From assembly GCA_032718475.1 (NCBI GenBank), contig JAUCBJ010003847.1, positions 1 through 64,000 of the forward strand: a stretch of DNA of 64,000 bases, written 5' to 3'. Below the pieces are notes generated by a model, which was given only the letters and a program-made list of their open reading frames with translations, made no database searches and was not told the origin of the DNA. Origin of the DNA: Nemertoderma westbladi. Lineage: Eukaryota; Animalia; Xenacoelomorpha. Shown here piece after piece: positions 1 to 64,000 of the stretch. Made by a program: the position numbers and the translations under genes. Each line of letters starts with the position of its first letter. Position 1 is the stretch's first letter.

Positions 1-1254
1 CTATCTCATTCTAGATACCGTTTCTCAAACTGGGTACCTTTTCTCTTACCTCACTCTTACTAACTCAAACCTGTCTGGTTTACTCAAACCCAACTCAAAC
101 TCGCGTAACCACCCACTGTGCACTGTGTAGCATTCATACAACAAGCTGTCTGTGTTTAATGGCCCACTCGCTTCTGTTATACTCTGCCTACGGGTTTGAT
201 GGTCTCCTGCTGTTATAACATTCCCTAAACTTGATTTGTTTGTGTGTAATTAACTCCAGTAGACAGTGAGAATTAAGTTGCAGACTCAGTGACTCAATTT
301 ATTTTTAAATTTCAGAATAAAAAAATTATATGCTAAATTATTAAACTGAAGATTTATTAATTTTTTATTACATTTATTAAGTATGTATGACTCATAACAT
401 ATTAACGTTATTTTACATTAAAATATAACCATATAATATAACCAACCAATTTTATAAATTTAATTTAATGTCGCGTATATTTCGCTAATGTTTCTAATGT
501 TTAACTTTAATGTTTAACTAATGTTTTACTAATGTTTAATTCTCTATTACATCGTCAACACAATTATTCGCAATATATCCGGGTGTGGGCATACCGGGCA
601 AAGGGGCCAGAGGAAACCTCTGTAATTATAGACAGGGCTCATATTTATGGGAGGGGGGTGGGGGGGGGGGGGGGGGTGTGTGTTGCGAGGTCCCATATGC
701 ACTATAATAATTCTTAATTAACAATTAGATTTTTAAACTGATATGTCTTGTAAGGCACCAATTGACATCAAACAGACAGACAACAGAGCACCAATTTCCC
801 ACAACAATATTCCCAGAATTAAAACTTTCTCTACAAACAGACCGAGCCAGTGTGGTTTAGTTAACAACATACATTTAGTAAAGCCCACAAAGGAACTGTG
901 TGATTGACATGTCTTTTATGAGACACACGCAAGCCGGCCTGCCCAGCTTATGTAACTCAAGAGCCCAAGCAACAGACAGAGGCCCCTTCCCCATGTGGTG
1001 CCTCACTCAACCAGAGTAATTATCCATCCCGTACAGGAAGAGTAATGCTGAGTATGGCACAGTTGGAAGTCAACCTAACTCAAACCATGGCGCCAGACTC
1101 TAGTTTGAGTTAGATTGAGCTGGCTGCATCTTTCTGATTTCTCAACTCTTACCCCAGTCTTACCTACTGAAATTCTCCGTTGACTATCATTAGTAAAAGG
1201 TTTGAGAAATGATACCCAGTTTGAGAAATAATATTCAGAATGAGATAGGGACTG
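1..1254. mobile_element. Non-autonomous TIR element (Tc1/mariner-type MITE), left end just outside the window
   Basis: 1-45 (ctatctcattct...tttctcaaactgggta) is the reverse complement of ~1205-1248. The right end reads ...agaatgagatagggactg followed by TA, i.e. a TIR starting CAGTCCCTATCTC. No transposase ORF. Confidence 0.65.
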
Positions 1255-1545
1255 TATACCACCAAGCCCCATTAGTCAGTATGTCGGTACTTTCAATTAT
1301 CACATTATGAAGTTAAGCAGAATTCCGACAATTACTGCAAATTGTAAAATCTAATATATATTTTTTATACTGTGTGTGTTTGCCCCAGCAACCTACCAGT
1401 TTTCCATTGGTATCACTGATTTACTTACTGTATAGGGTTCCAATGTTCTGTGGTCTGATGTCTGTTTGGGATAGGTGGTAACAGAGTTCATGGTGCGATA
1501 TTTTAGGTCATTGGTGCAATATAGATAGGCTTTGGGTAATCCTTT

Positions 1546-1601
1546 GTCCAGCTGATGAGGTGTCGAGATTACCGCGTACTGGGTCTCAGACACCGAAACG
1601 C
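1546..1601 (+). ncRNA. Hammerhead ribozyme motif, non-circularly permuted (copy 1)
   Basis: GUCCAG-CUGAUGA-GGUGUC-[GAGAUUACC-GCGUA^CUGGGU-CUCA]-GACACC-GAA-ACGC. Core CUGAUGA 1552-1558, stem II GGUGUC/GACACC, GAAA 1595-1598, stem III ACGC/GCGU, stem I GUCCAG/CUGGGU. Predicted cut at 1578/1579. Confidence 0.75.
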
Positions 1602-2244
1602 AACCATATTTTTGATAAATTAATTATTTTTGCTTGAATTCTACCCCTTTACGGCGACAAAATGTCATATATTTTTCTATGGAATATAGGCTTAGCTATT
1701 GTGCAGTATACTACCGGTATCATTTAGTGTATGGCGGTTAGGTTAGGGTTAGGGAGCGATGCATACCTGTATGTTGAGCATGTTTCAATATATTTGTTTA
1801 TGTCGTTTTTGTTTGTATTATTTTGTGTCGTTTTTTTTTTTTTTTTGATGGCCTTAGGGCTAAGTTTTACTTAGGGCTTAATGTCCTGATCCTACGTTTT
1901 TTTGTTAGATTAAGGGGTGTAAGTCTTTAGTGTTTACCCATTTATTATATTTATATACCACCAAGCCCCATTAGTCAGTATGTCGGTACTTTCAATTATC
2001 ACATTATGAAGTTAAGCAGAATTCCGACAATTACTGCAAATTGTAAAATCTAATATATATTTTTTATACTGTGTGTGTTTGCCCCAGCAACCTACCAGTT
2101 TTCCATTGGTATCACTGATTTACTTACTGTATAGGGTTCCAATGTTCTGTGGTCTGATGTCTGTTTGGGATAGGTGGTAACAGAGTTCATGGTGCGATAT
2201 TTTAGGTCATTGGTGCAATATAGATAGGCTTTGGGTAATCCTTT

Positions 2245-2300
2245 GTCCAGCTGATGAGGTGTCGAGATTACCGCGTACTGGGTCTCAGACACCGAAACGC
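2245..2300 (+). ncRNA. Hammerhead ribozyme motif (copy 2)
   Basis: Identical to 1546-1601, offset +699. Confidence 0.75.
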
Positions 2301-2943
2301 AACCATATTTTTGATAAATTAATTATTTTTGCTTGAATTCTACCCCTTTACGGCGACAAAATGTCATATATTTTTCTATGGAATATAGGCTTAGCTATTG
2401 TGCAGTATACTACCGGTATCATTTAGTGTATGGCGGTTAGGTTAGGGTTAGGGAGCGATGCATACCTGTATGTTGAGCATGTTTCAATATATTTGTTTAT
2501 GTCGTTTTTGTTTGTATTATTTTGTGTCGTTTTTTTTTTTTTTTTGATGGCCTTAGGGCTAAGTTTTACTTAGGGCTTAATGTCCTGATCCTACGTTTTT
2601 TTGTTAGATTAAGGGGTGTAAGTCTTTAGTGTTTACCCATTTATTATATTTATATACCACCAAGCCCCATTAGTCAGTATGTCGGTACTTTCAATTATCA
2701 CATTATGAAGTTAAGCAGAATTCCGACAATTACTGCAAATTGTAAAATCTAATATATATTTTTTATACTGTGTGTGTTTGCCCCAGCAACCTACCAGTTT
2801 TCCATTGGTATCACTGATTTACTTACTGTATAGGGTTCCAATGTTCTGTGGTCTGATGTCTGTTTGGGATAGGTGGTAACAGAGTTCATGGTGCGATATT
2901 TTAGGTCATTGGTGCAATATAGATAGGCTTTGGGTAATCCTTT

Positions 2944-2999
2944 GTCCAGCTGATGAGGTGTCGAGATTACCGCGTACTGGGTCTCAGACACCGAAACGC
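2944..2999 (+). ncRNA. Hammerhead ribozyme motif (copy 3)
   Basis: Identical to 1546-1601, offset +1398. Confidence 0.75.
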
Positions 3000-3530
3000 A
3001 ACCATATTTTTGATAAATTAATTATTTTTGCTTGAATTCTACCCCTTTACGGCGACAAAATGTCATATATTTTTCTATGGAATATAGGCTTAGCTATTGT
3101 GCAGTATACTACCGGTATCATTTAGTGTATGGCGGTTAGGTTAGGGTTAGGGAGCGATGCATACCTGTATGTTGAGCATGTTTCAATATATTTGTTTATG
3201 TCGTTTTTGTTTGTATTATTTTGTGTCGTTTTTTTTTTTTTTTTGATGGCCTTAGGGCTAAGTTTTACTTAGGGCTTAATGTCCTGATCCTACGTTTTTT
3301 TGTTAGATTAAGGGGTGTAAGTCTTTAGTGTTTACCCATTTATTATATTTATATACCACCAAGCCCCATTAGTCAGTATGTCGGTACTTTCAAGAATAGC
3401 TGAGGTATTAGCGTTCGAAAGTTGCATGCATTTGCATCTGCGCGAAGCAATTTTATACGGCCATATTATAGTACGGTATGGCTACATTTTGTTCTTATAG
3501 TTCCGCACGTAGCTGCATTTTGAATTTATA

Positions 3531-5066
3531 TGTAGGCGGATTCAATTCCGTGCATTGCCCACCGAAAATGGGACTAGTGGCATTTTACCAATATAGTTGG
3601 CGATGTGAGATTACCAATAATAATCTCACCTCCTAACCAACTGGGGGGGGGGGGGGGGGGATACACGCCGTAACCCACAAAGGAAGGTGAGAGGTCAAAC
3701 CACCTCACAGGGACAAACCTACTACTAGGATCGGCATGCTGCATTGCAGCTGCATTTTTAAGAATGCTGTGCCGGCTTGTCAACAAAATTGCACTGCCAC
3801 AACTCCCTATCACCCATGACATTTGCTAGATCATCCGCATCTTTAAGGCCAGTGTCCTTTAAGATGCGTCTCAAGAAAGTCATGGGCTGTCCACCATGCT
3901 TATTCACTCCATGAGGCTGCCAAAGTACGAGATTATGCACTGGCTGGTCCTCACGGCGAAAGCAATGTCCTGCAAAGCGGAGGCGATTTTGTTCTAGTGT
4001 CAAGCTTGGGGGAACCAATGAGACACCTCCAATGTTATATAGTGTCTGGTTGGAGATGTGTGCATTGTACTTGACACAATGAACCCGGCGTAGCATTCTT
4101 GTGAATGTGCCATCCAGAGATTTGGTGTCCTCAGCAGTTAGAGCCCAGCATGGACTCCCATAGAGGAGTACTGGAACTACTGCTGCTCTAAATAATCGGA
4201 CCTTAAGTTTCCGATTAATTCTCGGTGACTTCCAAATCCTGGAAAGCCTATTCAAGGCTGCCCATGCCTTTCCCTTACGTATTCGAAGGTCCTCACCTGA
4301 CTTCCGGATCCATGATCCCAGGTAACAGAAGTCGTCCACATGCTCAAGCATACCATCCTTTGAGCTTATGCTCATCCGATCAGAGACTTGCTGAGGACTT
4401 TCAAAGTTAACTGTCAGGATTTTGGTCTTTCTGGAGTTAATAAAAAGACCAACACTAGAAGCAGCATGTTCTAATGAGCTGAGGAGCCGTTGGGCTCCCT
4501 CTAATGATTCTGAGAGTTCTCCTAAGTCATCAGCAAAGTCTAGATCAGTTACGTACTTGGCAGGATTTCCTCGACTTCTGGAGCCAGGTTTGTCCCTTCC
4601 AGGGACAAACCAGCTAGTGAGGCTAGCACCAAGGGGTAACGCCAACAGGGAGTGGCGAAGTGACAATTAGTAGATAAGCCAATAGTGGGCAGGAAAGCAC
4701 ATTGGGGAGGACAACAGCGCATCCATTGGATATTAGAGGGCACCCAGTAGTGTATGGCTAAAACCAATATGTGTCAATGAATAACTCTTGTAATCACTGA
4801 TTATTAGTTAGTTGATTCCCTTACAGTTATAGTTTTTGACTGTCGTTGTTACTGTTACTGTTTGCATTGCATATTATTATATTCAGACTGTGCTATTATC
4901 AATTGCTGTGATTATCAATACTGACAACTAACTCCATTGTTTTCTATCGGCCTTTGGCCAAACATATTTATCCAGCCGTCAGCCCAGCAGCCCAGCGACG
5001 CAACGACGCGTACAACCTACACCGGTTAGTATCCACTACTGTCAACTCAAAGTGGATACCGTCACA
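3531..5066 (+). repeat. 5' LTR of a BEL/Pao element (~645 bp), interrupted by an RTE LINE
   Basis: Starts TGTAGGCGGATTCAATTCC, ends CCGTCACA, and is followed by GTCAAAAAC and gag. Homologous to the LTRs at 9562-10219, 37751-38238 (inverted) and 61097-61210. Confidence 0.85.
3720..4587 (-). mobile_element. 5'-truncated RTE-clade LINE (RT C-terminal half)
   Basis: ORF 3758-4666 contains LDFADDL, FCYLGS and RLRFAGHCFR; 3' (TAG)n tail; 12-bp TSD CAGGGACAAACC at 3708-3719 and 4600-4611. Confidence 0.92.
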
Positions 5067-6689
5067 GTCAAAAACTACCAACGACACAACAGAGATAAAC
5101 TGTGACCACAACTAGGAAGATGAGCGAACAGACGCCCCGAGGTTCGGAGAGGTACCGGCCCGCCACACCGGATTCATCAACAAGGGACGCTCCGGATGTC
5201 GAGGAGGAGGGCGACTGGGTACGAGAAGGAGAGAGACGCGAGTTGACACGGAGTGGCGAGAGGAGCACCGGGATCGCCATCCAGTCAGTGGCTACACCCG
5301 GCGAACGGCCCACCGGAACGGCAAAGGTGGGGCCAACGGTGCTACGCCGGATGAGTAAACAAGGTCAGGAGGTCAAGGAGGAGGATGTCGGGACGAGCGA
5401 TCGACTACGACGCACGTACAACGCGACGAGGGAGATGATAAAGGACGCTAGAGAAGGAGGAAAGGTGAACGAACCCAAACTAACTCGGAGACTCGATGAG
5501 TGTAATAAACATTTTCACTACCTAGTCCGATTTGGGCAGGGGGAACTGGCAAGTGAAAGGGCGAGGGGGATCGCCACGGAACTTTTTGAATTGTGGAGGT
5601 CCAAGGTTATACCGAATGGTGTGGTGTACGAAGGGCCTTATCTGGTGGATGTGCAGGGGGTTAAGTTAGTGGGATGGGCGGGTTCGAACGACGCCGAACT
5701 CGAGGTTATTCCGGAAGATTCGGCGTTGTCCGTTAGTGAAACCACCAGTAGGTGTGATACAATCAGTGGAACCAGCAGGCAACGGGGGTCCGTCGCAACC
5801 GAAATGTCCGCTACACCCTCCGCGAAAGCAAGAAGGGTATTAGAATCAAAAGGAATTAGAGAGACAATTGGGTGAAGGGACCGCGTTGTTAGAGAGAGAG
5901 AGAGGGAGTTAGCGAGAGAGTGTAGTGAGAGAACCGCGAGGGAGGCAGAGAGGATTGAGAAAGAGAGGGAGAGAGAAATAGCTGGTAAGAGAATGCGGGA
6001 TGATATGCATACCCGGGAGGGGGTTAATGCAGTATCAGGCGAGACAAAGGCGCCGATTTGAACTGGCATAAATGGGTTTAACAGAGAGCGAAGCGAGTTC
6101 GGGAAGTATTTATGAGGAACCAGAGGTGATGGAGACCTTTGTTAATACCCCAGTTACAGATACGTTTAGTAGTGATGTTAATATTAACAATACTGTAGTA
6201 GGTGGTTTAAATACTAATGAGAGTGTATTTCTTACAGGAAATGATGTTTCGGTGAATAATTTAAATAATAATAATGTTCATACTGGTACAGAAAATAATT
6301 TAAATAATTTAAATAATAATGTTAATGGTGGCTCAATAAATAATTCGAATAATCTAAATAATAACGGTGGGCAAAGTAATTTAAATAAAAATATAATAAA
6401 TAAGGAGGGGGAAAGTAAAGACGGTATAATTAATATAAGCGGTCGAGAGGCAAACAATTCGCCTGGGAGGGGCCTTGTAGGCCACGCAGCAGCGCAGGGA
6501 GAAACACAGGGGTAAGAACCCAGGGGGAACAGGAGTAATGTGTCGACTAGAGGGGGGCGTGAAGGAAGGGGTGAGACGAGAAGTGACGGGTGGGGGGGGG
6601 GGGGGGGGGCTATGGGCACCCCACCGCAACCAGTTAGTGACTGGTTGGGGGGAGGCTACGGGCACCACACTGCAACTGGTAAGTAACGA

Positions 6690-6860
6690 GAGAAGGGGGG
6701 CAACAGACGCCCCACAGGCGTCGGTAGAAAATGTGCACGGTGAGTTAAGTGAACCATGGCACCTGACGACGGGGGGAAGGAGGGGGGCAACAGACGCCCC
6801 ACAGGCATCGGCAGAAAATGCGCGCGGCGAGTTAAGTGAACCGTGGCACCTGACAACAGA
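6690..6860 (+). repeat. Two ~87-bp tandem units inside the BEL gag region
   Basis: RRGATDAPQASVENVHGELSEPWHLTT versus RRGATDAPQASAENARGELSEPWHLTT. Confidence 0.85.
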
Positions 6861-7691
6861 GGAAAGTAGAAGGGCAGCGAATATCTATGAGGCTGTACAA
6901 CCGGGTAAAGGGAAAAACGTTCATGCCGAAAGCGGCCAAACGAAGGAACGTCGAGCCCACTCGGGAGACAGAAGGAGAACGGTAGAGTTCATCCGGGAGG
7001 TCGATACGAGACCTCATGAACATAGGTATAACGCCGGGAGTAGAGGACGCGAGGAGGGCGATAGAGAAGAAGTGAGCGAGGAAGTGTTGCTACGGGCAAC
7101 CAGAGGGGAAGGACGGACAGTGAACCATCGGTAGTCGAGATGGAGACAGAGAGCTGGTGGGGTCGTACTCTGGGAGATTGCCATCGCCCCGGAGAAACGC
7201 AACCTGGTGAAATATACAACACACCGGGAGAGTGGTACAGAGTGTACCGGTACGAGGATGAAGACAGGAGAGGGGATTGGAGAGAAACTTCCCATCGGAA
7301 CGTAGCTGCCGATCGAGAATATGGTAGTCGCGGGGAGGACTTCTCGGAATACTCAAGAAGATTAAATTTCAGTCCGGAAGGACACAGGCAGACTGCAGGA
7401 CATACTGTAGGCCTTACTGCACTTACTATAGGCCATTCTGGGAGAGATAGTGTAGGCGATAGGGTAGCGCAAATGACGGGATTAAACCCAGAGGTCGCGG
7501 CGTACATACCAGTTGGTAGGCAAGAAGGCGTTAGGCCTATACCGGTACCTGCACACCAGTATGACTATAACATGCAGGGATATAATATATACCCAAGGGA
7601 GGGGGGAGGTATTGCAGATAGGTGTGTGGGCCCCAACATGATAACATCAACCCAGTACCAAACATAACATCGGTGGGGGGGGGGGGGGGGG

Positions 7692-9561
7692 GTGCAGGGT
7701 GACATTCCCCCATTACAGAATCAGCAATACACGCAACCAAAATCAAGAACCCCAAACCCCTCAGACCCAAATAAATCGTGCGACACAGAGATATGGAGGG
7801 GACCATTACCCCCGATGATATATCCCACGCAGGAAAAGTCGACGGGCCCGATGGGTGAACTGCACCCAACAGCAAAGGAGTCTGTATCCCTACCATCGAG
7901 CGCGCTGGAAGTACAAGCGATGGGAGTGGCAACACTCATCAACGCGCTGAAGACTAGGATTGAGCTGCCCCCAGTGGAGCCCATCAAGTTCGATGGTAGT
8001 AAGCCGGAGGAATATCTGCAATTCCGGCGTATGTACAGCAATGAAATTTTGACAAAAAACCTGACGCAGGCAGAGTGCCTTAAATATCTACAAGTCTACA
8101 CAGGGGGGCCAGCATACGACATCATGAGACAATACCAAGGTATTGAAGGAGGATTCACGACTGCATGGCGAGCCCTGGACAGGGAATTCGGGCATCCTGC
8201 GAAGATTATCCCTTAAGGGGAATAACATCAGGTGGACTACAGGACAACCCTGTCAGCATCAAAACCTTCGCCAACAAAGTAGAAAAGGCGCTAAAAGTAT
8301 TAAAGACCCTGGATGCACCTTATGAACTCAATGCATCAAGCAACATCACTGCAATAGCGCAGGCACTACCGATCTGGCTGAGAAACAAGTGGAGAAAGAT
8401 CACTTTCTCCACACGAGAGAGGAAAGGAGCTGGAGGAGATGTCGAACTTCCTTAACTACGAAGCGGAATTAATCACAGACCCAGTATATAGTGAGGAGAG
8501 TCTCGGTATGGTACCGAAATGCAGCCGGCCTAAACCCAAACATAGTCCGGCGGACGCATTTCCGAGAGTGAGGCAATCATTGCCGTATGCAACCGTCATG
8601 GGGACTTGTAGTCCACAGCACAGCCATGGTGACTATGGAGGAAACAACACCCCTGACGCGGGTTTGCGCAACCAAAACAACAAACCATCCGACTCGGACC
8701 TGGACGAAATACGCAAGACGCTATACAGAGAGCATTATAATCCATACTATAGGTGTCAAATACATAGAAAGCATGTGCATATGTGGGATACGACACATAA
8801 GACCGTCGATTGCGACCAGTGGCAGGCACTGCTGAAGGAACATCGATTAGCCTATACAGGGAGATTTGGGTTATGCCACAGATGCGCGGTGGGAGGACAT
8901 AAGAAGGATAGATGTCGAGAGAAGCCACCAAAGTACACTGAGACTGATGGAACTGAAGGCCACACGATGGCGACGAGCACCGTGGGAGCAAGGAGGAAGA
9001 GAACGGTACTACTCGGAGTAGTACCAGTGAGAATAGTAGGAGAAGACAGGCTATCGGTCACGACACTAATGTTGGTCGATAGCGGAGCAGCATTCACGCT
9101 AACGGAAAGTTGGGTGGCCGAAAAGATAGGGTTACGGACGAGGCCTAGTAACATGGCGGTAACCACTGTTTCCAGTAAGGACGAGGTCATGAGAATGAGA
9201 ACGGGATGCTGCGAGATAACAGTGATAACACCAGGGTGCGATTTTGGGGCTTCCATCGAACCCATCCAGATAATAGAATCAATCAATATTAACGCCAGGC
9301 GGCCCATGAAGATCGAGGTCGAGCAATACCAGTACCTGGACAACATCGATTTCTCCGTGCCCGAACTGGACGTCCCGAAAGTATCTCTCATAGTCGGCAT
9401 GGACTGTCCAATGGCCCATGAGAGACTACAGACCATTTTCGGCGATGACAGGGACCGAGACCCGATGGCCATTCTCACGCCATTTGGATGGACGCTTACT
9501 GGCCCAATTAAGATGAGGACACCGTTTGGTGTATCCGAAACATCAGGATGCATGCTGTCCG
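7692..9561 (+). pseudogene. gag-pro: BEL/Pao gag (DUF1759-like) plus aspartic protease, frameshifted
   Basis: ORFs 7692-8216, 8165-8455 and 8439-9566 are collinear with the unbroken copy at 62334-63899. Confidence 0.85.
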
Positions 9562-10219
9562 TGTAAGCGGATTCAATTCCACTTCATTACCCACCAGAAA
9601 ATGGGCTAGTGCCATTTTAGCAATATGTTGGGGATACGAGATTACCAATATCAATCTCGTATTATAACCAACATTGGGGGGGGGGGGGGGGCGACACAAA
9701 CCTCCAAAGCCACAGAGAGAGGTAAGAGGTCAAACCACCTTGGAGGGAAGGCAGCTAGTAGGGACTAGCAGCGGGGGGGGGGGGGGGGGGGGGGGGTGGA
9801 CACTCCCAGAGAGTGCCAAGGTGACAAGTAGTATATTAGCCAATAGAAGGGAGGGAAGCACGTGATAGGGAACAGCAAAGCATCCATTGGGTAGAAGGCC
9901 AAAGTAGAGTAAGAAGGTGAAGCAATATTCAATGTATTAGCCATATATTATCTCAGATTGTTAGATTAGTGCATCAGTTATTCAGTTTAGGGCTGTACGG
10001 TCATAGTTATTGACCGACACCGCCTTACCAGTATCTATATTCGGTTATTCTGCAATTTCTACATTGTGCTATTATCGAACGTATTAACTAATAACGAGAC
10101 AACAATAACTCTCATTGTTTTAACCCAACGGCCTCGGCCAAAGCTATTAGCACGATCCCCAAAGCAGAACGGTGACGCGTACTCTAACTAAACTGGTCGG
10201 GATCTCTGATCCCGTCACA
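9562..10219 (+). mobile_element. BEL/Pao solo LTR (658 bp) inserted into a related BEL element
   Basis: TGTAAGCGG...CCCGTCACA flanked by a 5-bp TSD GTCCG (9557-9561 and 10220-10224). Confidence 0.92.
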
Positions 10220-11400
10220 GTCCGGTACTGTTGAGGACATAGAGCAGAAGTCAAAGACGGGCGATGGGGAGGTCCCATATAAGAAGCAGCCCGGGGGAGG
10301 ACACCAGGAGTCGGGGATAGGTATGGATCTGGAACCATGCATAGTGGGGCGTGGTGAAAGGGTGGAGGATAAGTCCAGAGAAATACCACCGATAGATGAG
10401 TCAGGAGGAGAAGCAACATCAAGCGAGTGGGCGGAGGAGAATGGGTTCGATGCAGAGGACCTAGAGGCGATGGGATGGAACATAGGTGTTCCTGGCAAGC
10501 ATCGGTATGAGGATGGAGAAGAGTGGACGGCGAGATATCCGGATAGATGTCCGGAACAGACGCCGGTCCAGTTGAGAAGCATACCGATGGGGAGTAGGTC
10601 GAATAAGAAGACAAGGTGGAAAGGGAGAGGATGTGGGAGGATTAGACCAAGGGCGGAGAAGACGATGATGAAGTGTGACAAAGGAGGCAGGGAAGTTGGA
10701 GGAGATGTGTTGTACACGCACATGGGGCTGGCAGAGTGCGAGGGGGCATTAAATGGTAAGCCATTATGCGTACCGAAGGATGACCGGGGGTCATCAGGGG
10801 CTTTAACGCCGGCGCACATATTGAGGGGAGGCCAGCAGAGGTGGCATGTACCAGTGAGGATGGCATGAGGGGCGGCATTCTACCGCCAAGTGACGACAAG
10901 GTGGAGGGTGGAATTTTGCTGCCAGGGGACCACGAGGAGATCAGCAAGGTGATGGAAAGACCCGATTTTAGGGTGGAGGAGAAGGGAAGGTCGATTCCAA
11001 TAGAGTTGGAATTGACAAGGAGAGTGGGGCGAAGAATAAGAGGACCTACAGGGGGGCAGTGGGAGAGTTGCCTGCTGGAAGAATCGCCCTTAGGTGGTTG
11101 AGTCGTCCAATAAGTTGGACTGAGGGGGGTCGAAGATGGAAGAATTAGATCCGTGGAAGTGAGGATCGGAGGAAAGATAGGGGCCAAAGATAGGAAGACC
11201 TACAGGAGGGCGGTAGGAAAGTGTTGCCTATTGGAAGGGTCGCCTTAGAGTTGAGTCGTCCAATATATTGGACTGAGGGGGGTGGGAATGAGGGCGAGAC
11301 GCCCTTCCCACACATAAAAATAAAATAAAAATAAGCAAAATAACAAATAAGTAGTTAGTACCAAGGTACAATGTAGGTAATTACAATTATGTACGTCGGG

Positions 11401-11498
11401 TACTACATTTTCTTTTTATAGTTCCGCCCGTGGCTACATTTTGTTCTTATAGTTCCGCCCGTGGCTACATTAAGTTCTTATAGTTCCGCCCGTGGCTA
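11401..11498 (+). repeat. ~31-bp minisatellite (ggctacattttgttcttatagttccgcccgt), also at 3480-3530
   Basis: Three tandem units here; 1-2 units lie immediately before the LTR at 3531. Confidence 0.85.
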
Positions 11499-12018
11499 TG
11501 TTGATGGGTTTGAAGTGATTTTAAAAAATCATCAAGGGGAGGTACTGGAGGCATCTGCAAACAATATTCCGCGATAAATTCTGCATCGAAAGATACCAAA
11601 TTTAACCAAATTGTATTTTTTTCCAGATGAAGAACTAATTCGCACGCCTGTTTGTGCACACCACATGTCAAATTTCCCAAAAGATTTTGCAATTTTTTGG
11701 AAACAAAGTAGATGAAGTTAGTTATGAATTGAAATAAAAAAGTAATATTCTGGAAAATTTTTTTCTTTAAAATAACCCTTTTATTGTCTTGAAAAGTGCT
11801 GACAATAAAGTAATTATAAGATTATATTGAAAGAGCATCGAAGTAGAACAGGTTTGTAAGTGATTTGAGCAAAATCCATAGACACACTCAAAAGTTATTG
11901 CAACTTTAGTGCCTGCGCGCCGTACTCCAAAACGGAACTCATTATCCAATATTGGTTTATGTAGTTAAGCGGGTCTTTAGCTACGTAATAAATATTCGAG
12001 AACACTAAATTATTTTAA

Positions 12019-12507
12019 CATTGAGTCATTAAGGCAGCATCAGGAGTTGAATAGTACACAATCATTTAAATCTCAGTAACTATGGAAGCAATATAGTAAA
12101 ATACTGCATTTCAAATTTCTTTGAAATATATTATGGTTCTATCTTTTATTAAAGAATGAAGCAACGAAAAAAGTATCAATTTAAGAATAATAAATTTTAT
12201 TTGAAAATAATTATTTATTACATGGGAAAAATTTCATTACTCTCGAGGTATTTTATTTCGAGGTATTAATAAAGGGTCGAGAGAATATTGAAAAAAAAAT
12301 GTTCTACGTTTTTTTCCCATGTAATACGTGATTTTATTCTTAAATTGGTACATTTTGTTGCTAAATTATGTAATAAAACATAGCGATATACTACCGTACA
12401 GGTGTTACAAAATAAATTTGAACTGCCGTATTTTACTATATTGCTTCCATAGTTACTGCGATTAAAATGATTGTACTCTTCAACATTCGATGTTGCCTTA
12501 CTCAATG
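12019..12507. mobile_element. Fold-back MITE with ~100-bp imperfect TIRs and TTAA flanks (piggyBac-like)
   Basis: cattgagt...agtaactatggaagcaatatagtaaaatac (12019-12118) is mirrored by 12414-12507. TTAA at 12015-12018 and 12508-12511. Confidence 0.6.
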
Positions 12508-14135
12508 TTAAGACCGTTTTGGACCATTTTGGTCCAAAATATGTCGAAATTTTTTTATGGTCTATTATACTGTAATGCACCATTGAATGGTGTTTCCAAA
12601 TCTGAAAACCGCTATTTAATAGCTCTTTTAGTTTTCTAGTTATGTAAATTTCCATTTAGGGAATCCTATTGAAATTACTATTACTATATGTATATAATGA
12701 AAGGTCGATTATCTCCAAATATTTTTTTCATGAAATTGTCAACTTCAAAACCCTACTACTTTTACAATTTTTGAGTAATTAGTCTGAAACTTCCTGTAGG
12801 TGTCTAGATAGCCACCCTGCATAAAAGTATCAGACAACTTTTTCGAAATTTTTTGTTAATAAAATTTAATACTATTTATAAAAAACCTAAAAATTAGCAT
12901 AAATTTGCAGCGCCACCTAGCGGTGCAGAATTATTTTAACAAAATTTCGCCAGATAGTTATGTTGCCCCATCTTTGATCTATCATATAAAAAACTTTCAT
13001 GTGATTAGGTTCAAAACTGTAAAAGCCTTAGTCTTAGTCTTAGCCCAAGTTTTTTTTATTGTTAACTAGTATTAACTAATAGTAAATAGCGAAAAAAAAA
13101 TTTTCTAACCTGTGGGGCGAGCCACGAAGTGAGTGAGCCTTAGCGTAGGGGTACCATTAATCAACCTGTCGTTCTGTCGTTCTGTCGCGTTTTTTTTTCA
13201 GTATTTTATTTTAAACGTTAATAACTCGGCCAATCCTTGATGAAATCTATCCAAACTTGGTACACATGTTGTTTGGCAAAAGTTTGAAAATTTTCCAAGT
13301 AGAATTGCGTGGGGCCTTCATGCAGCATCAGTGTAACTGTTATTGCAGTTATAATAAATTTATTTATCCAAATTTAAAATGCGTTAAATTATTATTACTG
13401 TAGGATAAATCAGCTGGGTTTCTGACAAATTTTGCAATTCATTGGGGCTGTCTGCATGTACCATGTGTACCGGTACTGTCAGGCTGTACTCAATCCCTGA
13501 ATCGAGAATCCTGCAATCAGTCAATACTGCAATACTGGTCAGCCGGTACCATACACTGCAGACATGCCATATCATGTAATCTAATTAAACATGGCCCTGG
13601 CCTGGCAACCCTTGCGGTGATTATAGTTTAGGCCTAACTGCCTAATAGCCCAGTACCGGCACCGGTAATAATAATATAATAGTTTAGATAGTTACCGCTA
13701 ATCATTCAGTCATTGGCACGGTACACCGTATTGCTGTACTGCCGTTGTAGTGCGCACCGTAGGTACCACCCTACTACCGGTACCGGCTGACCGGTGGCAA
13801 CTAGCACTTCACAGCAACAGCACTACCGGCGATACACAGATTGGAATTTATGTAGAGTTTGCTCAACAGTACCGGTACAGATATAAAATAGTTACCGGTA
13901 TCTAAATTATATATATTACTATTGACAAGTATTGAAATATATACCGTTATTCGTGTTATCAGTATTTGCAACATCTGACATTGAAGAGGTGAGAGAAGAT
14001 GAATACCGGCACTCAGCAAAACCAACGCTTACAGGCTTATCACAGGTCGGTATGGTTACCTCGAAACCGGCGCGACTGTCCACTCGAATACAACTTCAAA
14101 ACACAAACGCCAACAATAAACTGAAAGCGAATCAA

Positions 14136-14465
14136 ATGTCTTCAGAAGAATCTGTCATTGGGACGAAGAAAAGGAAGCCGAAACTACGGGAATGGACCAC
14201 AGCTAAGATTGAATGCTCCCATTGTCAGAGTTCCTGGACCGAAATTGAAACACCAATTGCCGATGGGCTTGATCTCTCAAACCAAAACTTCCTCTGCAGG
14301 CTTTGCGCAGCAGTAAAGATTGAAAGTCTGGAAGCTGGCATCCCTAGGTATTATTATTATAAAGAGCGTCAGCCTGCGTTTAATAAATATATTTTAATAC
14401 AAAACAGGTCGAACGCAAAGAGGCTTATAATGAAGACGAGTACTGCATTGATTATATTCCTATAA
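14136..14465 (+). pseudogene. Possible CR1/L2 LINE ORF1 N-terminal zinc-finger fragment
   Basis: IECSHC...NFLCRLCAAVKIESLE resembles the Zn-finger/coiled-coil start of CR1-type ORF1. No ORF2 follows. Confidence 0.3.
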
Positions 14466-14937
14466 ACCACCTGGCTTTGCATATTGAACGTGCGTTTGGA
14501 AATAAGTTCGTGCTACCCTTCCGTGGGTGGTAGATGTCGCGGTTATGTATTGGTGGGTGGGGGGAGGGGGGGGGGGGGGTGCAGATTAAAAGGGGTGAAC
14601 ACGTACTGTCCCCCTTTCTTTGATTAATTGGTGGTGTGGGTTAATCTCTCATAACCTGATTTTGTGATACAGTCGCACAATTTTAATTTGTATCTCATAA
14701 CTGGGCCTCGTGCTGCGCGAAGGCCCCACGAACGTGTCATGTATGTAGAATAGCATCTTAGGCACCTATATGCCAAATTTTAGCCAAAACCAAACAATTT
14801 TGAAACGCTGAGAGTGATAAATCGAAGAGTTGTCCGAAAATGGTGTACCCCCCCCCCCCCCCCCCCCCCCCCCCTCTTAAAATAATGTAGTGTTCTCGAA
14901 TATTTATTACGTTAACTAGAGAACCGCTTAACTACAT

Positions 14938-15074
14938 AGTAGTGTCATGTAGGCCTATATATTTGATACTGAAAGTAAAGTGAAAGTAAGTACCGTTTCG
15001 ACCTATGACAGTATCTCGGTAATAATGTCCCTAGATGGGGCGATGCAAAAGGGAGGGGAGTCTGTATCAGTACA
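14938..15074 (-). repeat. Gypsy 3' LTR, outer end truncated
   Basis: Starts TGTACTGATAC after the PPT on the minus strand; matches 38283-38406. Confidence 0.8.
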
Positions 15075-15111
15075 TCCCCCTTCTAGCTCTGAGATTTTCT
15101 CGGAGTTCTCA

Positions 15112-16030
15112 TCAGAGTCTTTCGGGTGGGTGCCGATTTCTGGATGGGTAAGATCGGCATTGACCCCATGTGACAGGTTTGCGTAGGTGATTGTCGGCTA
15201 AGGGCTTCTGCAGTAGAGTTTTCTCGCCGCCTTGGATGATCGAGGTGTCATACAGGAGGAACCGGCGGTTGTGTTGAAGGACGAGCCTGGAAGCCGTTTG
15301 TACCATGTACCGAAGCTTTGGTCCAACTTCGACAATCGTCCCGGTTTTGTCCCAGCGGTTGGTCAACGGATTCTGAATGCGAACCGGATTTCCAACGGTC
15401 AGTGGGTCGAGCGTCTTGGAGCCCTTATTGTATTGGAGTTCTGGGACCTTGGAATCCAACTGGGTGCGGACTTTTTGATGGTCTGAGTGGAATGCCCGAC
15501 TGTGCAGGGACCAGTGTGCGCATCTGGTGGTCGAAGAGGATTTTGGCTGGTGATTTCCCATGAGCCAAGGGCGAGTTCCGTAACCCCATTAGTCCCACCT
15601 TGAACGCTTTGGAGGTTGTTGACCCGCCGACCTTTGTGATGAGTGTTTTAAGTGCTTTGACTGCACTCTCTGCGTGTCCGTTGCTCTGAGCATATTCTGG
15701 CGAAGAGGGGCCCCATGTAATGCCGTAGTCACGTAGGAAGTCATGGGGGGTGGAGCCTGAGAATTGAGTTCCTCCATCGCTGCGGTATCGGGTTGGGATG
15801 CCAAAATGCATGAAAACATCACGGAGGCACTCGACTGTTTTTGCGGAAGTTGGTGGATTGTTGAATGTGTATATCTCTGGCCAACCAGAGTAACGGTCAG
15901 CAATAGCCAGGTAATGTTTCCCGTTTAATACGAAAAAATCGCCCGAAACGTCCTCAAAAGGTCGAGTTGCTAGAGGATCTTGTATGATCGGTTCCTTTGG
16001 GAGGCTTGATCGGTGGGAGAGGCAAGCGCT
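15112..16030 (-). pseudogene. pol: Gypsy integrase core and C-terminus, frameshifted
   Basis: RPFEDVSGDFF, IADRYSGWP, GIPTRYRSDGGTQF, QSNGHAESAVK, SPAKILF, VRIQNP..RWDKTG. Confidence 0.9.
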
Positions 16031-16738
16031 AGTAGTAGAAGAAGGATGGAGCTCCCGCCCCTCCTCCCTAGCTTGGTCTATGGGAGATATCTCGGAGGAC
16101 TATTGAAAATGCTAAATTTTGATGAATTTTAATGACCATCTGTCACCGTCAGTATTGATTCGCGTCTTTGCATCAACCAATCATCGATATTCACCTACGC
16201 GTAGCCTAACCTCGCCATGCACGCCTTACTCAACTGCTGTTACCAACCGACAGTATTGTTTCGCGTCGTTGCATCAACCAATCATCGATATTCATCTTCG
16301 CGTAGCCTAACCTCACGATGCATGCCTAGCCCCACCCACCCACCGCTACTCGACTGCTGTTACTCGATGCTTGCCTAGCCCTCTGGTTACTCCCCCTTTC
16401 CCCTCGCTACCATGACGACAACGATAGAGTCAGTCACGGACGTTGCCATCTCCACACTTGCATATACCAAGCTATGCTATTATATTGATTGTCAACTCAT
16501 CGATTTACCCACCGCTACTCGACTGCTGTTACTAACTAACCAACCTACCAACCAGCCAACCAGTATGAGTCTTGAAATTCCGCTACGCGTACACGTACAC
16601 GTTGTCGCATTTCCATAGTTACTCAACCTAACCCTACCACATCTGTGACATATTGAAAGGCTAACATTATACTGCGCGTTTTTATTATAATTATTGATTA
16701 TTATTATTATTACGCACAACCCAATGATTCATATTCGT
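16031..16738 (+). repeat. Polinton left TIR (708 bp)
   Basis: Reverse complement of 33467-34174, with about 12 substitutions by manual comparison. Confidence 0.95.
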
Positions 16739-17065
16739 CGACGCTAATGAACTAATATGTATGAGTGTTATATGAGACTTGAAATCCCGCTACGCGTACA
16801 CGTACATTATTGATTATTATTATTATTACGCAGAACCCAATATTTTTCAATTGTACTGTATTTCCCTACCAACTAATCAACCAACCAATAAACCGAATTT
16901 AGGCTATTTTACGGTTTAAGACCTGTATTATTTTTGAAAATATCTTATATATAATCTCTTGCTTTAATCACAATTAATCATTTATAATGGTTTTAGTTTA
17001 AAAGTTTTTACTTTGTTTGTTTGATTTACAATAAAATAAATTAAATAATATCTTCTGATTCCGAT

Positions 17066-17299
17066 ATGGTTATGCCAATAGTAAGGCATTCATTTTTTGC
17101 AGAAGATGGCGAAGCCTATATTGTTATTGATTATACAATTTACCGTCGAGGAGATGATAAATATAAAATCGATTTTTCTGAAAAAGCCAGGAAAGTTTTA
17201 AGCACAATTGATATTGATGCTTCTGAAAATACAATTCATCTCTTAGATTACAACCTAAAAGTTGATCATGAGGGAAAATTAATCAACATCTTATTATAA
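17066..17299 (+). CDS. Polinton hypothetical protein (77 aa)
   Basis: ATG-initiated, protein-like composition, first gene after the TIR, co-oriented with the cluster. Confidence 0.5.
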   Translation: MVMPIVRHSFFAEDGEAYIVIDYTIYRRGDDKYKIDFSEKARKVLSTIDIDASENTIHLLDYNLKVDHEGKLINILL

Positions 17300-17330
17300 T
17301 CTATTATAATATTATAATCATCTATTATCA

Positions 17331-17519
17331 ATGATAGATGGGTTAATTGTTATTACACAATACAACGAAGCTGGTGAAAAGTTTGAAATACAACTAAATC
17401 GACATAATCCCTACGAAATTATGTCTTTCTTTATTGTAATGATTTCAAAAGAATCCTTTGTCGAGACTGAAAAATCAACAGATAATGTTGAATTTGTTGA
17501 TAATATCATCGATTCTTGA
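17331..17519 (+). CDS. Polinton hypothetical acidic protein (62 aa)
   Basis: ATG-initiated, closely spaced to and co-oriented with the previous gene. Confidence 0.4.
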   Translation: MIDGLIVITQYNEAGEKFEIQLNRHNPYEIMSFFIVMISKESFVETEKSTDNVEFVDNIIDS

Positions 17520-17703
17520 CTTTTTCCCTTATATTATAAATATTTTATGATTATTTTTAAAATTTTGATCTTTTTAAGTATGAAAACAAAAAAATCAAAT
17601 TTTAAATAATCGAAAATTGTAGTAGTATTTGTATATACAGTATATCGGATTTGTTTGTTATGTATTGAGGTAATTATTTTCAATTTACTTTAAGATTGGG
17701 AAA

Positions 17704-18152
17704 ATGGATATTTTAAACGAAAAATGTCCAGTTTGCTATTATTATTATTGCTACATACATTATTGCTATAGTTATTGCAACATCGAGATTATTATAAATG
17801 TGAAAATAAACATGCAACTTGCGTACGATGTATTGTACAATATTCCGAAATGAATAATTATTGTTCTAAAATTTGTCCTATTTGTCGCACACCCATATCT
17901 AAGTTAAATATGAAGTTGGCGAGATACGAACCCTATTATTGGAAAGAGCTACGAAATATAACTTATATTTCCACGGAAAGTAATATTCCTGGAGATTTAT
18001 TTACAATATTGGAGAATATTTTTTATAGAAATGTAGTACGACGGTGTTGCTACTATGTCCCTTATTTTTTCAACAGCGAACATAGAAAAATTATTGGTGC
18101 AAAATTTCTGGCCCATCTGGTTCCGGAAAGTCTACATTTGTTGGCAATTTAA
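17704..18152 (+). pseudogene. RING-finger (C3HC4-like) protein, frameshifted
   Basis: ATG 17704 gives MDILNEKCPVC; a second frame gives CENKHATCVRC...CPICR. Together they supply the eight RING ligands; the break lies in a (TAT)n-rich stretch. Confidence 0.7.
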
Positions 18153-18724
18153 TTAAACACAAGAATGGTTGCTTCAACGAGCCTCCCTTGCGAGTATTGT
18201 ATTGTTACGGGAGCAATCCCCCGACTATTCCAGGTATTACTCACCTTTACAAAGGTTTGCCAGAAAATATAGATAGTTTAGTGAATAGTCGAGATTTATT
18301 AATTATAGATGATTAATTAACAGAAACTGAGTCCAGTACAGCCTTAACTGTATTGTTTACTAAGGTAACTCATCATTCCAATATATTTATTTGTTTCATA
18401 ACGCAAAACATGTTTTACGGAGGGAAGCATAACCGTACAAGATCAATTAATAGCCATACCTTAGTATTAATGAAAAATCCACGAGACAGTTTATCGGTTT
18501 TAAATTTCGCGAAGCAGATGTTACCAGGGCAGACCAAATTTTTAGTAGATTCCTATCAAGATGCGACTATTGAACCATTTTTGCATTTCTTAATTGATTT
18601 ACGACAGGAAACACCCGAACATTTAAGATTTAGATCGGATATATTTCGTAATCATAATTGTTACATTAAAAATTACATTGACTATAAACGTAGCGAAAAT
18701 AATAATAATAATAATAATAATTAA
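18086..18724 (+). pseudogene. A32/FtsK-like packaging ATPase with in-frame stop
   Basis: One frame carries Walker A ISGPSGSGKST (~18104-18136), VLYCYG, Walker B LLIIDD then TAA (18314), followed by FITQNMF and VLMKNPRD. Confidence 0.9.
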
Positions 18725-18757
18725 TATTTTGTAACAATATTCAATAATGTTGCAACA

Positions 18758-19141
18758 ATGAATCGACTTGTGCAGAAATATCGTAACAAATTGGAATTTC
18801 TACGCAGTGCTACCCCTCAACAAAGAACTTATTCTATTAACCATACCGCGAGTAACGAATTAATACTGCTCTTTGTAAATACTGCATTAAATGTTCTAAA
18901 AGGTAACGTACAATTGACCCCTCATTCATTTAGAAATATTCGTCGTTATAAAAAGGTATTAAAATCACTCAACCGCAAAACAAAAAATATATCAAGTTAC
19001 AGAAAAAAGTTAACCAATCAATCCGGTGGTATACTACCGTTTCTAATACCCTTACTCGGCATTGGCGCGAAACTCGCTGCAGGAGCTGGTGCCGCCGCCG
19101 CTGGAGCGGCTATTGCAAAAAGAATTAACCGCGGACGGTAA
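18758..19141 (+). CDS. Basic core protein with adenovirus pX-like C-terminus
   Basis: NQSGG^ILPFLIPLLGIG resembles the adenovirus pX adenain site and hydrophobic tail (RGG^FLPALIP); Lys/Arg-rich body. Confidence 0.75.
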   Translation: MNRLVQKYRNKLEFLRSATPQQRTYSINHTASNELILLFVNTALNVLKGNVQLTPHSFRNIRRYKKVLKSLNRKTKNISSYRKKLTNQSGGILPFLIPLLGIGAKLAAGAGAAAAGAAIAKRINRGR

Positions 19142-19362
19142 TAATGGTTAAAACGGGAGTAACATTTAGAAAATTATATTTAGTATCGAGTAAACCGTTA
19201 GCTACTGATTTACAACCTCAAGATATACCTAGAGTAAATACTACAAAAAGAAAACCCTTCAAAACATCAACTTCAAAGAAAATAAAAAAATTTCAGCTGT
19301 TTTTACGGTGATGCCCTTTATAAGAGATTTGAATATACATATTACTTGCGGTTGTCGAAAAG

Positions 19363-20451
19363 ATGCCACGCAAGATGAGACCGATTTTAAGCCGAAGCTT
19401 AGACAAAAAACTGTTAAGAATTTATTCAGATCCATCATCACCTGCGGGTTTTGCAAGTATCGCAAAATTAGCAAAAGCCGCAAACATCAAACCATCTCAA
19501 GCTCAGAAATGGTTGAGCGGGCAAAAGACATACTCCCTTCACACACCACGTAGACATCATTATCCAACATCTAAAATATTTACGGGATGGTTAAAAGATA
19601 TATATATGATAGATCTGGTGGATATGCAGCAATATAAATCACAAAATAATAATTATAACTATATATTAACATGTATTGATGCCTTTAGCCGGCTTGCTTT
19701 TGCCTATGGTATGAAAACAAAAACAGGTATTGAAATTATTAGTATATTGCAAAAAATATTCCAGAAAGGTAAACCCACTAGAATCGCGACTGATCAAGGG
19801 TCTGAGTTTCTAAATAAATCTGAAAGAAAATATTCAGATACTATTAGAGTACAGTATTACGTAATGTACTCTGTGAATAAGGCGGCTATTGTCGAGAGAT
19901 TCAATAGAACATTAAAAACAAAGATGTTCAAAATTTTCACGCAATGGGGAAATATTGTTTGGATAAAAATTTTACCAAAGCTTATCTTTGCTTATAATAG
20001 GTCATTTCATAGGACTATACAAATGACGCCCATTGAAGTTAATAAATTTAATGAAACTGAATTAATTAATAGATTATATGGGAAATATAGACAGATTAAT
20101 CACAAGAAAATAAAATTTAAAGTTGGAGATACAGTACGATTATCTATCTCGCGTACTGCTTTTGCTAAAGGCTATCGAGAACAATGGACACGTGAATTAT
20201 TTATTATTCATCGGGTCAGATTGGATATAGTACCAGCGGTAATGTTCGATATTAAGGACAGTGCTGGTGCTATAATAAATGGTTCATTTTATTCATACGA
20301 ACTCCAAAAGGTCCACCCGAGTAGTAATATTTATCTTCCGATTGACAAAAATATTGGCAAACTTAAAGAACGTGTGCGCAATGGGAAAAAAGAATATTTA
20401 GTCCGATTCATTGGATCCAAGAAACAGTCTTGGGTACATCATATTAAATAA
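19363..20451 (+). CDS. INT: Polinton retroviral-like (rve) integrase with chromo-like C-terminus
   Basis: YSDPSSPAGFAS, YSLH, DDE triad in IDLVDM / TDQGSEF / VERFNRTLK, FKVGDTVR, YLVRFIG...SWV. Intact 362 aa. Confidence 0.95.
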   Translation: MPRKMRPILSRSLDKKLLRIYSDPSSPAGFASIAKLAKAANIKPSQAQKWLSGQKTYSLHTPRRHHYPTSKIFTGWLKDIYMIDLVDMQQYKSQNNNYNYILTCIDAFSRLAFAYGMKTKTGIEIISILQKIFQKGKPTRIATDQGSEFLNKSERKYSDTIRVQYYVMYSVNKAAIVERFNRTLKTKMFKIFTQWGNIVWIKILPKLIFAYNRSFHRTIQMTPIEVNKFNETELINRLYGKYRQINHKKIKFKVGDTVRLSISRTAFAKGYREQWTRELFIIHRVRLDIVPAVMFDIKDSAGAIINGSFYSYELQKVHPSSNIYLPIDKNIGKLKERVRNGKKEYLVRFIGSKKQSWVHHIK

Positions 20452-20688
20452 GTTTAGGTTTATACTGTATATTAGTTCATTGAGTGAATAATGGTCACAT
20501 ATGGCCATAATTAATCAATGTTAACTCGAATGATATTACTATACTATACTGTAAGTCTAATATCTATAGTTCATTCGCTTTAAATAAAGCCAGTAAAATA
20601 TTGATCCCTCGCATATACTGTAGACGCGGCAATGAACGTGGCAACAGATGTCTATAATTTAACATTATACTGTATGTACAAAGTAGTC

Positions 20689-20691
<3 letters not shown>

Positions 20692-20724
<33 letters not shown>
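20692..20724 (+). repeat. (AG)n microsatellite
   Basis: About 16 AG units just upstream of penton 1. Confidence 0.9.
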
Positions 20725-20728
<4 letters not shown>

Positions 20729-20744
20729 AATAATAATAATAATA

Positions 20745-21594
20745 ATGACTATAGGTACATATATCACTCTAGTTTCAGATAGCTCATTAAACACATATCC
20801 TAATAATAACCCTAGCGAGTTTACTGTTGATTTAGCCAAAGAATTATATATTGGTCCAAACGCTAAAATTGGGCAAGCAACATACAGTAATATTACTTTG
20901 CAAACTCAAATCTCACTGTCAATCGGGGTAGATGCAAAAGATGCCAAATTATACAGTTTATTTCAAGGTATGCATAGCTCTATTCAAGTCATTATTGATG
21001 ATATAAATAAACTGTTTAATTCTGAAGCGAAATATAAAGATTTCGAATTCATTTTTAATACAAATAATTCTAGAATTAAATTTAAATTTCCTAAAAAGTT
21101 GAAAAAAATACAATTAAGTCTACGCGGTGATTTAATACAAATTCTAGGCTTAAAACAATTATTGGATCAGAATCATCCGGGTATTCCGAATTGGGATATA
21201 TACAGTACCACTACCGTAGATGAATTAAGCAATATAGAACAGCCGATATTAATTTTAAATTATAGTGGACCAAAAATTTCAGAAATTGGTATTTTAGATT
21301 TTCCAGATCCCACAAATATTACTCGTAATAAAGATACAATCTTCATATATACAGATATTATTGAAAGCTCTTTTGTTGGTGATGCTTTAGCTCCGCTCTT
21401 AAGAACCTGTCCTTTAACACAATTAAATCGAAAATATATTAATCACGAATACGAGAGCATTTGCATTACTCATTGTTGAATAAAAAACTAAAAACAATCT
21501 TAATTACTTTACGTGACAGTCAAGGTGAATTAATTAATTCAACGGTGGTCGCACTGTTATAACACTTAAGTTAATACGCGGTGGTGATGGATGA
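20745..21594 (+). pseudogene. Minor capsid protein (penton) 1, C-terminal frameshifts
   Basis: YITLVSDSSLNTYPNNNPSEFTVDL; IFIYTDIIESSFVGDALAPLLR; shifted frames continue ILITLRDSQGELIN and NGGRTVITLKL. Confidence 0.85.
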
Positions 21595-22433
21595 ATTCTA
21601 TGTTAGGCTACCAAGTAACTCGTGTCCAATTGATTTTCCCCATAATACTAATAGTAATTATCAGATCAATTTTCATGGTGCCTTACCTATAAATCCAAAC
21701 GAAAACTGGGTGGTTGGTATAAAAAGTATATTTTACTTAGCCACGTTACCGTCCATGTATAACAATGTAGAGAATGTTATTTTATTAAAAAAGGGAAAAA
21801 AAAAAATTTTGAGGATACACTTCCATCTGGTTTGTTCTACAGTATTAATGACATTATAGATTATTTTAACACTGGGGCGTTGAAAGATAAATTACAAATA
21901 GTTGAAAATACTCAGCAAAATAGATTGCAATTTATTTTAGGGAAAACTGTACGAGAATTATTTATAGGTCAACAATTAGACTATTATTTTGAATTACTGA
22001 AAATAATCTCGGTGTGAATTTAAATCCAAATTTTAAAATTATTTTGAAGACGAAAAATAATATAAAGGGTTATTTAATAAAGATTATCGGAAATGAAGAA
22101 AAAGCTTACCAAATGGTATTTTTATGTCTTCAACCACCCAATTCTATTCCAGAACCTAAGTCAAACATGTGCGTGACTACTAATATAATTGAAAATGAAT
22201 ATATTAATGATTTTGACTTAGCTTTACTTCGTTGCGTGGCGATACCTGATGATGTGAAATATGGCAGTGTAATAAATAAAGAATTTGCCAAGGATACAAT
22301 TCATTATATCCCTGTAAAAAAATCATATATGATAACATACATTCATATTGAAATAACAGACAAAGAAGGAAAAGATTTGAATTTTGAATACGGCACAACT
22401 TCTATTACCTTACACTTTAAAAAAATATATTAA
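21587..22433 (+). pseudogene. Minor capsid protein (penton) 2, frameshifted
   Basis: MDEFYVRLPSNSCPIDFPHNTNSNY...NWVVGI; TNIIENEYIND...LLRCV; IHIEITDKEGKDLNFEYGTTSITLHFKK. Split over ORFs 21581, 21832 and 22014, with one break at a long A run. Confidence 0.85.
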
Positions 22434-22434
22434 A

Positions 22435-22999
22435 ATGGATTCCGATTTACTTCAAAGATACAGTAAACCTCAATATGGTGGTGCAGACTCTAATCTTGCT
22501 GTTTTTAAAGGTGGTAGAAGTACGAGAGGCTCGACACAAGTTCCTGTTTGTCGAGGTGGTTCATATATAGACCCTTACGGTCAACAAATTGGTGCATTTG
22601 GTCCAAATTTAAAACAACGTCGATTTCAACGTTATCGCAGGGGTATGCAGACAAATCAACACGGGGAAGGTATATTTACAGATGCTTTATCTACATTGAA
22701 GAAATTTGGAAAGCCATTAGCAAAAAAGTTTTACAAAAAGCTTTACCATTTACCACAAAATTTATGAGATAACACGTAATACCAAAATGTAAGCGGGTCT
22801 TACATCAGCAGGCTAATACGGTTATTAATAAAACATTAAATAAAATGAAACCATCAACAAGATCGGTTGTAGAAAAAGTTTATAGAGATTTAAAGCGACC
22901 GACTAAACCAATGTCTATGAACATACATCATCGCTGTAGTGAAAATAGAAAAATAAAAAAAGGCAAACTCAAACACTGCGAAAAAAGTATTTTTTAATA
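22435..22999 (+). pseudogene. Core/membrane-penetration protein (pVI/pVII-like), frameshifted
   Basis: Several adenain-like sites (QYGG, FKGG, CRGG, QHGEG) followed by the amphipathic IFTDALSTLKKFGKPLAKK; basic tail in another frame; sits between penton and MCP. Confidence 0.65.
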
Positions 23000-24259
23000 A
23001 TGTCAATTATTAAGGAATTAGATTTATTTTCTATACAGCCAATACAGACTGAATTTAAAGCAAAGCATTATGAAACAATTTACCCGGTATCTAGTCTCAG
23101 AAGCGAGTCTTGGGAAGTAACATTTCTTGTACCGCGATCCAATGAATTCTATACGAAACTACAAGATGCGTTTTTAATTACAAAATCTACTGTACGGTGG
23201 GATAGATGGCTTGAAAACTCACACATTTATATGTTGAATTACCCCTCTGGAACTATGTGGAGTGATATTAAAATAGACCTCAATGAGAAGCAGGTTGAAA
23301 ATAGCAATAACCATTATTTCTACAAGTCGTACTTATCCAATTTACTTTTTACTACATATGAAACTAAAAATGGGCTACTGGGGGCAGGCGGCTTTCGTCA
23401 GCCTTTATCCGAACACGGAAATGAAATTAATCCCGGTGCGCATCCTATTGCCAATGCCTTTAGTAAACAAATGCAATTTGTAAGTGGATTGACGATTGAT
23501 TTTGATACTGAAAGTAAAATAATACAACCCGGGTATGATTTAAGAATGCATTTTAGAAAAGTATCAAATTCGTTTATTTTTAAAATCACTCCAAACGCAA
23601 ACGCTGTGACAAATCTTCGGCTAGAATTAGATGAAGTAAAGATCCTAATCCCTAGAATGGAGGTTAATCCGGTAATAGAAAGCATCCATCTAAAAGGTTT
23701 AGAGAGCTACGATATTGAATATCAATTTCAAAAAAAAGAGGTTACTACATTTACTATTCCCGCTCAAACCACAAATTACACCCAAACAAACATATTTGAT
23801 GGTAAAAAACCCAAATTGGTTATTATCGGTTTTATAACAAATAATTCATATTCGGGTGAATTAACTAGTAATCCGTTGAAATTCGAACATTTTAACCTTA
23901 GACGCGCGGAACTGATTGTAGACGGTCTTCCAGTAGGCGGTGTAATATACGAGCCTAATTTTACTGATGGAACATACATTTTTGAGTATACTCAATTAAT
24001 GAAGAACATTAATACATATATTAACGGTTATGGAGGTAATAATATAGACCATGAAACCTACTTAGGTAATTGCCCCCTCATATCCTGGGACCTAACTGCC
24101 GACGGCTATGTTAGGGATCCGCAACCATCGATATATACTAATGGACAATTAAAATTAAGATTTGCCGATCCGTTGGTTGAGACCATATATGTAATCGTTT
24201 TTAATATTTATAATCAATCATTAAGCTTAAATAGCAGGAAAGAAATACATATCGATTAA
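23000..24259 (+). CDS. MCP: Polinton major capsid protein (double jelly-roll, PY/hexon-like)
   Basis: KELDLFSIQPIQT...YPVSSL, YKSYLSNLL, PKLVIIGF...YSGELTSNPLKFEHFNL, WDLTAD, LRFADPL. Intact 419 aa. Confidence 0.93.
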   Translation: MSIIKELDLFSIQPIQTEFKAKHYETIYPVSSLRSESWEVTFLVPRSNEFYTKLQDAFLITKSTVRWDRWLENSHIYMLNYPSGTMWSDIKIDLNEKQVENSNNHYFYKSYLSNLLFTTYETKNGLLGAGGFRQPLSEHGNEINPGAHPIANAFSKQMQFVSGLTIDFDTESKIIQPGYDLRMHFRKVSNSFIFKITPNANAVTNLRLELDEVKILIPRMEVNPVIESIHLKGLESYDIEYQFQKKEVTTFTIPAQTTNYTQTNIFDGKKPKLVIIGFITNNSYSGELTSNPLKFEHFNLRRAELIVDGLPVGGVIYEPNFTDGTYIFEYTQLMKNINTYINGYGGNNIDHETYLGNCPLISWDLTADGYVRDPQPSIYTNGQLKLRFADPLVETIYVIVFNIYNQSLSLNSRKEIHID

Positions 24260-24261
24260 GT

Positions 24262-24726
24262 ATGTTATCTACAGAGGACCTTGATATGTTTCCAGTGGGT
24301 GGTCACTATTTAGGGGCATTTCCATCTACTAAATTATCTAAATTAGATAATAATAATAATAATTATAAGCGAAGAGACTATGGGTTAATAGTAAATACCG
24401 ATAAAGCGCATCTACCTGGTGTTCATTGGGTGGCTATATATATACGAGATAATGAAGCTGAATTATTTAATTCATTTGGTCCAAAATATCCAAACAGATG
24501 TATCGAAAAATGGCTTGAGAAAAATTCAACAAAGTGGTGTACTACTCGCAGGCAATTTCAAGACCCTAGAAGGACCACATGCGGGTTATACTGTCTTTAT
24601 TACTTGGTAAATCGAATTCACACAAACTATCCAATGAGAGCGTTTACAAATAATGTGGAAATAAATGAAATAATATTATATAAATGGCTTGTTAATTATT
24701 ATAAAATAAACCAACAAGCATTGTAA
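24262..24726 (+). CDS. PRO: Adenain-like cysteine maturation protease
   Basis: IVNTD...GVHWVAI, FNSFG, QFQ...TTCGLYC (catalytic His and Cys, oxyanion Gln). Confidence 0.93.
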   Translation: MLSTEDLDMFPVGGHYLGAFPSTKLSKLDNNNNNYKRRDYGLIVNTDKAHLPGVHWVAIYIRDNEAELFNSFGPKYPNRCIEKWLEKNSTKWCTTRRQFQDPRRTTCGLYCLYYLVNRIHTNYPMRAFTNNVEINEIILYKWLVNYYKINQQAL

Positions 24727-24770
24727 TTAATCATTTAACTTTTGTTTATCTAAATATATTATCAGATAAA

Positions 24771-25340
24771 ATGGATAATATTATTTTTGTCGATTTTCAA
24801 TATTATACGATAGACAATAAGGAATATCCGGTAGTATTTAAAGAATTTGCTATATTCGATTCTAATTACACCAAAACTAATGTAAAGACATTTTTAATTA
24901 AAGGACCCCCTGATATTAACTTATTGGCATTAGATAAAGCCCACGTAAACAATTTACGGGACATGACTTCACATTTACCCTGGGATTACGGTGACATTTC
25001 GCAAGATGACTTTAAAAAGTACATGAAGAGACATTTAAAATATAAAAAAATTATATATGTATTCGGGTTGATGAAGCTGGCAATATTAATTTCCGAACTT
25101 GATGTACTTGCTCCAAAATCGATGGAGAAATTGGGAATATATCAACGGTATTACAACTATTTAACCCCGTGTCCCTTCCATGATCAATTTACTACAGTAG
25201 AAAATAAATGCGCTTACCACTTAAACAGAAAGGATAACTGTCTGCGGTACTGCTCCGCAAAACGAGTCGGAGGGTATGTAATGAAACGATTTTTCGTGAG
25301 AACGCGATTAACTGTAGTGGAAGATGTACTCGTACAGTAG
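24771..25340 (+). CDS. Polinton PW-like protein (DEDD/DnaQ-fold-like, Cys/His C-terminus)
   Basis: IFVDFQ...FKEFAI, LPWDYGD, IYVFGLMK, CAYH...CS, a pattern I recall from the conserved gene next to Polinton proteases. Confidence 0.6.
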   Translation: MDNIIFVDFQYYTIDNKEYPVVFKEFAIFDSNYTKTNVKTFLIKGPPDINLLALDKAHVNNLRDMTSHLPWDYGDISQDDFKKYMKRHLKYKKIIYVFGLMKLAILISELDVLAPKSMEKLGIYQRYYNYLTPCPFHDQFTTVENKCAYHLNRKDNCLRYCSAKRVGGYVMKRFFVRTRLTVVEDVLVQ

Positions 25341-26130
25341 GTTTACTCTAAGCATGTAATGTGATGGGATAATATAATTGTTTTAATGTCAATAAAAATA
25401 ATTAAAACATTAAAATCTATTTTTTATATCTCAGTTTGACGGGAGGTGGGGTTTAGGTTTACACTCACAAACACACCACACCTACCGGTAGCCGGCTGTT
25501 GTATCTGAGTTTAACTACAAGTAGCTGACTTTATACATACAGACATATAACAACGCTAAACTGCAGAATGGCTCCCCTTCTAGACTGACAGCACCCACAT
25601 CGCTTTAGCGTTACTAGTAATAAAATTAAATTAACTCGACATGTGGTTCGTATATGCGGCATTAGAGGGGCCCGCCTAACAATAGGCCTACTGGTACTGT
25701 AGCACTCTTGTAACAGTATACTTGGATAGTGCATGCCGGTTCCTTCGATTTAAGGATTATTACACTTGAATGCTTCCAATTTTCTGTTTACAACTTTAAT
25801 TGGCCTAATCTAGATTATTATTACTGGGGCTACTACTGTCGCATAGGTAAGCCTTTACTATACAGCTATAGTTAACTTTATGCGGCCCCTTTTTCGAATG
25901 TAGGCCCAATATGGTTTACGGTTAACCTTTAGAACTCACGGACAGGCATACCTTCATTCAACCAGTCATATAATGATTCCTCAACTGAAAGCCGGCCAGC
26001 TCATTGATACAATAGGTGTGGCTATAGCAATATATAAAATCCACCGCTCACAAGTTCATTCACTTCATTTTGTAGGCCTATATAAAACATAGTTAGTTTA
26101 TTTATGTATTCGCTTTTTTTTTTAATTAGA

Positions 26131-26747
26131 TATAAAATAGACAAAAAACCTACTGCTACCGGTAACACATTAACACAAACAGACTGACTGACTGATTACA
26201 TACGAGTCTACTGACGGTGTATTCTTGGATCTGGCGGTAGGCCAACAGGAGCTACTGATACTTCTGCTTCAGTCGCTTCTTCTTCCCAGTCAGCCAGTGC
26301 TCACCCTCACTATAGTTATCAAGTCTTATCTGGTGAGCTTCTCCATATAAAATAGACAAAAAACCTACTGCTACCGGTAACACATTAACACAAACAGACA
26401 GACTGCCTGATTACATACGAGTCTACTAATGGTGTATTCTTGAATGTGGCGGTAGGCCCACAGGAGCTACTGATACTTCTGCTTCAGTCGCTTCTTCTCT
26501 CCAGTCAGCCAGCGCTCACCTCACTATAGTTATCAAGTCTTATCTGGTGAGCTTCTCCATATAAAATAGACAAAAAAAACCTACTGCTACCGGTAATACA
26601 TTAACACAAACAGACAGACTGACTGATTACATACGAGTCTACTGGTGTGTTCTTGGATCTGTCGGTAGGCCAACAGGAGCTACTGATACTTCTTCCCAGT
26701 GCTCACCCTCACTATAGATATCAAGTCTTATATGGTGAGCTTCTCCA
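26131..26747. repeat. Three ~215-bp tandem copies of the 3' end and trailer of gene 26639-26965
   Basis: Units start tataaaatagacaaaaaa at 26131, 26346 and 26560 and end tggtgagcttctcca. Confidence 0.92.
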
Positions 26748-26965
26748 GCCTGCACACGAATGTTTAAACTAAAGTTTTTATTTGTAGACAATGTTGTTTG
26801 TCTGCCTTCGCTCGTTTTATTTCTAACCATTATAGTAATCACTCCATTGTCATTTTTCAAATGTAATTCCATTACATTTAACGATGTAAAAAACAACTGT
26901 TCCCCTTCAAGATCAAACTTTAGCAAACAGTCGCTATCCCTATTTCCAATAAATGCGAACGACAT
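26639..26965 (-). CDS. Polinton hypothetical beta-rich protein (108 aa)
   Basis: ATG-initiated intact ORF co-oriented with the PolB block; alternating hydrophobic pattern. Confidence 0.55.
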   Translation of the reverse strand: MSFAFIGNRDSDCLLKFDLEGEQLFFTSLNVMELHLKNDNGVITIMVRNKTSEGRQTTLSTNKNFSLNIRVQAGEAHHIRLDIYSEGEHWEEVSVAPVGLPTDPRTHQ

Positions 26966-27649
26966 ATCTTGATTGATTGAATGGTTGATGGATCACCGCG
27001 ACTGAAGTTTGGAGGTTAGTTTTTGCAAGTACAAATACAAGTAGGTCTATACCGGTATTTTTATTTACGGTAACAAAATTATACTTAAGATATAATTGAG
27101 CTTATATATATTTTTGTAGAGGGTCGCAGATGTTTACATTACAAAATTCACATAGTTAACAAAATGCACAACATAAACTTTTCCCATGCGGATTAGCGAT
27201 ATATGCTCTGTTCATTGTTCTATTCTATTCTATTCTATTCTGAATGTAGGGAAATGCATAGCCGATGTTTTAATAATATGTACTGGTATACAGGCTAGTA
27301 ACAGATAGGAGGGCTTCGACTTTGATTATGAATACCAGTACATAGCCCTAAACTTTTCTCACCGAGCTTAGCGATGCTCGCTGCACACACTCATAAGTAA
27401 CAGATGCGCAACTGTAGCTCACTCGTGCGATGCTTAGCTAGCTAGCTACTGTCTCTAGGTATACTATGCATACTTGGCTGTTACAAGCAATCGCTCTGCC
27501 GAAGTTAGTTAGTTTCCCCAACTAGTTGTTGATTTAAAAAATATTCATAAATTTCTTCTCCCTCAATTTAATATATATATACATATTTTACAGTAAAAAA
27601 TCCCCACCACCAAACAACAACAATAAATTTTACTCTCTCTAATTATATT

Positions 27650-28216
27650 TTACATCAAAAACCCTCCACCAAACAATAATAAATTATTAACCAGTTTGTT
27701 GAATATAGGATAATATATATGAAATTTAAACGGAGAACACATTAATGAACTTTTACCTGTGTAGAAACAGCAAACAACAACAATATTATTTATTCTGACT
27801 TTACAGTTATTGAATATTTCTGGCTCGTATGAAATTTCTAGTTTAACATTATCAAATATAACATAAAACTCGATATTGTTTATAAGTAACCTATAGATTA
27901 CAGTGTCAATACTAAAAATATAAGTACACAAATTGATAGATTTAAAAATCAAATTAATGTTTGTTTGTTCAAATATATGCTTTTTAACTTTATTAAAATT
28001 ATATTTTCTACCAAGAATTGTTATTCGTCCATTTGTAAACATTAATATGGTTGCACCAAATACCTTATATATAAACTGATTAGGTTTGAGTATAATTTTA
28101 CCTGTCAATTGATTTTTTAATTCTTTTAAATTAAGTCCATAAATGATCTGCTTACAACTTATATTTTTATTTACTATTTGATAATTCATCATCATCATCA
28201 CCTTTTGGTTCTTCAT
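27650..28216 (-). CDS. TATA-binding protein (TBP)-like protein
   Basis: Two TBP-like repeats: YQIVNKNISC...GATILMFTNGRITILGRK and SINLCTYIF...ISYEPEIFNN...VVCCFYTGK (compare TBP TALIFSSGKMVCTGAK and SYEPELFPGL...LLIFVSGK). Confidence 0.78.
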   Translation of the reverse strand: MKNQKVMMMMNYQIVNKNISCKQIIYGLNLKELKNQLTGKIILKPNQFIYKVFGATILMFTNGRITILGRKYNFNKVKKHIFEQTNINLIFKSINLCTYIFSIDTVIYRLLINNIEFYVIFDNVKLEISYEPEIFNNCKVRINNIVVVCCFYTGKSSLMCSPFKFHIYYPIFNKLVNNLLLFGGGFLM

Positions 28217-28237
28217 AAGTTGGTATATTTGATATTT

Positions 28238-31200
28238 TTATAGGTTTTTGAGGTTTGTTTTATAGTGTCCCCAAGGAAGTGATTGATTTTTATTAAGCCA
28301 ATAAAGTTTATCATCAAAGCTACTGAGTGCAAATTTATTTTGCTTTAAGGTATAAATACGATGTAATTTAGATTGAAATCTGTTTATATATTTTTTTATT
28401 TCTTCATTTGAGTTATATGCTTTTAAATATTCTTCATGAGTAATATTCGTTTCCACAATAGCTCTTGTAATACCTTTTGCTCTGCGAATATTTCTGTTAT
28501 TCCATTCCAAAATTGAATATAATTTTGGTCTTAAAAATACTGCTTGTTTAATTTCACGTGAGGCTAGTTCATCTTTACAGTGATAAAGTCTCGATTTATT
28601 TTTATTACTATAAAGCGGGTGATCCTGTGGGTAATTGGATGTATCTAAAATATTATTTTTAATTAATGCTTTTAAAAAATTATTCTGCGATGTATTATAA
28701 TAACAACCTATTAATGAGTCTGTATCTGATGCGACAATTTCAATACGGCAGTTTAATTCTTTCTCAATAGGTAGTAATCTATTGTAATACAGTTCATACA
28801 TATCAAGTTTAGCCAAATCCAACACCGCGCTACCAATAAATATAGGCTTATCAAGAGTTACAGAGTCTTTCACTAATAAATGACCTGATAATGTATTATT
28901 GTATATTATAAATTGTTCATGATTAATACGATTCACCAATTGGTCGCATTTATCATTGCTATTTGTGATACGAAAGTTACATCTCTCCCGTATCTTTTCT
29001 ATTGTCTTACCAAATAAAGAGTTATTAAGCAGCTTTGCGACAGCCGTTTCAATGTAACTTTTTGCTAGTCGCCTTTGATTAATATTAAAATCTATGTAAT
29101 TTTTAAATACAAATTCTTGTTGAAAAGAATATAATTTATGTAGTTTAGTAACAATTAATCCTTGTTTTATATAAAATTTTAACAGTTTCAAATGTAAAAT
29201 AATGATAAAATTCTTTATCAAATTGCGTCAGCAAGAGTTTTGGAGTAGACATGTTATATTTACTGGAGGTACCTCTTTGTATCGATAAGTTATTAAATTG
29301 TTCTCTCATATAAGGTGAAAGCATTGATTCATTTATACTTAAATGCTCTGGGGCTAACGGTAATTGTAATGTTTGATCGTGAATAGCTTTGGGGTAATTT
29401 AAATCACATATTAAAAAATATCCAGTAGATCCGTCATTGTCTAAATCTACCAAGTACTCGATTAGTTTTTCTGGAATTGCATTCTCTAAATGTTTAATAC
29501 TTACTTCTTTGAATTGTGAAGTGGGTAGTTTTTTACTTAAATTCCCAGAATATAAAGAGTTGAAATCAATATTAAAAATATGGCATTCTTCCTTAGTAGA
29601 ATCATATGTACTTGTTTCGGGTATATTTGATTCTATATAATGCTTTCGACAAAATGAAACACCACCCCTAATTGATTTTTCAAAATCTCTATATGTCTGA
29701 TAATCCTTTATTAATTCTATTTTACATTTATTATATTTTAGAGCGCAATCATAGGTAAATGACGCGATACTACAGTAAAAAACCACTTCTAAATCGTAAT
29801 TTTGTATACAAACATTCCTAAAATTCTCAAATATATCAGCAAGCAAACAAACATCGAGTTTTAAATAAGCTAAAAGATAATCTTTGAGATTCACACAGTC
29901 GAATTCTACCCATGATAATCCCGCAAACCTATAATCTTCAATTGTACATTTTTTTTGACTTAAGTTACTAAAAAAAATATTTATAGATGGTAAACCAGTA
30001 TCATTAAATTTATTTATATCTGTCAAGTACTCGTATAGAAATACTCCTTTCCGATTAATTGTTGAGTTATTCAAGTTTGGATAAAAATATTTCATTTCTT
30101 GTAGAGTAATTGGTAAAATTGAGCTTATATCATGACTCGCTACATCCTTTGTTGAACACTCAACTAAATTACTTAGGGAAAAGCTTAAAAATTGATATGT
30201 GTCTAAGACACGTAACTCAATTTTTTTAGAAGTGTTTTTAATTGGGATAAATGCACTCAGTGAAATATATCGTTCTGTATTTCTCGGTATAACCTTTATA
30301 TCCCAATCCGTGTATTTCTTATCTCTAAATCCGGTTTGTAATATACAATGTATATCGTAATTATTGGCATTGTGCCCACAAAGTACATACAGGTATCGTT
30401 TCTCTATTGACTTCTTCCTTGGTAGCAGGCGAGACGGTGACGATGGAGAACTTCCGCTCGAAAAAAATGCACTAAACATCGTTCACAATATTGCCTATTG
30501 ACGATATGAAGAGCTCTCGTATTCAGCAATCGATTCAAGTTAGTTATGTAAACATAATGATTCAGTTTAGGTACATTGTTATTTTTTACTACAAGTAATA
30601 TATTTAATAACTCTTTATCTGGTGTAATTTTACTAAATGGTGGTTGTCTTAATATAGATACGGGGGTGCGTTTGTTGTCGTTATTCCAACATAGTAAATT
30701 AATTATATATTTAGAATTTTGTTTTTCAAAAAGTTTAATCGCTAGCTGCCACTCTGTTGGATAATAATTTTTCCCGTTGTCAAAAATGAAATGACTCATA
30801 TAATTTTTGTACTGCGAAGTACGGTATTTGTGATTTTTCACTTTGCTACTAAATTTTGCGGCTATAATAGCCCATTTGAAACAGTCATTATCAGCCGATT
30901 GTATATTTATTGTACATTAGATACTCGATAGAACCTTAGGTAATTCCATATATCCATGTCCCTTATATAGTAACGACCTACACTTAGATTCAGCTAATTT
31001 AATTTCAACTCTTAATAATGATTTAATACGCCAGCCCAAACCACGTGTGTTAAAGATGGCTATTTTTTGTAATATATTTTGCACCACATACTCAAACCAT
31101 GTGTCAAAACTTTGTGATGAATCTACAGTATTAATAGCACCACCGGAAGAATTAAAATAAAAGGTTTCTAATTGTTTGCCTTCTGAAAAATATGATCTGT

Positions 31201-31744
31201 ACATTATTACAATTAGACCTAACCACAGTCTAAGAACATTCATTTCTTTCAATCTGTCTAATATTAACTGAAGAATATTACCTCGAATTTGCGCTAATGC
31301 TGTTTCTACATCTGGATAATCTCTAGAAGTTGGGAGGTTGTGGACATAAATTTCAAGACGATTATCGTGAGCTTCTTGTTCCCACGTAAAAATTGTTGCA
31401 CATGTACCAAGAGCCACCCTTAAGTTTTTTCTAGATATTATATTTTTATGTTGCGGAGATATACACTTTCTTGTGTAATAACATTTCAAGTGACAGTCGT
31501 GTCGTAAATAATTCTCATATGTATACTCTTTATTACAGGTAGAACAAGTCAATTGATAGGTACGGAACTCCATTTCTTTACAACCCGTAGTTGATTCATG
31601 TCGTTTACAAATTTCACTGCATGAAGTCACGACATGACACTTAAAACAAGAATAACCTTCAAAATGTGACTTTAGGTGATGTAAATAATTATGTCTAGTT
31701 ACATTCATATGACAGAATGAACAACATATTGCTATTTTATCCAT
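28238..31744 (-). pseudogene. pPolB: Protein-primed family B DNA polymerase polyprotein (Zn fingers, terminal-protein region, OTU-like, exonuclease, polymerase), disrupted
   Basis: FNTRGLGW, YMELP, in-frame TAA at 30917-30919, then INIQSADNDCFKWAIIA...HYVYI, CERC, HNANNYD, RKGVFLYEY, YLKLDVCLLADIFENFR, SIRGG, DFNSLY, KLLNNSLFGK, SDTDS, LRPKLYS, AKGI. Frameshifts near 30410 and 29200. Confidence 0.95.
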
Positions 31745-31934
31745 GTTGAAGTTTGTTTAGATTATTTAATAATAATAATAATAAAATATCACCAAAGATT
31801 AAAATAAAATAAAATGAAATGAAATGAAATAAAATGTTATTGACTATATCTAAACATTTATATGCTACCGTGTGAAATAATTTTAAATCAATCACCAATC
31901 GCTTATAGGTATTGGAAACCTCAAAGGGTTTAAC

Positions 31935-32357
31935 TTATGATAGGGTTTCCATGTAAGAATAATAATCAGGTTTCCATGGAGAATTAGTAACTGGATCTAC
32001 TGGAACTGGGTTAACAGCAAATTTCTGTTTCTTTGCAGGTGATGCGTTGGTTAATTTACTCGATGATCTTGGCTTCCGAGGTAATATTTCAGGAAAGACC
32101 TGTTGCGGTTGAGAGCAACTCTCTTCAAGATTCGGTTTGGGTGATGGGATCTCTACGATTGCTTTAGGTTTATCCAAAAGGACAAAACCATCTACATTAG
32201 CTTCAGTAAGAGAAACACCATCCATTGCCTCTTTGAGAAAACTAATATGAGCTTTATCATTCAAGTAATGCAACTCAATAGAATTTCCACCTGTATCGAC
32301 TTCAGTAGAATTATTGGTGTTGGTAATAATAATTTTTTTATTATTGGTTTTAATCAT
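31935..32357 (-). CDS. Polinton hypothetical protein (140 aa; Pro/Ser-rich tail, NLS-like PAKKQK)
   Basis: Long ORF in AT-rich DNA, co-oriented with and upstream of pPolB. Confidence 0.55.
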   Translation of the reverse strand: MIKTNNKKIIITNTNNSTEVDTGGNSIELHYLNDKAHISFLKEAMDGVSLTEANVDGFVLLDKPKAIVEIPSPKPNLEESCSQPQQVFPEILPRKPRSSSKLTNASPAKKQKFAVNPVPVDPVTNSPWKPDYYSYMETLS

Positions 32358-32616
32358 TTTGAGACGGTCTGATAGTTAAATGATATTTTTATCAAAAAGA
32401 CTCAAAACTCTCGCAACAAAACGGTTAGTTCCTGATTTGACAAATTGAAAAGATTGAATAATAGTTAAAACCAACACTATCAGCGTATCTGAGGCTGATT
32501 TTCCATAAGCCAACATAGTTGGTTCCCTTAAAAGCTGTTACAAATCCAATAAACTCTGGATTTGATAATTCAATGTAAAATTGATCGCTAATAATCTCTA
32601 GCGGTGGAGAGAGAAA

Positions 32617-32985
32617 TTACAATAATTTCCCTCTGTATTGAATTAGAACTTCAGTAAAAGCTTTGTTGAGAACTTTACATTTGCCTTGTTTCTGAACATA
32701 AACATCACCCAACGTAGGGTTGATAGAAATATTCAAATTTCCTCGTGCAAAACGAAGATTGGGATATATCCTACCTGGTATAATTGGTGGTCTGGATTGA
32801 TGTTGGTTGTTGGTTGTTTCTAGAATGTCCAGCAAATAGCGGGTATCTTGATGGGAAAAACAAATTGATTCGTTGTCATCCTGAGATTCCACAATAAAAT
32901 ACTTGCTGTGAACGACAGTGCAAGTATATTTATTGTAAGTAAATTTCCAGCTATTTGTTGCTCCGGTTTTTTGCATTAAGGCCAT
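32617..32985 (-). CDS. Polinton hypothetical protein (122 aa)
   Basis: ATG-initiated intact ORF, first gene inward from the right TIR. Confidence 0.55.
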   Translation of the reverse strand: MALMQKTGATNSWKFTYNKYTCTVVHSKYFIVESQDDNESICFSHQDTRYLLDILETTNNQHQSRPPIIPGRIYPNLRFARGNLNISINPTLGDVYVQKQGKCKVLNKAFTEVLIQYRGKLL

Positions 32986-33466
32986 AATAATAATAAATAC
33001 GAAAAATATTACAAGTGATAAATTTTAAACTGAATCGCTGTAATCAATTGACACCATAGTTCTCACTCTAAAGTTGTGATGGTCGGAAAACAACACCTGA
33101 GAAAAATGATACTGACTCACTCATTGGATATCAAACATTAGAACTACTCAATATCGGAATCAGTATCATTTATTCAAGTGTATGATTTTCCGACCAACGA
33201 ATATACAACGAGTAAGATAATGAAGAAATTATTAAGGAAATAACACAATTTCAGAGTGAGAACAAAAAAATTAGATATGGTATCAATTTATTACCATGAA
33301 GATTACAAGTGATGAATTTTAATAAAAACATTCAGTTATATATAATTTCTGAATATAACATGTAAGCAACAAATATGCGGCATAGTCAACAACGAATAAG
33401 AAAAGAGATGTGATGCAATGTGAATGAATTGTTGGTTGGTTGGTAGCGTGGGTAGGAAATACGTGT

Positions 33467-34174
33467 ACGAATATGAATCATTGGGTTGTGCGTAATAATA
33501 ATAATAATCAATAATTATAATAAAAACGCTCAGTATAATGTTAGCCTTTCAATATGTCACAGATGTGGTAGGGCTAGGTTGAGTAACTATGGAAATGCGA
33601 CAACGTGTACGTGTACACATAGCGGAATTTCAAGACTCATACTGGTTGGCTGGTTGGTAGGTTGGTTAGTTAGTAACAGCAGTCGAGTAGCGGTGGGTAA
33701 ATCGATGAGTTGACAATCAATATAATAGCATAGCTTGGTATATGCAAGTGTGGAGATGGCAACGTCCGTGACTGACTCTATCGTTGTTGTCATGGTAGCG
33801 AGGGGAAAGGGGGAGTAACCGGAGGGCTAGGCAAGCATCGAGTAACAGCAGTCGAGTAGCGGTGGGTGGGTGGGGCTAGGCATGCATCGTGAGGTTAGGC
33901 TACGCGAAGATGAATATCGATGATTGGTTCATGCAACGACGCAAAACAATACTGTCGGTTGGTAACAGCAGTTGAGTAAGGCGTGCATCGCGAGGTTAGG
34001 CTACGCGTAGGTGAATATCGATGATTGGTTGATGCAACGACGCGAATCAATACTGACAGTGACAGATGGTCATTAAAATTCATCAAAATTTAGCATTTTC
34101 AATAGTCCTCCGAGATATCTCCCATAGACCAAGCTAGGGAGGAGGGGCAGGAGCTCCATCCTTCTTCTACTACT
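33467..34174 (-). repeat. Polinton right TIR (708 bp)
   Basis: Mirror of 16031-16738. Confidence 0.95.
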
Positions 34175-37100
34175 AGCGCTGCAACCCTGAACTAGTTGCC
34201 GCACATCGTTGGAGATTCCCGGCAATTATATCGCCTGCCGGGTTCGTCGCAACGTTTTCTCGATCCCTTGGTGGGATGCGTGAATCCGATTAAGGGTTGC
34301 TTTCCATGCTGCCTTGGGAATAATGAGACGGTGTCCATATAGGGCGAGGCCCTTGTCCATTGTAAGTTCGTTGCAGATGGACCAATATGGGCCGATTGCA
34401 AGGTTAGTGCGGGACTTGGCGGGGAATCCTGATTCTATTGCGTCGATAAGTTGTTTATAGTTAGGTTGTTTGGTTAGCGATTTCAAGTGTGGGTCGCTAG
34501 GGTGTGAGATCGACTGAGTGTCTGTGTGTTCCACAATCTTGGCGAGTTTCTATGACTGCATGCAGAAAGTGGGTCATCTCGCCATCGTCCGTGACATTGT
34601 CTGGGGTAGGGTCGTCGATGGGGGAGCGAGATAACGCGTTGGGGATTCAGTGATCCTTGCCCTTTCGCCATATCGTTTTAAATGAGTATGGTATAAGTTT
34701 AGACTTTAGTCATTGTAGCCTCGTATTGTCGGTGTCATTTATCGTATAGCGATCGATGATCATCACCAGTGGTTGGTGATCAATGACCAGGGTGTATGTG
34801 GGGAGGCCAAGCAAATATATTCGACATTTTTGGGTGGCCCAGACTGCGGCTAAGAGTTCGAGTTCGACCATCGCATATCGGGATTCAGTCGAGGAAACGA
34901 AATGTGAACCACATTCCACCAACTTCCAGTTGTCACTGTGTTTTTGGAGGAGAGCGTAGCCTAGCCCATTATTCCTGGAAGCGTCTGTTTGGAGAACTGT
35001 CTCCTTCATCGCATCGAAATGGGACAAGTACAGACAGAGAGAGCAGGATCTTCTTAGTATGTTCGAATGCGCGATCATGATCGTTGATCCAGTGATGTGG
35101 GTTCCTATGACTAAGGAGTTGGCGGAGTGGTGTTAGGGCCGACGCAATCTCGGTAGAGAATGGAGCGAACTGTTCAACAAGGCCAATAAAACTTCTCAGA
35201 TTGGTGAGAGTGGTTGGGTGAAGGAACTCTGTGATTGCCTTAACTTTGGCGGGGTCGGCTCAAATTCCGTCAGGTCCCAGAATGTATCCCCCAAATTTAA
35301 CATTCAGTTGGGCCAGCTGTACCTTGTCAGGATGGAGTTTAATGCTGCGTTCCCGGCACCGCTTCAGGAATTCTCTCACATCGTAGAGGTGTTTCTCTAA
35401 TCTATCACTATAGATTAAACAGTCGTCAACAATCTTGGATATGTTTTTTAGTCCGTGAATAGCGTCGTCTCCTCTGCGGTTGTATTCATCACCACTCGAG
35501 ATAAGTCCCATAGCACTCCTGCAATGGATATATCGGCCCCATGGTAGTGGGATCTGCCAGTAGCCGGATGATGCATCAAATACTGAAAAGTATTTGGCAG
35601 TATTCGATAATGTATCGCGGGTTGGGATCGGAATAGTAAGGACGCTTGACCTGGTTGTTTAAGTTCTGCAGGTCTATACAGAGCCGCAGCTTTCCGCTCA
35701 GTTTGCGTGTCACTGTGAATGGATGGGCCCATTCCATTGGCTCTGAAATCCAGGCGATCACTTCGCATTTCTCTAAATCAACTAAGAGCGATTTAACTTC
35801 ATCCCGTAAGGCGAAGGGAATTGGCCAGGCACTGTTTACATGGAATGGCGTTGCCCCTTCCTTTATCTCAATCTCAATATGCATTGCAGGGCCGTCCATC
35901 ACGCCAAGGGGCTGGGGCCTCGTCATCGAACACATCGTCGAATTCTTGCGGTTGCGATTGTGTATGGATGATACAGTTAATGGAAGTTGTTGTGGGAACT
36001 TCTTCGAGATTATTCCAAGGTCTTCGATTGTTTTTCGCGATAAAATCAATCCGTTAAGATTTTGGTAGTCGAAGAGCGCCCATGGTGCTCGATTTGTGCG
36101 GGGAATCGGCCAGAAATTTCGAGGTGAAGGCCATCTGCGGCCAACAAGTCGACGGTACAGCTGGGGGTAAGTAAGATCCCTTATCTTTCCGCCCTTTGAA
36201 GTGAACAGCTCGGTGCTCATTATAGTTGCAGCTGCGCCGCTGTCAGGGAGCGCATTGCGTACATTCCCGAGTTTATTTTGGGTTGTTGGATGATAAAGTT
36301 GAAGCTCGATATATCGGAGTTTGCATGTAGCGGGGGTTGTAGTCACGCAGTTTACACGTTTTCGGAAGATCAGCGTGTTTACTTTATGGTCTGACTTGCC
36401 CGATTTCTTCCAAGTTGATCGGCAAGACTTTCTCGAAGTGCCCGAGTTTATCGCACCCTTGACATTCAATGTCCTTTGCGGGGCAAAAAGTCTTTCCTGC
36501 GGCGTGGTTTCGGCCACAGTTTGAACATCCGCCCTCGTTACTGCGATCGGAGCTCTTCCCTCGAGGTTTATCCATCGGCATCACCCTACTGGCGGATTTC
36601 CCACATTTGTAAGTGGAAACTTTATTTACCAGTTTTCCACCGCCGATATCGACTGGTTGTGTTCACTGGCCTCCCAGCTCTGGCTGGTCCGCACACAATC
36701 ATTGAGATCTGGTTGAGGGATAATCTTTAGGAGTTCGGTTCTGAACTCGGAGGATTGGATCCTGACCAGTATCTTAGTAACGATCTTCCTATCATGGCAG
36801 TGGTGACATAACCGTGACATAATGTGACATAATGGTGACATAATTGTCCGCCAAATCCTCGAGATTTACGCGGAATGAATCAAAGGATTCATTTGGGCCC
36901 TGTGTCTGGTTGTGGAAACGAATTGCATCAACAGCGATACTGCTTCTTCCGGAGGTGTGCCTGAAGTGCGTTCAAAATCGAATCCATCGTTGTTTCCTGT
37001 GCATTGATGTCAACTTTCAGAGTGACAGTTAGGGTTTGGTGGAGTTCGCTTCCGAGCGCCGAAACAAGATCGTAAACTTGTTCCTGTAAAGAGTAGCTGT

Positions 37101-37636
37101 TGGCCTGTTGGCGGAATGCGTGGATTGTCCAGGCCTTCCTCCATCGCTGGAATGTACCGAAATCGACATCGTTATCGATTTTCTCGAGGCCCGTTATATC
37201 TATGGGTTGTCGTCATGAGTCCATCTGAGCGTATGATAGATCAGTCAGAATCTGGGATGCAGGTGGAGGAGGGGGGTCGACAACCGGGGTTGTGGGCATT
37301 CCTTGCCCTTGGAACGATGTGATTATGCAAGCCAGCTCCGCATTGGGCTTCCAATTCGGTACATTCTGTAACTCTTTCTGCTGCTCGTTCGGCTCGTTGG
37401 GCAGTCAGCACTGCCAGGAGTCGATTGCCAGCATCTGCGCGTTGCGCGTCCAGGACTGCTTTGATATCGGCCAGGGAGAGGGACTGCGCGGTAGCAGGAT
37501 CCGTGAGATCGCTGTGGATCTCGTCGTCGCTTGTTGAGGGCGATGTGGGTGGAGGTTTGTTATCCGTTGTAGGCGATGCTGAAGCGGAAGGACGTTTACC
37601 TTTCTGGTAGTCCTTCTTCTTCTTCTTTTGTGCCAT
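34175..37636 (-). pseudogene. gag-pol: Gypsy gag-pol (gag, PR, RT, RNase H, IN zinc finger), many lesions
   Basis: Fragments at 37241, 36384, 35576, 35260, 34710 and 34226 carry the motifs in canonical Gypsy order. Confidence 0.9.
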
Positions 37637-37665
37637 CGTCTAGGTTCGTTTATTTCACTGCACCA

Positions 37666-38406
37666 TGTGCTAAGGTCGTGGGGACCATTATATTAATAAT
37701 ATATAATACCAAATATTCAATAATAATCAGTCAGGCTGATGTATTATGGCTGTGACGGGATCAGAGATCCCGACCGGGTAGATTGTTATACGCGTCACCG
37801 TAGGCTTTGAGATGGTACTAATAGCTTGGCCGAGGCCGTTGGAAAAAAGCGATCAGAGTTTGATGTTGTTTCTGGATGTTATAATATATGACAGCACAAT
37901 TAATATGGCAGAGATAATAGTATATGATTGATACCGGTAATAGTATATGATGACAGCCGATGACGATGACGGTGAACAATTGTTACCGGTCTGCACTAAA
38001 ACTGAGTAACTAACTACCTGATGTACCAATCCAAGAATCTGACATAATATATGACTACACTAATATTGCTTCACCTCCTACTCTACCTTGGCCTGCTACC
38101 TAATGGATGCTCTACTGTGCCCTATCGCGTGCTTCCCTCCCCCCTATTGGCTAATATGCTACTTCTCACCCTGGCACCATCCCACCATCCCATTTTCTGG
38201 TGGGTAATGAAAATGAAGTGGAATTGAATCCGCTTACAATGGCCAGTACATTATATAAAGATATTTCAGTCTATATCATGACAGTAGTGTCATGTAGGCC
38301 TATATATTTGATACCGAAATTAAAGTGAAAGTAAGTACTGTTTCGACCTATGACAGTATCTCGGTAATAATGTCCCTAGATGGGGCGAGCCACAAGGGAG
38401 GGGAGT
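37666..38406 (-). repeat. Gypsy 5' LTR interrupted by a BEL solo LTR
   Basis: On the minus strand it ends ...GCACA directly before the PBS TGG. The outermost 13 bp seen in the 3' LTR are missing. Confidence 0.75.
37751..38238 (-). mobile_element. BEL/Pao solo LTR (488 bp, internally deleted)
   Basis: Reverse complement of the 9562-10219 family (TGTAAGCGG...CCCGTCACA); TSD ATGGC at 37746-37750 and 38239-38243. Confidence 0.92.
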
Positions 38407-39779
38407 AAAGAAAAAACACTAGCTAACTTAATTAATAATATCTTGTAATGTTCACGAACACTTAACCAATAACAAATATAAAAAAAATACCGTATTTTTA
38501 AAATTTTCAAAAATACTAGCTATTAAAAATAACACTAGCTACCATAAAAAAATATATCTACTAATGTTCTAGAACATTCACCAATATCAAAAAATCATTA
38601 AAATCACAAAAAGTGACGGATAAAAAAATGGCAGGGGTGACGACTTGACGAAGTAGCACCTAATTTTTGGCTAGAGTTCCGTATAGCACTACAATTTTAA
38701 AACATATATAATTGTTACTATGGTAACGTTGAAGAGTTCTAGAACAATAGAAAATAATTATTTACTATTCTGGAACATAATAAATAAAATAAAAAATATA
38801 ATGTTCTAGAACATATAGCTTTTTTTTTTAATTTTAAAATAGCTAGTAAATTAAAAAAAATTATTTTTAAATAAATTTCTGAATACATTTAAATTAATAT
38901 TAATTTATAGTGTTTTTGTATACCAATGTAACTAATTAGTTTATTTATGCATTGGGTATTTATTGACTTTGGTTGGCCTTTAATATATCATGGAATCCGT
39001 TTAAATTTTCCATTTCTAATCTGTTGCCGCCATATGTACACCATGTCCTGGAATATAGTGTCATATTCAGGTACCTGCCCACCCCCCCCCCCCCCCCCCT
39101 AATTTTTCTACAAATCGTAATGAGATTGCATGAAATTTGAAACAAGGATAGTTTCACCTCCCTCCTCCTTGCTGGGTGAGCCAGAATTTTTATTTCTGCT
39201 TTCATTCTTTAGCTACGAAGTGTTTAAAAAAAAGTGTCTCCATCGGTACTAGTTCAGTATGCGTACAGACCCCACCAAATGTTTTATACTAATTAGTTTT
39301 CGATAATTTCTTGTTTTGAAATGCTCTAGAACATGTTAGCTATTTGTTTATAAAAAATAAAGTTCTAGAAAAGAAATCATATTTTATTTTGGAACATCTT
39401 TTTAGAAAAACAAGGTTTGTATTAAAATCTTATGAGTTCGTTATATCAACAGTATTTAGCATTTTAATGATTCTCTGGAAACACTATTCTCTTATATAAA
39501 ATCTAGCTAGTCCTTGTGCCACTTTGCGCGCAGAAAACTTTCTGGGGCACTAGTAGCATAGGCCCTATTTGTCTCAAATTTGTACCGGTATGTATTGGGT
39601 ACCAACTGTTTGACATTTTTTTTCATATGAAAATGGCTTAAATTTTTAATTGAAAAGTAGGTAATAAAAATTGGTTTTAAATGTTATTTTAAAAACAGTA
39701 GTTACCTTAAAAAACACTTGCTTCAATAAAAAAATATCAAAAGATAAAACAAGATTAATGTAGGAATCAAATTATAATA

Positions 39780-40339
39780 CACCATGAACCGTGATATAGT
39801 GTCATTTTCTGATGACACGGACGCCCCCCCCCCCCCCCCCCCCAGATTTTTCTACAAATCTTTATCATATTGCTTGACATTTAAAACACCACTAGTTCCA
39901 CTCACCGTCGTTGACCCCATGAAGCTGGAATTTTCGTCTGCTTCTTTAAATTTTTTTATTAAGCGTTTTAAAAAAGTGTATTTTGGAAATCGCACCATCC
40001 TTATCGTGGCCATTCTCCACATTACACGTAATTTCTTCATATCATTAGAAAGCTTGCGTTGCAAGGATTCGAAATATGTAACAATATCTGAATTTCGTTG
40101 AGAAACAGCTGAGATATCGGCGTTCAAAGATTGTAAGAATTATCGTTCGCTGAAAGCCATTTGTAAAAGACACTTTTTTAAAACACTTAAAAAAACTTTT
40201 CAAGGTAAAATCGAAAATTCCCGCTTCATAAGGACATCGACGGTGAGCTGAACTAGTTTCAAATTGAATGAGATAAATTGATAAAGTGATAAATGTTTTC
40301 TTGTCGTCAGAATATGACACTATATTACGGGTCATGGTG
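39780..40339. mobile_element. Palindromic MITE (TA-flanked); related partial copy at ~39037-39240
   Basis: TA-caccatgaaccgtgatatagtgtcat...atgacactatattacgggtcatggtg-TA; arms stay complementary over ~200 bp. Confidence 0.7.
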
Positions 40340-40559
40340 TATAATATAAGATTTCTGATTCACCACACTTTTTTCCAAGAGATGGTGTCGTCTATCTTAA
40401 GGACCTCGCTACAATTTTGATCCTGGATATTAGATTGTCCAGTAGTTTTCTTGCATATTATCATTTTGTTTAACGATTGTACTGTAGGTTACTTTGGCTT
40501 GTGTCAACTAAAATATCCATAGCTTAGCTACTGAAACTGCCGCGATTTCTGCATTGTTC

Positions 40560-42176
40560 ATGTTACAACCACAGCCGAGTAATACCGCACCGATAACAGT
40601 AGAACAAGGTCATAGCAGTAGATATCCGACACAAATGGAGGAGAAAAACCATATTAATTTAACTCCTCCAAAGGAGCGGAAAAAACACCTAAGAAGCCCA
40701 CTTAGACCACGCAGACCTATCGCGCAAAGAAGACAACTAGATAGGATATTCATGAAGTATGATAAGGTAGAAATTAATGAGGATATATCGGAAAGCGCTA
40801 ACCATGGTGGGACTAGGCAACTATTCAATATGGATGATATAGTCTCTTGGGATGAAGAAAGAGCTACAAGATATATTTCCAAGGATGTAATCGGATGGGT
40901 TATACAAAGCACCCCATTTAGAGTTGTGATTGTTTTACTAATTATAGTGAATTCAATCATGATTGGAATTCAGACAATGGAAACTCTCATGCGTGAATAC
41001 GAAAGTTTCTTTGCTGCATTTGACATATCGTTAACCACGATATTTGTTGGAGAAATATTGTTAAAATGGAGGTATAATTTCTTCTTGTATTGGAAGAGTG
41101 GATGGAATTTTCTGGACGTTATACTCATTGGAGCAGTCCTTATAGAAGGTAACCTAAAGTTTTTAGTGAGTGGTCGTGTGTTAAGGATACTTAGAGTCCT
41201 TAGGGCATTGAGAACCTTCCGTGGTACCCAGTTATTTTTTGGATTATCCACTCTGATGGAAACTATCCTCTACTCTCTTCCAGACATGGCTAATATCGCT
41301 ATGCTTCTGTTAATTGTTATGATGATGTTTTCCGTAATAGGCTCCATTCTATTTGGGTCTGAATATCCTGAATATTTTGGTAATTTTGCAAATGCGTTGT
41401 TTACAAACTTTATCTGCGTCACTCAGGATGGATGGGTTGAAATATACCGAAAAAAGATGATCTTGAGCGATATATCAACCTACGCGGCAATATATTTTAT
41501 GTTATCAATTATAATTGGAGCTTTTGTTTTTGCGAATATAATTATCGCTGTGGTTGTAACTAATTTAGATAAATCAATTCGAGGAAAAGAAGAGGCCCCG
41601 GATGCCATAAAAGACAAAATTAAAAAGCTCGCATTCACCAACAGAATAGGCTGGTCTGAGCTTGAAAGTAAAATTCCAATGGTTCACCCGAATGTGTCAA
41701 TGTCTAGTTACAATGTGTTCAAACAAAAACCATTGGAACTTATCGATTTCTCCAGAGTACATCCATATAGACTGGAAACATATTTTCTTATAATTCTTGC
41801 TTTGGAAGAAAATCTCAAACAATATCGGATACTTCGTGAAAGACTCCAAAGGGTTGTTGAAAAACAAAACGAATACAGTCACAATTTACAAATGAAAAGG
41901 AAAGAGACTGTCTTGGAACCAAAATCAAAACTTCGGCGATCAACATCTATTGATTACGAGCTTATGGGCGAATTAACGCGCAGAGGAGATATAGTTTCTG
42001 GAATCGTTGAGATGGATAAACGGAACATGTTGGAGAAAGATGATGGACGTGGTGGTATCATTGAATTAGTGCGACCTCAAACCCAGAAACAAACTGCTGC
42101 TGCTAAAAATCTAGTGAGGAAAGGATCGTTGACCACATTGTATGGAGTCCAAGGTCGACAGAGAGACAATAAATAA
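40560..42176 (+). CDS. CATSPER4: CatSper4-like sperm cation channel alpha subunit, intronless (paralogue A)
   Basis: Single 6-TM domain: S4 GRVLRILRVLRALRTFR, YWKSGWNFLD, pore CVTQDGW (TQDGW is the CatSper4 filter), S6 FVFANIIIAVVVTNL, coiled coil ALEENL. Confidence 0.88.
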   Translation: MLQPQPSNTAPITVEQGHSSRYPTQMEEKNHINLTPPKERKKHLRSPLRPRRPIAQRRQLDRIFMKYDKVEINEDISESANHGGTRQLFNMDDIVSWDEERATRYISKDVIGWVIQSTPFRVVIVLLIIVNSIMIGIQTMETLMREYESFFAAFDISLTTIFVGEILLKWRYNFFLYWKSGWNFLDVILIGAVLIEGNLKFLVSGRVLRILRVLRALRTFRGTQLFFGLSTLMETILYSLPDMANIAMLLLIVMMMFSVIGSILFGSEYPEYFGNFANALFTNFICVTQDGWVEIYRKKMILSDISTYAAIYFMLSIIIGAFVFANIIIAVVVTNLDKSIRGKEEAPDAIKDKIKKLAFTNRIGWSELESKIPMVHPNVSMSSYNVFKQKPLELIDFSRVHPYRLETYFLIILALEENLKQYRILRERLQRVVEKQNEYSHNLQMKRKETVLEPKSKLRRSTSIDYELMGELTRRGDIVSGIVEMDKRNMLEKDDGRGGIIELVRPQTQKQTAAAKNLVRKGSLTTLYGVQGRQRDNK

Positions 42177-42618
42177 TATTACCAAAATTATTAACAGATT
42201 TAATATTTACTGTACTAATTTAATATATTGCAGTACTTTTTAAACAAATTTTCCTATATAATTATATCGTAAAGTCTATGATGAGTGAATGAAGTTCCTT
42301 GTTAGCGATTTGTGCATTGAAATTAGAGAAGGGGAGGGGGGCTGATTTGATGCAAATCCCATCTCGGATCGCGAATTACTATTTTGCCTCAATGTTAAGT
42401 TATCAAATATGGGAAAGGAACAGGTTACAGTGGCACTTTAATCTAACGAAGGCAATAAACGAAAGTCAATATAACATATTTTTTGGACTAATTGGATGTT
42501 ATTGTCTACCATTTGCGTCGATTTTCCCCTTGTATGGGATGAATTTTGATTGCGTCGAAAGTTCCCAGTTTATGTGAACTTGACACACCAGGCAGTTAGA
42601 GCCCATTAGGGCTCCCAT

Positions 42619-43765
42619 TGTCCGGGGGGGGGGGGCACTCCCCCCCCCCCCCCCGGACACTTCCCCTCGGACACTTCCCCCCCAGTTAATGTGTTAAAAT
42701 TAATATGGGTGTATCAAAGCAATAAACAAAAGTTAATGATGGTTACAGGACTAATGTATCCAGACACGTTTTTTCAAAATTATAAAAGAAACATTTTTAT
42801 AGTCAAATTTTGTTTCTTTTTCTTTTAATTGGGGGCTGCTGCCCCCAAACCCCCGCTTCTTAGGTTGGGGGCTGCCGCCCCCAAACCCCGCTTCTTTTGT
42901 TGGAGGCTGCCGCCACCAAGCCCCCGCTTCTTTTCTGTGGGGCTCTCGCCACCAAACCTCGGCATTTCCCTGTTTCCCCGTGGTGAAAGACTTTAAGACC
43001 ATTTTGAAATAATTAAGTCATGTTTGTATCATCAGATAATAAATTGACTAAGCCTAAAGTAGGAGCTGTATTAAATGTTAACAAAATTAATATATAAATT
43101 ACTACAATATTATATAATTCAACAAAATCCTATTGAAAATATTGCAAGTAACCAGGAAATTTAATTAATTTATCAATATGTAATGCTGAACACAGAATAC
43201 AGGTCGACGCATGTCGATTTTACCCTGGAGAGGTATAATTTTGATTGCAACAATAATATTCATCCCCATCTGCTACAATTTGAAGAAGACTATTACATAA
43301 TAATACCTATAATTAAAACAATGAATTATTATAATTCTATAGTTAATAAAAACACTATACCATTCGGGGGATGGAATTTATATGTCGTCTAATTAATTGT
43401 TTAAAGATGGATGTAATTGCATTGATAAAATCCATAAATAAAACTTGGATATAAAATGTAAAATCGGGATGCAAAAGATCACTTTCTGAGCTAAGAAAGG
43501 AAAATTGGATACAACTTGTCTGGATACAAGCGGAAGCGGTCCTTTTACCTTACAAAATGAAAAATAAGAATGTGGGAAGTTAAGAACAGTCGGGGGGGGA
43601 AGTGTCCGGGGGGGAAGTGTCTGGGGTGGGGGGAGTGTCCGGGGGGGGGGGGGGGAAGTGTCCTACTTGAACGGGGGGGGGGGGAAGTGTCCTACTTGAA
43701 CGGGGGGGGGGGGGGGGGGAAGTGTCCTACTTGAACGGGGGGGGGGGGGGGGAACTGTCCGGACT
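42619..43765. mobile_element. Probable non-autonomous TIR element with G/C-rich subterminal repeats
   Basis: ccggacacttcccc repeats (42653-42683) are mirrored by ggggaagtgtccgg (43592-43645). Tandem gggaagtgtcctacttgaac x3 and gggggctgccgccccaaacccc x4 occur inside. Confidence 0.45.
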
Positions 43766-45950
43766 ACTGAACAGACTACTGGCTTTACTGCTTTCTAAAT
43801 AATCGGACATTAAGATACGATTTTATTCTACGGGACTTTCAAAACCTGGACCGAAAGTTCAAACTGCCTTGTCTGAAACTTACGTATGCTAAGGTCATCT
43901 TGACTTCCGGTTTCATGATCGCAATTTGGCAGAAATTATCCACATGCTCAAGCTTAGAGCTTATAGATCTTTTGGATTATATGTTCATACGATCGGTTAT
44001 ATCAGTCGAAGTGAACTGTCGAAATTTTGAAATTCTCTAGAAAGACTAACACTAGCGTCAATTTGTGCAGTACCTACCCCCCATCTTTATTATGGTGATC
44101 ATCGGAGGACATGCCTGACTGCTGTAATATTTTCTTCAGGAATCCTATATGCTGAAATTATATAGAGCATACGAGATCGTGAGAATCCAACAAAGACACA
44201 AACCAGATATATGTCTTTACACCAACTTATTCGATATCATTGCATGGTTGTAATAAATTTTGCGCGCCTCTGTAGGCAACATATAAAATTATACACTCCC
44301 TCAAGAATTCAATTTAAGAATATGAAATAATAATTACACATTATTCCCTATCCCTTTCCACCGTAATATTTCATCGCCATCACAAATATTTGACGGCCTC
44401 CTTCCAACCAATATCACGGACACTTCCATTCAAAGTCACCTTTCCACCCTTATTCACCTACCAAGAATATTGACAGCTTGATTTCTCTGTAAGCCGCTCT
44501 CACCCAATAAGGGAATGCCCTGTAAAACTTCACTCCCTTCCTTGCATTGGAGCCTCCTCTCTGCTATGCAGAGATCCCTTGTTCCCCACGCGTCCCATTA
44601 TACTTAAACCATTGTCTTAACAAGGGAATATTTGTAACTAACAAGAACTCTACTTGAATTATTATCGTTAGTAATCAGTTATTGACCAGTTTAACAGACT
44701 AATATAAATTATGATTAACATGCATTCAACGTAAAAATCACTGCCGAGAAAGATAACTTCAATATGGGTGATAATTAGGGGTCAACTTCACATTGACCCC
44801 TTACCGGGTTTAAAAGGGCCCACATTTGGGTGGAAAAGTCAGTCAGTAACAAGCAGCTTTAGTAGATGGTTGTCTCATCAGCTAATCTAGGCTCTGTTCT
44901 TCGGTATCGGACCTACTTTGATCAATTATCACTGTTCAACTGGCAGTCGGGGTTCATGGTGTTTGGGCTCGTAGGTAAGGTTCCAGCTGAGGACTTTGCT
45001 TTGGTCAAACAGCCCCAGGGCGCTAGCGCACTCTGTCCCCGCTGGCTGCTTGTTTCGTCCCTGGACCACTCTGTCCGCTGACATTTCATGTATTTTTAGC
45101 ATAACGAAACGACTCAAAATTCTGTATTATTTTCTTCCATTTTTGGGTTACAATTAGTTGGATTGTATTATTTTTGAGACTATACTTTGGATCCCAACGG
45201 ACCCAAAGCACCCCCCACCCGGTTTCTCTTTTTCTCTCTTCCCAGAGGTTTTTCTATGGTGTTACGTACATGTACACTATTTTTATATGCAAGAAGGAAG
45301 CAATATAACATCTTGGAAAGAACAGAAATCACTGTGATTTTGCACTATCTATGAAGGGTTGTGGTTGTCCGTAAATAACAAGTGATTGAATGACCGTGGG
45401 AAATATTTTCATGACAGTATGGATAGCCAGAAACCAAAACAATAAGGCAAAAAGAAACACTTTTTGGACTAAACCGTTTTAGGAGCTTAATGTGCCAGAG
45501 GCATGTGAAATCCATTACAGTAATAAACTTGCACTGCGCCTAAACGCCGCGTGAAGAAAAAGGGTTTATTACCATTATGGTGATAAACTTATTTCACTTC
45601 CCGCCAGAAGTGATTTTCTTTTATTGTTTGGTTTTCGCGGCCAAGTGTAGGGACCTACGTGTAGGGACCTACCAAAGGGGACCTACCCTGAGAGGCCTAC
45701 ACTACCGGTGCACGGTACTAAATTATTTTCAAAAATTTGAATAACTGCAATAGGCTCGTGGCAGCCCCCACGGTCATGGGTGGCGCTTGCTGAAAAGGTT
45801 ATTTAAATATCAAGTGCAAAACACTCGGTTACACAGTCCGAGAGTAATTTCATAGGCAGAAAATTACGATTGACTACGAATCTGCATTAGAGGAAAGAGA
45901 CTAGACACATCTACCGACGGAAGAAGTCTTTGGGGACTGTACAACCCCAT

Positions 45951-46526
45951 TGTTACTAAAAACCGGAAGTCTGCGTCAGCTCGCACCCACTCACATGAGG
46001 TCCGCTACCTCTATTGGAAGGAAACGGTTGGTGTGACTAAAATCAGTACCCGTTAGACCCAGAGATAATACTGGTATAAATACCTAGCCCTGTATTGCCA
46101 CCCCTATTCCACGTAGGCCCCTTTGTGTTTCTTTGTTTTTTTAAGATTATTTGTTATTTGTTTGTATTGTTTTGTAGACGAACCAGATACTTAAGGGTAA
46201 AAGCTATGTTTGTAACTCGTCCCTTGGGGTAAAAGTGTACATTTTACCTAACTATATGTGGATTGGTACGTTATTAGAGTAAGCGTTGCGTTCACGAGAG
46301 CAAAGTGTCTGTCTTAAGTGGATCCGTTGGTGTGATAGTTAACAGGACTTACTATTAGTGTTGCTCTATAGACCTCTGTCTCTTCCTTTGTGTGGCCGTA
46401 TGAAGTAAGTAATTTGCGTTTTGACGGTGTCCCATAAACCACAAGCTCAAATCTTATACATCCGTGTATTGTTATGTGTTGTTCCTAACCAAGTTGGTGC
46501 CAGTTCCCAAGAAGGGCAACCTAACA
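45951..46526. repeat. Putative LTR (TGTTA...TAACA)
   Basis: Canonical LTR termini and TATAAATA at ~46076, but no TSD; abuts the RTE fragment. Confidence 0.4.
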
Positions 46527-47890
46527 CTCTATGGTTCTTTTCGGGGAATCTCATTGATCTCGATTGCTGCAAAGCTATACAATAGAATTCTATTAAATCG
46601 CATTAGGGATCCCATATAGAGACTGCTCCGTGGAAATCAGAATGGGTTCCGTAAAGGTCGTGGGACCATGGAGCCCATTTTGGCACTTAGAAGGATAATT
46701 GAAGAGTTATCAAAAAAGAAAGACAGGCATCTGGCAGTTATCTTTGTTGACTTCTTCAAGGCCTTTGATTCAGTCTCTCGCTCACGTATGTTCAGCATAC
46801 TTTCATTATATGGGATTCCTGATTAAATTATTGCAGCAATCAGATCAGTATATGATGGTTCGACAACATTTGTGTCTACTGTTGACGGTGACACAGAACC
46901 ATTTGAAGTGTTATGGGGCGTCCTCCAGGGAGACACACTTGCACCATTCTTGTTCATAATTGTTGTTGACTATGTTCTACGCATGTTCTTAGATCATCAT
47001 AATGATGATGGGGTGATAATAACTCCACCTACTGGCTCCAGAAATCGAGGAAATCCTGCCAAGTACCTAACTGATCTAGACTTTGCTGATGACTTAGGAG
47101 TACTCTCAGAATCACTAGAGGGAGCCCAACGGCTCCTCAGCTCATTAGAACATGCTGCTTCTAGTGTTGGTCTTTTTATTAACTCCAGAAAGACCAAAAT
47201 TTTGACAGTTAACTTTGAAAGTCCTCAGCAAGTCTCTGATCGGATGAGCATAAGCTCAAAGGATGGTATGCTTGAGCATGTGGACGACTTCTGTTACCTG
47301 GGATCATGGATCCGGAAGTCAGGTGAGGACCTTCGAATACGTAAGGGAAAGGCATGGGCAGCCTTGAATAGGCTTTCCAGGATTTGGAAGTCTCCGAGAA
47401 TTAATCGGAAACTTAAGGTCCGATTATTTAGAGCAGCAGTAGTTCCAGTACTCCTCTACGGGAGTCCATGCTAGGCTCTAACTGCTAAGGACACCAAATC
47501 TCTGGATGGCACATTCACAAGAATGCTACGCCGGGTTCATTGTGTCAAGTACAATGCACACATCTCCAACCAGACACTATATAACATTGGAGGTGTCTCA
47601 TTGGTTCCCCCAAGCTTGACACTAGAACAAAATCGCCTCCGCTTTGCAGGACATTGCTTTCGCCGCATAATCTTGTACTTTGGAAGCCTCATGGAGTGAA
47701 TAAGCATGGTGGACAGCCCATGACTTTCTTGAGACGCATCTTAAAGGACACTGGCCTTGAAGATGCGGATGATCTAGCAAATGTCATGGGTGATAGGGAG
47801 TTGTAGCGGTGCAATTTTGTTGACAAGCCGGCACAGCATTCTTAAAAATGCAGCTGCAATGCAGCATGCCGATCCTAGTAGTAGTAGTAG
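46527..47890 (+). mobile_element. RTE-clade LINE fragment (RT domain to 3' tail)
   Basis: FRGISLISIAAKLYNRI, NQNGFR, GVLQGDTLAPFLF, LDFADD; (TAG)n tail; near-identical to 3720-4587. Confidence 0.92.
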
Positions 47891-48519
47891 AGAGAAGGAA
47901 GGGTGCGTTTGTATAGGGCACTCCCTTATTGGATAGCAGTAGCTTGGAGGGAAGCTAGCTATATTGTGGTTGGTAGGTGAGTGAGGGGTTGTAAGGGTGC
48001 CTGGATGAGAATAGGCCATGATATTGGTTATGGATGGAGATGGGATATTGCGGTGAGAAAGGGGGGGGGGGGATAATTGTGTAGTGATTATTGCATTTAT
48101 AAATCAAAATCATGAGTGTATTTTTATATGTTTGCCTATACGGAGGCGCGAAAAGTCGATTACAAAACCCAATAAACCCCTTAAGTGGGCCCTCGTATGG
48201 TTTGCAGTGAAACTATTTTCTAGATTATTAATTTTTGTTGCATCCACTATCTTGATTGCGTGTAGCAAGTAAGTATTCCCTTGTACATGTAATACAATTA
48301 TATTTATTACTAACTATAAATAAAGTGGAATAGGTTTGACCTATTTAATTTAAGAATAATTATAAACCACCAAATATTCTGGTCAGTGTCTATCGAGGCA
48401 AACCACCATTATTTGGGAAAATTTTTATTATTTTAAATATTAAAGCTTTTCAACCGGAGTAGTGTATTTTTTGATTTTTCTGGTGTAGACCGAATTTTTT
48501 CGAAATTTAACTATATATT

Positions 48520-49644
48520 AACTTGTGGATGCAAAAAAACGCATTTAACAAAGTGAACAGGGTGATGGCTTTATGGCACATTAGGGTGCTATGGCCAAGA
48601 TAGATGTGGGCGGGCGTTTCATGTTCAACACATACCTTGTCATTCACCTAAAGACTCAGATTCAATTAATACAAGTATGGTATGCTGATAACACCCAGGG
48701 GATCGGTAAGCTGCATCATCTTAGGGAATGGTTTGTAGAGCTCGGCCATTGTGGACCAATGTTTGATTATTATCCTGCGCCGGAAAAGTATATACTTGTT
48801 GTGGAATATACAAACATAGAGCTTGGTAATCACTTGGAGCTTGGCATCACTGTAGATGGAGATCATGATCCTGAATGAGCTGACACCACAACAACACCAG
48901 GCAGCTGAGAGGGCATCATCAGCAATATCTCACTGGCTAACAGTACCTCCAATCAAAATTCACCACTTTGACCTTTCTCCGTGCGAATTTCGCCATGGCT
49001 GCCGGCCTCTTGTCAATGCGATGAGCCGAGCTCCTGTGATGGTTGTGGGGGTATGTTTACTTTAGCCCATGCCCTCGACTGTAAGAAAGGAGGCTTGGTA
49101 ACCTTACGCCATAACGAGGTCGGAGATGCACATGGTGGGCTTTTTGATCTGGCATTCCCAGGCACTTCAGTTGAATGGGAGCCGATCATACGGGAGGTGG
49201 GTGATGAGAGTGGCATTGCTGGACTACGGGCCGACATTTCTGTGAGGGGATTTTGGCAGCCGCAGAGGAGGGCGTTGTTCGCTATTAGAGTATTTGACTC
49301 AGATGTCCCCTCTTACGCTGAAAGAACAGTCCAGTCACTATTGTCTTCTGCGGAGCATGAGAAGAATACTAAGTACTCCAATGCATGCAGTCAATGTCAG
49401 GCAGATTTCTCATCCCTGGTTACTACAGTGTACGGGTGGAGAGTACACCATAATCCTATGCCGTCTTGCTACATATTTTAGTTAGAAATGGGACAAACCA
49501 TATCCACGGGTGATGGGCTGCGTAAGAGCCAGGCTATCTTTTGCCACTTTAAGGGCAACATGTGCCTGCTTTAGGTCTTCTCACTCTGTATGGCGATGGG
49601 CTGGTGTGGTGGATGGTGCTTCCCTACCTTATGTACACATTTAA
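48520..49644 (+). mobile_element. Decayed CRE-like non-LTR retrotransposon (RT relic, Zn knuckle, restriction-like endonuclease)
   Basis: VDAKNAFN (frameshifted), QVWYADN, CDGCG...HALDCKKGG...RHNEV, RADISVRGFW. Confidence 0.75.
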
Positions 49645-50829
49645 ATATAGTAGACTTTTGTTGTTGTTTGCAATTTTTGTATAACGTTTCATATAGTTTC
49701 AGTGTCAGTTTCAATGTCAGTAAAAATGTCTTTTGTAATTTAGTTACTATTAACTAAATTACATTAAATTAACCAAGTTACTATTAACTAAATATTAACG
49801 TTATTCTGGGATAACAGACCATACACACCAATAGAGGGCTGTTGGTTGAAAGTCCTGCAGCTATCAACTGTGATTTTTTCATACTGTTTAGCCACTGTTT
49901 TTGGGATTCTTATGAGTCCACCTTATTCTCACAAAGAGGACATGCTTTCGTATCCTCAAAAATGAAAATAAAACCCTTACCTTATAGGGTTGCTCGATTC
50001 CTAGGCAGTTTCGAGCGGCTGTCTTTCCTTTATATCAGGTTTGGAACTGTGGTTTGGAAAACACACAGGTTCCTGATAAAGTGGTGTAAAAGCCACACCT
50101 ACCAAACGTGTCAATTATTATTTATTTGACAGAAAAATAAAATCATTTTTTTTCAAGATAATCATTGGGAATTATTCTTATTAAAAAGTTTTATTATTTC
50201 ACTATCTAATAAAGTACCGGTAAATAGTGACTACTTTATATTACCAAAAACTAACCATCGCGTCTCTCTTTCCCCCCAAGCAGGAGTACAGTATAACCTG
50301 TGTTGACATGAAAACTCACCTTTGTGTTTGATTGAGGGTTTTTACATTTCTCCTTTTAGAGTTGGTGAAGTTCTTTTTTGTTGTTGCTAATAAGCTAAGT
50401 TTTACGTGACACAGGTAATTGGGGATGGGTGGTGTGCATATTTGGTGCAATTTCACTTTGAGTGTCTTACCCCTTTTTATATAATTTTGCGGCAAGAGAA
50501 AACTTACATTCCTTTTTTACTTTGAAAATTTCCATTGGTATTTGCTCTGGCAATATTCCAGTGCCGGCTGTTTCAGACCAACCTCTTGACCTCGGTTGAG
50601 ACCAGTAAGTTCCTAGTAGCATGGGAACTGAAGAGGAACGTGGGCAACAAGCCATACTTGGTGTCACCAACGAAATTTTTTCAAAGGTAAATTTTCAGAA
50701 AGCGTTCAATCCTAGCTATAGAACAGTTGATCCTAGTACTACCCTAATTAAGATCAAAATTCAATATTCGGGAGGGCCCCTGTAATTAAGCCAGCCTGAC
50801 AAAATTAATATAGAGTTGATCCTCAGGAT

Positions 50830-53800
50830 AGGGTCGAATATGTCTAACGCGATGCACTCATTGACGGACCCTGGTGAGAGACCTATCAACCAATCACAGA
50901 CCATACGGGACACAATGCCAACTACAGTGCATCCCGTAGAGGAACCGCCCACTTCAATCTGGGTTGACGGAACCCCAATAACGTCTCCCCAACAATATAG
51001 AGTTTGTATGGGGGAAGCTGAGATTAAAAGAAATGAAGGAGAAGATGTTCCGAAACCCACTCTACCAAACATACCTTTAATAGATACTAGCAGCTTCATA
51101 GATCAACATGAAAACGAACCTATAAAGATTGAGTTGCCACACGCCTCAAAAACTCAGCAAACAAAACCCTTGCAGAGGGATGTGTAGAAATGATAACCGA
51201 ATCTCTTATAAATGAATCGACGAGTAATGATAATGTAAATAATAAGCGGATGGGACAGGTTCCTGTAGGAGTGGGACCCACCTTCCCTCCCTCATGAGAG
51301 GTATTGGAAGACCCTGTGACCTCGGGAACTGTCCAAGAAGAACCGCTAAGGAAAAATGATGATAAACAGACGGGACAGGTTTCAGGAGCAGGAGCAGGAG
51401 CAGGACCTACCTTCCCTCCCACACGGGAGGGGTTGGAGGTACTTGTGCCCTCAGAAACTGTCAAAGAAGAACAGCTAAGGATAGCAAATGAACAGTTAGT
51501 TGAGTTTCTACATATAATAAATAATATGAATAAAGAGCCAATCAACGAGGAGAAGAGACCAACTCGACATATAACACCCAAACCTTATCAACACATGAAT
51601 CTCTGCATGAGAACGGATTCTGAAGACTCCAGCGAGAGTAATATTCCTCCTCAAAAAGTTTACCCAGAAATGGAAAACTTGAAAACTAACATCAAAGATT
51701 TATCTGAAACTGTTAAAAACTGAACACAAAACCTAAACACTCCACGCCAAGAAACAAAGGCGAAGAGATCGGAGCACTCAGCGCGACCCCATCAGACGAA
51801 TTGCCATTTGTCTCATCAATGTACAAAGTCAAAGACAATTTACATTACAAAGCGTATTATATAATGGTGGAAGTAAGTCGCCAATGAACCATCCTCACAC
51901 AAGAGTCCCATTGTCACCTCATCCCCAAGACGTCCGATTCTACACTGGACACTCATTCCCAAAAGACCACTATACACCCAGTAGAGCGTGTCCAGAGGTG
52001 CCACCGAATGAACCGGATGACCCATTCAATGGTGATGACAATGACAAACCCCTGAGGAAACGGAAAAACAAGATCCCCAAGAAAAAAACAGGGAAATGAC
52101 AAAACTAAAAAGAACCGCCTCCACAACCACGTCGGAAATGGCAACCAGATCCGTCACCAGATCCAAGTGATTTCTCATCATCATCCTCCGAATCGGATTT
52201 CAGCGATGATTCATCCTCAACGTCTTCTGAGAAACATTGAAGACGCCAAAAGCGAGATAAACGAAATTATCAACTCCAAATGGGTGATATCTTAGCAACA
52301 TCCCTAGAAGGACCAAGACTGGAATCAACAAAATTTAATGGAAACTCAGCGGAATTTATCTCGTTCAAAGCACATTTTATTGCTCAAGTGGATAGCAAAA
52401 ACGTCCCCATAACCACAAAAATAAGATGTCTGTTAACCTATATATCTGGGAAGGCATCACAGAAGGTCAAACATTATGAGGGAGTAGACGATGGATATCA
52501 GCATGCATGGGACATGTTAGAGAAGAACTTTGGTAACCCGACAGCTGTAATGAAATCAGTGATACATAATGTCACCACGTGTAAATTCCCGATTGTAACA
52601 GATTCACACGTAGACGAATACGCGGATGACATCCGACAAAGTCTGGAAATACTCCAAACATTAAAATGTCCACACGCACTAAATAGTGCTGACAATATGA
52701 GCAGAATCGTAGTGAATCTGGACTTCTCGGCTCGATAAAAATGGGTGAACGAGGCGCAACACTTCCGTCTACGACATGGTACCGAACCCGACATGTATGC
52801 ATTCGCTGATTGGATAGAGAAATAAGCTGATAGAGTTAAAGATCCTTTGTTTGACAACCTTGCGTTGAAGGAACTTCTATCCATTCAAATGGGAGAGTCC
52901 TACGCTAGGATACGTCCCTCTATGGTTCAAACAATGACCATTCTCACATTGCGGAAAGGTAAAGCAGAGAAATTAAACCTGAAATCTGCTGCCAAAACTA
53001 AACCTATCCCAGCAGTGCACAGTCTAGCCATCCAATCCCAAGAAGAAGGAGAAAATGTTCGTGTGACCAAACACGTCACAGATGAAGAGGAAATATACTC
53101 AAGTGATGATGATTTCTAGACAACTAATCCACATATTAACACGTTTGCAATAACATGGTCTGCTGAACCGATAAACATCTATCCAGGCGGACTAACCCAA
53201 CAATGTTATGAAAGCAACGGGAAACATCGTGTGAATCAGTGTCCGAAATTCCAAAGTCTCTCACACAAGGAGAAGTATGATACATGTTTCCATCTACAAC
53301 TCTGCTTAGTCTGTCAAGGTTTGAGACATTTCCATAAACATTGTAAATCATTAGAAAAATATCGGTGTTCTAAAACCACCAAGGAGGGCATGTGCCAGGA
53401 GGCACATAGCCCAGATCTTCATCCAGAACCAGCCGACATAAATGACAAATTCAAATGGTTAACAGATGAATATAAGAGAGTAGCAAGTGGACCTCCAACA
53501 CCTCACGAGGCATGGTTGAAACTCCATCCTGAGAGTAAAGGATCAAAGAATACCCTGAAAACTCTTCCTCCACCACCAAAAACAACTACCTCGTTGTTTC
53601 AAGTATATTATTATGAAGACACGACACTATGCACAATGCCTCCTACTAATAACGACGAGATTACGGCGATGGGCCACCAAAAAGGGAGCAGCGGTATTCC
53701 TAAAGATCATCCCTATACAAGTCGAAAACTGCAACACAAACGCCATTATATCAACATATGCGTTCCTTGATAACGGTTCAACAGGCACCTTCATAGACAG

Positions 53801-54110
53801 ACATTTAGCTGACCAGCTGGGTTTACCCATGAACAAGGCTGTTATCTGTATCAACACCATGTCCGATAAGAAGACATTGAACACCCATTGAACAACGTGT
53901 GGGATTCAACCCTTGGTTGATACAAATGGTGTCGAACACTACCTTATATCATTGTAATTGAAAACCTGAAAATCGATTATAATCGCCCGTCAGAATGGCC
54001 CTTAGAAAGGATCCAACATCTTAGAAGCCTAAAGACACCAGATGACAACATCGCGGTCGATAGGGTTTCAATTCTCATTGGTATCAACTTCCCGCTTCTA
54101 CATACGATAG
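50830..54110 (+). mobile_element. Decayed BEL/Pao gag-protease from a different family, cut by an RTE LINE
   Basis: STKFNGNSAEFISFKAHF...AWDMLEKNFGNP, LCLVCQGLRHFHKHC, TYAFLDNGSTGTF; many stops. Confidence 0.8.
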
Positions 54111-55353
54111 TACTACTAGGATCGGCATTTTTAAGAATGCTGTGCCGGCTTGTCGACAAAATTGCACCACCACAACTCCCTATCACCCATGATATTTGCT
54201 AGATCATCCGCATATTCAAGGCCAGTGTCCTTTAAGATGCGTCTCAAGAAAGTCATGGGCTGTCCACCATGTTTATTCACTTCATGACGCTGCCAAAGCA
54301 CAAGATTATGCACTGGCTGGTCCTGCAATGTCCTGCAAAGTGGAGGCGACTTTGTTCTAGTGTCAAGCTTGGGGGAACCAATGAGACACCTCCAATGTTA
54401 TATAGTGTCTGTTTGGAAATGTGTGCATTGTACTTGACACAATGAACCCGGCGCAGCATTCTTGTGAATGTTCCATCCAAAGATTTGGTGTCCTCAGTAG
54501 TTAGAGCCCAGCATGGACTCCACTAGAGGAGTACTGGAACTACTGCTGCTGTAAATAATCGGACCTTAAGTTTCCGATTATTTATCTGTGACTTCCAAAT
54601 CCTGGAAAGCCTATTCAAGGCTGCCCATGCCTTTCCCTTACGTATTCAAAGGTCCTCACCTGACTTCCGGATCCATGACCCCAGGTAACAGAAGTCGTCC
54701 ACATGCTCAAGCATACCATCCTTTGAGCTCATACTCATCCGGTCAGAAACTTGCTATGCTGAGGACTTTCAAAGTTAACTGTCAAAAGTGTCGTCTTTTT
54801 GGAGTTAATAAAAAGACCAACACTAGAAGCAGCCTGTTCTAATGAGCTGATGAGCCGTTGGGCTCCCACTAGTGATTCTGAGAGTACTCCGAAGTCATCA
54901 GCAAAGTCTAGATCAGTTAGGTACTTGGGAGGATTTCCTCGACTTCTGGAGCCTGTAGGTAGAGTTACCATCACCCCATCATCATTATGATGATCTAAGG
55001 ACATGCGTAGAACATAGTCAACCACAATTATGAACAAGAATGGTGCACGTGTGTCTCCCTGGAGGACTCCCAATAACACTTAAAATGGTTTTGTAGTAGA
55101 CACAGTAGACACAAATGTTGTCGAACCATCGTATACTGATTTGATTGCTGCAATAATTTCATCAGGAATCCCATATAAAGAAAGTATGCTGAACATACGT
55201 GAGCGGGAGACTGAATCAAAGGCCTGGAAAAGTCAATGAAGATAACAACCAGATGCCTGTCTTTCTTTTTTGATAACTCTTCAATTATCCTTCTAAGTGC
55301 CAAAATGGGCTCCATGGTCCCACGACCTTTACGGAACCCATTCTGATTCCCAC
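54111..55353 (-). mobile_element. 5'-truncated RTE-clade LINE (older copy)
   Basis: NQNGFRKGRGT, GVLQGDT, LDFADD, (TAG)n tail; same family as the two other copies, with more substitutions. Confidence 0.9.
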
Positions 55354-56539
55354 CTACAGTACTAACCATTGCAATTGCAATGGTCAGTACTATAGGTGGG
55401 TCCCTCCTCAGTCATTATCATCAACCTATAAACCATTTAAACGGCCCAGTGCTTACAATTCAATCAGCTGGCCTCCCACCTAACATCTATGAGTAAACTT
55501 ATAGATATTCCCATAGGATTTTTCTGGGAAGAGCTATTCAGCTGGCGGGGTAATACATTATACAAACTTACAGTTGATGTTTGATTACTGTCTGGGATAG
55601 AGAGGGAGAGAGTAATAAACTTGGCAAGTAATATACTTCTGTGCAGTTTGGGCCTATCCATTCAATCAATACTAGTAGCTTACTAGACCCTCATGAGTAC
55701 CAGCTGCTGGTGTTTCTATCGTTGAGTTGATGGCAATTTTCGTGTTTTCATTTTCGCTCACTCTGGGTACTGGTTTGAGGGGTAGGTTCGTTTAAAGTCG
55801 TGTAAAGCTTTCTAGTATATCAACGTTTTCACATTTTTTTAAATAATTTTAAAATATGCCAGCTAGTAAAAAAAAACTACCTTAATAAATAAATACTACT
55901 AATGTTCTAGAACATTCAATGGAACATATATATAACAGTATAGTATATATGTATCCTGCCCATTGCCCCATTTTTGGTAACAAAAAATTTTTATTTATTT
56001 TATAGTTGATCATTTTTTGACCATTTTCATGGCTATTATCATGATATTATGTTCTGGAACATATATTTTTGAGAGACGTTAGCTATTATTTGTGTGGCAG
56101 ACATTAATATTCTATGTGAAAAAAATTACCTGACGATCTAATGTAAATTATTAGCTACCATGACTCAGAAAATTAAGGATTAATTGGGGATTAAATACGA
56201 TTAAAATGTTAAATTGCAGATTTTTTTTTACAAGCTAATCAAATGTACAAGCTAGCACAAAATCAACATTTCTAGCTACAATCTTACTGTCAGAAGGTAA
56301 AATATTTCTTCTAGAACAAAAAACATCCATCCAATCATGATAAAAGCCATTTTTACATGAAAAAATTGGTCAAATGTTGGTACCCAGGGCATAGTATATT
56401 CAGATCTTGGTACAAGACTATTACATCAAATATTAGATAAATTTAATTCCGTAGATAGAGTTATTAAATTCTAGAATACTAAATTCATTAGTAATATAAA
56501 ATATATAATAGGAATTTGTACTATAATGTATGAAGCGAA

Positions 56540-58171
56540 ATGGCATCCATAACTCCATATTCGGATTCACCCGGCAGAGAAATTTATGGAAAGCGTCTTC
56601 ACACTGCCATCTCACGTTTTAGATACTTGTTTAGAAAGAAACCACTACCCCCAGCAGATGATCACCATCAAAATGTAAGACATTCTAAAGGTCTAATGGC
56701 CTCACACAGAAAACAGCTTGATAGAGTATTCTTATGTGATGAACGAGATCAAACTGTAAAGCCTAGGAATACAATAGAAGACAATGAAGGGTTGGAAGCA
56801 GTTGGAAAAGGGGAAGGGCAGCCATCTAATATGGATGATATAGTAACATGGGACGAAGACAGAGCCACTAGATATATTTGCAAGGACGTAATTGGTTACG
56901 TTCTGAGAAGCACTCCATTTAGAATAATGATTGTGATTCTAATTGTAATAAACTCAATCTTAATTGGAGTTCAGACTGACGAACCAACACTGCGTAAGTA
57001 TGAAACATATTTTGCGAATCTTGACTTGGCGCTCACGACGGTATTTATTGCAGAGATTATTCTCAAATGGAGGTATAACTTCTATCTGTACTGGAAGAGT
57101 GGATGGAATGCCTTAGATGTGTTACTTGTGGCAGCCGTGCTTCTAGAAGATAGCCTCAAGTTTTTAGTGAGTGGTCGTGTGTTAAGGATACTTAGAGTCC
57201 TGAGGGCTTTGAGAACATTCCGTGGCGCCAATTTCCTTCTGGGGTTATCAACTCTCATACAAACAATCCTCTACTCTCTTCCAGACATGGGAAATATCGC
57301 ATTACTTCTCTTCATCGTAATGCTGATGTTATCGGTAGCTGGTTCAGTTTTATTTGGGGCAGACTTCCCCGAAAGCTTCGGTAATATAGGTACTGCGTTG
57401 TATACAAACTTTATCTGCGTAACCCAAGACGGATGGGTTGACATATACCGAGGCAATATGGACAAGAAGAGTGACCAAAGTGTTTTAGGTGCAGTATATT
57501 TCATTATTTCCATTGTAGTTGGTGCTTTTATTTTTGCGAATATAATTATTGCAGTTGTGGTAACAAATTTAGATAAATCGATTCGCGAAAGTCGAGGTTT
57601 GACCCAGACTGATCAATCGACACCAAAAGGGGATGAAATAAAAGAGGACGTCTGGGCTGACAAAACTAAGAAAATCTCCATGAAACAACCCGAGGTTGTT
57701 ATGTCCTCTTTCGATGTGTTCAAGCAAACACCACTGGAAATTATTGATTTCTCTAAAGTAACGCCGGCAAGGCTAGAAACCTATTATTTGCTTATTCTGG
57801 CTTTGGAAGAAAATCTACAGAGATATCAGAAACTCCATGAAAAACTTGTTCGACTAGTTGACAATCAGAACACATATCGCCGTAATTACTACGAAAAAAG
57901 AAATCGAGATACTCCAATCGATGATGAGAGTGTTAGTGTTGACTACAATCTTATGGCAGAATTTACGCACACAGGAGATATCGTTTCAGGTGTTGTTGAG
58001 ATGGACAAACATAATATGTTGGACAAAGATGATGGACGAGGGGGTATCCTTGATTTATTGCGCCCCCAAACTATCAAAAGAACTGCCGCCGCTAAAAATC
58101 TTATAAGACACGTCTCGAGGACATCCAACCTGATGTTAACAAAAAAGGAAGAACAAGGAAATGATAAATAA
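56540..58171 (+). CDS. CATSPER4: CatSper4-like sperm cation channel alpha subunit, intronless (paralogue B)
   Basis: Same S4, TQDGW pore, S6 and ALEENL motifs; intact 543 aa; collinear with paralogue A. Confidence 0.88.
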   Translation: MASITPYSDSPGREIYGKRLHTAISRFRYLFRKKPLPPADDHHQNVRHSKGLMASHRKQLDRVFLCDERDQTVKPRNTIEDNEGLEAVGKGEGQPSNMDDIVTWDEDRATRYICKDVIGYVLRSTPFRIMIVILIVINSILIGVQTDEPTLRKYETYFANLDLALTTVFIAEIILKWRYNFYLYWKSGWNALDVLLVAAVLLEDSLKFLVSGRVLRILRVLRALRTFRGANFLLGLSTLIQTILYSLPDMGNIALLLFIVMLMLSVAGSVLFGADFPESFGNIGTALYTNFICVTQDGWVDIYRGNMDKKSDQSVLGAVYFIISIVVGAFIFANIIIAVVVTNLDKSIRESRGLTQTDQSTPKGDEIKEDVWADKTKKISMKQPEVVMSSFDVFKQTPLEIIDFSKVTPARLETYYLLILALEENLQRYQKLHEKLVRLVDNQNTYRRNYYEKRNRDTPIDDESVSVDYNLMAEFTHTGDIVSGVVEMDKHNMLDKDDGRGGILDLLRPQTIKRTAAAKNLIRHVSRTSNLMLTKKEEQGNDK

Positions 58172-58933
58172 CAACAAAGTCGTTTTTACAGAGACATGGA
58201 CAATAATAATAAGAATTTGTAATCTGGAATTTACAAACATCCAATAACAGACATTGTGTCCCAATGAATTTGTATCTTATTTTTTAATCTTAAACTCCTT
58301 AGTTACGAAAATTTGGTAAAGGCAATATTTAAATTAAACATTGAGATGATTTTCAAAAGAATTCTTTCCCTGGCAAACAACGCCACTAAACTAAATTTCT
58401 AGGTGATTTTATTACTGTTGAATGATTAGGTTTCATTTGGTACCAAAGTAAAGTTAATAAAGTGAAGTTTTCTTAGGTCGTTAGGCCAGGGATTATGCAG
58501 ATAGTCTGATGACTTATTTCCAGGACTACTGGTATACTCCCCCCTAGGAAACTCCAGTATTAATTTAGCTACCATTTAAGGATGAAAGGCAGAGTTGCCA
58601 GTCACTTTAAAGGATTAGTGTCAAAACTAAAACTACCCTGCCCCCATGCAGGGATCGAATCCACGACATCGGAAGAGATGTGAATTCAATGCAACGGATT
58701 TATCCACTACGCCACGGTTGGACCTTTGTATTTCGTATAATTCTCATTTCATATATATTTTTCATATCAAAGTATAATTCCTACTAGTCAACAATATTAA
58801 AAATAGTATGTCGATATATGAGGCACAAATGTAGGTCCCGGCGTATTACCTAATAACCGGTAGCCAGACTTTAAATAAAATACAAATATACTTCACAAAT
58901 TTATCCAATTAAATAAATCTATATTCCTCGTAA

Positions 58934-60510
58934 GGCCCCCCTCACACGGAGCAACTTGTTTCTGCAACTTGTTTCTGAAACTTGTTACTGGACCCCCTCA
59001 CACACAGAAACAAGTTGCTTCAACTTGTTTCTGCAACTTGTTTCCGAAACTTGTTTCAGCAACTTGTTGCTGGCCCCCCCTCACACACAGAAACTTGTTG
59101 CTGAAGAAAATAACAATTATTTCCAAATAAATAGCTAGCATGTCCAGTCATTTGTATACTAGAAAGCCAGCAAGCTGACTGGAAGGAGCCCGGGGGAAGA
59201 ATTCTAGTAAAGACTATTACAAAGAACTATGTCAGTCAGCAGTAAGTAAACTAAAATTGTCTAAACTGCAAGGCGTGAGGCTAGCTGACTTTGTGGCTCG
59301 CCCCACATAATAAAAAATGCAACTTAGCTACCACTAACAAAAATATAATATGAAGCAAATAATTTCATTATCAAGCACGTTTACAAGATATAAGATGCGA
59401 TTACCGAATATTTATAAAAAATGCCCATGATGCACAACCAGATAAATAACAACGAATAGAGCCAAATAACAAATTTAGTTTCCTTCTATAGGTATTACCC
59501 CGTCGTCAAGCGGAATATCTCTTCCCAGTGAATTCTATGTGAATATGTAATATAGGTACTCCTTAGGCGGTAGGCCAGAGCGGGCTCCTTAAATACATGC
59601 AACTACTGTATTATAGTGTAGGTCAACTATAAAACATTTTGCAATCCACAGTGAGTATCGACTGCAATAGGACACAACACACTGCTTTGTGTAACTAAAA
59701 TTCATTCTCCTGATCCACCCCCTAACATAGCAGAGTGAGTAACCTTATTGTAGATATACCCTTAGGAAGCACTGGGAGAGCAATCAGCTTATGGGGTAAT
59801 ACATTAGAAACCAACAGCTTATGTGTGAGTAAACATTGCCTTTCCTTATAGCCTACTAGTAAAACTTGGCAACCAACACGTTTTTCTATGACTGTGTATA
59901 ACATATTAAGCCATATTTCATCATGAACACCAGCTGTTATTTTACCATTGCTTTTAATTTCGCGACAAAACAATGTCAAAAAACTAAATATATCGAATAC
60001 CACACATAGAATCGATCTGAAATTTTGTAACGCGATTATAAACCACCAAAGCAATGTACTTGCAAAATTTTATCAAAATCGCCAGCAAGAAGTGCCTTAA
60101 CCTAGATAATTATCAGTCAGTATGTCAGTCAGTCAGTCAGTGTAATGTATCCTCAGATTTTTACAGAAAGTATCCCTGAGATTCTTACAGTAAGTATCCC
60201 GCTGTCAAGCGGGCTCCTAATAATATCACATCACTCAAATTATCTAATATTAGCTAGTATCAAAATGGAATGTAATAAAAGTTTTTCAAAAAGTTGCTGG
60301 GAATATAACTTCCAGCAACTTGTTGCTGGACCCCCTCACACACAGAAATAAGTTGCGGAAACAAGTTGCAGAAACTTGTTGCTGGAGTCCTCACACACAG
60401 AAACAAGTTTCGGAAACAAGTTGCAGCAACAAGTTTATGTGTGTGAGGGGGTCCAGCAACAAGTTTCAGAAACAAGTTGTAGAAACAAGTTGCTCCGTGT
60501 GAGGGGGGCC
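58934..60510. mobile_element. Non-autonomous PIF/Harbinger-type element (1577 bp)
   Basis: TIR GGCCCCCCTCACACGGAGCAACTTGTTTCT at both ends, repeated aacttgtt/aacaagtt subterminal motifs, TSD TAA (58931-58933 and 60511-60513). Confidence 0.85.
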
Positions 60511-60525
60511 TAACTTACGATGTAA

Positions 60526-60579
60526 AGGTGCGTTCACATAACGTATGTGTGTGTATGTGAAAGTTATGTGAACGCACCT
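60526..60579. mobile_element. 54-bp mini-MITE, Harbinger-like
   Basis: TAA-AGGTGCGTTCACATAAC...GTTATGTGAACGCACCT-TAA: 17-bp perfect TIR with TAA flanks. Confidence 0.65.
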
Positions 60580-61096
60580 TAAACTAGCACAGTAGCGATA
60601 CCAAAAGTCGAGGTCGCCAATGACACTGCGACAGACAGAGGCCGTGGCCTTGATGGCGAGTTGTTTGAGTACCGGTACAATTCCAAAACGTTGCTGGGTA
60701 TTCTATTTAGGTATTGCAGTATTGGGCTGACTAGGTACCCCCCTCGTGCAGTAGTGGATACCAGAACATGGAATAAAGGTCAGCTGGTACAACCTGACAA
60801 TATATCAGTCTGTTTTAAGTCCGCATAATTTCAATACTTCCATGGCTGCATGGTTGCCGTTGCTGAGCCGATTGGTGGGTGGCGCCAAAGACCTGAAGAC
60901 GGTACGGGTAACTCTGTACCACTGCAACAGTAACGGTACCATACTGTAAAACATATGTTTAATAAGATTAAGGTACCGTACCGTACCGGTAAATGAGATA
61001 GCTGAATAGTGGCGATATCGCAATTCAGACATCACTCAGGCAATTGCAGGACTCCCTACCCTACCGCACGTACCAATGCTCAGATAATACAGTAGC

Positions 61097-64000
61097 TGTA
61101 AGCGGATTCAATTCCACTTCATTACCCACCAGAAAATGGGACCAGTGGCATTTAGCAATATGTTGGGGATACGAACAAGCCCTAAAGCCACAGAGAGAGG
61201 TGAGAGGTCGTCGGGGGTGAGTCAACCCGACAGGAGCCTGCAAGGCCACGCAGTCGCACAGAGAGAGGTGGGGGTGAGTAGACCCAGCCGGAGTAGAGAC
61301 AATGCGTCGACTAGAGAGGGGCGTAGAAGCGAAGTAGGAGGTAGCGAAGTAAGAGGTGGCGAATGGGGGGGGGGGGGTGGGCAGAGAATGTCCCACAAGC
61401 GTCGGCGGATAATGCGCTGGGCGAGTTAGGTGAACCACGGCACCCGACGACGGAGAATAGTAGGGGGATTGCAAGTATCCCCAGGAGCGTCCAACCGGCT
61501 AGAGAGAGAGAGAGAGGTTGGTGCCGTGAGCAGGCGAGCGATAATACGTCGAGCCCAGTCGGAAGACGGAAGAAGAACAGTGGAGTTTAACCGGGAGGTC
61601 GGAGAGAGATCTCATGAGCGGGAGCGCTACACTGAAGAGAGAAGAAGTGAAGAAAATAGAAGAAGCGTTGCTACGAGCAATCGGAGAGCGAGGACGGACA
61701 GCGAACCGTCGGTGGCAGAGATTGAGTTAGAGAGTCAGTGGGGTCGAACTCCAGGAGATTGCCGTTGCCCCGGAGAGACGAAGCCTAATGAGATATACCA
61801 TACACCGGGAGAAGGGTACAGGATATACTGGCACGAGGACGAGGACAGGAGAGGGGATCGAAGAGAAACTTCCCGACAGGATATAGCTGCCGATCGAGAG
61901 TACGGTAGTCGCGGGGATAACTTCTTGGAATATTCGAGAAGATTAAACTTCAGACCGGAAGGACACAGGCAGACTGCAGGACATACTGTAGGCCATACTG
62001 CACATACTATAGGCCATGCTGGAAGAGATAGTGTAGGCGATAGGGTAGCGCGGACAACGGGATTAGACCCGGAAGTCGCGGCATACATACCGGTAGGTAG
62101 GCAAGAAGTGGATAGGCCTATACCGGTACCTGCACACCAGTATGACTATAATATGCAGGGACATAACATATACCCAGGGGAAGGGGGTGTTATTGCCGAT
62201 AGGTGTGTGGGCCCTAACATGGTAACATCAACCCCAATACCAAATATAACATCGGTGGGGGGGGGGGGGGGGGGACATTCCCCCATTACAATATCAGCAA
62301 TACACTCAACCGAGAACAAAAACCCCGAACCCCTTGAAGGAGAATAGATCATGCGATACAGAGATATGGAGGGGACCATTACCCCCAATGATATATCCGA
62401 CACAGAAGAGGTCGACAGGCCCGACGGGCGAACCGCACCCAACAACGGGAGAGTCTGTACAGCATCCGTCGAACCCACTAGAAGCACAGGCGATGGGAAT
62501 GGCAACACTCATAGAAGCGCTTAAGACCAGGATCGAGCTGCCACCAGTGGAGCCGTTTAAATTCGATGGAAGCAGACCGGAGGAATACCTGCAATTCCAA
62601 TGCATGTACAGTAATGAAATATTAACTAAGAATCTGACGCAGGCGGAGTGCCTAAAATATTTACAAGTTTACACAGGGGGCCCAGCGTACGATATCGTAA
62701 GGCAGTATCAAGGTATCGAGGACGGATTCATGACTGCATGGCGGGCCCTGGACAGGGAATACGGACACCCTGCCAAGATCATCCGGCAGACCTTGAGGGG
62801 AATAACATCCGGTGGCCTACAGGATAACCCTGTTAGTATAAAGACTTTCGCGAATAAGGTCGAGAAGGCGCTGATCGTGCTAAAGACCTTGGATGCGCCA
62901 TACAAACTCAACGCATCGAATAACATCACCACAATAGCGCAGGCACTGCCAATCTGGCTAAGAAACAAGTGGAGGAAGATCGCCTTCTCCACCCGGGAGA
63001 AGAAAGGTGCGGAACTGGGCCTAGAAGAAATGTCAAACTTCCTCAATTATGAGGCAGAGTTGATTACAGACCCAGTCTACAGCGAGGATAGTTTGGGGAA
63101 GGCACCGAAAGCTGAATACAACAGGCTTAAACCCAAACACAGTCCGGCGGATCCATTCCCGAGAGTGAGACAGTCGCTACCACATGCGGCCATGCAGGGG
63201 ACTGCTAGTCCACAGTTAGCTGGGAATAGGGCCACACCATGGCAGGGACAGAAACAAAATAACAACACGAACAAATATAATCCCAACATACCCAGTAGGC
63301 CAAGTCCAAATAACCAAAACACCAAACCGGTAGATATGAATCTATGCGCTATACGTGAAGGGCTATACAGGGAGCGCTACAATCCAGGATACGAATGTCA
63401 ATTGCATAGGGATGGAACCCATAAGACCATGAGTTGTAAGCATTGGCAAGCGTTGCCTAAACAAGATCGGGTAGCCTATGTGGATACAAATGGACCATGT
63501 CATCACTGTGTGGTGGAAGGACACAGAATCGGAGAGTGTGGAGAAACACCGATAGGATACGATGAGACTGGAGGCCAAACTAAGGCTACAAGCACGACGG
63601 GAGCAAAGAGAAAGAGAATGGTACTACTCGAAACAGTACCACTGAGAATAACAGGAGAGGGCGGGCTATCGGTTACAACATTAATGTTGATCGATAGTGG
63701 AGCAGCGTTCACGTTAACGGAGGATTGGGTGGCCGAAAAGATAGGGTTACGAACGAAGCCAAGCAAGATGGCGGTGACCACTATCTCGAGTAAAGACAAA
63801 GTCTTTAAGATGAGAACGGGGCGTTGTAAATCCGGGAGAGTGGTGGCTCCCCGATTGCGGGGTGACCATCGACCCCATTTAAATAGTACAATCGATTAAC
63901 ATTAATGCCAGGAGACCCACGAAGAGCGAGGTCGAACAATACCAGTACCTGGACAACATCGATTTCTCAACACCAGAACTGGACATCCCGAAAGTATCTA
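61097..64000 (+). mobile_element. BEL/Pao element of the same family as 3531-11290; partial LTR fused to the internal region; runs off the window
   Basis: TGTAAGCGGATTCAATTCC at 61097. LTR similarity stops at ~61210 and the sequence continues as a homologue of ~6470 onward. Confidence 0.88.
62334..63899 (+). CDS. gag-pro: BEL/Pao gag (DUF1759-like, Cys/His knuckles) plus aspartic protease, open over 521 aa
   Basis: PFKFDGSRPEEYLQF, LPIWLRNKW, CHHCVVEGHRIGEC, LIDSGAAFT; frameshifted at both ends. Confidence 0.8.
   Translation: MKENRSCDTEIWRGPLPPMIYPTQKRSTGPTGEPHPTTGESVQHPSNPLEAQAMGMATLIEALKTRIELPPVEPFKFDGSRPEEYLQFQCMYSNEILTKNLTQAECLKYLQVYTGGPAYDIVRQYQGIEDGFMTAWRALDREYGHPAKIIRQTLRGITSGGLQDNPVSIKTFANKVEKALIVLKTLDAPYKLNASNNITTIAQALPIWLRNKWRKIAFSTREKKGAELGLEEMSNFLNYEAELITDPVYSEDSLGKAPKAEYNRLKPKHSPADPFPRVRQSLPHAAMQGTASPQLAGNRATPWQGQKQNNNTNKYNPNIPSRPSPNNQNTKPVDMNLCAIREGLYRERYNPGYECQLHRDGTHKTMSCKHWQALPKQDRVAYVDTNGPCHHCVVEGHRIGECGETPIGYDETGGQTKATSTTGAKRKRMVLLETVPLRITGEGGLSVTTLMLIDSGAAFTLTEDWVAEKIGLRTKPSKMAVTTISSKDKVFKMRTGRCKSGRVVAPRLRGDHRPHLNSTID

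Follow-up and report, generated by a model that had tools for sequence, protein, structure and literature searches.

The locus analysed here, a 699-bp tandem repeat in a 64,000-nucleotide stretch of Nemertoderma westbladi DNA (the window, by which the whole stretch is meant), raises three questions: whether the hammerhead-like motif present in every unit is a self-cleaving ribozyme, to which structural type it belongs, and by what route the repeat that carries it was multiplied.

Hammerhead blocks in the 699-bp repeat

The sequence CTGATGA-GGTGTC-N24-GACACC-GAAAC was found on the + strand at positions 1552, 2251 and 2950, and was contained in none of 100 shuffles. The first-pass annotation had interpreted this sequence as a hammerhead, once per 699-bp unit, whose cleavage strand is nested in the loop of stem II. 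This interpretation was borne out. In each of the three motifs stem I consists of 6 bp (four Watson-Crick and two G.U pairs), stem II of 6 bp and stem III of 4 bp. Residue H17 is A1578 in the first unit, and cuts are predicted after A1578, A2277 and A2976. The positions of the three blocks and of the other features of the repeat are listed in Table 1.

Table 1. Features of the tandem array and of the predicted ribozyme (window coordinates)
Feature	Position	Strand	Description
Tandem array	1255..3393	+	Three identical 699-bp non-coding units plus 42 bp
P4, 5' strand	1535..1541	+	GGUAAUC; unit 1, add 699 / 1398 for units 2 / 3
Block C	1546..1564	+	Stem I strand GUCCAG, core CUGAUGA (1552-1558), stem II strand GGUGUC
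P4, 3' strand	1567..1573	+	GAUUACC; linker 1, between stem II and stem III
Block S	1574..1584	+	Stem III strand GCGU, H17 = A1578, predicted cut 1578/1579, stem I strand CUGG(GU)
Block G	1589..1601	+	Stem II strand GACACC, GAAA, stem III strand CGC
TTAGGG x2	1743-1754	+	Within 699-bp unit
T16 tract	1831-1846	+	Within 699-bp unit
Second ribozyme copy	2234..2300	+	Predicted cut after 2277
Third ribozyme copy	2933..2999	+	Predicted cut after 2976

Six orders of the hammerhead blocks were defined by Eckert et al. in 2023, in the part of their paper drawn on here, and the order C-S-G was named type CSG (PMC10085705). When both strands of the window were scanned for all six orders, with stems of at least 4 bp, three matches only were obtained, every one of them C-S-G. 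The window contains 43 CUGANGA words, and these three are the only ones for which Watson-Crick pairing of both stem I and stem III was found inside 100 nt. No type I, II or III closure, that is, no circularly permuted three-way junction, was found for the three motifs, in agreement with the earlier claim that the strand order is not circular. The sequence elements of type CSG are present: CUGAnGA, GAAA and the UH site are each flanked by stems, and their 5'-3' order is C, S, G. Judged by sequence, the ribozyme has every testable defining feature of type CSG with the exception of within-family covariation of stems I-III. Comparison of the window with Rfam yielded no match at the gathering score, and at E values up to 10 gave five weak matches, no hammerhead among them.

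The frequency of such arrangements in randomized sequence was estimated in two ways. The cleavage strand arose 638 times when the 24-nt loop was shuffled 2,000,000 times. In shuffles of the non-redundant window some permutation of the blocks was seen in 2 of 150 when G.U pairs were allowed, CSG in none, and with Watson-Crick pairs only no permutation was seen in 150.

Copies of the repeat in sequencing runs

The unit or part of it was present in six runs, five under organism label A and one under label B. The exact window variant occurred in independent reads, as an 80-nt contig (1533-1612) and a 71-nt contig (1537-1607) with no differences, and the motif is therefore not an assembly artefact. 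The depths of these two contigs (1575 and 2637, compared with 8-37 for longer contigs listed from those two runs) suggest many copies, but they are not a copy number.

The region 1490-1650 was compared across 179 contigs of four runs (51, 113, 14 and 1 contigs). Only substitutions clear of the contig ends were listed, and only for contigs of at least 80% similarity. Within 1530-1601 listed substitutions occurred at 15 positions, affecting 2 of 38 block positions versus 13 of 34 other positions (Fisher p = 0.0009). One of the two block changes, A to G at 1590, retains a G.U pair; the other, at 1581, was seen in two single contigs, which by their depth also carry indels in block S. Between 1545 and 1564 the sole listed substitution was at 1556, where the change of U7 to C was the commonest core change and was present in all four runs; position 7 is the free position of the core. 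In block S no listed substitution was found at 1574-1580, and loose contig ends retain GCGTACTGG although the linker preceding GCGTACTGG differs. The single contig of run X6, a presumed RNA run, represents the one fully phased variant copy; its eight listed substitutions are outside the blocks except that at position 7. It spans the predicted cut site and carries no information on expression. No pile-up of copy ends at the cut site was seen, a feature that contigs are unable to reveal.

The linkers varied by substitution as well as by indels while the blocks were retained, in several variants and under the second organism label. This pattern argues that, at least at an earlier stage of the family, the RNA fold was under selection. 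Stems I-III were nearly invariant across the copies, and for this reason no covariation of these stems was found within the family. The flanks of the ribozyme (1504-1529 and 1602-1633) were as conserved across copies as the core, with listed substitutions at 0 of 58 positions, so it is from the linkers, and not from the sequence around the ribozyme, that the blocks stand out. A diverged ribozyme copy was also present in two long contigs, record 6 of run X1 (2595 nt) and record 14 of run X3 (2626 nt), which are possible candidates for an autonomous partner.

The fourth helix and competing folds

A further helix, P4, which had been overlooked in the first-pass annotation, is formed by seven Watson-Crick pairs between 1535-1541 and 1567-1573. 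Its position matches that of the helix connecting stems I and II in the published CSG ribozymes. Both P4 and stem III were present in the minimum-energy fold of 1530-1610. When the loop shuffles described above were examined for the cleavage strand together with a fourth helix of 6 bp, the combination was found in 9 of 2,000,000. P4 runs straight into the 4-bp stem III with a zero-nt link, an arrangement that is sterically tight.

In the single X6 contig the pair G1536-C1572 is replaced by C-G, which is one compensatory change, and C1541-G1567 by U.G. On the other hand, one side of P4 is disrupted in an abundant contig of run X5 (A to T at 1571) and in a few other contigs (C to A at either 1572 or 1573).

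Nested folding favoured an extended stem II hairpin, with a pair probability of about 0.99 in the circular monomer. In local nested folding the extended hairpin reached 0.63 and P4 plus stem III 0.36; stem I had a pair probability of 0. These figures were obtained with a program that is unable to score pseudoknots. Stacking sums calculated without loop costs were -39.1 kcal/mol for the four helices versus -21.0 kcal/mol for the hairpin. Two competing folds had been put forward earlier as off-states, and they fared differently. The upstream hairpin is disrupted in the X6 copy by the changes at 1536, 1543 and 1544, and was for this reason discarded as a conserved switch. The extension of stem II, the one dominating nested folding, partly survives there: a shorter form is still possible in the X6 variant, and on these folding models the extension may therefore be a retained off-state.

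Published ribozymes of type CSG

The arrangement had been flagged as possibly novel. The block order itself is already in print as type CSG; new are the animal host and the tandem-repeat context. According to the portions of the paper by Eckert et al. used here (PMC10085705), type CSG is represented by five sequences from soil metagenome DNA, which reduce to two unique ones. They have no known host, role or context, none comes from the genome of a known organism, and the support for the type was called modest by its discoverers. The two ribozymes, CSG-1 and CSG-2, cleave slowly (0.004 and 0.026 per min) and carry an 8-bp helix between linker 1 and the sequence preceding stem I. The ribozyme of the window shares with them the order C-S-G, the intact core, the cleavage strand in loop II, the site of P4 and the 9-10 nt length of linker 1. 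It differs in belonging to a multi-copy tandem animal repeat, in its unrelated stem sequences, in having A as H17 and in the 4-bp stem III. Since the CSG search pattern of Eckert et al. requires 4 bp plus U-A in stem III (PMC10085705, same portions), it would miss the family described here. In the literature covered, outside which most subscription journals lie, no report was found of type CSG in animals or of non-circular hammerheads in Naiads; one paper of 2026 merely cites the 2023 work, in the part of its text seen (PMC13725137).

Naiad Penelope-like elements

Naiads were reported to be devoid of canonical hammerheads, some of them having cores that fit no descriptor, and in eight Naiad cores the two halves are 35-50 nt apart (PMC8557442, in part). 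In the 699-bp unit the core halves are 36 nt apart. The file of Naiad consensus sequences (supplement File S5 of PMC8557442, 54 Naiads listed) was searched, in the portions at hand, with 8-9-letter words and the hits were read by eye; such word searches miss motifs that are split by line ends or written with other letters. In eight passages the complete four-helix CSG fold with P4 was recognized by eye, built from different stem sequences with the pairing kept. Three of these passages are 3'-terminal in the Nippostrongylus elements Naiad-1, -2 and -3, as named by the adjacent headers. The other five are located near part 13 (two), part 15 (two) and part 16 (one) of the file, where by file order the other five nematode consensi should lie. 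Each passage holds one complete motif, read by eye as having a stem I of 4-6 bp, a stem II of 4-6 bp, a stem III of 6-12 bp and a P4 of 8-16 bp; stem III and P4 are thus mostly longer than the 4 and 7 bp of the window. In one passage P4 continues directly into stem III, an arrangement shared with the window. By eye, neither the CSG fold nor the form described next was visible at the 3' ends of three Clytia Naiads in the same file, and type CSG is therefore not common to all Naiads.

In eight further passages of the file a second form was observed, whose opening lies between A9 and stem II and whose order is stem II strand, P4, block S, block G, P4 partner, stem I strand and CUGAUGA. These passages lie near parts 8, 10-12, 19 and 24 of File S5; read by eye, six are clean and two partial (one from Acropora, one in the ctenophore range). 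This core-opened form is absent from the six permutations of Eckert et al. and, as read by eye, corresponds to the CSG fold opened elsewhere. In the 64-kb window no core-opened form was found.

The sequences of the file suggest that Naiads were scored as lacking hammerheads because the descriptors used admitted circular permutations only. Apart from the CSG fold with P4 in the eight passages, Naiads resemble the repeat in their T-rich sense strand. They may also share with it the tandem and inverted copies: partial copies of both kinds, with a tail of 30-40 bp, would be expected of a Naiad, and inverted copies are a described feature of Penelope-like insertions (PMC8557442, in the portions used). 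Unlike the window unit, which is 699 bp long and has no ORF, they encode a GIY-YIG/RT protein and measure 3.4-4.4 kb according to the same source. The 699-bp unit, having no ORF for GIY-YIG and RT, is not itself a Naiad. No match to the GIY-YIG family was obtained with the 60 of 90 long frames scanned in the window, and no autonomous partner element was found. The proposed link to Naiads is by analogy: it rests on a common ribozyme architecture, not on sequence homology.

The tandem array and animal retrozymes

The array shows 100% identity at a period of 699 over 1255-3393, which corresponds to 3.06 units. Its GC content is 36%, its longest stop-free frame is 76 codons, so that no longer ORF lies inside, and its + strand is T-rich (279 T in 699). 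To the left, positions 1-1254 are occupied by an element with terminal inverted repeats (1-51 versus 1198-1248, 82% complementary). It ends in ACTG and adjoins the left end of the array at TA, 1255; it resembles a miniature element of the Tc1/mariner type inserted there. As the left end adjoins this element, the array may extend past the start of the window. The right end adjoins another repeat, and with both ends bordered by other repeats the true ends and target duplications are unreadable here. Among other copies, one tandem joint stepping back 639 bases and opposite-strand joints were seen, each in single contigs.

The array has the features of a retrozyme in being non-coding, low in GC, tandem, multi-copy and provided with one hammerhead per unit. 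In the portions of the reports used here, metazoan non-LTR retrozymes carry type I hammerheads in tandem repeats (PMC7229834; preprint 10.64898/2026.07.22.740005). They are tied to Penelope-like elements by Li et al. in the 2026 preprint (10.64898/2026.07.22.740005), where the unit length of animal retrozymes ranges from 51 to 972 bp. The 699-bp unit falls within this range, although it exceeds the 170-400 nt given in the first report (Cervera and de la Pena 2020, PMC7229834, in part). Like these elements it lies in an animal genome, and it would share their proposed Penelope origin in addition to the features listed above. Retrozymes are defined in those texts by a type I hammerhead, however, and the ribozyme of the window is of type CSG. 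By analogy the 699-bp element may work like a non-LTR retrozyme, but without a type I hammerhead it is no member of the group as defined. In the parts of two reports seen, eight of nine Xenopus retrozyme dimers did not cleave (10.64898/2026.07.22.740005), and one Penelope element could be inserted in vitro without cleavage (PMC11167929).

Origin and action of the repeat

The reading that we favour, with a probability of roughly 0.6, is that the repeat is a non-autonomous retrozyme-like element, whose predicted CSG pseudoknot cuts after A1578 and which is copied by the reverse transcriptase of a Penelope-like element, probably a Naiad. A multimeric transcript of the + strand would fold in cis into the four-helix pseudoknot, in which P4 would connect stems I and II at their distal ends and so substitute for the usual contact between loops I and II. 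Slow cutting after A1578 in each unit would release 699-nt monomers, and these would circularise as other animal retrozymes do. The circles would be reverse-transcribed by the Penelope-like, probably Naiad, enzyme to yield tandem arrays. The extended stem II hairpin would serve as a competing off-fold. That the family encodes a functional CSG ribozyme is highly probable, and it is likely, with cutting predicted from the sequence, that the repeat travels by way of self-cut RNA.

The ribozyme could also be real and act mainly as a dimer, the P4 strand and block S of one unit pairing with blocks C and G of the neighbouring unit or of another molecule. Dimeric cleavage is known for minimal Penelope hammerheads, and the units of the array are tandem and identical. 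The zero-nt link between P4 and stem III is tight in cis, and the same problem is remarked on by Eckert et al. in the portions used (PMC10085705). However, CSG-1 and CSG-2, whose linkers are similar in length to those of the window, are described there as cleaving during transcription in single-ribozyme constructs, and the Naiad passages of File S5 hold one complete motif each, with longer stems. We consider a mainly dimeric mode rather unlikely.

Equally to be weighed is an inherited ribozyme that has become inactive, the repeat being now a satellite amplified as DNA and any RNA being trapped in the extended hairpin. The dominance of this hairpin in nested folding would be expected in that case, and 100% identity of the units would also follow from recent unequal crossing-over. 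In addition, most of the retrozyme dimers tested were inactive in the part of the preprint cited above, and no RNA run is on record with the unit, a blank that is uninformative. It is difficult to reconcile such a relic with the retention of the blocks while the linkers changed, in several variants and under a second organism label, and this explanation appears unlikely. Chance complementarity within the loop of a degenerate ordinary hammerhead is very improbable and already largely refuted: stems I and III are short (four Watson-Crick pairs each) and no relative was found in the public contig collections, but block S plus P4 arose in just 9 of 2,000,000 loop shuffles, no canonical closure exists, and the four-helix layout recurs in the published CSG sequences and in the Naiad sequences of the portions used.

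Returning to the retrozyme-like element cut in cis, a broader proposal can be made tentatively, at somewhat less than even odds. Type CSG would be the working ribozyme of a Naiad lineage and of its non-coding animal retrozyme derivatives, the 699-nt unit being one such derivative, cut in cis, gated by a conserved off-state hairpin, circularised and re-inserted in tandem. If this is true, the two CSG ribozymes from soil DNA would stem from Naiads of soil animals, and the core-opened Naiad form would be a circular permutation of the same CSG fold. A multi-copy animal family of independent sequence with the same fourth helix would give type CSG a biological setting, and an entire class of elements would escape retrozyme surveys that rely on type I patterns.

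Searches of public collections and other features of the window

Relatives of the family were sought by pattern in public collections. None was found in viral contigs or in prokaryote genomes, and none of the 29 loci obtained from metagenome contigs had three stems of at least 4 bp. The viral contigs likewise contained no match to a pattern for the published CSG family. A general pattern applied to 5 of 64 parts of the viral contigs returned 118 loci, none of them CSG and one an ordinary type II. These blanks say little because the collections contain little animal DNA. Locus L132, in a viral contig, is a candidate ordinary type II (GSC) hammerhead with stems of 7, 4 and 7 bp. Positions 3001-3053 of L023 are strongly self-complementary and contain hammerhead-like core pieces, with no valid stems. 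A scan of the window for sigma-70 promoters, which is unsuited to an animal, remained at the level of chance.

The window as a whole is a patchwork of retrotransposon remnants plus a Maverick-like element. Remains of LTR retrotransposons with DUF1759 and aspartyl protease sequences, presumably Bel/Pao-like, lie at 5099-11200, 52241-53770 and 61430-63899. Three near-identical fragments of a LINE reverse transcriptase (3758-4666, 46827-47474 and 54200-55400) are assumed by us to be RTE-like. A fragment at 48972-49481 resembles the C-terminal nuclease region of a restriction-like retroelement and is taken to be HERO-like; it has no Pfam match, and no permuted hammerhead was found near or downstream of it. 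The segment 19333-31756, which contains an integrase, an adenovirus-type protease and broken polymerase-like frames, presumably represents a Maverick/Polinton-like element. Within it, an ORF at 27650-28237 is TBP-like (Pfam TBP, E 2e-05), an unusual passenger. Two uninterrupted ORFs, 40512-42176 and 56534-58171, code for ion channels; the latter is CatSper4-like and places the host among invertebrate animals that lack close relatives in the database, its best matches (36-39% identity) being in echinoderms, an annelid and lancelets.

Follow-up and report, generated by a model that had tools for sequence, protein, structure and literature searches.

The window, a 64,000-nucleotide stretch of Nemertoderma westbladi contig JAUCBJ010003847.1, contains a Polinton/Maverick element of 18,144 bp (16031..34174) that opens with AGT-AGT and closes with ACT-ACT. 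The AGT-AGT end motif is as in the part of PMC8097293 available to us. Terminal inverted repeats of 713 bp bound the element (left, 16031..16743, plus strand; right, 33462..34174, minus strand), and a 6-bp target-site duplication, AGCGCT, flanks it (16025..16030, with the second copy at 34175-34180). The repeats differ by 14 mismatches over 719 nt, a span that includes the palindromic target-site duplication. On the plus strand lie a broken packaging ATPase with a Walker A motif (18086..18724; 34-43% identity to the ATPases of loci L019 and L039), an open retroviral-type integrase (19363..20451; Pfam rve, E 9e-9) and an open adenovirus-type cysteine protease (24262..24726; Pfam Peptidase_C5, E 1.5e-4). 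Between integrase and protease are two putative minor capsid genes (20745..22433, plus strand), both broken, which we take to be penton genes from their position and, in part, from their motifs. They are followed by an open putative major capsid gene of 419 aa (23000..24259, plus strand), named from position and size. The putative capsid genes, major and minor, have no Pfam library match; the major one shares 23% identity over 431 aa with an L039 ORF lying between integrase and protease. The protein-primed DNA polymerase B gene (pPolB) occupies 28238..31744 on the minus strand in at least four pieces and has 109 homologues, some of which carry the PF03175 domain. Terminal inverted repeats, AGT-AGT ends, a 6-bp target-site duplication, pPolB, integrase, ATPase and protease are all present, and the element is a complete but decayed 18.1-kb Polinton.

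The Polinton apparently inserted into the pol gene of a decayed LTR retrotransposon. The flanking pol pieces, read by eye from the ORFs, are integrase-like on the left and RNase H/RT-like on the right (15112-15811; 34710-36220, minus strand). Inside the element, a tandem array of three units, each about 215 bp long and 92-96% alike, lies between its two converging modules (26130-26965) and overlaps the end of a 108-aa minus-strand ORF. A broken RING-finger-like ORF lies just upstream of the ATPase (17704-18152, plus strand; weak match to Pfam zf-C3HC4_3, E 0.045). An unannotated ORF at 24771-25340 (plus strand) and another at 11226-11690 of L019 have a similar N-terminal D-F...KE-x-A pattern (BLASTP E 0.03) and are perhaps a shared nuclease-like Polinton gene. 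Outside the element, two intronless paralogous cation-channel ORFs (40560-42176 and 56540-58171, both plus strand; 538 and 543 aa) lie 16 kb apart and are 73-77% alike in DNA stretches. The best PDB match of the first is CatSper4 (E 1e-50), and the pair are possibly retrocopies or a tandem duplication.

Next to pPolB, on the same strand, lies an ORF for a protein with two TATA-binding protein (TBP) lobes, P0001 (27650..28216, minus strand). It has 188 codons and no introns; the plus-strand frame tried over this interval is closed. The intronless 188-aa ORF proposed in a first-pass annotation is therefore real, on the minus strand. Both TBP repeat motifs quoted there are found in it, and the protein does lack a long N-terminal extension. 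Its net charge is +15. Codons 7-10 are a run of ATG, a trinucleotide repeat. Because the length of this run varies between copies, the true start is likely one of these four methionines; the start of a second Polinton TBP, P0115, falls at about the same codons in the alignment. The reported 21-bp gap to pPolB exists in this copy, as 21 bases between P0001 and the last pPolB piece (28238-28801). The spacing is nevertheless copy-specific, because a frame difference near the pPolB 3' end sets this copy apart from all aligned depth in X3, X4 and X5 and from one third of it in X1.

Other statements about the ORF fared less well. It had been called as AT-rich as the element, but its GC content of 23.6% is below both the 31.9% of the element interior and the 27.3% of the neighbouring pPolB piece. 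It had also been called intact, but most aligned depth of X1, X3 and X4 has a one-base frame difference near 27660-27670, and the last few codons are therefore copy-specific. Codons 84, 156 and 157 are non-synonymous against all aligned X1 depth, and the latter two sit on a strand where other TBPs have hydrophobic residues. As reported, breaks are present in pPolB, in the ATPase gene and in each of the two putative penton genes. That the TBP ORF stayed open among them is no more than chance. Counted by hand, the element's 11,446 coding bases contain 11 breaks, which gives a probability of 0.58 for no break in 567 bp, and 7 of the 13 other genes are also open, including integrase, putative major capsid and protease. 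The open state carries no weight as an argument, and this genomic copy is probably a decaying member of its family.

Evidence of selection comes from the other copies. Five public sequencing runs overlap the stretch, none of them sharing more than 0.33 of its words, and family copies were seen as contigs from these runs; contigs from four runs were aligned to the stretch. None of the runs is listed as RNA, though X5 may be. Summed contig depth reaches tens of thousands in X1 and X3, which is not a copy number but suggests many element copies. Variant sites were taken from the best 40 of 236 rows, and 22 of the 28 listed in the ORF were used, with six adjoining indels left out. Twelve of the 22 are synonymous, against 19-26% expected (p 2e-4 to 3e-3), and pN/pS among family copies is 0.19-0.28. 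In the adjacent pPolB piece 6 of 9 variant sites are synonymous. Because of this synonymous excess among its variants, the TBP gene is constrained by purifying selection at the level of the family.

Profile searches support the TBP assignment. Pfam PF00352 matches P0001 in two stretches with 24.8 bits, above the cut-off of 22.9 (E 1.9e-5). The NCBIfam archaeal TBP model matches residues 17-156 (E 0.003) across both of its lobes, at model positions 9-155 of 183. The two lobes are tandem in one chain, and in the NCBIfam match they are correctly spaced. A profile built from three TBPs gave P0001 13.0 bits, against 7.9 for the best shuffle (2000 shuffles, of which 1967 scored) and 6.1 for the reversed sequence. 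A 64-sequence TBP profile that excluded the query recovered it at E 4e-8. In the ESM Atlas, 29 of 30 matches carry PF00352 at 0.94, with a recognition value of 1782 that lies below the threshold of 2300. Searches with the single sequence were empty: there was no homologue in a 5.8-billion-sequence collection (near and shorter lengths), no phmmer/HMMER match among 1.84 billion representatives, and no match among PDB sequences, PHROGs, or viral and metagenome contigs. A pPolB piece and the putative capsid, each searched in viral contigs, likewise had no match. The homology claim of the first-pass annotation thus holds, with the Pfam cut-off passed, both lobes of the NCBIfam model matched and every scored shuffle surpassed, and P0001 is by these profiles a diverged two-lobed TBP.

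Structure prediction, expected to give the TBP saddle, speaks less directly. From the single sequence AlphaFold reached a pLDDT of 33, and that model had no structural match. With 55 TBP rows the pLDDT rose to 63 with the strand and helix order of TBP, but this model depends on the TBP alignment and is circular. The same circularity applies to its 43 Foldseek matches at E <=0.001, all of those listed being TBP (best E 2e-6), and to its VIA comparison (Z 10.4, rmsd 6.9, 159 residues aligned). Matches in BFVD are mainly proteins of large DNA viruses, with herpesvirus U58 matched weakly (E 0.012). The model shows only that P0001 is compatible with the TBP fold.

A second Polinton encodes a related protein. 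An alignment of pPolB homologues yielded 36 loci, the metagenome scan having covered 14 of 64 parts. One of them, L019 (Ga0209655_10000188), encodes P0115, a TBP of 169 aa (Pfam E 2e-15). P0115 is the best match of P0001 among 1571 ORFs (E 5e-5) and among 65 TBPs, and the two share 27% identity over 127 columns. The pPolB of L019 is only 39% identical to that of the window, which supports the proposed long residence of TBP in Polintons. The suggested linkage to pPolB does not extend to relatives. The P0115 gene lies directly before the packaging ATPase, 5.5 kb from pPolB, and among the 31 loci listed, TBP is absent after pPolB in all 17 relatives with at least 900 bases of flank. Only 8 of the 36 loci reach 8 kb, a length limit that applies to any estimate of how common TBP is in Polintons. 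A pPolB-TBP fusion was considered and rejected, with PF00352 on none of 109 long pPolB homologues.

In a TBP tree that omits P0116, P0117 and P0124, P0001 and P0115 join each other (92/92) on very long branches (8.2 and 5.7) of unusual composition. A third long branch, P0004, does not join the pair, and no link appears to the two viral-contig TBPs included. Because the branches are so long and their composition so unusual, the tree does not fix the donor or origin of the Polinton TBPs. Two further loci, L001 (857-2566) and L006 (2572-4281), carry identical 570-residue viral ORFs with an N-terminal TBP-like domain and a long basic C-terminal region.

Residues were compared through P0002, which aligns gap-free to the human core with an offset of 155. 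Aromatic residues had been reported at the intercalating positions, and three of the four are Phe: F60, F135 and F151 occupy the positions of human F214, F288 and F305. The lobe Phe is present in both lobes (F60 and F151; human F214/F305). Of the presumed stirrup Phe (human F197/F288), F135 is kept, and the first stirrup has no clear counterpart: some alignments place F48 at the site, where the L019 protein has no Phe. L58, G63, R64, R141, G154 and K155 are also retained, as is the second stirrup, Y130-E-P-E-I-F135. We take a symmetric Asn/Val/Thr set to be the base-reading residues of TBP, and P0001 departs from it. The first lobe probably retains its Asn, as N16 or N18 depending on the alignment, and the second-lobe Asn is T98. 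At both Thr positions the two Polinton TBPs have other residues (L68 and M159/C160 in P0001). Several base-reading positions are lost, and sequence-specific binding by P0001 is therefore not assured. The two proteins share a first stirrup shortened to KPxQ and a first strand that reads N-x-N; both also have FxNG and carry S or T where the second-lobe Asn would be. A reading from a four-sequence alignment, with helix H1' deleted and N113 as the second-lobe Asn, was dropped once P0115 bridged the alignment.

The surface that faces TFIIB is better preserved. In the available text of PMC7221094, the lobe Phe is the main DNA residue and two C-lobe glutamates contact TFIIB; both are variable among viral TBPs, almost all of which occur together with a viral TFIIB. 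By our own mapping onto these residues, P0001 keeps both glutamates, as E131 and E133. In both Polinton TBPs no motif is better kept than YEPE(I/L)F, which faces TFIIB, whereas the side that faces DNA is eroded. Because the base-reading residues are changed and the stirrup glutamates kept, we describe the predicted DNA face of the Polinton TBPs as rebuilt and their predicted TFIIB dock as host-like.

P0001 resembles cellular TBP and TRF (PF00352; human core 1cdw, archaeal 1ais) in its two lobes, the F-x-x-G in both, the YEPE-x-F second stirrup and the predicted order of strands and helices. It differs in its low identity (about 20-27%), a shortened first stirrup without a clear Phe, a short first H2, and replacement of the second-lobe Asn, both Thr and the P-G after the stirrup. 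Unlike them, it also lacks an N-terminal extension and is the product of a mobile element. Among viruses, TBPs have been described in large DNA viruses (PMC7221094 and PMC12917281, in their available portions) and in herpesviruses. Like P0001, the nucleocytovirus TBPs, poxvirus VITF-3 among them, are highly diverged, keep the lobe Phe and have lost the eukaryotic N-lobe signatures, as far as the accessible text of both papers goes. According to the same text they pair with a viral TFIIB and a viral RNA polymerase, whereas neither was detected by Pfam among the ORFs scanned from this element and L019, where a very diverged TFIIB among the small ORFs is possible.

A closer functional model is the BcRF1/ORF24/UL87 proteins of beta- and gamma-herpesviruses. 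As described in the available part of PMC4893493, these have a viral TBP fold in viruses with no RNA polymerase of their own, bind a TATA variant and bring host RNA polymerase II (Pol II) to late genes. The same text places them in a six-protein complex, and they are far larger (the U58 row has 1005 aa). P0001 consists of little more than the core, some 180 aa, and its TFIIB stirrup is of the host type; the herpesvirus TATT box (TATTWAA) precedes 0 of 10 genes here, and the Pfam families of the five herpesvirus-type partner proteins were absent from the ORFs scanned. P0001 is not a member of this family.

A TBP-like gene in a pPolB-bearing DNA virus or element of middle size has one published counterpart, a 'TBP' label in the Fig. 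5 legend on MELD viruses with adintovirus-like PolB (Starrett et al. 2021, PMC8502044). It is a bare label without analysis, in a section (3.4) on non-animal datasets, and the comparison with P0001 is by label alone. This label, in PMC8502044 and its preprint, is the only mention of TBP in Polinton-like elements in the openly readable text of the literature searched. 'TBP' or 'TATA' is absent from the main text of PMC8097293 and of bioRxiv 10.64898/2026.10.13.758929, a match in PMC12220804 is confined to the reference list, and one PMC8502044 supplement mentions neither.

What such a protein could bind was sought in promoters. Two TATAAAA boxes, with first bases at 28264 and 28242 (28236..28264, minus strand), lie just upstream of the TBP ORF, inside the pPolB 3' end. 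They are two of four on the minus strand of 25401-33461, which is weak evidence in AT-rich DNA. The pair is a candidate TBP-gene promoter that host TBP may read, and a transcription start 25-30 nt below the 28242 box would make Met7-10 the first usable start. Upstream of the element's 10 plus-strand genes no motif beat random sets. YATAAAC and TATAAGA each precede 1 of 10 and TAAGA 3 of 10 (p 0.08); TATAAACA, TATTWAA and CATAAA precede none. YTATAR, chosen post hoc, precedes 6 of 10 (p 0.001) without strand bias and with the ATPase start guessed, and is only a lead.

In L019, the coding strand of 4001-19005 has 11 CATAAAC sites where 1.5 are expected, and the other strand has 0; all sites fall within 11153-18662. 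Nine of the 11 lie 11-168 bp before a start, none of them before TBP or pPolB, and four overlap the stop codon of the upstream gene. De novo motif discovery scored 1.5e-7, barely better than the best of 30 random sets (2.0e-7). Two L019 genes, one of them KilA-N, have near-identical leaders (11700-11780 and 12910-13030). These contain a canonical TATAAATA together with a TTTTCAGGTACGA block that is repeated, and may represent a second class of promoter, used early. L019 also carries PLA2-like and C2H2 genes.

We think it somewhat probable that P0001 is a one-protein promoter factor, which would bind a TATA-like box of the element and recruit host TFIIB and Pol II. The TBP would be made early, from its own canonical, host-readable TATA box. 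Its three retained Phe, on a rebuilt and asymmetric saddle, would bind and kink DNA at the TATA-like element box, and the retained YEPE stirrup would dock host TFIIB. Host TFIIB and Pol II would thereby be brought to the capsid, packaging and integrase genes, and the remodelled N-lobe may escape host regulators of TBP. Redirection of host Pol II is the best reading because P0001 retains the glutamates that bind TFIIB, and Pfam detected neither a TFIIB nor an RNA polymerase gene among the ORFs scanned. The herpesvirus TATT-binding proteins set a precedent for it (PMC4893493, available text), and E131, E133, F60/F151, the charge of +15 and the strand-specific CATAAAC before many L019 genes argue for it. 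Against it stand the lack of a box upstream of this element's own genes, the lost base-reading positions and the five partners that the herpesvirus factors need (same portion of PMC4893493). More tentatively, and a little short of an even chance, the minimal TBPs of animal Polintons may be one old, monophyletic family whose DNA face is rebuilt and whose TFIIB dock is intact. Each would read a TATA variant specific to its lineage and, as a single protein, switch on late genes through host Pol II.

The same imbalance between a well-kept YEPE(I/L)F and an eroded DNA face would also suit a decoy that shuts off the host, holding TFIIB through the acidic stirrup or sitting on host TATA boxes without activating element genes. 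No box was found in this element, which fits as well. We nevertheless consider a decoy unlikely: the three Phe and the basic charge are kept, L019 has its strand-specific TATA variant before many genes, and a germline-integrated element would presumably gain little from general shut-off.

It is rather improbable that the element is virophage-like and that its TBP fits the transcription machinery of a large DNA virus to element promoters. Most viral TBPs come from viruses with their own TFIIB (PMC7221094, available sections), and the BFVD matches of the model point to large DNA viruses. Both Polinton proteins, however, keep the host-type glutamates that vary in viral TBPs with their own TFIIB (same sections), no helper virus is in evidence, and in the tree the Polinton pair shows no link with either viral-contig TBP sampled. 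A role outside transcription, in which the TBP fold bends or coats AT-rich element DNA in replication, integration or packaging, strikes us as distinctly improbable. The gene adjoins pPolB here and the packaging ATPase in L019, and the branch lengths of 8.2 and 5.7 attest strong divergence; yet this role would leave the TFIIB-facing stirrup kept in both proteins unexplained, and the gene does not sit in the same place in the two elements. Finally, P0001 could be what is left, without function, of a host TBP that was captured, or an AT-rich ORF that matches by chance. This would accord with the low scores, the empty phmmer search of 1.84 billion representatives and the private changes in this copy, but the synonymous excess, the two correctly spaced lobes, the shuffle control and the homologue in another Polinton make it highly improbable and have already largely refuted it for the family.

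Among the Polinton TBPs, the window copy is a poor model because it is decayed, and L019, where the CATAAAC box occurs, is better suited to examining the promoter factor that we favour. A TBP of their own would offer a concrete mechanism by which Polintons switch on their capsid genes, and it bears on whether they have a viral cycle at all. TBPs that nature has re-specified without loss of TFIIB docking would also reveal the extent to which the TATA code can change. If animal Polintons do share such a family of late-gene switches, it would be the smallest viral pre-initiation system known and a sign of a staged infection cycle in Polintons.
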